Shown here: positions 1 to 64,000 of the stretch, one piece after another | Layout of the letters: each line of letters starts with the position of its first letter | How positions within the stretch are numbered: the stretch's first letter is position 1 | Source: Phoronis australis | Lineage: Eukaryota; Animalia; Phoronida | DNA: 64,000 bases | Assembly: GCA_002633005.1 (NCBI GenBank) | Contig: NMRA01000287.1 | Span: 264,238-328,237 of the forward strand | Direction: 5' to 3' | Notes under the pieces: model-generated | Database searches by the model: none | The model's input: only the letters and a program-made list of their open reading frames with translations | Told to the model about the DNA's origin: nothing | Translations under genes and position numbers: made by a program

Positions 1-186
1 CATTATTGCTGAATCAAATTCTACAATTTTGCAGACATTTGGTAAATGCACAGATTTTTGGATAATGTCACTCATAACCTTAAAGCAAATATCCGTTTTA
101 GTCACGTGTCACTTGAGGCACTTCTAGACTCCAGCAAAATTTTAGAATTTGGTAATTGCTTATTGTTTTCTGTGTATATATCCTAG

Positions 187-331
187 GTGCCGTATTCACA
201 CGGATGTGTGATGTTCGATGAAGACGGGGTCACTTACGGTTACTTTGCGTCCAACGCTCCAGATGGAATTGACTATAGCGTTCCTCAAGTGTTACGAAAA
301 AGGAATGTGGATTACAAGGCTGTGGCAAACG
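187..331 (+). CDS. Gene A exon: EAR/EPTP-like repeat segment (VPYSHGCVMFDEDGVTYGYFASNAPDG...)
   Basis: cctag acceptor, G|gtgaac phase-1 donor that joins 573 in frame. Confidence 0.7.
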
Positions 332-3300
332 GTGAACGCACAATGAGTATCTTTAAAGTTGTCACGTTTATGGTTCGTTAGAATGTTCAGTGGGTGTAAT
401 CGTACAATAAAACAACTACTGACAAGTAGTACACTGAGTCAGTAATTTGCTTTTCGGAACCCAAAATTATAACATTTTCGATGTCTGAAATTAAACCAGC
501 ATATTGACTTCAGTGAAAGTTAAGAATTCATATAGTATCATCTATCAAACACAGTGAGCAGTCTTGTTTTAGATCTTCAGTCTCAGCATATATATGACCC
601 CCTGGGATTAGAAAGCGCGTTCATCGCCAACAGCGCAGTGACCGCCAGCAGCTATCACCCATCATGTCCACCTTATCATGCACGACTGAATTTGAAGTAC
701 GGAACCTGTCACGCTTGGGCTTCCGCCTCTTCCTCCATCATAGACGAAGAATGGCTACAAGTGGATCTCAGCTACGAGCACCACGTGACCAAGGTGGCCA
801 GTCAGGTACAACACCGTGTGTTAGTGGTTGAATTCATTCAAACGTAACCAATGTAGTTCAACGTTGTTGATTGCGTTACAACAGACATGCAGATACGTGC
901 AGATCAAGTTCGTCGATACATTTATTGCAAGAAGGCGCATTCAGCAAATCCTGTTGAGCCATTAGTTGTCGGCTGTGCTTACATCTTTCCTGTTCAAAAA
1001 TTAAATACTACATATAATAAGAAATTAATATGAGCTAACTCGGTGTCTCACTAACATCTGCGGTTCTAACTTTATGGCACAAGTGTCAAAGTGGTTTCTT
1101 GAAGTGTGCGCTAGATAAAAATATCTGATGACAAAATGCAAAGACAGCCAAAACAATACATAATAACTCAATAGTAAATGTAACTGAGTACGAGATACAC
1201 CGTAGTAAAAGGTCTATGAAGACGTAAAAAGTTATGAGTGAACAACTTAATATTATTACGGGAAACAAAGTTCTAAATTAGCCAAAGTCCGATATTCCAT
1301 GATGCAATTAGGGATGCAATTTTTTTCTCCCAGGTCTTGTAATCACGTCTTCCGGTTTATGTTCTCTCTTCCGTCTGGGAATCACGTTGTTTCCAGCTGC
1401 TGAGATGAATGTTGACTCCTGGGTTGTGTCTGTTGTCACGTTGTTCTATTGGATGTGATTTGGTACATGTAAGCGGAAGATGACGTCTGTTACAACGATA
1501 AACATCATTGCTAGACTGCACGCAATACCATTGCGATTCGTCGGCTTTTTGCAGAACGCGACCACTGCAGTCGTCAGGATTGTAACAGAGTCACCAGGTT
1601 TTAGCTCAAATAGTGATTTCGTACCTTTGTCATGCATTAGTTTACCCTGTTGCCTGAGAAACTTGTTATGGATCATGTACTTTTTGCCCGAGATGGTCTG
1701 AAGCGAATGCGTCTTGACATGAGCCTTTGAGCAGGTGATCCCAGCACAGTGTCTCTTGGAGTGTTTCGGATGTTCGTGAGGTTCAGGTGAAAATCAGATC
1801 TATCGCAGGATGATGTTTCTGGTAAGTATATTTTGCAGACTGTGCAAGTCCGTTGCTGCTATGGAAATGCGGAGAGCTGGTCATGTGATGAAGTTTACAT
1901 TCTGTATTGAAGAACGTAAGCTCTTGCAACAGATGTTGACAGCCACTCTGTTACTAACATCTTAGGTACACCAAATCTTGCGAAGTGTTGCTTCAGATTC
2001 AATTTGAGACTCTTAGAAGAGACCTCGTTTAGACTTTCAATCTCATACCAACCAGAGTAGTAGTCAACGGTGACAATGTATTGTTTACTGTACCATTCGA
2101 ATATGTCGGTTGCAACTATAGACCAAGGAGACTTTGGAACTGGAATACATCTTGAAATGCTCATTTTGCTGGTGTTTCGCTGTACTGTTGCGTCTCACAT
2201 TTACCAACATAATCGGCGATCTGTTGAGTCATCTTTGGTCAACACGTTATGTCCTTGGCTCTGCTAATGGATGATTCAATTTCTGCATGCCCAGGTACCT
2301 TGGTGATGTATTCTGGTCTGAGATCAACACAATTTATTTTCAGAATGAAACAGTCAAGCTCAACTAGTTCATTTCTTGTGGCATACATTTCTTGAAGCTG
2401 ATTCTTAAGGTGTTTCCGTGTTGGCCAAGTCTTAAGCTGAATTTCTTGATTTACTGACATGCGAGGTCAGCTGCTGTGTGCAGGATCCGATACTGCGCAG
2501 AGGACATATGATAGAGAGCCTGAGCTTCAAAGTCCTCTTCTATTTAGTTGTTATTTGTTGTTGCCGCTTGATAAGGACGAGACAAAGTGTCAGCTACATG
2601 AAGTTCACGACCCTTCTTGTGTAAGAGGTAGTCAAAGTTTTGAATTTTCATCTGGAGACGTTGTAGGTGTCGAGATGTAGAAACAAGCAGTTTTTGTATT
2701 ATCGTGACCAATGGCTGATGGTCTCTTTCAATAGTGATGCATTTCCTATACACATATGCTTGAACTTCTCGGACGCAAAACAACGGCTAGTAACTCTTAT
2801 TCAGTTTGTGCCTACCGGGTCTCGGCATCGGTCATAGAATGAAATGCAAATGCGACTGGCTTACCCTCCCGCAGACATGCTGCCTCAGTGCCGGATCGTG
2901 AAGCATCACAAGTCAGTGTTACGTCTTTGTCTCCGTTGAAGTACGTCAATGTTGTAGTTTGGTTTACCGTTGCTTGAATTTTATCGAAGGATTGAGCCGG
3001 GCAGTGTCCCAGATCCAAGGGTAGTATTTCTTCAAAAGGTCATTTAACAGTGCACCTAGTTCATCGAGGTTAGGTATGGGCTTGCTGAAATATTTTACCA
3101 GATACCCATTATTCGAAGAACGGCGGTCTTGTCTTGCGGTTACGGCATGTTCTGGATTGCTTCGTCTGGGACAGGATCGGGTTTGAGGACTATATCTGTG
3201 ATTCCGTGACGCATGTAGAGAAGCTAGTCTGAAGTGACAGTTGCCTTTACCAAGTTTGATTCCTAAGCTAATTAATCTGTGAAAGACTATTCTGACGTTA

Positions 3301-6300
3301 GCATCGTGTTCTGACACCGTTCTTCCATGAATTAGAAAACCATCCATGATTGGGAATGCATGAATAACCAGTTAGTAGCTTTCGATCGTCTGTTGGTAAA
3401 ACCTCTGATGCTGATGATATACCCATGGCATGCGTAAGCACATGTATCTTCCATATGGAGTTCCAAATGTGGTGACGTTTGCTGATTCTTCATCCAATTG
3501 AATACTGTAGAATGCATCTCGTGAATCAGGGAAAGAGAATAACTTGGCTCGGCCACGCCATCTATGGACACATCGATTGTTCGCTGTGGATAGTGACAGC
3601 TTTACTGAGGTCAACTGGATCTATGCATAGTGTGAGTATACCTGAGATTTCTTAAAGTCATCAATCGACGATATTCTGTTTGCAGGTTCTCTGACGGGCG
3701 CAAAGATACGCACATCTCATCAAGTCTCTCCTTCAGTTGTTCTTTAGGTGCTGGTGCAATTCGCCTTATTGGACTCACCACAGATTCTACCTTTGGATTG
3801 GTGATGAGTTTGTAGTTTTCCTACTTCATCGTCGAATAGGCTGGGAAATTGTTGGAGTATTGCCCTTCAAAATTGTTCAGGTGACGTTTTTTGTGTCGTG
3901 CTCATTGTGTTTATTGGTTAAAACTAACTGCACATTGAGACAATCATATATCCCAAAGAGTGTGTCTCTTGAGTTGTGGTCGATTACCTGGATCGTGATG
4001 GGTTCCGCGATGCTTGTGGGCTGAAGACGTTGCAGAGTAGTTGTGCATAGGAAGGTCATAGTTTGGACTGAGAAGCCCTTCAGTACTGCCATGTCAGATC
4101 GCTTGGACCTCGCATCAGAAATGGTTCTCATTGCTGTAAACGACATGACGTTACATTTCACCCGGGTGTCTGACGCTGAGGCCAGAGCCACTGAGAAGGA
4201 GTGGAATGCTCGAATTTCTGCCAGGTGCAGTCAAGCGCTCCTCGGAGCTGTGAAGATGTAATGTTCCTGATGTTCTATTCTGCCAATGAAAAAATATTAC
4301 ATTTATCGGCTTCATCTGTATAGTGGGACACTTTATGGATCTTTTTCGGTCGGGATTTGTGCCATCCATGTTTTGTGACTAAGGGTTTCTTTGTTGGTTG
4401 GCATTGGACGATGAGCGTGATAGATGGGTGCTACTACCACTGCAGCAAACGTGGGGAAAGTGGTTCCACTTGCTACAGCGACAACACAGATTACCATTTT
4501 CTTGGCATGCGCTTTTTTATCTAGGTCGATCCCCACCACAAGTCATGAACTTGCTTGGCTTTGATCTTCGTTTGTGTTTTTGTGTCATGTGCACTTCAGT
4601 TGTTGGCTGCTTTATAGTTTTGGCATCATTCTTAGAAAGAATACTTTTGTACTTGGCATATGTTAATGACCGCTTGGAGGGCGAGATCAGGTTCCCGAAG
4701 CATTTGCACCGTAGAGTTATGATTAGCCACCCCGATAACTACTCTGTCTTGGATCATTTGATCTTTCAAAAAGTCGCCAAATTCTCAATTATCAGGATGG
4801 ATACGCAGGTCTACCACAACATTTCCAAAGGTTTCTGACAGCTGTCGAAATGTAAACGAGTTGTCTGAATTTAGATTTGGGTTTTTACGTGACTCACTAG
4901 TCACATCGAAATGTTCATTTGCGTTCTATAGCCTCTCAGCTAAGTTAAGCAAAATTTAAGTCTTTAGTTTATATATTTCTTGTCGTGAGTGGCGTTGAAG
5001 AAAGTATGAAAGTCTCGCTCAAAAACACGCTAGATTTCTGCGACATTGCCATCAAATGCATAGGCTGAACACGTGTAGAATTTTCAAATTGTTGACTTAG
5101 AACCAGTTCTTAACAAATCTTTGGTCCAACCCCCTTTTGAAAAATCCTGGATCCGCCCCTAAAATGCTAGTGGGTTAGATTTCCCAAGTCTATCTGCCAT
5201 TACTTACAACAGCTCCGTGCAGATACGAGAACATCAATTTGATGAGTTAAAGATCAGACCATATTCGCCGATACATTTATTACAAGATGACGTATTTAAC
5301 AATTCCCGCAGTGCCATCTATTGTAGGCTACTTACAACCTTGTTTCTCGATGTGTGTGTTTTTGCGTTTTTTCATCCAGGGGCGGTCAGATGCAGCGCAA
5401 TGGGTCATCAGTTATAAACTCAAGTTCTCAACAGATGGCGAAAGTTTCCTTTGTATCGGTGGCTCCACGTGCAAGGTAATAACGTTGCAAAGCCCTTCTT
5501 TTGACAAAATGTGAAATTCATGTGATTACTAATTTGGAAACGCACAAACTTCGTTGACATAAATGGCACCAGGCTTTTTAATTTTAGCTTTTGATTGGAC
5601 ATTGCACGCAACAGATATCTATGTGGACACTTCTCAGATTAAAGTAGAATGCCACCCAAAAACAATTTGTTTGTATCAATTTAGATCGAGTATTTCCACT
5701 CGATAACAGCAAGTACAGTTCTTTTACCTGACACCTGACGGCATGCAGACGGAGGCGTTTAAATTAACTAATGACGTCAGAGAGGTTCAAACGCAGCCTG
5801 TTCAGCAGATCACAATACGCTTACTGGTGTCTGCTTTTCGCTTGAATTCATTGTTTTACACCAATAAATGATCAAAATATGATATAAAACCCTTACAAAT
5901 ACATCGAGTTCTTGAAAAAAACGTGTTATTTCGCTGTTACGGGTGTTAGGAATGTAACGTGGCAAAGTTCGGTGGATCAATTTACTAAGGTAGGTCGCGG
6001 GAGTATGGGGTCTGTTCGGTGATAAATTCGGATTATCCTTCCATGAAATACAGACATGAGAACATAGCTTTGTGTTGTAATTTTAGACTTGCATTAGTTT
6101 TTTATTCTAAACACACAAAACGCTTGTTATCTCAGCCAATGGCTCGGAACCCGGATCAGGCCCGTCGCGGACGGGGTGAAAGCAACAAACATAAACAAGC
6201 TAAAGTTAGAAACTAAACTTCCAGTCACGAAAAAACCATACTAGTGATCCAAAGAAATAATGTTCACGCATTTTGGTGAATTATCTGCGAAACCAGTGGC

Positions 6301-9300
6301 GTTTTTAAGGGGGAGTGGGATGCATGGGGCAATGGCCCCCTTAAATTTTTCCCATATTTCATTTGGCACTTCTGGGTGCGAATTCTGACGAGCAAAATTC
6401 TGGCTTTTACTCTGCTCTGCCCCCTAACTTAAAATCCTGGATCCACCCCTGGAAACTGCAAATCTACTTACTAGATCGTTGGGGGCAGCGAAGTAAGGTT
6501 AACATTCCACAGTACCGTTAGAGCAAAACTTGTACAGTACAGTAACAATGTATATGAATATCTAAGTAAAGACTACCCTAATACTTGACCATAGGATACA
6601 AAATCGAGTTATTGTTTCCCAACAGCTCTTTGTCAGCAAAAACTGAATTAGCATGCGCTCACACGGCCTCGGTGCCCGGTGAATTTGTTTATTGCATCTG
6701 AAGCCGGTAGCGCAGTGATTTATTCATTGTTCAAAACATTTGCATTCACGAACACTCCAAAGGCATTACAAACTGTATTTAATGAGACAGACTTTGTTTC
6801 AGTTTTATATAAGCATTGTCTAGGGTGAGAATAATTCAGTTTGAAACAGAACACACAATAATAAACGTCAACATGCCAACTCGCAATACCAACTTAGACG
6901 AGTGCTCATCCGACGAAGACTTCACAGGTCGATCGTTAGGTTTCACAGGCTATCAGTTCGAACCGGAATACACTGATCCAGAAATACTAGAGAGGCGACG
7001 TGAACGTGCACAGACTACGGAACATATGGATAGTTTCGGAAACCGTTCGAATGACTTGTCATGGTATCAGTGCGCTAATTGCACGATAATGGAACGACTG
7101 ACGCTTGCATTGGCTTCCACGAAATTCCGCAATTTAAACGCCTTCTTGGAGACGCACAGATGTGTCTCACGGGCCATCCTGATTTTTGCACTACATCTGA
7201 ACAGGAGTTTGCTTACGACGTTTTTAGGGCTGGGAAAAAGAACTGGCAAAAACATCCTACACCCAGAGGACCAAACAGAATCCTGAACAAAGAGTCAGTC
7301 ATCAAACAGGTTAAATAAAACGCTATATGTTCTCATGCCTTGAATTAATTGTATTTGGTTATGTTTTCATGGACAAATACAATTCTCCACAATCAAAAAC
7401 TGATCAACAACCGATCCGCGTTTCTTTGCCTCCTGCCTGCAGAACACAAACACACTAGGCGCAATATCTGACTTTAGCCTCAGTCTCTTTTTTGCTGTCC
7501 CTGCATGAGCTGTTTAGTAAGCCGGCATTTGATGGTCAGTGAAATCACTATCGACGAAATACCGGTCACAGACACAGAAGTTTTACGGCCTGAAACTTGT
7601 TATTAACGACGTACCTTTCATTCTTGACTACCACAAGCCACTTCTGAAGCATTACGGGCTCTCGAAGAAGTCGGAAAAACGATATACCCGGTTTCCTCGC
7701 ATCTTCATGGTTCACACGAGCTGGAACAATAAGTAATGAAAATAGAATAGCGGCAGTCACTCTGCAGAAGAACCCCTGACGTCGCTGAGTCGTTTGCACC
7801 TTCCTCACAGGTAAACACGACACCTCTCGGCGAGGTTAAATCGAGGTGATGTGGATATAGACCGATTAAGGTGGTAAAAGACTTATTAAATTAGGTGGCA
7901 TTCTCCTTCAACGGGGTTCTCAACCTTTGTTATATTTAGTGTTTCTTGAATGGATTAGAAAGTCACCGTGTAGACCTCGCTTCCTATAAATTTCTTAGAT
8001 TTTTGGTGGAAATGCTGACCAAACTACAATCGTGTCACACCAGTTGGAAGCAGAGATCACAGCTCGCTATATACGGTTTTATGTAGAGACTTACCACAGT
8101 TATCCCGCCATGAGAGCAGAAGTATACGGATACAGAACAGGCTTTGAAGCAGGTAAGCTCTTACAACTTCTACTGTTTCTACCTATATAGAAGGAAATGC
8201 ACCACATATGATTACAGTCTCTCCTTCTAGACTATGCATTGTGGTGCATTTTTTAAGTTCTAAGTTTGAAATAAATTCTTTATTAAATTGAAAGGTATGA
8301 TTGTTTCACTTTGGGTTCTGCTTCAGGTCATTCAAAAATGCAGAATTTTCACTGGGTAAACTAAATTTTCAAACTACTTTTTCTCCATTGCCTTCAAATA
8401 TTCCAACATTACTGTATTTTATTTTGATGACTTAAAACCCTCGGTGTGGCTACTGATACATGTACACTTAAGAGGGTTAGGCCTACTCGTTCCATCTCAG
8501 ACAAAGCACCTGTCCTCTGCATCTCAAATTTCCCTAATTCTAACACTGGCGGCACATACATGTACATCCATTGAATCAGATACTAATACTGTCGGCAGAT
8601 ATTTTTGAACTGATTATACAATAACTTGATGCAGTGATGAGTAGTAATTAGGTTGTTAACACACCACGTCAGTGAATGATTAATTTCCACACGAGACAAC
8701 TCCTACGCTGACATTCGAAGGTTTTTGTCACCCGCGATGCCCAAGCGAGCCTAAGCAAGGCTGTGACTTACCCGTCCACAGCGAGTTGGAGCTTAATATT
8801 TGTGGCTTAGCCGTGATGCTGAAGAAAATCTATTCGCTAATTTCTGTCATAATGCACCGACTTTAAAAATTCAAACATTGCTTTACTTTTCAATTTTAGA
8901 AACTATCTTGTTGTTTGTTTCTTGACCAGGAAACTCCTAGTACGCTAAACAGGCGAGCTGGTTTATTACGGTAATTATCTCATTAAGCACGTTTAGTCAA
9001 GTCTATGAGTAGCGACTATCTGCAATCCTTTGATGTGCCGAGGACTTCGTTGCATACTATGGGGGTAAACAGTGACAGTGCACGCTTTCTCGTCCACTTG
9101 AGTGCAAATCCTGTCAACGTAAGATTTGCCTAATGCACCTTTTCATTTTTCAGTGAAAGGCGAAATTTCTGCTCTGGGCGTGGAAGATTACACACTTCCC
9201 CTCGCCAACTTTTACGCGACTTCCCAGCACGGCGATTGTACACTACCCTACATCCGGCTCCGGTCATCACGTGCTCTCTGCTTCTCGAGCAGTTCTCAGT

Positions 9301-12300
9301 CCACTGATTACGTACAAGTTGACCTGGGTCGTCTGTACTACGTCACTAAGACAGCAACGCAGGTGAGACCTGGTATGCATTCCACAATGTAAGAAATTCA
9401 CGTGACGTCACAGAAGGCACTTGTTGGATTAATTTCTGAGAAACCGGTTATGTTCCAAAAAATAACTTCAAACTCAGCTTTCAGTTTTGTTTATGAAATG
9501 AAATAAGACTGAAAGATGTGGCGAACGAAGAATACACGTATGTGCTATTGAGGCGGTCTGTGATTTTAAAAGTGCGCAGATGTCCTGAGAGAAGACATGG
9601 CAGTGTTGAAGATGGCCCCGAATGCCACGTAAATTATAGGAAAACACGATTTTTGAAAGTATCACAATGTATGCATTATACAGTGTAATTATCGCTATTT
9701 AGCGCAATAGCTGTTGTTTGTCAAAAGTGTCACGCTCCTGTCTGCTGGAGACGTCCCATAGCCCATGCTTCTTGTTAACATCTGGTGACCCCCCATCTAA
9801 CGTCAAAAAGCAAAAAATGGTCAGTTTGTTGATTTGAAGTAAAACGCATTAAAAGACGATCCTCGTAAAGTCAATGGTATTGTCTCGTTTTCACTTTCGT
9901 TGCAGTCAAAATGATCAAATGGATGCTTGTCCTGAACATCTTTACCAAATAGGCGTTTATTTACAGGGTCGCCAACAAGGCGGACAATGGGTGACTCAGT
10001 TGAAAATATTCATCTCAACCGACGGAAACAGCTTCGACTGTGTCACTGATCCTGTAACGGGCTCTTGTAATACGGTAAGATGTAAACTTGCAACCGTAAG
10101 ATACATAGCTTGCATTATAGTGCTTCGGTAAACGTGTGTGGCTTTTTAAAGGCGTTTCCAAACACGTGATCGACGAATAAGGCAGATAAGAACCAAAGAA
10201 TTCCCATAAATTGACGCTTTTGAATAGTCACGTGACACCATTTCTAGACAACTTACTCAAGCAGAGTTTGAGATAAATAAGTCCGTAGCGGTCCATCGAT
10301 CATAACCTTTGATTTTGAGGAATAGGTTACTTTGTGAAACCAAGCAGCAATTGACCTCATTCGTCTGGGAATGACGTTATCAACCCAATTGCCACATTTT
10401 CGTAGGGAAGTTGCGATGCCGTGAGTGAGCTTAGACGGAAAGAGTTTTCTACTTGAACAAGTACACTTCTTAAGCTCTCCAAGAAGTCAGGTCTATGCTT
10501 TTAAATTTGAATGTTTTTGTATCTCCTCCTAACAGGACAGTTCTCACATTCCTAATTTGGGGCAGTTATCTTCACAGCAAGCAAGCATGTGTAATTTTAA
10601 TGTACACACAAATAGTATTTATTTCAAGTTATATAAATATAAAGAAATTTCCATGCTGACCAAGTGACGCTTATCTATTTCTGACACGTTCTGCAGTGAC
10701 AACTGGATTAATTAAGCCGGTTGGTGAACCAAACTGCGAATCACAAACAGTACTTGCTGTTCGTTCATGTTCTTGAACAGTTCAACAGGTATTGCTTTCC
10801 ATGTTAGGCATGTGCTATTAGACATCCGCTAGACTAAAAATGCGAATGCTTGATCAGTTCACAGGTAATTCAGACAAAGACTCTGTAGTTTACCAAGTTT
10901 TCCCAAGAGGTGCTGTAATTGCGCGACATGTGCGGATGCAACCGACTGCCTATTACGGTCACAAATCTTTTCGTATCGAGGTGTACGGATATAGTGAAGG
11001 TAAGTAACGCGTCAAATAGCAGAGCAGAACCAGGTTAGCTCACGAAATATGAGTATAATGACAAAGTTCCACCTTTAAACTAGTAGCTACGGGGTAGCGG
11101 GCCTCCATTTATAAAATAATTGGCGCTCCGTAAGAAACCACCTACGTGCATGGAAAGGTGCTACGTAACAAAGTCTCGAGTTTAATATGGAATATGGAAA
11201 CTAGATTTCTGGAAAGTTTTAAATCTGGTTGACATTTTTAGACAAATTAAAGCATACACTCTGTACATTAACTGCATTGATGTGGAATTAACGCATATTC
11301 TTTGAATTCCAGATACTTATATTGAACGAGCATTTGGTATAAGAACAGGAGTGATACCACTGTCTCAAATCTCTGCCACATCAACCCACGGTGATTGCCC
11401 CCTAGCGTATATTCCACTTAACTCTGGCAACTCGTGGTGTGCCTCATCAAACTCAAATCCTAATGACGCGATCACAATCGATCTCGGCAAAGTTCGAGTG
11501 GTCACGAGAACGGCTCTTCAGGCAAGTAACCATATACGGGTTGAGAGTGCGCAGGGCAAAGAACTGTCCGAAAATGACATGAATAACGGCCGTTTTGAGG
11601 GGTAATACGGACATTTTTCAGTCAAAGAAAATGAGGTTGGAACACCCTGGGGTCACCTGGGTCCGCCATTGTTCATGTGTAGCTTGTCATTAACCTCGAA
11701 GATCCAAGGAACTGAAATACGTCACGCGAGACACAAAGCTTCAATCAGCTATGTCAATCTGTTCTCCTCTTGGACCTCAAACAAACCTCTGTCTTTGTAA
11801 GCATAGGTTCAAGAAACCGACTGCTTTAAAGGGAATTTTGAGGGTGTTTCCTCTGCATCCATGCTTCTCTAGACGATTATGTTAAGGTTATAATGGCTCT
11901 GCGTATTACGTAACCAAAATCTCCATGAGTTTGGCCATTGCATCTTACCCTAGTGGATACGTGGCTGTGAATCGTCCACCTTTATTACTCTCGCCGGAAG
12001 GATTGGAAAGACTAAATAACATCAAATCAAGACAAAAATGATTTAAAAATGACAAATTCGACAGCATGTCCAACGCCGCTCTGAAAATAAACCACATTTA
12101 CGTTATTGACAGTCACTCCTGTTGCAAACTACTGTAAAGACTAATACTGTCACGGTGACTGCATTAATTGCAATGGTTAATCTAGGACCCGGTCCTATGT
12201 TGCTTTGCCGATTACTAAAAGTCCTCGCTCCAAGAATGTCATCTGAAACCAAGTCATTTTGAGCTCATCCTTAGTGACCACCCCAACAAAATAAACCATC

Positions 12301-14998
12301 TGATAATACAACCCTATCCATCATCGTCCACGGAATATAGGCCAGATATGCCCTCAGACACCAACTCTCAACAAACCCACTCTCAAGTAGTTGACGACCA
12401 CAGCTTTTCAGTGGAACGTGGCTTTTGGTTTTTCCTTTTTGTTCTCATGCACGATGTTACAACAGCTATGGGAAGAAGGCATTCAAAAACTGACGGCCAT
12501 CCACTGTAAGAACACAACAATGATGCCAATATCAATTTTTCTGTCTTACGCAGGGACGGGTCTCACATAACCAATATGTTTTGACACTGAAGATACTTTT
12601 GTCACAAGATGGCACTAACTACAATTGTCTCAAGGCCAGCGGAGCTAACAACTGCAAGACGGTAAGCGATGTCCCATTCCAGAGATTGACGAGTTTAGTG
12701 TTGCTAGGAAGGGACAACTGTTTCGTTTTTATGCCACTTTCGATGTTTTTCTTAAAAATTATAAAAGTTCTAGATTTGATAGCCCTTCATGCAAAAATTG
12801 AAATTTTAAAAACAATTGTCAACCGTGCTTTCGAGAATAGTGCATAAAATAGGATGTCTAAACATTTCATATTAGCCGGATGAGCCATTTCGGAGACATG
12901 TTGCTCTAAAATTTTCACTCTTTTTGAGTGTCCTCCATTATCTTAAAGGAGAATGCCACCTGATTCAATTAGTCTTTTTTATCGTCTTAATCGCTCGATA
13001 TCCACATCGCCTCGCATACGTTCGACCTTACCTTGCTGAGAGGTGTCGCGATAACCTCAGGAAGGTGAGAAACAACGCAGCGACGTTCAACGGTTAGTGG
13101 TTTATTTGCAGAGTAAATGCGCATCGTTCCCACTTGTCCGAGTTATGCAACTGCGAGGAAAGCGGGTATATCGTTTTTTCGACTTCCTGGAGAGTCTGAA
13201 GTGCTTAGGAAGTGGCTTGCGGTAGTAAAGAATGAAAAGTACGCTGTTAATAGCAAGTACGAAGCCGTGAAACACCTCCGTGTCTGTGGCCGGCAGTCGT
13301 CAAATGCCGGGTTACCAAAGAACTATCTAACGCTCCGTTGCCTTTGCATGTTCACGGCACCTCTCAAGTATTTCTTGATCACTGTATTCCGGTATTCCGA
13401 TCCACCTGCGAAGACTTCGTTGGATGAGCGGATTGCGAGTTGCCATGTTGACGTTTATTATTCTGCGTTCTGTTTCAAAATTAATTATTCTCACCCTAAC
13501 TATTGCTTATATAAAACTGAAACAAAGTCTGTCTCATAAGATACGGTTTGTAATGCCTTTGGAGTATTCGTGAGTGCTAATGTTTCCAGAAGCCAGCAGT
13601 GAATAAACCACTGCGTCACCGGCTTTAGATGCAATAAAGGTAATTGACCGGGCACCGAAGCCGTGTGAGCGCATACTTATTCAGTGTTTGCTGCTAGAAA
13701 GCTGTTGTGAAACAATAACTCGATTTTATATGCTGTGACCACATGTTAAGGGAATCTTTATTTAGATTTACAAATACATTTTTCACATCATTGGCCTTGA
13801 CGTTTCTGTAAAAGGGCAACTTGACTTCACGATAACCGACAAGTAAGTAGATTTGCAGTTTCGTGACTAATTCACAAAAATAATTACAAAGTGCACTTTA
13901 ATTCTTTGGCTCACTAGTGACTGGAGGTTTAGTTACCAACTATGTTCTTGATGTCCAGTCCCGGCGGCCGCGACGGGCCAAATCGGGTTCCGAGGCACTA
14001 GCTGGAATGACAATCGTTTTGTGTGTTTAGAACTGAAAAAATGCCAGTCTAAACGTGCAACACACAGTTATCTTTCATGTCCTTATTTCACGGAAGAACG
14101 ATTCGAATTTATCTCCAAACAGACCCAAACTCCCGCGATCGACCATGACAAATTGGCCTACCGAACTTCAGAGTCTACACTCATTCATCAAACTCTGTAG
14201 GCTATCGTACTTTCAAATACCTACAAACCCGTAACAATGATATAAAACAACACGTTTGTTCAAGAACTCGATATATTTGTAAGGGTTTTACATCGAAGTT
14301 TGATGATTTATTGGTGTAAAACGATGCATTCAAGCGCCAAGTTGACACCACTAAGAGTGTTGTGAACGGCTGAACAGACTGCTTTCGAACCGATTACGTC
14401 ATTGGTTAATTTCAACACCTCCGTCTGCCGTCAGGTGTCGGGTAAAACAACTCAACTTGCTGTTATCGAGTGGAACTACTCGATCTAAATTGATACAAAA
14501 TAGGTTGCTTTTTGGGCGGCATTCTCCTTTAAGTCGTCCATATAGTTATGACTAGGATAATAAAAAATGTCCAAAATTGATTTGCATACCTGAGACATTG
14601 CTCATTGAACTCAATAAAACACTTATCTTGCTTTGTACACTGTTCCCCAAAGCAGTTAAGAATTGCCTATGAAATGATTCTCTTTTGCAAGGACTACCAA
14701 AAATTGGTATTTTATGATCGTATACGAAAAGAATCAAGTTTCATGAAATGAAATAAGAATTAACATTTAGAAAGCTTAAAAAGCTTTTTTACGATTTCAT
14801 ATTCATCACTTTTATCAAAAGAAATTTGGTCATGTTATTCATGCCGTTGTTTTGCTGTGTGTGGAGCTTGTTTTTCCCAAAATTTTGGATCCTGTGACTG
14901 AATGAATTTCAAGCTAGTATCAAAACAGAAAATGTGTCCTTTTACCATTATCCACTAAACCACAATAACACAACTCTCGCATAATATATATTTATATA

Positions 14999-15040
<42 letters not shown>

Positions 15041-15780
15041 TGTGCGCGCGCGCGCTTGAGTGCGTGTTTGTGTGTACCTTGCTAAAAACAATACGACTTG
15101 CGTAGTTGGATAACGTCTTCCTCCATTTCTCGTATTTTGTTAACGACAACACAAGGAATGCAAAAAGTATTTATCCAACAACTTAAGTAGAGAAGTCGTA
15201 TTGTTTTAATGAACTCTGCACTTGAGAGGCATTACTGCCGATTTATATTACATGCAAGTATATGTATTTGTATGTATTGTGTGTCGATCGGTAAAATATG
15301 TTATTATCTGCATTTCATGGTTGAGGGGTGCTCGTTTTCCTTGCAGATATATTGCTTTTAATTTTCAGTCTTGGCTGCGATTTTGCAACCGAGTGAATAT
15401 TCTGCTGCTTTCCGTAAGCCCAAGACACACTGGAAGAAAAACTGGTGTGATTAGGTGCGTTAGATGCCAGTGTAGTCCATGGTGAAATCTCGCGAACACT
15501 TGCGTGAGTTTGCGTTTTCACGTGTTTTGTTCCTAGTTACTGTTCACGGACATTTCTCTTGTTTTAGTTCACTGGCAATACCAATCCTACTGACGTTGTC
15601 TACCAGACTTTCGACATGCCACAGGTGGCTCGCTATGTCCGTTTGCAGCCGATTGCCTACAATTATCACAAGTCCATGAGAATCGAAATATTTGGATTTG
15701 ACACTTTCAGTGAGTGTTGTCAGCAGCAACTTTTTTATTGGAGTACCTTCGTCATACTTTATTCTTGGATAATAATAATA

Positions 15781-15811
<31 letters not shown>

Positions 15812-18800
15812 CGATGATAATAATATCTTGCTAACTAATTAGGTATCTTCCTCAACCGTGAATACTTTCATGGTCGCACATTTGTAATAGATTCACCGTG
15901 ATGATGATAACGTGTTCCGACAGGGCTCTGTTTCATTAAAAGTGTCTTAAGTACTTTCAAGCCGTCTTGTATGCGCTGTGAAACTTCCAATGAAATATAC
16001 TCTGTCATATAATTAGATTTCAATGTGCACTGCAATCGTTTTTTTCATTGCATTGGCTTAATTTTTCTAATTTAACCGAGTTAACTCTTATATTATCACA
16101 TGTTTAAAACAGTCTAGAGAAACAGTTATTATGTGCATATCCAATTGGCTGGGGGTGAAACAACTTCCTAACGCACCAAGTACCACATCAGCAACTTAGT
16201 AGTGTGTAACAGGTTTAGAGGTTATACCTTTGTTTTCGTTGTTATGTTAATGTTTGCACTCGATTAATGAAGACTTTTCTGAGAAGTCCTCGAGTGATTC
16301 TTTAAGGCTACGATACAGTAATTGAATTTTTGTGCCACAGAACTGCCGCTTTTAGAGGGAAAAGTGAATTTCACCGGAAGTTCAGCCATTGAGGTGGGTT
16401 ACGACTTGCCATTCCAGGCTCACGATTATTCACTGTCAATGATCTTCCGAACAACGTCAGAGCGCACAGTGTTCCTGTCTAGACAAACCACAGGTAAGTA
16501 AAATGTGTGACCATTTGTATGTGGACAAAAAGTCTCATTTATGTATAGAATTTTGGCCATTGTTATCATTCACACGTATATTTTGTAACGGGTGTCATTT
16601 ACATCGCGACAATGTCCGTCGATGTGCCCAGTTTGAACAAAGAAAGTCATTCATTTTTCTTAGCAATGGGTATTATAATGTAAAGACTTATCGCATTTTT
16701 ATTACATTCAATGTTTTGCAATAGCTGGAGGTTCGTGGACACAGCAGGCCAAGCAGTTCGGACTTAAAAACGGCAAGTTATACCATGACGCCTATGGGGT
16801 GGGAACGGTTGGTAAGTGCTATATATGTATTGTTAGTGTTTGTTCAATGTGCTAACAATAAGTGAATTTATGGCCTTCATATTTCTAGTCGAATAGCGAA
16901 CATTATGACCTCTTATGTATTCGTGGTTTCAATTTTGTTGAGATAATTTGCACATAATATAGCACAACGTCATAAACAGAACAACGAGAATGATGGGAAT
17001 GAGCAGACTGGAGAGACAATGTTTCTTGAATGTTCCCGCTGGTGTTTTTTCCGTTTAGACAATGGCCGTGGCATAGAAACAAACACTGTTCAAATGCTTG
17101 CCTGTGCATTCTACGAATGTGACATATTGAAATAATACTTCACTTGCCAGAAACCTCAGTAAGTTCTATTTTCACGACCTTTCAGAGGGCCAGACTCCTG
17201 TCGCTGATGGATTTGAGCACCATGCAGTTTTTACATTCGAGGCTGCCAGTAACAAGTAATGATAAGTACAACTTGGAGATATCTGACCTTTGATGGAATT
17301 TCATCAACACATAACTGTGATAAATGTTAGCTTACCTCGGTGCTCCGTCAAGAATACGGCTAATACTTACCATCGCTGTCACGTTCAAACCTACCGAATG
17401 CATTTTCCTCATTACTTGTTCAGTTTTGCTGATTTTGGAAACGGAACCACTCCATAATCAAATTTAATTATCTACACAATGCGCTGTGACATTGTTTAAT
17501 CCTTTTGTTTCGATACTCATAGTCAATGATAGTGGTACTTGCCTTGTACATGAATATGCTCGGGAAAATCTCTAAATGTGTTAGCAAACGGATAGCAACA
17601 TCGGGTTTGTAGCAGGCGTTCCATCGGGAAAATCTTGTTCTCCCTGAAGATGGCGATACTGACGCTTCATTCGTTTCTTTTGAGAGACTAAACATGGCGA
17701 CGGTGACCCTTTATTCGGGCATAGGGACCGAGAAAGTGCAAAGAACCCAAGATCAAACACCTCCGAATAATCGGTTATATTTGTTTGTAAGTTACACGAC
17801 CACTCGATGCTTCCTTCCTCTAAATTTTCGCCTCTTGTTAGTTTAGAAGTTGGTCGGCATTGAGCCGTATCGGGAGTTGTCGTACTAGTTTTAACTATGC
17901 ATGTTTTATTGATAATCGTCAAGTTCAATGAATTTGAACCAAACTGGTGTTTCAGGTTTACATTTTACTTGGATGGAGAACTTGAACAAAATAGCCAATC
18001 AAATCCAGCGCCTAGCATGAGTGGCGACAGTACAGCCCATAAGGTGTACTTAGGTAAGACCTTGAGATAAAACATGGCGACCTGGTTGAACATGTGCCTG
18101 TGTAAACCGTGCAAGCGAGGACATAACCTGTTCAGAGAGAGCAATGGGCCGCGGTATTGGTTAGCTTTAAAGTTGGCAGAAATTATTGATTACACTATGT
18201 CAGCTGATGTATTGATTCAACTTCCAAATACTAGACATGACCAATAGTAGATCGAACTTTTTCTTCTAAAGGTGAACGATATCGAGTTTTGTCTTGGTCT
18301 GTTCACTGAACAATATCATACAACGCGTCAAATGCAAAATGAGAATCCAAATAAGTTACCATTGGTGAAAACAAGTACTGTACATGTATTGTACAGGAAT
18401 GCCAAGATAAACGATCCAGACTCCAGCATTGTGACAAACACATGAGGGTCCCTTAAATAAGCGCAGGGCGCGCGTTAGAATCAGTCATTACAAAAGGTAA
18501 AACTTCTGCAGAAAATAGGAGGAGTGCACTGTCAATAGATGCTCCCTGGATTCACGAATGAAACATCGTTAATAATTGTGTGTTCATTGGTAAATATACG
18601 ATGTTCATACATGTATTTCCCATCACTCTTTTTTCAGAATACAAAGAAAGGAAACTGAATATAGAATTCAGTGGATACTCTAGAATCCTAATGCACTGAT
18701 ACGTTAGATACATGTACATGTATGAAGTGCTCCCTTGTCTGCCTTTTTCAGACTGCAATACGTAAATAGTTGTAACTCTTTACAGGCAATGTTGGAAGTC

Positions 18801-21800
18801 TGTACATGATGGGTGAAATCCGGCAGGTGGTGTATTTCGACTATGTTTTGAGCCCGGTGCAGGCTAAAAAGGAATGGAACAAAGGTATATCCTGACCTGT
18901 TTCTGATAGTGATCAACACTAAATTTGTACAAATGATTTGTTTCTGATAGTGATCAACACTGAATTTGTACAAAGGATTCTTTAAGTTAAAGTCTACGTT
19001 TGAAAGCATATCCACCAAACTTACATAGAAGCATTCACCTGAAAATTTACCGTCGCGTGAAATTGGAATGTTTCTCAAAATATGACACGCAATTCCCCAG
19101 TTATCGAATCGAACATCGAGTAAAATTTAGTGGTCACCAGTGCGGGTATTTGTATGTATAACCAGTCACTTTTTACACGTTATGCATGTATCACAACATT
19201 TTTAACACCACTGTCATTTTTGCAGATTCAGGGTTTCTCTTTACGCATGTGCAAACTTCGCTAAAACCAAGCAAGTCACATGTTTTCTAGCAGTGGACAC
19301 TGAAAAATGAGCCCAGGATGGGTGGCATGTGGTTATCACGTGACTTTTGGCAAGTCGCATGAATTGTTAAATGCATAACGATTGATCGCATCACAGAAGG
19401 ACGCGCATATGCATGTAACTTTTATCACCGAGTAGAAATTTGAGGCCACGAAGAGTTCTGAAAGTGATCGGACTGCATTTAGTGATGATTCAACAAAACG
19501 GCATTAGAACAGCAATCATTGATATGGTTTTGAAAGTTATTGAACGAAATTGTATGCGGGCCATGGTGAATATCTGACTATACTTTGGACGGTGGATACA
19601 CTCCAAGTTTTGTTTCAGAAAAATCACCCTTTGGTAGTCGTTCACTAAATCTAAACCTTTCAAATAAATCCCAGCACCGTTCAATTAGAGGTATTATGTT
19701 ACCAAAATGAATGTTATGGTCAACCAAATTTTTCAATAATTTCGAGCAGACTTACCAATAACATCTTTTAGCTAGTAGCTCCTCAGGTCGTGGGCCAAAC
19801 AGAAACATATGGTCGTGGGCCACACGAAACCACTACGTGGGTTGCAAGCGGTCCCTGTGCTGTAGGTTGCCGCTAGGATCAACTGTAGCTGAGCTGCATT
19901 TCGGTTTTTCTATGGCAGTTATTCCTATGTTTGGCAGCTACCCAAAAGGTGGCAGCACAGGCACTGGACATGCCAAGCTTTGTGATTGCTGACAGTTAAT
20001 TTATTACAAAATGAAAGTTTTGCTTAACTTGTACAAGGGAACATAATAAAGTCAGGTTCCAATTGGGCAAAAAATGACTGTCGAGGGCACTTGGGGGTAA
20101 TGCAGATGATAGTGATTGATTTTAACTAATTTTGGAGTGCTGAATCTAAAAAAATGTATGCCGGGCTGGATTTTGCCTGCATAACCCTCAAATCCAAAAT
20201 GGCCGCCATCGGAAATTGGAGAGTCCCTGTAAATGCCTTTTAAAATGAGTATGATACATTAAACTTCAGGTTTTCAGGTATTATAACATTTTGGTGCACC
20301 AAGGGCTGTTCCAGCGTGTGCTGTGGTTGTCAACAAGTTGGACTCCGGTGCACTAAAGCGTGCAAGTGTATGGGCTATCAGACACATTGCCATAATGTCA
20401 GTGATTGAGAAATGATTGAGTTGTTGATTACGATAACACTCGTGGCTCATGATGCCTGTGAAATATCATTACCCTGTAAGTATATCTCATTATAACGGTA
20501 ATGAATCAAGAAGAGCTCGACCTTGGCACAATCGTTTAAGGAGCAAGATTGCTCCATGAGGAACCACATTATTTGTCACGCTTTCTTTAACATGTATTGT
20601 TCTAAGAAAAGTTTTTAAGGAAAATATTCTGTTTGGCTTACTGTAAGTCTTATATAAAACATGTTATTGTAGCACACGAGGTTTGTGTAGCAATAATAAA
20701 AATGAAACTGCACTAGAAGTGGCTTGTTTGCTGGTAACCCATTGCAACTGACATTTTCGTGTGTTCAAAACATCACACATATGCAAAATTCAACCTTTGA
20801 GCATAATCTTGACACCCAATCACTTAAATGGTGCTATAAATGAGCTTCCATTCATGAGACATATCACTCAAGAGATAAGAATACTTCCTCAGGCATTAAA
20901 ATTCCACGATGGCGGCTAGCGGCCATCTTAGATTTATCAATGACGTAAGAACAATTCAATTTGCCGTACAATGTTATGTCTGAAACACTCCAAAACTAGT
21001 CTGAATTTATGTGTGAAAATCCACTGAAATATTTGAGCACACTGTATTTCCAATGGAAGATGTGCGGCATAATGTGACCATGACCTTTTCGCGTGACCTT
21101 GATCTCCAATCCCAAAAATAGTATCAGAATCGATTTTATAATACCTAAAAATGTTGTATCATCCTCAATTTAAAAGGCATTTATTAGGACTTGCCAGTTT
21201 CAATATGGCCGATAGCGGCCATCTTGGATTTGAGGGTTATGCCGGCAAAATCCAGCCCGGCATACAATTTTTTGTATTCAGCACCTCAAAATTAGTTAAA
21301 ATCAATCGTCGGATCTGCATTAGCCCCAATGGCATCAACACCATTTTCAGAGGCCTTTTTGAAAATTGGAACCTGACCAATATACATGAGACTCTGCTTT
21401 CTCACAATTCAAAAATGCCAGTTTTCTTAAAAGTGCAATGTATCATATGACCACTTATATTGCAGAATGGAGTACCTATCAAACGCTGCCCCAGATTTCA
21501 GGAGGAAGCTACACCCCAGCAACTTTCAGAACTAAAAGTGGCGTCCGATACATGGCTGTCACTGATAACATTGGGAAGCCGTCACCATCCATTTTCAAGT
21601 GGAATCACACAGCCATGCAGTACGACTACTTAGAAACTCTACCCAGCCATGCCAGTGGATATTCAGCATTTTTTGAAGCTAGCAACCAGATATATTATGT
21701 GACGCCTCAGTTTAACAGTTCGTCAGTAGTTTATAAACTTGGAAGTGATGGTCGTTTCTATGAGCATGTGCAACTGAATGAAACCGAGTGCACAATGTGG

Positions 21801-21920
21801 CGGTCGTTCCACCGTCATGGCTATCTGTATCTCGCTCAGTTGAATAGTCGCACTAGCGGTTATGGTGATAGTGATGTACGTACGCGCGAGGGAACTTTAA
21901 ATCTGTACAAGTGGACCTAA
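187..21920 (+). CDS. Gene A (5'-partial, 16 exons): probably extracellular multidomain protein, EAR/EPTP-like repeat - 3x F5/8 type C (discoidin) - LamG/ConA-like - ~3 EAR/EPTP-like repeats
   Basis: Exons 187-331, 573-805, 5380-5475, 7999-8152, 9154-9362, 9967-10074, 10858-10999, 11313-11521, 12554-12661, 15568-15709, 16341-16493, 16725-16811, 17186-17255, 17956-18053, 18786-18884, 21466-21920. All have AG acceptors and GT (one GC) donors, the intron phases are compatible and the joined ORF stays open to TAA at 21918-21920. Confidence 0.88.
573..805 (+). CDS. Gene A exon: F5/8C domain 1, part A
   Basis: PLGLES..ASS..ARLN..AW..EWLQVDL..VTKVASQ motif; ttttag acceptor, CAG|gtac donor. Confidence 0.92.
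852..5336 (-). mobile_element. Degenerate Ty3/Gypsy (Mag-like) LTR retrotransposon in intron of gene A
   Basis: Frameshifted gag (DGNVAE..RVFERDF; CxxC), protease (DTRVKCNVM), RT (DAFYSIQLDEES..TTFGTPYGRY), RNase H (LTCDASRSG) and integrase (PWSIVATDIFEW..VDYYSGW..FARFGVP); similar LTR-like segments at 852-983 and ~5200-5336, with a purine tract next to 983 on the minus strand. Confidence 0.9.
5380..5475 (+). CDS. Gene A exon: F5/8C domain 1, part B
   Basis: GRSDAAQWVISYKLKFSTDG; ccag acceptor, AAG|gtaat donor; 96 nt. Confidence 0.92.
5643..7907 (-). mobile_element. Internally deleted Kolobok DNA transposon, copy 1 (THAP remnant on -, KolX/P2X7-C-terminal-like remnant on +)
   Basis: TIRs AGTAGAATGCCACC / GGTGGCATTCTCCT, flanked by TTAA and TCAA; THAP-like ISFFRL..LQKWLVVVK; YQFEPEY..SWYQCANCTIM at 6873-7300, arranged tail-to-tail. 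Confidence 0.8.
6294..6451. mobile_element. MITE (CAG...CTG ends, 5-bp TSD GAAAC) nested in Kolobok copy 1
   Basis: GAAAC at 6289-6293 and 6452-6456; the empty site is visible in Kolobok copy 2 (~13850-13870). Confidence 0.75.
7999..8152 (+). CDS. Gene A exon: F5/8C domain 1, part C
   Basis: IFGGNADQTTIVSHQLEAEITARYIRF..YPAMRAEVYGY; ttag acceptor, G|gtaag donor. Confidence 0.92.
9154..9362 (+). CDS. Gene A exon: F5/8C domain 2, part A
   Basis: ALGVED..DYVQVDLGRLYYVTKTATQ; ttcag acceptor, CAG|gtgag donor. Confidence 0.92.
9967..10074 (+). CDS. Gene A exon: F5/8C domain 2, part B
   Basis: GRQQGGQWVTQLKIFISTDG; tacag acceptor, ACG|gtaag donor; 108 nt. Confidence 0.92.
10858..10999 (+). CDS. 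Gene A exon: F5/8C domain 2, part C
   Basis: FTGNSDKDSVVYQVF..ARHVRMQP..KSFRIEVYGY; G|gtaagt donor; acceptor is pyrimidine-poor. Confidence 0.88.
11313..11521 (+). CDS. Gene A exon: F5/8C domain 3, part A (GC donor)
   Basis: AFGIRTGVIP..SWCA..ITIDLGKVRVVTRTALQ; ends CAG|GCAAGT at the same position as its paralogous exons. Confidence 0.88.
12554..12661 (+). CDS. Gene A exon: F5/8C domain 3, part B
   Basis: GRVSHNQYVLTLKILLSQDG; gcag acceptor, ACG|gtaag donor; 108 nt. Confidence 0.9.
12947..14528 (+). mobile_element. Internally deleted Kolobok DNA transposon, copy 2 (inverted relative to copy 1)
   Basis: TTAA|AGGAGAATGCCACC...GGCGGCATTCTCCT|TTAA; THAP remnant 13117-13300 (VPTC..ISFFRLP..RKWLAVVK..LRVC); aligns to 5643-7907 as reverse complement. 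Confidence 0.85.
15003..15054. repeat. (TG)n/(CG)n microsatellite
   Basis: Direct inspection. Confidence 0.9.
15568..15709 (+). CDS. Gene A exon: F5/8C domain 3, part C
   Basis: FTGNTNPTDVVYQTF..VARYVRLQP..SMRIEIFGF; ttttag acceptor, A|gtgagt donor. Confidence 0.92.
15768..15825. repeat. (ATA)n/(ATG)n microsatellite
   Basis: Direct inspection. Confidence 0.9.
16341..16493 (+). CDS. Gene A exon: LamG-like domain part 1
   Basis: FTGSSAIEV..DYSLSMIFRTTS..VFLS; cacag acceptor, G|gtaagt donor; phase 1-1. Confidence 0.82.
16725..16811 (+). CDS. Gene A exon: LamG-like domain part 2
   Basis: GGSWTQQAKQFGLKNGKLYHD; atag acceptor, G|gtaagt donor; 87 nt. Confidence 0.8.
17186..17255 (+). CDS. Gene A exon: LamG-like domain part 3
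   Basis: PVADGFEHHAVFTF resembles the LamG V.DG.WHH motif; phase 1-2. Confidence 0.82.
17956..18053 (+). CDS. Gene A exon: LamG-like domain part 4
   Basis: FTFYLDGELE...KVYL(G); ttcag acceptor, G|gtaag donor; phase 2-1. Confidence 0.82.
18786..18884 (+). CDS. Gene A exon: LamG-like domain part 5
   Basis: GNVGSLYMMGEIRQVVYFDYVLSP resembles the LamG_3 C-terminal G.I..V..Y...LS pattern; phase 1-1. Confidence 0.8.
18898..18979. repeat. 41-bp tandem duplication
   Basis: TGTTTCTGATAGTGATCAACACT.AATTTGTACAAA.GATT occurs twice. Confidence 0.85.
20051..21377. mobile_element. Non-autonomous DNA transposon with ~210-bp imperfect TIRs (possibly Academ-derived)
   Basis: GTCAGGTTCCAATT...AATTGGAACCTGAC; 20051-20260 is the reverse complement of ~21150-21377. 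Confidence 0.8.
21466..21920 (+). CDS. Gene A terminal exon: ~3 EAR/EPTP-like repeats
   Basis: Repeats YQTLP..F..YMAV..SIFKWN / YLETLPS..FF..YYV..SVVYKL / FYEHVQL..SF..YLYLAQ..LYKW; phase-1 tgcag acceptor. Confidence 0.8.
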
Positions 21921-21983
21921 TAAGTGATATTTCTTTTGAAAAAGATACCTATAAAAACGACTCTCTCATCCAGTTTCTGAAGC

Positions 21984-21989
21984 AATAAA
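21984..21989 (+). terminator. Candidate polyadenylation signal of gene A
   Basis: AATAAA about 64 nt after the stop codon. Confidence 0.6.
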
Positions 21990-22391
21990 TGTTCTGTAAC
22001 CCTTGACAACCCTCAAAAGCTCGGAGGTATTAGAACACTCCTTTCAAATTCTGCTGAACGAAAAAGTATGACCTACGTTTTTACCAATTATAGAGAAACT
22101 GGGAAAAGACCACCCACCAAGGACCACAACCGCCAAGTTGATACATGTGGGGGGGGGGTTTGAGTTTTTATTTAATTATTTCCTTATACTTGCAGAATTG
22201 ACGCCATTGGTTCATTAATGCAGATGTCAGAACGAAGATTACTTGATACCAACAAAGGACTTCTTTTATGTTCATTAAAGGTATCTAATGATAGTAGAGC
22301 ACTTAATTTAAACAATCGTTTGTTTGATGACTCGACCATAAATTTTTGACCGAAATATTTATTTGGTATTTCATTTTAAGAAGGAGATGTG

Positions 22392-22555
22392 TCACAAAAT
22401 GATTGCTTTCGTATAATTGACCAGGTTTAAACAAGTGCCCTTTTTCAAAAATCTTAGTGTAATCAAGGTGGTGACATATGAAACAGAAGCCCCAAGGGCA
22501 ATAGAAATCAGAACAGAGTTATGTTTTACCCTACTGGCTGGAAGTTGACTTGAAT
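22392..22555 (-). CDS. Candidate terminal exon of Ig gene B (hydrophobic TM/GPI-like segment)
   Basis: gcAG|AT phase-1 start, DSSQLPASRVKHNSVLISIALGASVSYVTTLITLRFLKK..stop; AATAAA on - strand at ~22358-22363; acceptor is weak. Confidence 0.35.
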
Positions 22556-22749
22556 CTGCATTTTTGGAAGGGTGGTGCGTTTTAAAGGATAAGCCCGAGG
22601 GCACACTGCTGCTATGTACTTGCGCCTTTTTATTTTATTGTTTTGCGCTAGTGGCGCAAAAGCGCAGTCCAGGAATATCCGTGAGTTCTAAGTACAGTGT
22701 ACTGTTCAAATTTTCAAAGCGGATTTCAACTAAACATTCAGAAAAGCAT

Positions 22750-24350
22750 TAAACAGAATGTCGTTTCGCAAATGGTTGGTATTTTGCGATTCGATCACCA
22801 TGTATCCGGCCGTCTTCACGTATTGCAGCCTTCTTGGACAAACGCGCCGGGTTCATGATAGGCCCTTGGACTACATTTTTCCGGGTAAACGGGATTTGAG
22901 CTCATTTGATCTTTGTATTGTCAGTCCAGCACTCTAAGCACTGGTTCATCTATTATCTTCGAAGGGAAATTGTTGTGCTTGTATGTTCCGTGTTACTGTA
23001 CCTGAGGAGAGGTAGTCACGTGTCGCTTGGTTAGTCGCTAGGCTGACTGAAGACACTGCCATGTATCGTCACGTGCACAGCTTGCTTGAGCTTAGTCTAG
23101 CCTATTAACTGTCATTACTTGTGACGACCAGGATCATTGGGAATATGCTGGTGCATTAATCCCTCCCCACAAGCAATTCCCGTAGCAGAAGAAGGCGTAG
23201 AACTCCAAGGCTGATGTCCGTTCGACGACACACAGATAAGGTTCTTGTTGCGACTTTTAGCACCACGGCCATATATGAGATCAACCTTGGGTAGTCGGAT
23301 ACCATCGTTGAATTCAACCAGTTGGGGAAAGGTCTGCCCTAAAATGCGTCTACGAGCAAGCAGCTCAACACCAGACGACTATAGGCAGAGGGTTGGTTAG
23401 TGGTGCATGAACCAGCAACGTAATGTGCACGCTCATGAACCAAGACACCGGCGTGGCCAGGTACGAATGAGATCACAGTATGATGAGGGGAGTTTCTTCA
23501 AAAGATATCCCAGTTAAATGGGAAATTTTCAGTCTACATCACTGTCGAGTATTCGGATATTATCCCAGCGCATGATTTGTTGCTTTGACCACATATGCTC
23601 TGCTACTCCGATATTTCGTGTGTTTCAATAATATAGCCTTCCAGTAGTATTAGAATTTCATCGATGTGCGATTCACCGCAATCACAAGGGATTTGATGGA
23701 TGACGTTCTTCTTTCTCCCATGCATGTCTTTGTAATTATTGTGGTCAGTCGTTGACCCAGGGTGTCTGAGCTACAGTACACCGTTATTATAGTCCTGGCG
23801 CATGCATCATGTTTTCAGAGATTCCAGGTATTTATGGACTTTCATTCTGTAAGATCCTTCATGATGTTGTTGGGGATTTGATAAATTCCTCTGGTTAACC
23901 ATCCATTTTGAATTTTGCACCTGCTTGTTAATTGGCCTCTAACTGTGATCACCAGCACATCAATGGACGGCAGGCTGTAGTTAGTCTCCACTTCCATAGC
24001 GCTGTGCTGTTTCGGTGTTAAAGGGATCGCTTGTAGAACTCGCGGTCTGCTGCAATAGTATATTTTGAACATGGTTGGCCTCTGGGAAGTTGGTGTAGTT
24101 TATGATATGGGAGACGTGGCCAAGGAAGATATTCCACGGTTTAAAACCACCAAGAATGTGACTTTATGGACTTGAAAATTGTATATTTGATCACCGGAAG
24201 TGTCAGTTCAGTGAGCACCCTCTGACACAACGTCAGCTGTACTGAAAAGTGGCTCTGTGGAAACATGATGAACGACATAGACTATTCCGTAAGTGGGCAT
24301 CAAAGCGTATGCCTTGCTAGGAAGTATACCGATCACATCGCCACTTGCAC
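22750..24350 (-). mobile_element. Highly degraded DIRS-like retrotransposon remnant (tentative)
   Basis: Fragmentary motifs FPFNW.. and LI..WP..WF (DIRS MT-like), plus an RNase H-like SHSWW..W...HI segment. Confidence 0.35.
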
Positions 24351-24889
24351 ACACCATTATGCACCGTAATCAGTGACTTAACCCAAACAAGGCTTGTATG
24401 GGGTCAAGTCACTGGATAAGGGTTCCTTTGATTTTGTTTATTTCGTCGACTTTCAATTTCTATAAATTGCAACTATTCAAGTGAAAGGTGGTCGCCATAC
24501 TACGAAACAGTAAACTGAAAAGTGTTTCCCAGATTTCAACCAATGGGAATGAATGATTGTTATGACGTCAGATTCATTACTTTAACCAAAGAGAAACCAT
24601 GTTAAACAACATTATGCCTTTCGTAACGCTGTGAAAGAATGCATTTAGTAAGTTGAAGCAATACCAGGGCCAGGCCTATAAACACTAAATGTATTTCCTG
24701 TCGGCTAAATCCATTGCCATCACGGTAAGTAATATTAAGGGACGAATGGAAAACGTAAAAATACGGGTAAAAATTGCCGTCAATCGCAGAGGAGCCGTTA
24801 TACTCGTGTCAGCGGGGAAAGAGGTACACAAGCAGAGATCATTAGGAAGCTCATAACCCTATTGAGACTGAGCCAGCGTGAGGTACACA

Positions 24890-25520
24890 CAAGTGAGTTG
24901 CTAATTCAACACAGGTTTTTCGTGACTCATCAATAACGATTCCGAAATCTTTAGTCGGAATGAGGCATTTCTTAACATAGCGAATGATGGGTATTGTCTG
25001 CTGTTTCTTTTCTAGTTATTTTCCGGCCATGTTAGTATATAAAAGTATCTGTAGTGGATCGACTCTGCAAGTGCATAGACAACCGTCGCGAGAGAGAACA
25101 CATCGTGTTTCCAATACTAAAGCTGTTCACAAGAATGAGGGACGAAGACATTCGCCCATATGACAAGTGAATTGGTAAACAACATTATAATTGGCCAGCG
25201 GTCTTAGTCTTCCACAGCTGGGGTTGTTTTCATGACGTGACCTTACATTCTGATATATAAATAACTACGTTCAATATATCACCAGAGATGACCACTTTAA
25301 CGTTATCCCTTACAATCTTCTTAAGCACACGTTCGTCACTCAGATTACAATTAGACATGCAGTTCTTCTACTACACGTTCGTAGTGGTTTTAGTTCTAGG
25401 TTCAGTGTCAACACTAGAGTCAATCCTTGATATAAAAGACCTAACATGGTCATCACCCCAAACATTTATTTTGTATACTAGACCTTGTTTGATGCGTTGA
25501 ATATCAACGTTGAATGCCGG
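24890..25520 (-). mobile_element. Penelope-like element remnant (GIY-YIG endonuclease region)
   Basis: DERVLKKIVRDNV..NVVYQFTC..IGNTMCSLSRRLSMHLQS..ISESLLMSHEKPVLN. Confidence 0.7.
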
Positions 25521-25735
25521 TCAATCAGATGATATCTTACGCGCCATCTTGAGGTAACTTGTCAAAACTGCTAGGTTGTAGCGTTCAGGGCATTCACTTT
25601 TATCGTGCAAAATGGCACCGATATCTGCACGTTTATGATTAACTGAAACTAATACTACGGATCAGGCGTCAAATCCAATAATGCAGCCGAGAAAATCTGT
25701 AGGTCTACCGTAACTTGAACACTTTTTGATAGATT

Positions 25736-27587
25736 TTTTTAACAGTGATATATATTTATTGAAGGATACACAGAACATACAAAGAAATAATAACAAACCC
25801 AGAAACCGCGAAGCATTATATCTGGGTTGTAAACAATTCATAAATGAAACTCATATACATAGAAGAATATACAATTAAGTAGTATCTAAAATAAGTATTC
25901 CAATACTTAGACATGCTATTACAGATATATAAAAACAAAAATATGTACAGATTCATGTAGGGAAATCAGATGCAACAATATTGATAAGCGGTGCATAAGG
26001 AATTCGTTGAGAAAGAAGACAAGGTTAGGATTACCATTCAGTAATAATGTAACTCTAGTAGGGATATTATTACAAGAATTGAGAGCGTTAACAATTGATT
26101 GGTTATCATTGAGTGCACGAAAGAGTGAGTCTCTCAGGGATTCGATGAGGGGACATTTGAAGAAAATATGAGGATAAGATTGATGGTCACCACATTTACA
26201 GTTTGGAGAGACATTACTAAAGTTGTGCTTGAACTTATCAGAGTTGAGGAAAAGGCCACATCTTGATCTGTACAATGCTATTTCGTTATCGCGGGTAAGG
26301 GAGATTGAGTCAAGGGTGTTGAGTTATCAAAATTATGAAAAACAGTTATTATTATTTATACTCGTAAAAGTGTTGCTTTCTTTAACAGAGACTGGAAGAA
26401 AATTCCAGTTGTTGATGCACATCATGACTGTAGACCTTTTGAATGCCTGACTGAACGGAGGAATTGCATATGGGGTGGAGGATCTCAAATAACTTCGATG
26501 GCCTTGTCTAGTATATAGGTCAAATATTTTTTTGACAGACTCGTTGTTGACATTGTTTATTACCTTAAAAGTAAATGTGGTCATGTGAAGATTGCGTCGA
26601 GTAGACAGCTTGGGCCACTTGAGACTATTCAAAACCGTAACACTATTGGATCCTCTGTAAGCTCCGGTTATGAGTAAGGCGGCTTGATATTGTAACTTCT
26701 CCAAATGTTGGAGTGCACCAGTATTGGCAGACTGATATATAACATCACAATAATCAATGTGTGGAAGTACAAAGGATTTGAACAAAACTTCTAAATGTGT
26801 AGAATTCAGATGACGAGAGACAAGCTTAAGTGGGTTAATTAGTTCCTGAGTTTTCTGTACGAGCTCCCGAACGTGAGGGGTGAATGAGAGATTTTCATCT
26901 AACAGTATACCCAGATGTCTGTGCGACTGTTTTCTAGGAATGATTTCATCATTAAGTTTAAGTTCATAAGACGGGTCAACAAGGCAGAGAGCATTAATAG
27001 ATTTGGAGAAGGTGAGGTCAACGCTTTTTTCTGGTTTAAAATTCATTCTCCATTCTTGTGACTAATAGCTTAGTTTATTTAAGTCCTGTTGAAGCTGCAA
27101 AGAACATTCAGGGCTGCTCCCTGCGAAGGGGTAAAAAAGCGCCGTGTCATCTGCATAAAGGTATGTGCTACAAGACAGGTTATCAGGAAGGTCATTAATA
27201 TAAACCAAGAATAGAAGAGGGCCCAATACGCTACCCTGCGGTACACCTGCGTTTACAAATCCAGGAGGGGATAAATTTGAAAGTACGTCGTCGACACGAA
27301 CACTGTATGTTCTTTCGGAGAGATATGAGGTGTTCATGTTTAAAAGATTACCAGTAATGCCATAGGATCGAAGTTTGTGAAGTAGAAGGTCGTGAGGGAC
27401 ACAATCGAAAGCAGAAGCTATATCTAAAAAATGAACCTGACACTCTCGCCCTTCTCAAAATGTAAATGAATCTCATGTACTATTTCAACAAGTTGTGTCA
27501 CGGTGCTGTTCCCACGCAAAAAACCAAATTGACGATAATAGACCAAATTGTTTTGTTTGAGAAATGTAAGAATACTTTGAGCAATGA
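25736..27587 (-). mobile_element. 5'-truncated CR1/L2-type LINE (RT C-terminal half plus 3' UTR)
   Basis: [47 protein letters not shown]; AATAAA plus A tail; 11-bp TSD TTTGATAGATT at 25725-25735 and 27588-27598. Confidence 0.93.
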
Positions 27588-28401
27588 TTTGATAGATTCT
27601 ACAGCACAGATGGAGGAGACTGGGCAAAAGTTAACATTATGCAAGCGCAGCCAATACTCCGTACGTACCTTCGTTACATGTACATATAGAATGTATTAAG
27701 GGTCTGATATACGGAGCGACTTTACGCAGTCTCTAGCTCCACAAAACCACGGTGACTAATGGTTTGCCAATCAAGCTTTATTTCAACTTTGATCGAAACA
27801 TTTTGCAACGTTTGACGGAATATCGCCATAAACAACAAACGACAAGAAATCATCTAGCACAAAATCTTAACAATAGGGTTTTAAGAGAAGTCAACATAAC
27901 AGAAAAAATACACCATCAACTATTTTTGAGTATTACCTGAACATTTGGAGGAATATCAACTAAGAGTAAATTAAAAAAAATGTTCTTAAAGCAAGGAACC
28001 ATTGAACGTCATACAAACGGAAAATGTCAGACATGTTAAACCATCCGGTTCAAGAAAAAGCAATGTTAGGTTTTTGAAACAATGTGCAGCTTGATCACCT
28101 TGCTGAACAATTTATTTTCTGCCTTCGTGACGTTTGCTGTACTGTTACTCGGTGGGACTGTCCCAATGAAAATTGGAACAGAGGTTGGCTCTTGTGTATG
28201 AAGCATTAACCGGTGGTGGAGATAGTCGCCTTCGCAAGAAACGCTGTCCACAGTATGATTGTGCTTGGAATATTTTTGCATCCAGCTGACACTACAAGAA
28301 GGGGTCAAAGCCATGTACGTTTAATAATAAATTTTTGACAAACTATGGTTTGAATCAGACCAACATACATGTAAGGCTTACGTGTGCTTTGCCAAGTATG
28401 C

Positions 28402-28651
28402 TGTAAATTGTTCGCATGTCAGTACAGTAGGTGCGACGATGTTGTCTGATATGTTCAACGGCTTACTTAAATGTAACTGACCACCACTGTGTCAAGAACC
28501 GGAAAATGTTTATTGTTGTGCTCCGATGAACAATACAATACGAACATATACACATCCCCTTTACTTAAAACCTTTTTCAACTGAACCTCTAAAGTCCTAA
28601 GTTGTAAACAAGCCGTACTGTACTAAAAGTCTTTCCACTACCCTAGTAAAC

Positions 28652-28708
<57 letters not shown>

Positions 28709-31700
28709 AGTGAACTAGTGCGTCTTATAGTCTTCCAGATATTTGGGTGAGTTAACCACTCTTCCCGCCCGCGTTAGAATTCGAAACCTTTCTGGAGATT
28801 CTAGCGACGGTGACGGAGGTTCCGCTGTACTGGTGTCCCTAGTTGCTTGCCTATCCGATGGTACAGTTAACTCAGGAGTCGGGGCTTTGACAGGTTCGTG
28901 ATACGGACGAAGGACGTGTCTGTAGCAACGAAGTAAGTCCTGACCGCACTCAACTGAATAAGACCTATTGGTCAGCTGCTTATGTACTTACGCATCTTTC
29001 CATTGTGCAAGACGAGAGCTAAAGTCCCTAGCTAGGACTGGTGTTCCTTCCTCAATGGGTTCAAGAGGCCTAGTGTTCTTGTTGTAAGACTTAGCTACTT
29101 GTTTTCTCCACTTCTCTTTTTCTATCCTGTTTCTTAGAGAACGGCCATCTATTTTCAACAACGACGGCAACGGTGTTCTCGTGGATCTTCCCAACAACCG
29201 CTCTATGGGGCTCGTTGAAAAGGTAGCTGTAGGAGTATTACGGTATTCTAGTAAGCCTAACTGGAGATCACTAGACCTCTTCAGTAATCTTTTCGCAATT
29301 TTGACCGCCGATTCTGCTTTTCCATTAGAGCGGTGGTGGTGCGGTGACGACGAAGAGTGATGGAAGCTCCACGCTTTGCTGAACTCAGCAAACTCTCTGG
29401 ACATGAACTGGGCTGTATTGTCGCTTTGGAGGAAATGTGGAACTCCTAAACGCGCAAATACGCGTTTCAACGTGTTTACCGTGGTACTCACAGTAGTATT
29501 TTTCAGCTTTTCCAACTCTAGATAATCTGAATGATAGTCCCTAATGACCAAGTAATCAACACCCGCATGTGACAGAAGAACGAACCCAACTTTAATCCAT
29601 GGCTGATCCGGGATCGAGTGTTGGAGTAGCTCAACTGCGGAGTTGCGTGGAGCATCTCTTTGACACGAGTTACTTTGTTAGATGATGCGATGTATGTCTT
29701 TAGTTATACCGGGTCAAAAGATTGTTCGTCGAGCTCGTCGCAGTGTTGAAGCTAGCCCCTGATGGCTGGCGTGTAGCAGACTCAACATGTGATTTCGCAA
29801 ATATTTCGGAATCACAATCTGATTCCCCTTGATCACCAAACCGTGATGTATAGCCAGTTCGGAACGAACTGACCGAAATGGTGCCAAGTCATCAGTGCAC
29901 TCTCGCCAATGCGAGAAGAAGCTTTGGCATAAGTTTTGAAGTTCTTCGTCGTCCTTTGTATGTTTGCGCACCCACTCTAGCATCGGATCTACAAGTGGTG
30001 GATCAGCGGTGATCGTGGCTTTTCAATGAAGGAAAAAACACGGTCGTAATTAATGTCTATCGCCGTCATTATACTCCAGCACCTTGTCGATACTAATTTC
30101 GTTCACCAACTTTTGATACGCTTCTTGCAGGTCAGTTCCCCACACAAAACTAGCTTTCGGAGCTTGTAGAAGACGACGTAGTGGTTCGCACTCAGCCGAT
30201 AAGTTCGGAATGAACTTAGACATGTAATTATCATGTCCCAGGAATTAGTGTACTTGGTCACCATCTTTGGGTGGGGGCATTTCACGAATGGCCTTGACCT
30301 TCTCCGGATTCGGCTTGACCCCCTTTGCGGTCAATACATGCCCAATATAGGGGAGTTCTTCCTTTGACACATTTCCTTCTGTTAAGTTTAAGACCAGACT
30401 CTCGAGCGCGCAGTAGCAGTAGCTTTAAATTTTGATCATGGTCCGCACGGTCACAACCATCAATAAGTATGTCGTCTGCAACGACCGTTACCCCCTTTAA
30501 GTCATGTAGAACCTGGGGAAGTCGCCTCTGAAATTCTTCTGGGGACGTCGAAAGACCGAAAGGCATTCGCAGCCATTTGTACTGCCCTCCTGGTCCCCAG
30601 AGTGTGGTAAGCTCCGCCGACCTGTCACTAAGGCGTACTTGCAGAAATCCGCCGCGAGCATCACACAGAGAAGAATGTTTCGCTCCTGCGAGTTCAGGCA
30701 AAACATCTTCGATACAGGGCATAGTGAAATGGTTGCGTTTTAGAGCTGAATTCAGATTTTTGGGGTCTAGGCACAAACGTGTCTGACCGTTCGCTTTTCG
30801 GACCGGTTGGGCGTGACTGATCCATTCGGTAGGATGGTCTATCTTAGTTATAATGCCGTGCTCCTCCAACTCGTTGAGTTTCTTTTGCACGTCGGCTTTC
30901 ATAGACAAAGGAATTTTGCGAGGTTTAACCTGCACCGGTCGTACCTGCTCATCTAACTCTATGTGGTATTCCCCAGGAAGCGTCCCGAGGCAGGTAAACA
31001 CGTCTGAGAATTCTTCCAGAAGGGTATCCAAATCTTCCTGAACTAGATTGACGCTTTCGCTCACTGTGACGAGACCATAGTCGACACACAATTTGCCCGA
31101 TAGCAAACTGGGCTGTTTGGTATCTACCACCAAACACTGGAACTCTCGGTCACTCCCATTAACTGTAGTTCGCAGCTTGCACGCCCCCAACGGTTTTAGT
31201 TTCGTGTTATTGTACACTTCAATGGTATGCGGAGTTGGTATCAACGCTGGGCTTCCCAATGTTTTATAGTCGGCATAGGCTAGAGTGTTAGTAGTTGCTC
31301 CCAAATCCATTTTGAATTTTAAGCTCGTTTTGCCCTCGAGGCACTGTATGGGCAAGTGCGCAAACCATTTGCGACCACAACGGGATTGTGAAACATTAAT
31401 CAGGTAGGCTTCCTCACCGGAGGGCGCAGAAAAATTTTCTGTGTCTGACTGGAGAAAATGATTCGCCTGATCATTACTTTGTTTTGCTCTGGGGCAGCAG
31501 GCGGCATAGTAGTTACGGCGGTTACAGTTGTGGCACGTTTTACCGTATGCCGGCAACGTCGGCATGATTAGTTGCACAATTGCCACACACTTGTGGCTGC
31601 TGAGTTGATGATCCTTTCTTAGGTTTTGCATAGGTTTTAATCGCATTTAACGCTTCATCCTTGCGGACACTTTTCAGGTCTAAAGCGCGGCCTCATCTGC

Positions 31701-32367
31701 GCGACATATTCTTAACGCCTGATCCAATGTAATGGCTAACTCTTCAAAAAGTTTTCTTCTCGTTCTTTCATTGTCGTTACCTAATAACAATGCTTATAGT
31801 ATCATGCGGTCGTACATCTCAGAGGGGAACGCGCAGTCACGCGCTATCGCGTGCAGTTCAGTTAGGTAGTCGTCTATTGACCTACTGCCTTGACGTAAAG
31901 TGAGTAATTTATGTGTCTGGGCCACAACGTTTATCCGCGGTTTACAAACCCTGTAGGCTTTCCCAGTACCTTTGCTAGGTCTTCTTTGTCTGATTCTGCT
32001 TCCCATTCGAAAGAGTAAAATATATCATTCCCATATTCACCTATTGTTCTCAGAAGCAGAGCCACTTTGACTTTGTTCGCTGCATAGTCTCGGTTTGTGG
32101 CTGTAAAGAAAATTCCGAAATTCCTCCGAAATCTTTTCTATTGTTCCGGCAGGTTTTCACCCTGTTTCAAGGGTTCGGGCGATAGAAACTTATCCGACAT
32201 TCCTCACTCGGGCACCATGTAAATTGTTTGGGTGTCAGTGCAGTAGTCGCGACGATGTTGTCTCACATGTTCAACCGCTACTTAAATGTAACTGACCACC
32301 ATTGTGTCAAGAACCGGAAACTGTTTATTGTTGTGCTCCGATGAACAATACAATACGAACATATAAA
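28402..32367 (-). mobile_element. Ty3/Gypsy (Mag-like) LTR retrotransposon with both LTRs, inactivated
   Basis: LTRs 28402-28552 and 32218-32367; PBS TGGTGCCCGAGTGAGG (tRNA-Met-like); PPT; gag ATG at 32200; protease DLGA, RT VADDIL, integrase HASHQG/SDNTAQF/SNGKAESAVK; stops and frameshifts; RNase H largely missing. Confidence 0.95.
28652..28708. repeat. (CTAA)n microsatellite in Gypsy 3' UTR
   Basis: Direct inspection. Confidence 0.9.
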
Positions 32368-33203
32368 CTGCGATCACTACTGTGGAACCTACTTCACTTT
32401 TCCCAGCGCTTTCACTGCAATGTACATCAAAGAACACCGTGGGTTGGGCTAGCTTCTTAAACAGGTCAACTCTGTTCGAGGTTCATTTTAAAGTGAGGAT
32501 TATCAAAATCGCACGGGGGGAATTCCAGTGAACTGATGTCAATATAGGTTAATTACAGATGAAAACATTTTTGAGAACGACCAGTGGTTGAGCAAGGCTA
32601 GAAGTGGACAGAGTGACAGAGACTGTACGGGGATGGACAGTGACAAAGTTCATGTTAAAACATTATATCCAGCGTATCTCGAGCTCATATAAGGTATTTT
32701 CATCCATTGGACACACTGAATGATCTAAGATGTTGCATGGGCGCCCCTATATGCACCTACAGTGTGTTAACAATTTTACACTTAGTGATGAAGAATTTGA
32801 ATCTAAAAAGAAACCATAATTTTTATAAGCGTAGACATTTCTGAGTATAAACGCTTTAGCCTCAATACATTGGAATACAATCCAATGAGAAAATGCCGCG
32901 ACCGAATTGGCGGTCCACCAAAGATGAGGACATTAAGTGCATACTCCTTAGTTAAAGCACAATGAAATTACAAGTGCATTTCCACTTGTGACGGACGTGC
33001 AATCACAGAACATTCTGATTAACTGTGAAAAAATATTTAAATCAAGAAAAATAATTAATGAACCAATTTGTAGGTCTCTTTGAAACGTTTACTTGTATGT
33101 ATCAATTTTTGTCGAATCACTTTGCGTAGCGGAAGAAAATGTCATCAAAGGTATGTGACAGACGTACGCAGTGAATTTGATTTTTTTGAAATTTTAACTT
33201 TCC

Positions 33204-36200
33204 TTGCAATTTTCCGTGAATTGTGTAATGTGGTAACTTTTTGAATGGTATGGTGATATAGTGGAATGTTTAAGATATAAAACACATAAAAGATTTAAGG
33301 TCATCTGTATGAAATATCCAGTAGGCTTAATTATTGTAAGATGAGTAACTGTGACGGACGAACGTGACGTGTGCATTTCTTAAACGTAAACGTTACATTA
33401 TTGCAAAATTTGTAAGCCACATCCTTCCTGGTGGTGATTTAGTCAATTACTTAAATAAAACAAGGTCTTTTATGTTTAAATAACTTAAAAGTAAGTTATC
33501 GCCTGATTTAGCTCCTGGTTAATTAATTAGAACATTTACGACAAGGTCAACTTTTTACCTTATCTACTTTAAATAAACTAGCTAAAACATCTCAACTGTT
33601 CAAATAGATAAATGTTAAACTTTCTGTTTTGAGATATACATTCGGACGAAAATATATGTAACAGTCCTAAATGTCTAATCTGCAACTCGTTGGAAAACTG
33701 CTGTCTCAAAATTCTAACTTTCTGAACATGGAACTTAACCTTGATTAATAGAGAACGTTTTTTCAAGTGCTTATGGAACGTAGTGATTTCACTCTAACGG
33801 GCAATGAAAATGGTCCGCCACAATTCAAGATTACTGGACCATGAAATATACACGAATTGCGCTTCTCATCTGAATTATCTCTGCGAGGCTAGTCAAACAG
33901 CTCACTACTCAGAGAATGAAGAATCTTAAACTGAACAAATTCGTTTTCAACAGATATTGCTCTACCTACATAAAACTCATTTTATGTAATCCACAGCATA
34001 ATACTTTTCCACGTAAATTGTTCCACTGAAAATTTCCAATGTCTGTTTCATGTGGAGTTCAAAAAACAATGACTTGTCGATATTTTCTAATGTCCTCAGT
34101 GTGCACCAGTGGGGTGGGTAGTGAAAGTGTACGTGTATATAACAATACGCAAACTCCGCAGTGACATGAGTTTGGCTGCCGTGGAACATCATGCCTGTCA
34201 TTCGAAATACAGTTCCATTCTTTCACGTCATACTTCATGCATGAAAGGACATCAAGCATCTTGGATATGGTTTTCTGCTGAGTTGGCTTAACAAAATCCC
34301 CTGCTTTACTGTCGAGCACAACTATGTACTTGTGTCTGGTGAAACACACAGAAAGAATCAATGACCGCTGCCATTGGGATTACATGGTACAAAAAGCACC
34401 TTTTTCAAATTTCCAAGCGGATCTTCAGATAGGTTATAAGTACTGCATCTCTCAAAATTTCGCAAATGTACAAGCAATGTTACAGTTTTCTGCAATTATC
34501 CTGAGATACTCATCAATAACAAAGTTTGACAACCACTTCCCTTGTAGTGTGTTGCTATCCCCAATGGGGACAACACCATGAACGATAGCAGAAACCAACT
34601 CCTGATGTTCAGCCAGTTTAAACGGCATTTGCGGTTGAATCTTTTCAATGACACATTTGGAACACTGGGTAGAATCATCTTAACACTTCACAAAAAGACT
34701 CAAACATTGCATCTTCAGGCAATTCTCGTATTTGTACAAGGTTGTCCTCAGGGGAATCAGACCTGTCAGCTACGAGGAGAGGACATGACACAACCCCGAC
34801 GCACTAACAAAGTGCGTCTTCCGAGTGTGAGGAACCGCTAGCACACCTTCCCATGACTTCATAAGCATTTCATGTACATCATGAATAATACCGTCACCGT
34901 TAAATTGAATACTTATTCCCGGATTTCTCTCTCTCTCTCGCTACGTCTGGATACTGCCCTGGGTTTTTACGGTACATTTTCCAGTTTTGATAGCACTCCA
35001 AACAGTTCTTTCCACAGTTGCACCCAATCCATCAACAAGGCCATTGCCATGGGAGGTGGCAAAGAAGTGCCAATTTATGTTCGCGTTAAAACGACTCTCC
35101 CATTGAAGAAGGTTTGAGAATGACTATCTTTGCTTGAATTGTGAAGTAGCGCTTTCACACAAGATGTTCATTTCTTTTATTAGAGGGTATTTCTCTTTCC
35201 CCTTACCCAAAATGGCAGTGAGGAAAATGTACACACTTTGCTTAGGATGACTGACATTATCTAAGACTATGACAAAGTTCATGCGAAGTTGTTCACTTAT
35301 CCAAGTATGTGCAGTGAAAAGAGACACTTTTGCATGGCTCCAATGGGCAGCTTGAACTTCATATTTTGAATGATTGTCGCGTTCTCCGACAAATCAACCT
35401 GAATTGCAACTTCTTTACCATTGCAAGGTGCCACAAGGCAGTCCAATTTTCTGGCTTGTCTTCTTTTAATATAAGTATGGATGAGAAAGTTTTTCAAACT
35501 TTTCTTCAATTCCAAAAATACATCCATCACTGTACCAATAATATTGACCTTCTCCGCAAACTGCCATTGCTGATAACGAACTGGCACATTCCGAACCTCT
35601 CTACTTGAATTTACTGTGCCAGTGAATGGAGCACATTTTTCACATTTGCAGAACATACAGTCTTTGCACTCCTCATCACATGTCACCTGCCAGATAAAAT
35701 TATGAAATGTGCTAGACAACAAAGTTTAAACATGCAAAGCTTCCAGAAACAGGCGCACATTTTTGTGGTATGAGCAGACGCAGATGTTGTGCGGAATTTT
35801 GTCAAATAATTTCACACATTTTGGTCAGAGTTCACAAAAATTTACTTAGTCCAATCTGTAACCCGTGATACATTTCAGAGAATATATGAAAGACTTCTGA
35901 GAATGACATGAGCATGTACCGAGTTTGTTCAGTTATCTTCCCTTTTTACTGCTTCCATCTTTTTCTCGGATGATAATCCTATCTTTTCTTCCAGGAGCTT
36001 GCCATGATATATCATTCCTTACTTTATAACCAAGCTTTTAGTTTCTTCACTGATTGCCCTAGCTGTATGTTCCATAGTTTTTTTCTTCACATCCAGTCCT
36101 AACTGTTTTGCTACCTCCCTCACTGCATACCTTCTTTTTCTGGGCGAAAACAGTAACGATGCTTGGGCTATCTTTACTACTTTTTCTTTCGCTTGTTTGG

Positions 36201-36810
36201 ATTTAAATGGTAATATTTCTGCATCTTGGGTTGTTTTACCGATTTTAAAACACTCCTATACTTCCTGATTCTTAGCTTCTCTTTAAACTTCAATTTCTTT
36301 ATTTCAAGTTTCGTGCCTTGGCTCTCGCAGCTGATTTCCAAGTTTTCCCTTCTTTTCTGCTGTCTCTCTTTAGCAGAAGCCATTTTAGCAGGTGAGTCCC
36401 AAGGTACAAACTAAAGTATCCCAAAGTAATAAGCATATTTGGAACTCAAGTGTTATAACTCTATTTGATGTTCTTCAGTAAGTTGGAAAGGGATTTCGCT
36501 AGAAAAATTTTAATTTTTTTGGACAAAATTCAAGCTTAAGATTTATGTGTCTGCATAAAATCAGTTATGTTGTTCAGTTCTTATCATTCACTTGTCAGTA
36601 ACAAGAATTCAAGATACACTCAAAAATCTAGAACAATTTTAGAGGTCAAGTGACCTCCAAAACTACAAGTGTGTGGCCAAAATTTGTTTTTGAAAATTCA
36701 AATACTGTTCCCGAAATTAGAAGGATTGGTCTTTCAGATGAGAACAAAATCATAAAGATAGCTGCAATTTCGATTTATGTCTAGAGGTTGACCTTTTCAC
36801 GGAATTGCTC
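33204..36810 (-). mobile_element. Degenerate Sola2-like DNA transposon with C-terminal Ulp1/C48 peptidase
   Basis: End GAGCAATTCCGTGAA (36810, - strand) with a degraded counterpart at ~33204; motifs ICVCSYHKN, QVDLSEN, WHFFATSHGNGLVDGLGATVER; Ulp1-like KWLSNFVIDEYL and VVLDS..PRQPNSCHCGV. Confidence 0.72.
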
Positions 36811-36912
36811 ACAGATAAAATTCTCATTTCTCAATTGTATAAACAATTATGGCGACATCATCAAAATGTTTAGAAGTACCCACAGAACAGTTCATCGGGA
36901 AAATTGACATAC

Positions 36913-36948
36913 CTCCACCATCTCCATTTCTAGTTGGCGTACTGGTGT
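36913..36948 (-). CDS. Gene B 36-nt stalk micro-exon (DTSTPTRNGDGG)
   Basis: tttcAG|...GGAG|GTATGT, phase 1-1. Confidence 0.6.
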
Positions 36949-37446
36949 CTGAAATCATAATTTAATTTCAAAATAAAAGTTGTAAGTGGGAGTTGCTGAA
37001 CGAGACAAATAAAAACCCAAGGATCAAAATGTTACTGGCGTACTGTCTACCTAATATTACTGGCGTATTGTCTACCTAATATTACTGGCGTACTGTCTAC
37101 CTAATATTACTGGCGTATTGTCTACCTAATATTACTGGCATATTGTCTGCCTAATAATGCTGGCGTATTATCTACCTAAGGCTCATCTCTAATCTCATTG
37201 TAAGTGGACAAAGTTAATTTCATGTTAGAAGAACATTGACATACTCTATCTCCAAAATCTCCATTTCCAGTAGGCTTAGTTGTATCTACAAATCATAATT
37301 TAGTTTCACAATTAGTATTTTGTCTGTAAGTGAATGTTGTTGCAAGAGACAAATAAAACTCAAGGAGGCAAAAGTTAATGGAGTATTGTCTACCTAATGC
37401 TCAGATTTAATGTGATCACTGAATTTAGAGAAAAATATTGACATAC

Positions 37447-37482
37447 CTCCACCATCTCCATTTCCAGTTGGCTTAGTGGTAT
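37447..37482 (-). CDS. Gene B 36-nt stalk micro-exon (DTTKPTGNGDGG)
   Basis: ttctAG|...GGAG|GTATGT, phase 1-1. Confidence 0.6.
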
Positions 37483-37644
37483 CTAGAAATCATAATTTAG
37501 TTTCACAATTAATACTTTTTCTGTAAGAGAGAATTGTTGATAGAGACAAATAAAAACTCAAGAAGGCAAAAGTTATTGGAGTATTGTCTACCTAATGCTC
37601 AGATTTAATGTGATCACTGAATTTAGAGAAAAATATTGACATAC

Positions 37645-37680
37645 CTCCACCATCTCCATTTCTAGTTGGCTTACTGGTGT
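37645..37680 (-). CDS. Gene B 36-nt stalk micro-exon (DTSKPTRNGDGG)
   Basis: tttcAG|...GGAG|GTATGT, phase 1-1. Confidence 0.6.
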
Positions 37681-38177
37681 CTGAAATCATAATTTAATTT
37701 CAAAATAAAAATTGTAAGTGAGAGTCGCTGAACGAGACAAATAAAGACCCAAGGATCAAAATGTTACTGGCGTACTGTCTACCTAATATTACTAGCGTAT
37801 TGTCTACCTAATATTACTTGCATAATGTCTGCCTAATGTTACTGGCGTATTGTCTACCTAATGTTACAAGCGTATTGTCTACCTAATGTTACTGGCGTAT
37901 TGTCTACCTAAAGCTCAGCTCTAATCTCATTGTAAGGGAACAAAGTTAATTTCATGTTAGAGGAAGATTGACATACTCTATCTCCAAAATTTCCATTTTC
38001 AGTTGGCTTAGTTGTATCTCCAAATCATAATTTAGTTTCACAATTAGTATTTTGTCTGTACCTGAATGTTGTTGCAAGAGACAAATAAAACTCAAGGAGG
38101 AAAAATTATTGGAGTATTGTCTACCTAATGCTCAGATTTAATGTGATCACTGAATTTAGAGAAAAATATTGACACAC

Positions 38178-38213
38178 CCCCACCATCTCCATTTCCAGTT
38201 GGCTTAGTGGTAT
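38178..38213 (-). CDS. Gene B 36-nt stalk micro-exon (DTTKPTGNGDGG), weaker donor
   Basis: ttatAG|...GGGG|GTGTGT, phase 1-1. Confidence 0.5.
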
Positions 38214-38568
38214 CTATAAATCATAATTTAGTTTCATAATTAGTATTTTTTCTGTAAGAGAGAATTGGTGATAGAGACAAATAAAAACTCAAGAAGGCAA
38301 AAGTTACTGGAGTATTGCTTACCTAATGCTCAGATTTAATATGATCTCCGAATTTAGAAAAAAAATTGACATACCCCCACCATATCCATTTCCGGTTGGC
38401 TTAGTGGTATTTAAAAATCACAATTTAGTTTCATAATTAGTATTATTCTGTAAGTGAGAGTTGCTGATAGAGACAAATAAAACTCAAGGAAGCAAGTTAC
38501 TGGAGTATTGTCTACCTAATGCTCAGATTTAATGTGATCACTGAATTTAGAGAAAAATATTGACATAC

Positions 38569-38604
38569 CTCCACCATCTCCATTTCCAGTTGGCTTAGTG
38601 GTAT
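38569..38604 (-). CDS. Gene B 36-nt stalk micro-exon (DTTKPTGNGDGG)
   Basis: ttatAG|...GGAG|GTATGT, phase 1-1. Confidence 0.6.
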
Positions 38605-40610
38605 CTATAAATCACAAGTATATTTATCTGTAAGTACATGTAAGACTTGGTGCTCGAGACAAAGACCCGAGTGGCCAAAATTTGCTGCGTGTACGTGTAC
38701 ACCTACACAATAAAACCCATGGGATGGCTATTTTTTCCAGTTTGTACGTGACTGAGGGAAGTGAAACCGAAATTTGGTGACGAAAGCATTCAGCAAATGT
38801 TTTGAGTCGTTACAAACAGGGGATCGCAGCAGTCTGCTGTATTTCATTCACATTGATGAACTTTTCAAAATTCTTCTAGATGAAAGATTTTGTCAAATAT
38901 TTGATCGATACTGAATAAAAGATAATCGCGTATTTCAATTCTTTGTATGTTTGATTATGCACCAACCAGGTATTTAATGCCCGCCATAGAGAGGGAAGTT
39001 TGTCCTCATGCTATGTAGGAAAATATTTTGCAATAGACCTCAAAAATGTGTATTATACAAGAATAGCGGACAATACGCTGGCGGAGTCCAGTGGGCTTTT
39101 ATGTGGGATTTTCTTTTTTCTAGGAAATTAAATTGACAGAAGATGAAATGAAATTGTGATTTCATGTCGTAAAGGAAATCAAGGTAAGCACATCGGAGTG
39201 AACACTTCCGTAAATATCGGTTACCTCTGCGTCTTTCATTGTTTGTCTACCGTGGTTCATTGCCATGATTGTTGTATGTATTTTTGCGACGAACGATACC
39301 CTTTGTTTAAGATGATGTACCTCTTACATTTCCTCACTAAATAATGTTTTCAAGCCGCAGAAGCTCTTGACCTGGTTATATAAAAAGATCAACACTTGAT
39401 TTGGATGTCATTATACTGGCGGCAAATTCGCACTGCTGTTCGGTGGGGTTTATTATTACGTCATGCATGAGGTCAACGCATGAACAAATGGATCATGGCA
39501 GTTCTTACATACATTTCTCGCAGAGAAGAATTACCTGCTGATAAAGCCAGTGACTGCAGCTCATAAAACGTGAAAATTTCGATCCCAACCGGTCTAACAT
39601 GAATAAATTAGTGAATTAAAACTAATTAAGCATTGGGAGCGGAAGACATCGGAATTTTGATCTCCTGGCGTTAAATTGACGAACCACTGTCAGTGTGGTA
39701 ATTGAATTTATGTCCACCAAAATCTGAGTCCGGGTGAATTGGAAGTCATTTTCTCATTACTCTAGAGAGTGTCATTGTGAAAAGTCCTCCATTATAATAG
39801 ACCTGTGCACTCTAGACTAGGTCTGATAGTAAACCTTCTCCAACATCTCGTTGCTCCTTTGGCCTAAGGCAGACACTCGTTAAAACATCACTGAAACCTG
39901 CCACTGTGAGACGTTCACACACACCTACTCAGGAACAAACATCGAAACATATTTTAACTCTTCCCTTGGAATGCAGCAGGTAACCATTATCAATTACGAA
40001 CGTTAGTATATTTTTTATTGAAACGAGTTTCCCACATTTACAGACCATGAGTTTGACTGGCCAGACGATGTGTGTGACTTGGTTGCAGCGGAACCTCTCG
40101 GATTCTAAAAGTAAGCCATTACAGCAACTTGCATGGCTGAGTAAAAGTATACCCAAACACAGCTACAGTATATGATGATCAAGCAAAACATGTGAACTTT
40201 ATTTAAGAAAAACTCCTACTCAAAATACTACAGTTACATGTATGTTCGGTGGGTTTCCCGACATTGATAACGTGCAAGTGAAGGGACAGTAGGCAAAGGT
40301 AAACGACTCTGATAGCTGAAATTCCACTTAACGACACAAGTAGTGTGAAAAATTGATAAAAACAAGTTGAAGAAATTCACCGGTACCCAGGCCGGTGCCT
40401 GGAGGTGGGTTATAATACACTGTACGTGCGATCATGCACAATATGAGTTTGCAAACTTGTGAACAAGAATTAGGAACATACACGTTCAATTTCATCAGAA
40501 TTCTCCAGGCATCACAGTAAATGGGTACGTCCCAAAATGAGGTCAGATGTACTGTGTATTTCCGATGGAAACGCTTATAGAAAAATAGCCGAAGATCAAT
40601 GAAAAAAACT

Positions 40611-43481
40611 GTTAAAGTACACATGCTCTCAACGGGATGGCATTTTTGGAACTACATCTCTATTCATTTACTCTCATGCTGCCTCACCGAATTATGCCCG
40701 AGTGTGGTGCGGTCTTTTTAGTCGAGATGCATCAGCTTCCACAGTCTGTTTGGTCAGAGGTTCAAGCGGGAAATTTTGTAGTCAAGCGATCTTCTCATAT
40801 GCTCTGTCAGGTAGATTCTGACCAATGGGTAAATGGGGCAAGCAAAACGGAGGTGGCATCATCGGTAATACCAAAACCACGTCAGCTCTATGGAGGTGGA
40901 CACTCTCATTGCATCTGAGATATCATATAGCTGAACAAACTTACCGCTGTGGGAGTACATAGTTTCACAACGAAGCCACGAAAGCCAGGAAACTGTGCGG
41001 AAATTATGTCGAGAGTTCCCGTTTTTACACTTTCCATGAATTGAAGGTCTTCTCGTCCGCAAGGCCTTAGCTGCTACAAACCCTTTCAACAAAAGACCTA
41101 GAGCAACAGCACCAATCCAAGAGTAACTTTTGCATACCAATGAACATGGACACGGGGACACTAACAAATTAAGAATTTTTTTCAAGACAGATTATCATTG
41201 AGCAATGCGATAATTCAGACATGTCAATTCATGCACCTATGCGCAAAAATAATGTCCCAACATTTGCCAACTTATATGATGTGGTGAAACAAACCAAAGA
41301 TAAAGATAAAGATAAGAAAATAGTTCTTAAGGCAGACAGAGATGCACTTGGCTGTCTAGCTACGGCTTATGAGGCGGGTCGGTCAGTTGATTTGCCGTCT
41401 GTGCTCAAACGCGAGCTTCTTCCAGTCCATGTTGTCTTGCAGAAACGAGTGGCACATTGCGCACTGGATATAAATCTTCACTTGTCGAAGTATTAATAGC
41501 TACCACATCGACTGTCCTGAAACAATTCAGCTTCATGACACGTCCGCTTGCCTCATTATTGATATTGAAGCATTGCTGGTAACTCTTGGGAAGCGTGATG
41601 GTGATGTGACCTTCGAAAATCTGGCTGATTCATTCATGAAAACAGTGCTAAACACAGGATTTCGATATCATAAAATTGATATTGTATTAGACAGATACAG
41701 ACAAGAAACAATGAAGGACACAACAAGAAAACAGCGCAGTAAAGGAACACGGCAAATCAGGTCATTTTTGGAAGGCCGTGATGTACCTCTTCCTCAAAAC
41801 TGGTCAAATTTTTGGCTGAGAATAAAGCTGAACTAGCACATTTCTTGTCAGAGGAACTGTGTTTGTAGACACCTGAAGATAAAGAGGTTATGGTTGCAGG
41901 AGGTTAAAAGATGAGCTGGAAGTCAAATCATCCAAGGATATGACTGATTTGAGGACTCTGAAATTCACACATGACGAAGCAGATGCAAGACTGGTACTGC
42001 ATGCTGTCCACAGTCAGCCGTGTTTTCCAGGGACACCCGATGTTCTACTGCTTCTGGTATCGCACTTCCAATAAATGCAATGTGAGCGTATCTGACTGAT
42101 GTCATATATACCTATTGCAGCACTTTTCAACAAACTACTACGAGACTCAGCAACATCCTTGTTTGCTTTTCATGCCGTCACCGGGTTTGGCACCAACTCG
42201 TACTTTNCTCGAAAACTGAGTACGTGCTCGAAATTTCGAGTACAGATTTTTCGAGTATGACATTAAATACACCAAAGCTGAGTCTGTACTCGAGTTGAGT
42301 ATGAAGTGTGAGTTTGAGCATGATTCGAGTCTGAGTACGGAGATTGGAGACCGGGCCCAGAACAGACCTGTAGATGTAGCACGCCATTTACTATTCTCCA
42401 AGCCCGTGAACCCAGAAGTCCTTCACCACAACGCACAATGCCTGCCGTTTCCATCTGATGATAGTGCACTATCAGGTCAAGGTATGGCAAAATGATCATT
42501 GTTACATACCTGAGCTCCCAGTATCCTCTGATATGGGAGGGGCACACACAAACTTATGCTTGCAGCCCATGCTAATGACACAGAGTAAAATCCCAGATAG
42601 CTTCCTAGAGATGGTATTGTGTGCATGTCAGAAACAACGCAACAGTAGAAAATGCAGATGCAAGAAATCTGGATTTCGATGCATATCATTATGCACATGC
42701 CAGCAGCACATTCATGATCAGATTCCTTGTATGCAAACAGTTTGATATGCCTGACTTCAGGCATGTTAAAAAGTACCAAAAAGGGAACACTAAAACTGTG
42801 TTCAACAGGCCTGAAAACAATTCATGCAACAGAAAATCTAATGTCCTCAATAACAATAACTAAATTGTTTTTTATGAATGGAAGATAACGGGATAATGTG
42901 AACATTTGTATATTCCGTCAAAATAGTGTCACCTTGCTTAACGAGCATTGCAAATTAACGACTATTTTTTCCTCATTATGTAAGTATACATCTATAACCC
43001 AATAAATATGAAATAAATTTCTCCAAAAATGTCTTTAGCATGTTTGTTGACCATGAAAATATATATATTAACACCTCATTTTACAAGTTAGCCTGCAGGA
43101 GCACAAACTTATGACTCAAATTACATTTTATGGTAATGGCGGCACCTAATTTGCATAATTAGTTTTTAGAAATGCATTTTTTAGTTTTCATAAGTGATCT
43201 ATGGCTCAAGAAGTATTTATAAGAAGTGTACAGGTGAGACTTTTCACCATTTTAAATGGTATATTGTGATTTCTATTACAAAAATACATCTGAACTTGAC
43301 AATTTGGCCGCCATTTTGTTTATGCTAATTAGATGGTCAAAAATGCAAAATTAGGCTTGGGAACAGGGTTACTTGAATTCGCCATGCCTTGATTGTCTGA
43401 AAAAGTCTTGTTCCCAACTTTTACTAAAAAATGCTTCTAGAACCTTATACAGGGCTCTTTTCAAGAAATGCGTCTAGACTA
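40611..43481 (+). mobile_element. 3' half of an Academ-type DNA transposon (XPG/PIN-like nuclease plus CXC zinc finger), degenerate
   Basis: LKADRD, IDIVLDRY...K...R, HDEADARLVLHA, LLAFHA.TG, CAC...CRCKKSGFRCISLCTC; terminus ...CGTCTAGACTA. Confidence 0.8.
42181..42360. mobile_element. MITE fragment (…CCGGGCCCAG end) inserted in Academ
   Basis: CTCGAG/GAGTAC-rich self-complementary segment interrupting the Academ coding remnant. Confidence 0.5.
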
Positions 43482-44602
43482 ATAGAAAAATAGCCGAAGA
43501 TCAATGAAAAAAACTTGATAGAAATGAGACACAACAAAAACGCTGGCCATTAAGGGGCATCACAGTTGATGAACCCGTCCGAAAATCAACATCAGATGTA
43601 ATCATCTTGATTGGAATGCAACTATGATATTTCACGATGGTCCTTCGAGCGGTATGGATAAGAGAGGCGTACAACACAAAAGACACGGACGCAATAAAAA
43701 TGTCCCACGGGTTAATAAAACAAGCAGAGTTAACCTGAGTATGGTTAGTTGTGGTAATCGGTAGAAAAATACTTCTTGAATTCAATAAAATTCGGTCATT
43801 TTAAAACGCACGATTATAAGGATCTTTGAATATGTCGTTCAAGAAACATGGGAAATATATTGATGAAAACTTTACTAGATGTTGTCAATAACACGTCACG
43901 AAATTTTTTCAAAGAAGTGCAGTGGTCTTGAAAAGTGCTGGACGATGAGTCAAACACTGGATTAAGTGACCAATAAAATGTATGCTTAACCTTGCTGAGC
44001 AATGTATAATCTTAAGTTTAATCGTCAAATTTTGAGAAATGCCTTTTATCCATGTGACTAAGTACATGTAGAAAGAGAAGACTGAAAGACGGGAAAGTGG
44101 AGAACACTTAAATACAAAATTTTTACGCCTTCAAAATTTTAAAATAAAATTCGACAATCAAAAATTTTAATACCATGTGATTAAAGTACTATATTGTATT
44201 GTGTCTTCGTTACTCTAAGTAATATTTTCGGAGTATGAATGCTTTTAATGAAGTAAAAATCAACACGGGAGAGTAACAGCCTTTCAGAGTAAAGGTCCTT
44301 CAGCACATGTAACATTTGGAATTATAGCTCGATTCTATTCTAATTTTGAAATATCCAAATGGCTTGAACAGGCCTAAAAGTAACACATTTGGCTCATTTT
44401 ATTGATGGAAGCGACCACAAGACTGCTCATTAGGAACAATTAATTCGTAAGAGATTTGCAGTTATAACAAGAACTCTACAGGTGTTGAAAAAAATGTTGT
44501 TAAGACTTGTCGGGCGTATTTTCTAGCCAACACTCAGCCCTAATATCACCAGTTATATACTGTACAACGTTAATTCCATATTAGACGAAAACATTGGCAT
44601 AC

Positions 44603-44638
44603 CTCCACGTTTTCCGTTTCCAGTTGGCTGATTGGTAC
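44603..44638 (-). CDS. Gene B 36-nt stalk micro-exon (GTNQPTGNGKRG), diverged outlier
   Basis: ttacAG|...GGAG|GTATGC, phase 1-1; flanking intron similar to the array unit. Confidence 0.62.
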
Positions 44639-46293
44639 CTGTAAACCATAATTTAGTTTTACAATAAACATTGCTGTCTATAAATGAAAGTTGTTCTGAC
44701 AACAATGAAAGATGCGAGTGGCGAAACATACTGAGTACGTACAAGTACAAAATAAAACGTACATGTATGGGATGTCTACTGCTTCCAATTTGCTCTTATG
44801 TTAGAGAAGTACCGTTTTTAGAATCGTTGCCACAAAGGAATTCCCCATTTTTACTATCAAAAACAACGTTTTTGTAGCCTGGCGCTTCCACAAAACTGGA
44901 CTTCCACACGTCCTCTCTTGTTTCCTAAGCTGTTATTCGACTCCAAATTCGAGGGCATTGTTATCTCGTGATTCAACTTAATTAGATTAAACAACAACAG
45001 TGATCCAGCCTCCAACTCTCAGCTCTGGGACCGAGGAGGCATGTCTTTTCTTCAGACACAGGTTTCCTTTGACGGCGCACTCAGAGTTAGCACACTATAA
45101 CGACTCGCTCTTCTTTCTTTTGGAACCACAATGGTTGATTTCTGGCAACTTTTGACGTGGCTTCACCTGAGAACACTTGCGACATTCTCTGGCCAGGTAT
45201 CCAGCTTCGTGGCAGAAGCACAATTTTCTCTGTAAGATCAGTTTTTTCTGGTCGACCATCATGCTATCTGTCTTGACTGGTTGTTCTAGGGACCTTTCAT
45301 TGACGAATTAGTGCTCTTGATAGCCACGCAATGGGCCTCAACAAACATCAAGCTCACTATCTCTGATACAGACCTGGGTGTCGGATGAGTAGACCTGTTT
45401 ACTTACTGTTGTCGGACCAACAGGTCTCTCAACTCAGCGAAATCTTTGCTGCGGTGGGTTACTGATAAGCAATCATGTCTCCTTCAGCACTCGCCTCCCG
45501 GAACTGTCTGCAAAAAACCTCCCCAGTCAGTTCATACCACTTGAACAAGTCCCTTTGGAATGTATCAGAGTCCAATGCATCGGCCATTGGCGGCGGGTGT
45601 AAAGTTGTAAGCCTTCGTCTGTTAACAGGGGAACTAAACTAGTTGCCCATCACTTGGGCCCAACCCTGGCTCTCGGCATTTTCCTCCAAATCGTTCCAGG
45701 AAGTTATCCATATCGCCCCAATTTTCATCAAATTCAGGCTGCTTCGATTTGACAACATCAGTTGCCCTCACAATGTTACCCTTAGCTGCACCCTGCCAAG
45801 CTTTCAGCGCTTCTTGCTTACTCTCGAATTCCATTCTTTTTTCTCCATCTAATCTCCGTCTTCGAGGGCTTACCTTCTCTCCTGTGTCTCACAAGCTGGC
45901 ATATCTCGGGCTTCCTGTCTTTTCTGTCCACAGAATGTTTCAAATTGTCACCCTACAGACCTATTTCTTGTCCGAGGACCACCGATTCGATTAGTTGTGA
46001 TCTTATCTCCAAGGTGAGTCGCTAATTCCGTCCGTGAACGCTTGGGTGCTCGTCAAGTGTCACGATTTTCCCATGGGTGGGTGGCCGCAGGTTGTTACTG
46101 ACCGGGGATAATAGGCATCGGTGCGATGATAGACCGAATACTGCTTCGAATTAATCACTTTATTAACCTCGACCGTAAGTTCACAAATCTACTCAAACAA
46201 AACGTCCGACGTAATGTCCGTATTGTGCTGCGAAGTCTTGACTGGAGTTGAGCTTCTGCAACTAGTTGATTTAATAACCTCCTGTCTCCTTAA

Positions 46294-47630
46294 AGAGTTC
46301 CCACCATGACCCTGTGTCTCAAAAAGGAATTTTATTATTACATCTTAACAGATTTAATAGCCTTTAGTACACCTGTTGCTACGAAACAATCTAAAAATTT
46401 TAAAAATATATTTTTCTGTTATCGAGTGTGTACGCAATGGGTGGAAGACCGCCTCAGCCGTTGTTGTTTTACCAGTGCGATACTGAGGAGTGAAGAAAGT
46501 CCGCGTGGAGCCGTCTTTTTCAGACATGAAAAGGTGCGTTTGTGGAAACTGTGGTAACAACAACTTGACTGTGAACGTCATAGTGTTCAAATTTCCTAAA
46601 TACGTGAAAGTTGCACAAAATTGGCATCGGTTTGTCATGGGCGGCGCACCATAGGGGCCTAGGGTAGGGCTATAGCCCCCACTTTTTCAGGGCTAAGCCG
46701 CCCATGGTTTATAGGCGATGTAACACAGGAGGGCTGGGGGGGGGGGGGGGTTNGGGGGGGGGGGGGGGGGGGGGGGGGTTAGCCCCCACTTTTTTCAGTG
46801 CTGCGCCACCCATGATTGTGCGTCGAACAAGAGTGTGGAGTGTCAGTGTGGAATATGAGATTCAGTTTGGCGTAAGCCACACTTTGATCGTCACATTTCA
46901 AAGAATCGTGTTTCGACCACACACATCAGCGGGGTTACAATGAATGACTCACCACCAAGTAAGTGCATGTGAAAATTTTGTAAATAACGAACAAACTGCT
47001 TCCATTCTAGGGCGAGTGATGCCAGGCCCTGGACCCTGGCCCAGATCAAGTGCTACTACAAGTAGGCTTACATGTATGCATATTGTGTTTAGACTGTGCT
47101 CATTCCATCACGGCAATAGTGAATACGAGTAACCCAGGTTGGCTGTGGCTTTTGTCAGTAATTATTAAGTGTCTATTTTGTGAGTTGTGACCACCACTTG
47201 GTAGAGTTGTTTGTGGCTCACATATGTCATTTCTCGTGCAAGTGGGTCGAGTTCATACGGCCTGAAACCCGACGAAAGTTCGCTAAATGGGAAATCGAAT
47301 TCATTGTCTGATTCTTCAAGTACTTGAGTATAAGTGCCAGTATCCACTCTCCTCTCTGTCTGCATAATAATTGTCCAATTCTCGCCTAATATTGTCATTG
47401 TCTTCTGACCTGCGGTGTTCCGACATTGCAAATGATTGTCAAGCAGCCAACCGTCTTCCACCCATTGCATCATTTGGCGGGAAACTTAGAAATAAGTAAT
47501 TTTTCTTCAAAATTAAAAAAGTTGGCACTATTTGGCATAAAAAGTGCCTATTTAGCAAGATTGTATGGTATTCAATTCATATTACCTAACTGAAACCTGA
47601 AATAGTAAGAAAATGCATGGTGGGAACTCT
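46294..47630 (+). mobile_element. Non-autonomous Kolobok (second family): THAP remnant on +, KolX-like remnant on -
   Basis: TTAA|AGAGTTCCCACCATG...CATGGTGGGAACTCT|TTAA (perfect 15-bp TIR); MKRCVCGNC..FKFPK..WHRFV|RRTRVW from 46526; FRPYELDPLAR on - strand. Confidence 0.88.
46636..46814. mobile_element. MITE with CATGGG(C/T)GGCGCA TIRs and 5-bp TSD (TTTGT/ATTGT) inside the THAP ORF
   Basis: Removing it restores the THAP reading frame HRFVRRTR. Confidence 0.8.
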
Positions 47631-47894
47631 TTAACTAACTATCTATTTAGTAACGATATAACTCCTGATTCTGTAACAGCTACCCGACTGTAACATTAAC
47701 TCGGCTCGACTTCAACATACTTAACTCCAACTTCAATTGGATTTAATTGACTTTAAATTACCTGTCATTAACCGTGCCTTGATAGTCTCTTACAATGTTC
47801 TGGAACTTTTAACCAATTCAAGCATATTTTAGAACTTTCCGGAATCTACATAATCATTCTGCAAACCTAGACTGTAGAATGTTTCGGACTATGG

Positions 47895-48193
47895 CAGTGG
47901 GGATCTACAGGGGGGAGGGGTTCAGGGGGTTTAAACCCCCCCTCGGGCCAGGACCCAAAAATTAAAAAAAAAACGTCTCCAGCAAAACAAAAACGGCACC
48001 GCCAGGGTTAGTAAACCCCAAGTAAACCAACTTGGAAAAAAGGAGGAGGTGTTCATTCCGAAAATATATGTTTTGCATTGTGAATTGCTGTTATGAAAAT
48101 CAACGCATTTTGAGTCTTCGTGGCTCATCAGCAAAACCCCGCTTCCGTCGACACTTCTGAAGTAGCCAAGCTTTTTAGATGGATCCACCGCTG
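47895..48193. mobile_element. MITE (CAGTGG.GGATC...GGATCCACCGCTG)
   Basis: Terminal inverted repeats of the same type as 6294-6451. Confidence 0.6.
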
Positions 48194-49021
48194 AAGAGCA
48201 GCTCTATAGATGATTTCTTTAGGTAACTACTTTCTTTACTCTAAGATATGTTTTGATTTGATTAGGGGAAAATACTGTGGTGCCGCAACCATGATTCAGG
48301 CGAATTGACGTGCAACGTTTTTACCTCATCTGTCATGCCGTGTCATACTATTACACCCCACACGTTTGTAACTCGAATTTGACAGGTGTATAGTAAAGTT
48401 GTCTTGCGCAACATCATACGGTGTACATGTACATGTACATGTAATACTTTTGAAAAAAAATCGTTTAACGAAGAATTGCTATTGTGGCGGGCGCCGTGGT
48501 CTGGTCGCGAGTCTGTTTGAAGATGCACTCTAACAAGTTATGTCTATACGAGGAATGACCAAGGGGGCACTCACATTGACAAAGTGACCGCATTCGCGAA
48601 CAGTGTAGGCTACAGTACCAGAAATTGCGGGGAGGCTGTATTTTCACAACAAAGTCTTGCGGGACTCGTGCGATGTTCAATAGGCCTCCTAAGGAGCCCT
48701 TGTTCCGACCTCAATACCTACCGTCTTTCTACCTGCAATAAGCACCACTGCCGTTTTCTATACTGGGAATTTCCGCAGAAAGGCCCACCCGACGAAACGC
48801 CCATGCCCATGGGCATTTATTTGATGTTAGTACTTCGGGTTTCAAGCGTTCAGACATTGGGACGTTTATTTAGAAAATTGCAAGAGATGCAAATGGGTCC
48901 TGGCCCCTGGGATACATCGTCAAGGTCTGGAGTAGTTCACGATGAACGGTTCAAATTTAGTTGCGCGTGCTGTAAGTCTTTGGAATGGATTTGGTAATCT
49001 CGGGGGGCTTAGTGCCAACTG

Positions 49022-49172
49022 AGCNATCCGCTGGATAGTTATCCGAACCTTATCCAAGCTTTGTGCAACCCAAATTTATACGCCGGATAACTATCCGGCG
49101 TATAAATCTTATCCGGCGTATAAGCTCTTATCCGCTGGATAGTTATACAGACTTTTATGCAACCGGGCCCAG
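49022..49172. mobile_element. Palindromic MITE fragment (ATCCG/CGGAT repeats; ends TGCAACCGGGCCCAG)
   Basis: Near-perfect hairpin TTTATACGCCGGATA-AC-TATCCGGCGTATAAA. Confidence 0.6.
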
Positions 49173-50808
49173 ATGTATGTGTAAACTACACGTATGAGCA
49201 ACCACTGGGGATTAAAAAGTGTCTAGAGAGAAGTTTTCAATTCAAAGCTTTTTGTAAAGTACGCTTTAGGTCTCGCGACGAACCAGGCCAGCTTGATTTG
49301 TGTATATGTCCAGTTTCAGTGTACTTCTGGTCCCTCGGCGAACTATCTAGTCTTGTGATGTTTTTACCAAAGTGTGCTTTGTAAAACTATTTATCTCAGC
49401 CAGTACTGTTTGGTCCCGCGACAGATCGACTATTTTTATAGAGATAATAAGCATAGGTGTACTTTTGGTCTCGTGACGGACCAGGCCGGAGTTTTTGTGT
49501 ACTCTCAGTGTACATCTGATCCCTCTGCAAACTGCTCTTGTATATCTTTTCACCAAGGTATATAGAATGTTATGGTTTCGTGAAACTGTTTTCAGATGAT
49601 TTGTTTCCTGATACATTTTACGTTTTTTCAATTGTTGTCAACGTGATTCAGCGTAATAAAGTGATACTTAATTATTTATTGTCGCTTTTAATAATAGACT
49701 ATGAGCTGAGAGCACCATCGTTCGCCAGTTTTTCTCGTAAAGAGACAGAACACATGTTTATTTCCGAACTAACAGTACAGGCCTTCGTTCTTAAACAACT
49801 TGAGGCTGCTGTTACACGATCATCTGATATTCAAGTTTTTACACCCCTTCGGTGCTCCTTATGCTCTTGAATATTTGGTAGTTGTCTCAGCCCCTGTATA
49901 CACACCACACTTTTTCGTATACTAAAAAGGTGTGCGTAAACAGGTGTTCAAACAAAAATTTTTGCCGGTGGTGGGACTCATACCCAGATGTGGACAAATA
50001 TGGTTTCACGAAACTTATGAGCCAAGTTCATGTGACGAAATCGAGAAGGGTTTTTAATTATCTTAAGAAAAACTCCAGAGACATCAGTGTTAAGTGCCAG
50101 AAACGTACCAGGATGCATGGAAATTTCACTGTTTGGCTGCAAAAACAAAAAGTTGTCTTACACAACCCCCCTCCCCGACCTCCCCCCCGCCCGCTCGGCG
50201 CCACGCGCTTCGGATTCGACCTTTGCGGGAATCCTAAGCCCCCCCTTACTGAAAACGTAGATCCGCCACTGTATGGTTCTATATTAATCACTAGTAAGTA
50301 AACTGGACTGGTCTAGAATCTTGTCTATTATTCTAATATAAATTATATCATCACTGGTTTGACATAATGGATCATGTCTATCAAGTGCTACGTGCTATCT
50401 GCAAGTAAACTTAACAGTGTTAGTCTACTTCATACAAAAAGCAAATAAAACTAAAAAATATGAAGAATCCGACAAAACTCGACGATTTTAAGGACCGTTT
50501 TTGACCTTGACATGCTGGTTTCGACCTAAGATTCTAAATGTTGACCTGGTTTGGAAGTCAAAATTACTTACATGGAACTTTTTCCTTGTGTCAAAGGCTG
50601 CGTTACGTACGTATATACGAAAGCTGGAAAAATCTTACTATTTCGCACTGCCTACACTTAAGAAAATACAATACAATGCAGGCCAGTAGCCACCGTTGTG
50701 CAGAGGGTTGTTCGAATTACTAAACAGGTGCAAGTTTTGGTCTGTTCCTGTGTCACACTCTTGTCCCCAGTGCTAAGAAACTTTCAATGTCAACTCACTT
50801 ATAATTTT

Positions 50809-51521
50809 TATCTCGTTTTTCCCCGTGTGTGGGTGGGCGCAGGTTGTTACAGACCGGTGCTAATAGCTTTCGGTGCGATGATAGACTGAAGACTGGTTCG
50901 AGTTAATCCTTTATTAATCCCGACCGTACGTTCACAAGCCTACTCAAACAAAACGTCTGACGTAATGTCTGTTTATGCTCCAGCCAGTGCTGAGAAGCCT
51001 AGACTTGTGATGAACTTCTGGGACACGTTCAGCAACTGTTACACTCGTCGATTCAATAACCTGCTGTCTGTATAGCTGGCTCTCTATTGACTATCGCTGT
51101 AACTGCTGATTCTCTTCACTGCAACTCAACTGTAATTCCCCTGATTAACTTTCTTGAACTTCCGGTGAACTGGTTTAATCTTTCATGAACTGACTTGATC
51201 TGACTAACACAAACCCGTGCTAGTGTATTTATAGCCTAATGCATGGTTCTAGAACTTTTCATCAATTCATCGACAAGCACATTCACAGTTTTCCTGAATC
51301 TACCCAATCATTCTACAAACACATACTAGTCTCTAGAATATTCCAGACTGCATCAATCACTGTCATACTAGAGTCTTCTAGAAAGTTCCACACTATACTG
51401 TAGTAAACAAATAACATCATCACTGTACTTAACTCAGGGGTCATGCCAATCAAACAGAATAACAAAACAATACAATACAATACAACTAAAACTACTGTCA
51501 GACTATATTCTGACAGGGACA
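50809..51521 (-). mobile_element. Solo LTR related to the LTR at 46058-47890
   Basis: Clear similarity of 50809-51060 to 46058-46290 and of 51220-51350 to 47770-47880; right boundary approximate. Confidence 0.7.
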
Positions 51522-52127
51522 TTGAATTGACGGTTGTGATGTGCGGTGCCATAACGGAAAGTTTAATGGCAATGTTGCAACTGGTCATAACAAGGTAAAT
51601 AGTGGTTTTATGCACATTAACACTGTTAGTAAATAAAGCGTCCAGTAATCGTCTGCACGAACCTGTCATCCACCCAATCACATCGCCACTTGGCGAAGTT
51701 CGCCGGATACGGCGCTAAGTGATTACATAGGCAAAATCAAACGTAGTTTCAACTTGATTGTTATTGTAGTTAGTAATACCAATACACGGGCGGCTCACCA
51801 TAGGGGACTGGGGGGCTATAGCCCCCACTGTTTTCAGTGCTACGCCACACATAGGCTATAGGAGGCGCACCACGGGGGGCTGAAGGAGCTTGACCCCCCA
51901 ATTGTCTCTGTGCTGCGTTGCCTATGCAATAATAACTGCAACACTTGTGGTGTTGGTGCTGCTCATCTCTATCCCATTCAAAACGGATGTGCTAGGGCTA
52001 AACTTTTTGCGAGGGGAGTTCGATCGAACCCGGCTACGGGACTGCAAAACAATATTTTGTTCAACACAACTCGACTTAAATTGCATCAACTGAGCACTGT
52101 ACAGTAACTGATACCCGATTAATTCAT

Positions 52128-52401
52128 AATGTTGCCTAATGCTTAGCGTTGCCTACTGCATAGTGTTGACTAATACATAGTGTTGCCTAATGCACAGTGT
52201 TGCCTAATGCATAGTGTTGCCTAATGCATAGTGTTGCCTAATGCATAGTGTTGACTAATGCATAGTGTTGCCTAATGCATAGTGTTGCCTAATGCATAGT
52301 GTTGCCTAATGCAGAGTGTTGCCTAATGCATAGTGTTGCCTAATGCATAGTGATGCCTAATGCATACACATGTAGTGTTGCTTAATGCACAGTGTTGCCT
52401 A
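52128..52401. repeat. 17-bp minisatellite (TGCATAGTGTTGCCTAA)n
   Basis: About 15 copies next to the donor of the Ig C2 exon. Confidence 0.92.
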
Positions 52402-52442
52402 AAATAGGCAAAGTATTTTAACACAACTTAATCGTAACTTAC

Positions 52443-52766
52443 CAGTCACCTTAATGGTCGCCGTTTCAGCTGAGTAAGTAGCTTGCCTGTTGGACACTTG
52501 ACATCTGAACTGTACACCGTTGTCAGTTAGATTCAAGTTGACAGTCAGTGTGCTGGTGCCGCTGGTAGATCCATCGGTATTGTTGGTGGTACCTGACTTA
52601 ACATTACCGGCTATGTTTGTGAACTCCGCGTTGCCAGTCCGACGTGACCACACCATAGATGCTTGTGGTCTGCCCAAGTTGGCTGTGCAGGTTAGGTTAG
52701 TCGGTCCTGCTCCTCCCAGTACAGGCTCAGTCGGGGCACCAGATATAGAAGGTCTACTTGGGAGGA
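52443..52766 (-). CDS. Gene B exon: Ig C2/I-set-like domain
   Basis: PSRPSISG..TNLTCTANLGRPQASMVWSR..STLTVNLNLTDNGVQFRCQVSN; tctccAG acceptor, G|GTAAGT donor; 324 nt, phase 1-1. Confidence 0.92.
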
Positions 52767-54327
52767 CTGGAGAAACAGGAACAGACGTATTAAAGCACTA
52801 AGCTACTTGCCTTGTTTCAACTGCATGAAGCCACCGGGACACTTACACGGTGCTTTGACTCGCACTAGCACCCATTTTGTCATAAGAAAGCGCGCTATTT
52901 CAGCAAATTGTAAGTATTTGCGCACTTTTTACATACAGTTCATGTGTTGCAATGACACGCAAAAGGTTGGGCATTGGTGAAGTTAATGGAACGTTTTCCA
53001 AACAAGACCTACCCAGTCACAGATTTGCTTGAACATTAGGCGCCATATTGTTTATAAAAGGTTTCATTATTGGCAACCGAATTGATTTACGGCCTAACAA
53101 AGATAACGTTCATCGTGTTACCAGACTAATTTAAACTTTCACACATGGGCAACTATTCTGCCGACGGAGTTGGTATTACATTAGTTTCGTTATTATAGTC
53201 CAATTGTTATGTTTAAACTTACTTCAGTATTAGAATGGAGAAATTCTTCAAAATGTCATCCGGCAAACGCAAAAAATCAAAGATGTATTCATTTTCTTTA
53301 TACAGTAAGGTACAGCCCAAAACCTTTAGAACCACCAGTCCTAAAAGACTTGGTTGGGCATCCTAGGGTTTTATGAGATATGAGCTAAATTACAAACTAC
53401 ATGTATACTGTGTTATATTTGATAAGTTCGAATTTTCAAACGAGCGTTTTAAATTTGATTGAATTCCATTAGAAGTTACATGTACATGGCATTAGGAGTA
53501 CATAAAATGCCGTCATTATAAATGTTTTGAGCTGATTCTGATAATGAAAGTTAAGAAGTAGCCTCGAAAAATATCCAACTTGAGCCAGCTTTGAACATAA
53601 TATTTCAGTAATGGCTGATCAGATTTTAAGTCTAAATTGTGTTCAAGTCATGTTTTGTAACTTATTGCTTTCTTAATTCAGGTTATCAAGTCAACAATAT
53701 GAAGAATCTTGATGAGAGAAATAAGCTATGTTGGATTGTGAAACTTCAAGCCTCCAATTCTTGTTCCTTGCAACTTCGTATTTTTTTAAATCACGCTTGT
53801 CAAATTCTGGTGTAAGGGAAAACTATTCGGTCACCAAGGTAATATATACATGTATGTCCACTGTCATATCATGGAAACTTGTGCTGTTGAATAGTGTTTG
53901 TAATGCTTAAATGTTGTATTGTGCATTTTAAGTTACTTACTATGGTAAAAGGTTGAATCATTTTGGCTTAATGAATAAAAAAGTATAGCATTTTGTATTG
54001 GGCTTTTCTGTATGTGCTCGAACGAGCCCCGTATTTGGGAAATGGAAAAAGGTTTGCCTCAGTCAGAGAAGCCCGAACTCCGAAAAAAGTAGAAAACGGA
54101 ACAAGTCCACTAAAAGACAGGAATTAACAAAATTTAGCGTCTGCAATTCATAGCTCTGAACATACCTGGTGAATCTTATAGTAAAAGGTAGACATTCCTA
54201 AAAATTCCAGCCCCCATTTTTTAGGCTTGGTGCGCTCATGCAAAGTCTGGGCAAATCTCTGTTGACAACTTTGCACAGTTCTAAATAAACTTCGTTTGAG
54301 CGAGCGCTGTGACCAGGAAGGCCCAAG

Positions 54328-54645
54328 CAATGGAGGATTTAGGAGTGGGGGCAAGGGGGCCATACCCCCTCCCTGAAATTCTTCCAGATACCATTTGGCA
54401 GTTCGGGTGCGAATTGCTGACAAGTACATGTGCGCAAACAGGGGGGCTCGGAGGGGGGAGGGTGAATAAACAATGTATAGGCCATGAAAAACCCCGTTTA
54501 CCTTTTTTAGTGAAAAGGTCCACAAACCCAAAAATTCGAGACCTCCTGCATCCCTACATTTTAGGCTCGGCGCGCGCATCTGCCGAAACTCTAGTGATTT
54601 CTGTGTTCTGCCCCCCCCTAACTCAAAATCTTGGTTCCGCTCCTG
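54328..54645. mobile_element. MITE with 5-bp TSD (CCAAG/CTAAG)
   Basis: CAATGGAGGATTTAGG...GGTTCCGCTCCTG ends, G/C-run interior. Confidence 0.6.
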
Positions 54646-55454
54646 CTAAGGGTAGCCTTGGCGCAAAGCTGTATAGGCCTAACAAGCTGTATTTTGCCGG
54701 CACTGAGGCTAGCTAAGGGCTGCCGCGGCAGTGTTACACAGAAATAACCAGCCAGAAATTTTATGCAAGTGTCTGAAAATACTTTGAATATATACGGCAT
54801 TTATGAATTGAACATTTTAATTCGACAAAACAGCTTGCAGCCGCATGCCTATATCGTTCGACAGTGTCTTGTCTCAATCCGCACCGCCGGTCCGATAGGC
54901 TGCGGTCCCGAGTCTGGCAAAATAATTTTTGTCAAAATTAATCACCACATTTCTCCAGCAAATTCGACAAAATTTTCCTTATTTTGATTTCATTAAAATT
55001 AAGGCGCGCTGTCGATTATTTTGCCCCCCTTTGCAGGCTGGTAACAGGCACTGCTCTAGTCGCACTGACGGCGTTTTCTTAGTTTGTGTTCCTGAATGAA
55101 TTGTACTTCCGGGTTCGCGGTAAGTTCAAAATGGCAGCGTGTTCTTCGGGTGCGAATCGTGAGTGGCGCGTTTATTTAAGCTTTGTTCGATGACGGATTG
55201 TGTATTAGTTATGGGTTAGGTACTTCTCGGATCCTTATAACATCCTCTAACCCTGTAATAGGGGTTAACAACATGTGAGACCAGGACTTTAATCTAATGA
55301 AATTTGCATTTAACGCTTCTGCCCTGAGGGAAAAGCTGCTCAGCGTTATCCCCTACATGTTGAATAAATAGAATCAGATAAACAATGACAATTATAACTT
55401 TTGAACGAAATAACGTAAGAATCACAGCAGGTATGCCTAACAAACTCAACTTAC

Positions 55455-55820
55455 GGTCCACAAAAATCTTGGTGTATGAATTTGCCGGTTCGCCTCTGGA
55501 AAGACCCACATACACTCTGTACAGGTTTTCATCACTAGCTGTAAGTTTTGACAAAGTCATGGTAAAGTCAGTCTTCTCTTCAGAGTAGTCAGTAGAAGCA
55601 CGTGACTTATAGACGCCAAAAAACTTGCCCTTAGGTTTCCAGGTGTCGCCTTCGATTAAAGGGGCTTGAAACACACGGACTTCATCTGATATCTGCACCT
55701 TTATCGCATTCATATCTTCGCCACTCCCCAGTGTATAATTTATCCTGAACGTAACTTCTCCACCCTTCACACCAACGACTTCACTTGGTGACGTCACAGT
55801 GACGGCAGAAGCAACACCAT
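55455..55820 (-). CDS. Gene B exon: N-terminal Ig V-like domain lacking cysteines, preceded by the end of a signal peptide
   Basis: GVASA|VTVTSPSEVVGVKGGEVTFRINY..YKSRAS..FTMTLSKLTASDENLYRVYV; tttcAG acceptor, C|GTAAGT donor; 366 nt, phase 1-1. Confidence 0.88.
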
Positions 55821-57329
55821 CTGAAATACCAAAACAGTGCGACATTTTTATTGAACTACATGAAGCATGCCACGCCAGTGCATTGGTTCCAAACCAGTTT
55901 GTACCAAGTGCATAGCAACAGAGACTTTGACAAAAGGCTGTCCATTCACACCGTGTCTTTCGTAAAAATATTAAGTAGAGACTACCCATGGGCGGTTCCA
56001 TATTGACTGTCAGAGACTGTCCTGAAATATTATGAGGGTGTGGGCGACCCTTACATACACACATACATACATATATAAAGTTACATGTGATTTTTCTGAC
56101 CTAGGTCTGGTTTTCGGTTTTACACGTTGACCCTGGAAAAGACTTTATCAACACTTATTACAATAAAAACCTGCCAGCGTTGCAAGACTGTTGGATTAAT
56201 TTAAAAATGCATCTATTCAAAAGTTCTTTCGTTCGCTTATTCGTTGACGTGTAGTTTTACAGAGTACACCATAGTATTTGGCTACTCGGATACAGTGATT
56301 GCAAAGCAGTTCAGCAAAAATAAATTTTGAATGTTTTGAAGATATTTCTAAGGGTTGTTGTGAACATCGGAAGCCCCAGAACGGGTGGGTAATGGGGGAG
56401 CACGCGCCGTTATACCACCTCCCCTGTTCTTCTAACTTACGGGACTTTTCTTAATAGCCTCAGTCTGGTTACAACAGTCAATCCAAACTGGCAGGGCGCT
56501 AGGACGAATGAGATGGAGTGGAAGTAGTGATGGATATAAAGTTCTGGAGCACGTATTTGGTGCCAAAATAAATTACAAAAAGTGACCATATCTTTCACTA
56601 GAATTCACTACATCAAAGTGTAACATGTAACTAAAAATATATAACGCATGAGTTATGAAAACTTCTCATATTTGGGGTTCTTCCTGAAAGTTGTGAAGTT
56701 AGTTCAGCAGCAATGCGCTTTAGCCTATTGTTGACAATGTTTGCTTGAGCAGCCACACGAAAAGATGGCTGCATAAACCTTTTTTGCGAAAAATCATGAC
56801 ATGAATTTTCTGGATAAGTGTGTAACTAGCTCAGTTTGTGAGATTATGAATATCATATAACTTGTGTGAAGGTAACACGTCACAATTCCATTTAGTTGAA
56901 CAAAAGAGTCTACGTATTCATAAACGATGCTATGCCTGCAATCAAATATCTGCAGGTGGACAGTCTTTAGAGAACAGCAATATTTGCTGCAGAGGTGGTG
57001 ACATAATGAGATGTCATGGCCAGAGCCCGTAATAATTATGTAAAATGTTAAAGGATGTAACATAGACTCAATGACCGTGACCTTTCTCAAATATTTGTTA
57101 CTGGCATTTTAAGCTGTACATCGTGATTTCTGATAAAGGATTACCCGCTGAGCATTGTTTCGGTATCTAGAGCTCCCACTATATATAAGTTTAAATCTGT
57201 AAAGTTACAAAGACTAAAAGAACAAACATTCGGTACGTTTTTCCTTCATCTTACAGCAGAATATACACATGTGGCAATACAAAGATCTGAGCTAATCAAA
57301 AAGTCATGGACACACAAACACGAAATGTG

Positions 57330-58997
57330 GTTTTTTAATGTTTATTACGAAATCTTCAGAATACAATGAATATACATAACCCAGAAAGAGGCATTAGATC
57401 TGGGTAAAAAATACAAGGAAGTCTATATACAATGATTATATACAAATACACAAATAAAAAAACTGATGTTAAGAATACACTGATAAATGACAACGAATGA
57501 AAATAATTTATTTTCATACAGGTGTATAAAATTCTATCCACTCACACAAAGAGATTTAATGTTATAAAGAAATTCTGATACTATTTCAAATAAAACCATA
57601 TTTTCGTTTGAGTTAAGTTCTTGACATCCACATAGAAAGAAATTAATTTTGTTGTAAAATTGCAGAATTTCAGAGTATTTTTTATAAAAAAATGGGGTTT
57701 TGTTCGAGTGCCTGGAAGAGCTGTACCCTCTCCTCCTTGCATACCTCACAAGCAAAGAAAACATGAGGATATGTCTGGGTATCTCTACAGGAACACAGAG
57801 CCGAAATATTATTAAAATTATGTCTAAATTTCTCGTTGTTTAGGAATAGACCACATCTTGATCTGTGTAGTGTTATTTCATGGTTGCAGGGAAGTTGGAA
57901 TGATGTCAATGGGACTGGCAAGTCTGGAGTAGTGGTGTGCATTTTAAAGTTATTTTTGAGAGTGACGATTGAAGTGCTTTCTTTTATTTTGAATGGTAAG
58001 GAATTCCAGTTGTCAATACAAGTTAATATCGTTGATCTTCTTAAGGCTTGGCTGATGGAGGCTGGAATAGTATACATATTGCTTTGCCGGAGTCCTGGTC
58101 TCGTGCTTGGTCTTTTGTAGGAGTCAAAGAGGATTTTGTTAGAGTACTGTAATTGTTTATGTTGTTTAAGACTTTGAGTGTATACATGGACAGGTGGAGT
58201 TTACGACGGGTTGCTAGTTTGCTCCAGTGAAGACTATTTAGAACCTTGATTGTGTTGGACCCTTTGTATGTCACAGTTATGGCTAAAGCTGCTTGGTACT
58301 GTAGTCTTTCTAATTGGAGAAGTATGCCAGCGTTTGCCGATTGGTAGATTATGTCACAGTAATCTAGATGTGGAAGTACAAAAGACTTGAACAGAGTTTC
58401 AAGATGCATGGAGTTGAGATGACGAGAGATAATTCTAATTGGATTAATTAATTTTTGTACTTTTAGAACGAGTTCGCGACAATGAGGAGTAAATGTAAGC
58501 TTATGGTCGAGTAGTGAGCCAAGATGTTTGTGCGTGAACTTATTGGGGATAACTTCCCCATTGAGTGATAATTCCAGTGTTGGATTTGTTTTGGAAATGA
58601 GTATTATTAGACTTAGAAAATATAAGATCAACACTTTTTTCAGGTTTAAATTTCATCTTCCATTTGTGAGACCAGAGTTTGTTAAGGTCAGTTTGCAATT
58701 GTAAGGAGTCATGGGGATGCTCTTTTGAGAATGGGTGGAATATTGCAGTGTCATCAGCATATAAGAATGTTTTAGAGCTTATCGTGTCTGGAAGATCATT
58801 GATGTACAGTAAAAAGAGTAAGGGGCCTAGTACGCTATCTTGTGGTACTCCAGCATTTACGAAACCTGGCGTTGATGATGGTGACAAGACACCCTCAATT
58901 CGGACTTTGTAAGTTCGATTTTCCAGATATGATTTTAAAAGTAAGAGGAGAGTGCCTGAGAAACCGGAAGATTGTAATTTATGTAGAAAAGTGGGGT
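57330..58997 (-). mobile_element. 5'-truncated CR1/L2-type LINE, related to 25736-27587
   Basis: [51 protein letters not shown]; frameshifts; AATAAA and A-rich tail near 57330-57346. Confidence 0.92.
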
Positions 58998-59869
58998 GTG
59001 AAACACTGACACAATAGAGCCTCGACAAAGAAACAACAGACAAACGTGTTACCAAAACCTCTATTAGAGTTGTTTTAACACAGCAATTTCATAACTTCAT
59101 GTAAATATAGTTCGCATCTGCAGCCCTGACCCAAATTGCCAGTTTTGAAGTTGTGGCAATTTGGAACGTTGAGATAATTTGGGCCTGCCCACGGCCCCGA
59201 CCACGGTAGTCACATGGTACCACTTCTGAAAGTACCCTCTGCATATAGAGTCTGTGATGACAATGGTGATACAAAGCAACCTGTCTGAGAACCAAAATAG
59301 CAAAACAAGATAATACTGTGCGCTAAGCATTGTCTCAAGAGTCAACTAAAAACTTAGACACTGTTGGTAACACGTCACGACTCTATTTGAGCTGACTGGG
59401 AGTCGACACGCGAGAAGGTTTCCCGAAAATAATTTTTGTCATTTGGGAAATCACTCGCCAAGTTTGCCCTACTATCGCCAATGATGAGCTGGCGAGCAGC
59501 TAGCGCGAGCCTAGGGTGAGTGATGTACAACCTGCTTCCCGTTCAGTAACGCTAGGACCTCATTAAAAAGCAATACTTCTCGAGATTACGTGAGGTATTG
59601 ACGTGTATTTTAATTGAGATCACATGACTTTGGCTAGACTTTTGCTAGGTTTTTGCGTAGGTCCCATTGTTACTGAACGCACGACAGGACTGTCAGACGT
59701 CGGTACACGAGTAGTTGATAACCACGTGACATGTGTATTAGACATGATGCTCCAAATAGGAAGCAGCCTAAGACGTCACTTCAATCTTAACAGTAACGGA
59801 TGTACGGACGGGCGGCACCTCAATCACAAACAGGACTCGATAATAGAACATCGGAAGCACAAAAATGTT

Positions 59870-60245
59870 TCATACTGTAGATGAGCTGACCTCCACTGCC
59901 TCTCCTGTTAGGATCTTCTCGATTTCAAGAATTTTGAGTTCAGTCTCGATGTTTAATCAAGATACACGTGCTTCTAATTGCAACTCTTTCTCTTTAGATT
60001 GCATTTCTGGCTGCAACATTCCAACTTTAATTTCATTCTCTTCCTTTAAGGCTTTAGCAAGTGCTAACAGCTTTGCCTTCTTCAGTTGAGCTTTAGCCTC
60101 TGCGGACATATTCTGTTACCTTGAAGACACACACTTCAGCTGAAAATATAATCGTTGACGTCATCAACACCATAAGCACTAGATGCATATGGCACCTGTA
60201 CATGTCTTGAGGCTCATTGGCGTCGATTCCTCCATTTAGACATTT
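59870..60245 (-). mobile_element. BEL/Pao gag-like coiled-coil remnant (tentative)
   Basis: AEAKAQLKKAKLLALAKALKEENE..KELQLE..IETELK. Confidence 0.35.
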
Positions 60246-60490
60246 CATGCGCGCACCCAGCGTTCGATATGGGGGGCTCGAATTCCCGACTTTGTGGACC
60301 ATTTGTAACAAAGGGCCGGGCGGACTAAACAACAACAACAACAAAAAAAAAATTACGGGAGCACCTCTGTGAATTGCACGCTTTTGTCCCATTTTCTCGA
60401 ATTTTTGTCTCTCGGAGGTGGACCTTTTTGCCCACTTTGTCAATTGGGGGGCTCGTTCGAGTCCCCCGAGCCTCCCTGGATGCGCGCATG
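60246..60490. mobile_element. MITE with CATGCGCGCA(C/T)CCAG TIRs and perfect 5-bp TSD CATTT
   Basis: CATTT at 60241-60245 and 60491-60495. Confidence 0.85.
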
Positions 60491-61592
60491 CATTTGATAA
60501 TACAACTGTTAATGCACTTCGCACACGCTTTGCATTTGTTTATTGTACAACACTGTCAATTTGACGTTGGGACCTACATGTTGACGTTGATAAATGAGCA
60601 CTTCTTGTGACCAGCTTTTAGGTATTGTTTAAAGAAAAACATAAAGCTATAAGAAAAAGCCATAAGTAAAACATAAAAGCATAAACAGTACCATTACTGA
60701 GAACAAGTCTGACAAAATTCTATGCAATTTTAACGAGGCAATAATGCAAAATCCATAACAGATTGTCAAAAATATAGGAAAAAGTCCATCAAAGTGATCC
60801 CATGCCTCCTATCACGTTACACTGAATTGAAAACCAAACATGCCAGAAACGAGGTCAAACTGAATAGTTTTACATGAATAAGTGTGGATAGGCCAAACTC
60901 AAAAATGGATCATGCGGGCTGGCTACAGGATAATCAGAAACCTAACAGTCAGAAGTGCAATACAGCCGTTTTTCAATCGAAATGCTTAACATCGTTGAAT
61001 AACCCTTGTTCAGTTCTTCATGATTTTACCAGAAGCAAAAGATGAATAAGTCAGTTCAGGAATAATTATCATTCGCTTACCTGATTGGCTTGAATGAATA
61101 ATTTTTTTAATTCTAAAAGCCAAGAACGTTATCAAAATGCGAAAATAACCATGCGAGATGGTAACTTAAAAAAGCAAATGAACCATAGCGGATATGTCAA
61201 TGACTAGCTCAGTACGACAGATCACATGACAAGACACGTGACAACTCAGTGGCCTGATGAAGTCCTCGAGAGGAGGACGCAACGTAGCCATCTCCACGTA
61301 CCGTAAGTCCAGTAATAGATTTATTGATTCTTATACTAGACTAGCTCAGTCCTTGCAGAAATAACGATTCAAAAGACTTCTACCATATAAAGGCAAAGGA
61401 TTTAGTATTTAGAACCCTCACACTTGATGTGGATAATTTAGTCAGGCATTCATTCAAAGTTGTACATCTTTAGATCTTATTATATGTGCTTAAATTCAAG
61501 CTAAAGCAGGAGTGATTTTGAAACTTGCACAGACGTGCTTAGTTTCAAAACAGGGTAGGATGTTGATTGTTGAACTTGTACAGTGTTTCGTA

Positions 61593-62146
61593 TGTAGTAA
61601 TAGCCGAGATTACCTTACCCGGGGATCGAACCCGCGACCCCCATAAAACCGGCAAGCGTGCTAACTATCCAGCTAATAGGCAATTGCCCCTTAGGGAGTA
61701 GCAAACAGAGGCTCATACATATAATTCACCGGAAGCACATCTACAACATTCCCCCCTTTCCTACGGAACGGGCACGCGACAGGAAGGTGAACACCAGGAT
61801 GTCTCGCATACAGGTCATCAACGTCCCTTGGTACCTTTACCACCAAAACACAGGTGAACACAAGTCGTCTCTCATACAGGTCCTTGACTCCTGGAACCTT
61901 CCACGCGCGCTGTCCCGAGGTCCGTGGGTACTAGTTGACAGTGCTTCATCGGTAGATCATCCGTTTGCCAACTAGGCCATTTGTAGTAATAGCCGAGATT
62001 ACCCGACCCGGGGATCGAACCCGCGACCCCCATAAAACCGGCAAGCGTGCTAACCATTCAGCTAATAGGCAATTGCCCGTTAGCGAGTAGCTAACGGAGG
62101 CTCATATATATAATTCACCGGAAGCACATCTACAACATCTACAACA
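61593..62146 (-). mobile_element. TRIM (miniature LTR retrotransposon) with tRNA-like sequence in its LTRs (Helenus-like)
   Basis: LTRs 61593-61748 and 61982-62146 (TG...CA); 4-bp TSD CGTA; PBS TGGCCTAGTTGGCA; PPT GAAAGGGGGGAA; A box TAGCTGAATGG and B box GGTTCGATCCC in the LTR. Confidence 0.9.
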
Positions 62147-62758
62147 CGTACACTAGCTTTAAGCACGCCAGAACATACAGAAGGCACTCTGTGCTTGAGC
62201 CAGAGAAAAGCGTGTTAACTGGTATTCATTTGCTCGCATTTAAGTCAGGTTTTACTGAAATTGTTACAATATAGCTTGCAACATGAAGTTGTTTCTTTAT
62301 TTATCAAAACGTGCCTACATTTATATAAAAGTTGAAATTTTTAAAAGAACCGGACTATTGGGACCATTTCATACATTCACGTTATTGATTGACCATTCAG
62401 AATGCAGTAAATCTACTAAAAATATTTATCGGATATTTACCGATAAAGCTTTTCTAACATATACAAATGGACAAACATCTCTCACGAAACGTACTGTGGA
62501 CAGCTCACTATATTGGTTGCAGTGTAGGACTTTGCATTAAAGTTTAGAAATAAACACCTTTATTCCGTGCGCGTTAAATCAGTAGAATGCAACACGGCCA
62601 TACGATAATGTGTTACACAGAAGCTAACCACGCCCCGACCCTCCTTGCAAAGTACCACGTGACCTGTTTCCCGCCAGATGTGCGATTGAAATTGTGCTGA
62701 AGATTTCTCAATTAATTCTCTGTATTTAAGTCTTACGTTATCTTATACTTCACCCACG

Positions 62759-63570
62759 ATGAGTGCTGACGAACCAAGAAAGAGGTATGCAAGCAAAGAT
62801 AGCGCATCCTTAAATGACAGAGCAAAAAAACTTACTCAAACAACCCTTGACTTCCGTCAGCTTGACCCGCCCCTGTGTGATTCGGACTCAAATAAGGACA
62901 TTGCAAAGCTCGAAAAAGCGCTGACTTCGCCCCAAGTTATTAAAACACTCCGTGAGCAATTATTTCAGCCTGCCCTGGATGATATAAAGGCCTACTATGA
63001 GTCCATCCTTAACCAGAAAGACAAAGAAATACAGCGGCTGAATGAGCAAGTCAACAATTTGTCAGCAAATCTAGACAACCTAGAGCAATACTGGCGTAGC
63101 AATAATATAGTTATATATGGAGTCGATGAGCCTGTAAATGAAAAACCTGGAGCTACTGACAACATTGTGATCGACTTGGAACGCAAACTGGGTCTTGAAA
63201 TTAACCCCCAACAAATCAGCAGATCCCACAGACTCGGGCCCAAACTACATGTACGTAAACATGGAGCTAGAGATTCGCGAAAAGATCGCCCCATCATCTG
63301 TAAGTGTGTGTCATATAATACCAGAGCTGCTTTCCTTCACAATAGAAGACTACTCCGCAAACTGAACTTACCATCCCCGATCTACATCAATGAAAATCTC
63401 ACGAAACAACGGTCCCTTCTCTACGCCCGCTGTCGCCGCCTGTTACAATCTAAAACCGTCCTAAAACGTGGACGCATGACGGTAACGTAACAATACAGCT
63501 GCATGATAACAGGATAGAGCAGGTTTCCTCAGAAAATGACCTTCTAGTGATAGAAAACTGTGAAGTTTAA
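62759..63570 (+). mobile_element. LINE ORF1-like protein (coiled coil - RRM - CTD), one frameshift near 63460
   Basis: LEQYWRSNNIVIYGVDE, ISRSHRLG, RPIICK, IYINENLT; alternative frame continues KTWTHDGNVTI..EV* to 63570; no ORF2 seen before the window ends. Confidence 0.8.
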
Positions 63571-64000
63571 ATTGTATCCTGCTCTCTCGTCCTATGGTAG
63601 TTCATATCCAATTACTCACTGGTGACATCCTTCACTTTGTTTGCGTTCACTCACCCCACCCCCCATGTCTTGACAGGATCAGGTAATTGTCCTGTCCACT
63701 GATACTTATTCAGTTTTCTCCCTTATGTAATACCAGATCACGCTCAAGTTACCTCTCTATCAGTGGTGGTGCACTCTATACAGGTCCGTAGCGATCACAA
63801 CACCTTATACTGACCACAGGCAATGGTAATGCATCGAATTCTTAATCTGCATCTAAATCATTCATGTTCGGTTTTATTGCTTATTGCCTCTTACTGTTTC
63901 CCAGTTGCACCATTACCAAAATGTAGTATAGTATCTTTGCAACTGCCTACAGTATGTATTAATGTGGTATTTTTGGTTGTCGTTAAAACATGTTTCCCAC

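What the first reader, a model, noticed from the sequence alone, without database searches (positions are those of the whole stretch)
36904..44660. Satellite that is really an array of amplified 36-nt cassette micro-exons encoding a variable stalk of an Ig receptor
Seen in sequence: every ~200-bp unit of the tandem repeat carries, on the - strand, AG|36 nt|GTATGT. The exons are in phase 1-1 and encode DT(T/S)(K/T)PT(G/R)NGDGG. Five array copies are intact (36913, 37447, 37645, 38178, 38569). A diverged paralogue (GTNQPTGNGKRG) sits alone at 44603-44638. All lie downstream of, on the same strand as, and in the same phase as the Ig C2 exon. Inference: because the exons are symmetric, any subset can be included. 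This would give a T/P/G-rich spacer adjustable in 12-aa steps, both by alternative splicing and by allelic copy-number change through unequal crossover. Gene predictors and repeat masking would miss it entirely.
Basis: partly seen in the sequence, partly recalled or inferred. Interest (0 to 1): 0.85.

Follow-up and report, generated by a model that had tools for sequence, protein, structure and literature searches.

The report
Repeat-encoded stalk of GPI-anchored Ig protein
A stretch that looks like repetitive junk DNA in an animal genome holds tiny exons that are spliced into the RNA of an immunoglobulin-type gene, where they would build the flexible stalk of a likely lipid-anchored cell-surface protein; they appear to be used as a mostly fixed chain, so stalk length likely changes through DNA duplication and splice-site decay more than through alternative splicing.

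Summary
The micro-exons are real. That exon has no membrane span or cytoplasmic tail but reads like a GPI-anchor signal. The product is therefore a likely GPI-anchored V–C2 Ig protein with a stalk of up to 60 residues, not a signalling receptor. Reads cover only the four array copies with YAG|36 nt|GTATG. The claimed intact copy at 38178 has donor GTGTGT and no reads. Junction counts along the array chain are flat, and no skipping joint is listed, so 'any subset' splicing is unsupported. Minor skipping is not excluded, and the solo-to-chain ratio differs between runs. Reads also reveal related genes or alleles with other stalk exons. The mechanism, an exon duplicated with its flanking introns, is known from SmPoMuc, IGHG3 hinge and chicken BG genes. 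The family itself has no named relative in my searches. Verdict: new variant of a known kind; interest 0.45.

The parts
55455..55820 (-). V-type Ig exon, 366 nt, phase 1-1, no cysteine; begins with what looks like the end of a signal peptide (leader exon not found)
   Evidence: Pfam V-set E 8.5e-5, below cut-off; joint to C2 in 45 and 37 reads; Cys list
52443..52766 (-). C2-type Ig exon, 324 nt, phase 1-1, one Cys pair, three N-glycosylation sequons
   Evidence: Pfam C2-set_2 33.3 bits, cut-off 21; joints
44603..44638 (-). Solo 36-nt micro-exon; older member of the same repeat unit (flanks ~73% like the B units)
   Evidence: C2 to solo joint in 48 and 23 reads; blastn. Its joint to the array is not among the 15 of 68 joints shown
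38569..38604 (-). Micro-exon A1 (identical to A3), used (inferred: an A-type exon precedes S1)
38375..38410 (-). Dead copy: acceptor AG changed to AA
   Evidence: depth 0
38178..38213 (-). Copy A2, donor GTGTGT, not seen in reads
   Evidence: depth 0 in both runs
37982..38017 (-). Copy B1: GAG acceptor, donor shifted 5 nt; essentially unused
   Evidence: bin depth 0.51 and 0
37645..37680 (-). Micro-exon S1, used
   Evidence: A to S1 23 and 33 reads; S1 to A 26 and 33 reads
37447..37482 (-). Micro-exon A3, used (inferred: an A-type exon lies between S1 and S2)
37250..37285 (-). Copy B2: donor shifted 5 nt; unused
   Evidence: depth 0
36913..36948 (-). Micro-exon S2, last stalk exon, used
   Evidence: A to S2 31 and 40 reads; loose end into terminal exon 31 and 33 reads
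28206..28291 (-). Coding part of the terminal exon: small residues, ~7-residue polar spacer, short hydrophobic tail, stop; predicted GPI-anchor signal. AATAAA at 28116 and 27782
   Evidence: 30-nt loose-end consensus matches 28262-28291 exactly and only there; translation and hydropathy
36895..38620 (.). Tandem array of ~197-bp units (exon plus flanking intron) with two 25-bp minisatellite blocks and a ~732-bp higher-order duplication

Best explanation
The repeat is a block of tandemly duplicated 36-nt exons, each copied with its flanking intron, that are spliced into the mRNA of a V–C2 immunoglobulin-superfamily gene and would encode a Thr/Gly/Pro-rich flexible stalk above a predicted GPI anchor. 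Shown: transcription from the - strand and the joints V-C2, C2-solo, A-S1, S1-A, A-S2 and S2-terminal exon. Inferred: the main mRNA is V-C2-solo-A1-S1-A3-S2-terminal, with 5 x 12 = 60 stalk residues; the stalk is O-glycosylated and holds the V domain away from the membrane for adhesion or recognition. Also inferred: unequal crossover adds units, point changes at splice sites switch single copies off without breaking the frame (4 of 8 here), and so each allele or paralogue carries a largely fixed stalk length. Diversity lies mainly between genes and alleles.
For: Joints in two stranded runs. The only copies with YAG|36|GTATG in the array and the solo are exactly those with reads. Chain counts are flat within each run: 23, 26, 31, 31 (p 0.64) and 33, 33, 40, 33 (p 0.79). 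No S-to-S joint among the 8 joints listed, none hidden; 95% upper bound about 12-18%. The terminal exon has the four-part layout of a GPI signal described in PMC5054108 (passages) and no 19-residue hydrophobic span (mean hydropathy 1.2). Reads show diverged C2 ends joined directly to array-like exons (21+24 and 25+10 reads), an exon type 3 mismatches from every window copy, and diverged terminal exons after A-like exons (agreement 0.65-0.75).
Against: A1 and A3 are identical, so a skip from A1 straight to S2 is invisible; A-S2 exceeds A-S1 by 8 and 7 reads, which leaves room for a minor isoform lacking 24 residues. C2-solo versus chain counts differ between runs (48:111 and 23:139, Fisher p 0.0007), which alleles, paralogues or splicing could each cause. 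The solo-to-array joint was not displayed. Neither lay held both the solo or C2 exon and the terminal exon, so skipping of the whole array is untested. About 18-19% of each run was read, the RNA is probably from other individuals than the assembly, and only two runs of one study cover the gene. The hydrophobic tail is short and holds one Lys; no GPI predictor was run. The exons are not more conserved than the downstream intron flank, and the S exons differ from A1 only at replacement sites, so selection on the peptide is not shown.
Confidence: 0.65

Rival explanations
1. The exons are true cassettes and one gene makes several stalk lengths by regulated alternative splicing.
For: All exons are symmetric phase 1-1. 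Between-run difference in C2-solo versus chain counts. Skips between identical copies cannot be seen. In X1, C2-solo (48) exceeds every chain joint (23-31).
Against: No S-to-S joint; flat chain counts; A-to-A joints (26, 12) fall on sites where about half the reads carry letters not in this window, so they are best assigned to relatives. Copies with weaker splice sites are not partly used but silent.
Confidence: 0.25
2. Same exons, but the product is secreted or only loosely membrane-bound because the last exon is not a working GPI signal.
For: Hydrophobic core of only ~9-11 residues (2.4 over 9, 1.8 over 11) with a Lys and a polar end; signal-peptide exon not found.
Against: Small-residue / spacer / hydrophobic-tail / stop layout. 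The mixed consensus of the relatives' terminal exons appears to keep the same Ser-Ala-Gly triplet (read by hand; weak).
Confidence: 0.08
3. The array is a non-genic satellite with chance splice motifs.
For: Exon portion not more conserved than the downstream flank. Genome-wide dispersal could not be checked (no genome).
Against: Read depth is confined to the 36-nt exons, on one strand, with GT-AG joints and a link to the terminal exon.
Confidence: 0.01

Closest known systems
Schistosoma mansoni polymorphic mucins SmPoMuc (PMC2576457, passages)
   Same: A short exon (27 bp) repeated together with its flanking introns as genomic tandem units; multigene family with different repeat numbers (1-20 genomic repeats) and some repeat types never transcribed.
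   Different: Units ~1 kb versus ~197 bp; no Ig domains there; repeats follow the signal peptide instead of forming a stalk above an anchor; repeat number in SmPoMuc transcripts is highly variable, not shown here. No homology claimed.
Human IGHG3 hinge exons (PMC12926203, passages)
   Same: Small duplicated spacer exons next to Ig domains; copy number 2-4, changed by a 188-bp indel, almost the unit size here; length fixed per allele.
   Different: Antibody hinge between constant domains; allelic copy-number variation is proven there and untested here. Hinge being Cys-rich is recalled, not from a call.
Chicken BG genes (PMC4046983, passages)
   Same: V-domain Ig multigene family in which paralogues differ in the number of tiny exons (13-36), with expansion and contraction.
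   Different: 21-nt heptad exons build a cytoplasmic coiled coil behind a membrane span; here 36-nt exons build an extracellular stalk.
CD46/MCP STP exons (PMC2118878, abstract)
   Same: Ser/Thr/Pro-rich membrane-proximal spacer segment of 15 residues on its own exon.
   Different: There the length is set by alternative splicing; here such splicing is not shown. SCR domains and a membrane span, not Ig and GPI.
CD48 / GPI-form CD58 of the CD2-SLAM family (PMC12506779, passages)
   Same: V plus C2 ectodomain on a GPI anchor. A V domain without the canonical disulfide is typical of CD2 and CEACAM proteins (recalled).
   Different: No sequence link: no CD2-family chain among the 8 PDB hits for V, nor among the 60 of 208 shown for C2; no long exon-built stalk in CD48 (recalled). 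Resemblance of architecture only.
Schistosome micro-exon genes (bioRxiv 10.1101/2023.06.21.545858, passages)
   Same: Very short exons missed by annotation.
   Different: MEGs consist of 10-20 micro-exons and vary mainly by alternative splicing; here micro-exons give about 60 of ~320 residues and are near-identical tandem copies.

Membership tests
Immunoglobulin superfamily (V + C2) | C2-set domain above Pfam cut-off with Cys pair | tested here: met
   PF08205 33.3 bits vs 21; two Cys
Immunoglobulin superfamily (V + C2) | V-set domain | tested here: inconclusive
   PF07686 E 8.5e-5 but 23.1 bits vs cut-off 26; single-sequence model pLDDT 52.5, Foldseek best E 0.01, listed hits V-type domains; no Cys
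GPI-anchored proteins | C-terminal small residues, ~7-residue spacer, hydrophobic tail, no cytoplasmic tail | tested here: met
   By inspection and hydropathy against the layout in PMC5054108; no predictor run; tail short
GPI-anchored proteins | N-terminal signal peptide | tested here: inconclusive
   No convincing leader exon in 55830-64000; reads laid only to 56300
GPI-anchored proteins | Glycolipid attached (PI-PLC release) | not testable with these tools
   bench test
Type I signalling Ig receptor | Membrane span and cytoplasmic tail | tested here: not met
   Exon after S2 stops after 27 full codons; best 19-residue hydropathy 1.2. An alternative last exon was not seen but was not excluded
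CD2/SLAM family | Sequence relationship to CD2-family chains | tested here: not met
   None among 8 hits for V or the 60 of 208 hits shown for C2
CD2/SLAM family | V-C2 ectodomain | tested here: met
SmPoMuc-type exon-bearing tandem repeat | Exon repeated with flanking introns as the genomic unit | tested here: met
SmPoMuc-type exon-bearing tandem repeat | Variable repeat number among transcripts, genes and individuals | tested here: inconclusive
   Other exon types and junctions in reads; cannot be assigned to allele or paralogue; no counts per molecule
Micro-exon genes (MEG) | Coding sequence made mostly of 10-20 micro-exons | tested here: not met
   5 micro-exons beside two full Ig exons
Micro-exon genes (MEG) | Diversity by alternative splicing of central exons | tested here: inconclusive
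   No skipping joint listed, flat counts, but blind to skips between identical copies
IGHG3-hinge-type allelic exon copy number | Alleles differ in unit number | not testable with these tools
   No genome; only RNA runs listed

The most novel reading that the evidence does not exclude
An undescribed, fast-evolving invertebrate-type family of GPI-anchored V–C2 recognition or adhesion proteins whose height above the membrane is tuned in 12-residue steps at three levels at once: paralogue, allele (repeat gain, loss and splice-site switching) and sample-dependent exon skipping, giving each individual or cell type its own set of stalk lengths.
Probability: 0.15. Interest if true: 0.75.

Novelty: new variant of a known kind. 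Interest (0 to 1): 0.45.

Why it matters
It is an RNA-verified case of coding exons hidden in a tandem repeat that masking would likely hide. It also shows tandem exon birth and death at work: which of eight near-identical copies is used follows single-base changes at splice sites. The gene belongs to a family with no named relative in the searches run here, and family members appear to differ in their stalk exons. That makes the effect of stalk length on cell-surface recognition directly testable in a non-model animal. The genomic mechanism itself is known (SmPoMuc, IGHG3 hinge, BG), which caps the surprise.

Tried and rejected
No genome is held, so dispersal of the unit and the paralogues' DNA could not be examined. 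The run index listed no RNA holder (no evidence either way); the four runs came by species label. Word-based homologue searches with C2, V and the neighbour's EPTP exon, longer proteins only, found nothing. The full HMMER search with V gave 3 hits: two unrelated repeat proteins and P0003, an unnamed 146-residue Cys-less V-like protein, 31% identical over 107 residues. Metagenome scans with a unit pattern and with V were empty. The Atlas gave no result. The organism stays unidentified. Membrane-span candidates from a hydropathy scan and a span-like stretch seen by eye near 22555 were dropped once reads pointed to 28291. A leader-like ORF at 61809-61776 was rejected because it lies between two 157-bp direct repeats. 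The selection test (exon versus flank) was uninformative. The single-sequence fold was too weak to use. Four paper searches listed no description of such a family; I saw listings only, and most subscription papers are not held. Earlier-findings look-ups by place, by sequence and by the first word set were empty. No supplements were read.

Full report
Observation. A mismatch scan found nine copies of the 36-nt motif, all on the - strand: one at 44638-44603 (solo) and eight in a ~197-bp tandem repeat between 38604 and 36913. I name them A1 38604, psi 38410, A2 38213, B1 38017, S1 37680, A3 37482, B2 37285, S2 36948. A1 and A3 are identical; S1 and S2 differ at one base. Only A1, S1, A3, S2 and the solo have YAG|36|GTATG (the sixth match, at 56106, is unrelated). 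psi has lost its AG, A2 has GTGTGT, and B1 and B2 have the donor 5 nt further on. The array contains a ~732-bp higher-order duplication, 658 of 704 bases identical. The solo's flanks align with the B units at ~73% over 188 bases, so it is an older unit now 6 kb away. The bare motif occurs by chance about twice per shuffled strand, so it proves nothing alone.

Gene context. Upstream on the same strand are a V-like exon (55820-55455; Pfam V-set E 8.5e-5, below cut-off) and a C2 exon (52766-52443; above cut-off). Both are phase 1-1 like the micro-exons. V has no cysteine; C2 has one pair. No leader exon was found. No genome is held. The organism is an animal by inference (GT-AG introns, Ig and discoidin/EPTP exons) and was not identified.

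RNA test. Four runs were listed by species label. I laid all four on 36400-56300 and the two with array signal, X1 and X2, on 36880-38680, at 90% likeness; about 18-19% of each raw run was read. Reads over the exons are stranded as expected for - strand RNA. Joints, X1 and X2: V-C2 45 and 37; C2-solo 48 and 23 (15 of 68 joints shown); A-S1 23 and 33; S1-A 26 and 33; A-S2 31 and 40; A-A 26 and 12; A-A with one unlaid exon between 5 and 5 (all 8 joints shown, summed over identical sites). Depth in the array is confined to A1/A3, S1 and S2; bins over psi, A2 and B2 are 0 in both runs, and over B1 0.51 and 0. X3 has C2-like depth (11.1) but none in the last V bin and almost none in the array; X4 adds nothing.

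The end of the gene. Reads leaving S2 (31 and 33; agreement 1 and 0.92) continue with 30 letters that match 28262-28291 exactly and nowhere else in the window. This exon reads SAGCKNIPSTIILWTAFLAKATISTTG and stops; AATAAA follows at 28116 and 27782. Best hydropathy is 2.4 over 9 residues and 1.2 over 19: no membrane span, no tail. The layout of small residues, spacer and hydrophobic tail matches the GPI signal described in PMC5054108 (passages). A GPI anchor is therefore predicted, by inspection only.

Fixed or variable? Within each run the four chain joints are equal within noise (p 0.64 and 0.79), and no S-S joint is listed, which bounds skipping of A3 alone at about 12-18%. About half of the reads on the A sites carry a letter absent from A1 and A3 (94 of 162 in X1, 67 of 154 in X2 at 37454/38576); the rest, about 67 and 87, are roughly what two A exons per transcript need. 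The A-A joints therefore most likely come from relatives. Against a strictly fixed chain: an A1-to-S2 skip cannot be told from A3-S2, and A-S2 exceeds A-S1 by 8 and 7 reads. C2-solo versus chain is 48:111 in X1 and 23:139 in X2 (Fisher p 0.0007), and X1's six joints are not uniform (p 0.009). Alleles, close paralogues, mapping bias or real skipping could each explain this. Skipping of the whole array was not testable, because no lay held both ends.

Family. Reads show diverged C2 ends joined directly to array-like exons without a solo (21+24 and 25+10 reads), an exon type three mismatches from every window copy in front of part of the S1-like reads (22 and 31 reads), an S1 variant (19 of 52 and 33 of 75 reads), and diverged terminal exons after A-like exons (40-49 reads per row, agreement 0.65-0.75). 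Several related genes or alleles with their own stalk exons are thus expressed. Short reads cannot say how many exons each has.

Selection. Exon identity among array copies is 75-100%; the downstream flank is 58 of 58 identical among A1, A2, S1 and A3, and S exons differ from A1 by 2-3 replacement and no silent changes. The array is too young or too homogenised to show constraint on the peptide. The informative signal is the match between splice-site state and use.

Mechanism. Shown: splicing of the micro-exons into the V-C2 transcript and onto the terminal exon. Inferred: a 60-residue stalk (of the 55 residues coded wholly inside the five exons, 17 Gly, 13 Thr, 5 Pro), flexible and likely O-glycosylated, lifting the Ig domains off a GPI anchor; unit number changed by unequal crossover; single copies silenced by splice-site mutation, harmless because exons are symmetric. 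Role in adhesion or recognition is an inference from architecture.

Comparison. SmPoMuc has an exon repeated with its flanking introns in a multigene family (PMC2576457, passages). IGHG3 hinge exons vary 2-4 by a 188-bp indel (PMC12926203, passages). Chicken BG paralogues differ in tiny-exon number (PMC4046983, passages). CD46 varies its STP spacer by splicing (PMC2118878, abstract). CD48 and one CD58 form are GPI-anchored V-C2 proteins (PMC12506779, passages). MEGs are made mostly of micro-exons (10.1101/2023.06.21.545858, passages). The locus works like IGHG3 hinge or SmPoMuc arrays on a CD48-like frame and is a member of none: no CD2-family hit in PDB sequences, and the only full-domain relative among 1.84 billion representatives is one unnamed protein at 31%. 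Four paper searches listed no such family (listings only).

Verdict. The core observation holds and is RNA-verified; 'receptor' becomes a likely GPI-anchored surface protein, five intact copies become four, and combinatorial splicing is unsupported but not excluded at minor levels. New variant of a known kind, interest 0.45.

Noticed in passing
window 28402-32368: LTR retrotransposon (152-bp direct repeats, 91% identical; RT and integrase pieces, interrupted by stops) inside the last intron, ending about 110 bases before the terminal exon's acceptor; splicing across it is seen in reads.
   Followed up: partly
window 536-21917 (+): Convergent gene with several F5/8 type C (discoidin) exon pieces and a last EPTP-repeat exon; no homologue found by a word-based search.
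   Followed up: partly
window 37028-37179 and 37760-37911: 25-bp minisatellite (6 copies each) that is itself derived from a piece of the ~197-bp unit's intron and sits behind both B copies.
   Followed up: no
window 52120-52402: 17-bp tandem repeat (14.5 copies) starting about 40 bases into the intron after the C2 exon.
   Followed up: no
window 52634: 162 and 143 reads leave the C2 exon here into one common other sequence (agreement 0.93-0.94): an abundant relative that shares only part of C2; run X3 shows C2-like reads without this gene's V or stalk.
   Followed up: no
window 25900-27450 and 57685-59088 (-): Two decayed non-LTR (LINE-like) elements, 66% alike over 728 bases.
   Followed up: no
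window 34062-36400 (-): Decayed element with a Ulp1 (Peptidase_C48) piece and transposase-like fragments in the last intron.
   Followed up: no
window 5639-7911 and 12943-14532: Two inverted copies (70-77% alike) of an element with a THAP domain piece.
   Followed up: no
window 62690-63487 (+): 266-codon open frame with a coiled-coil stretch, resembling a retroelement ORF1 (recalled); no Pfam match of note.
   Followed up: no
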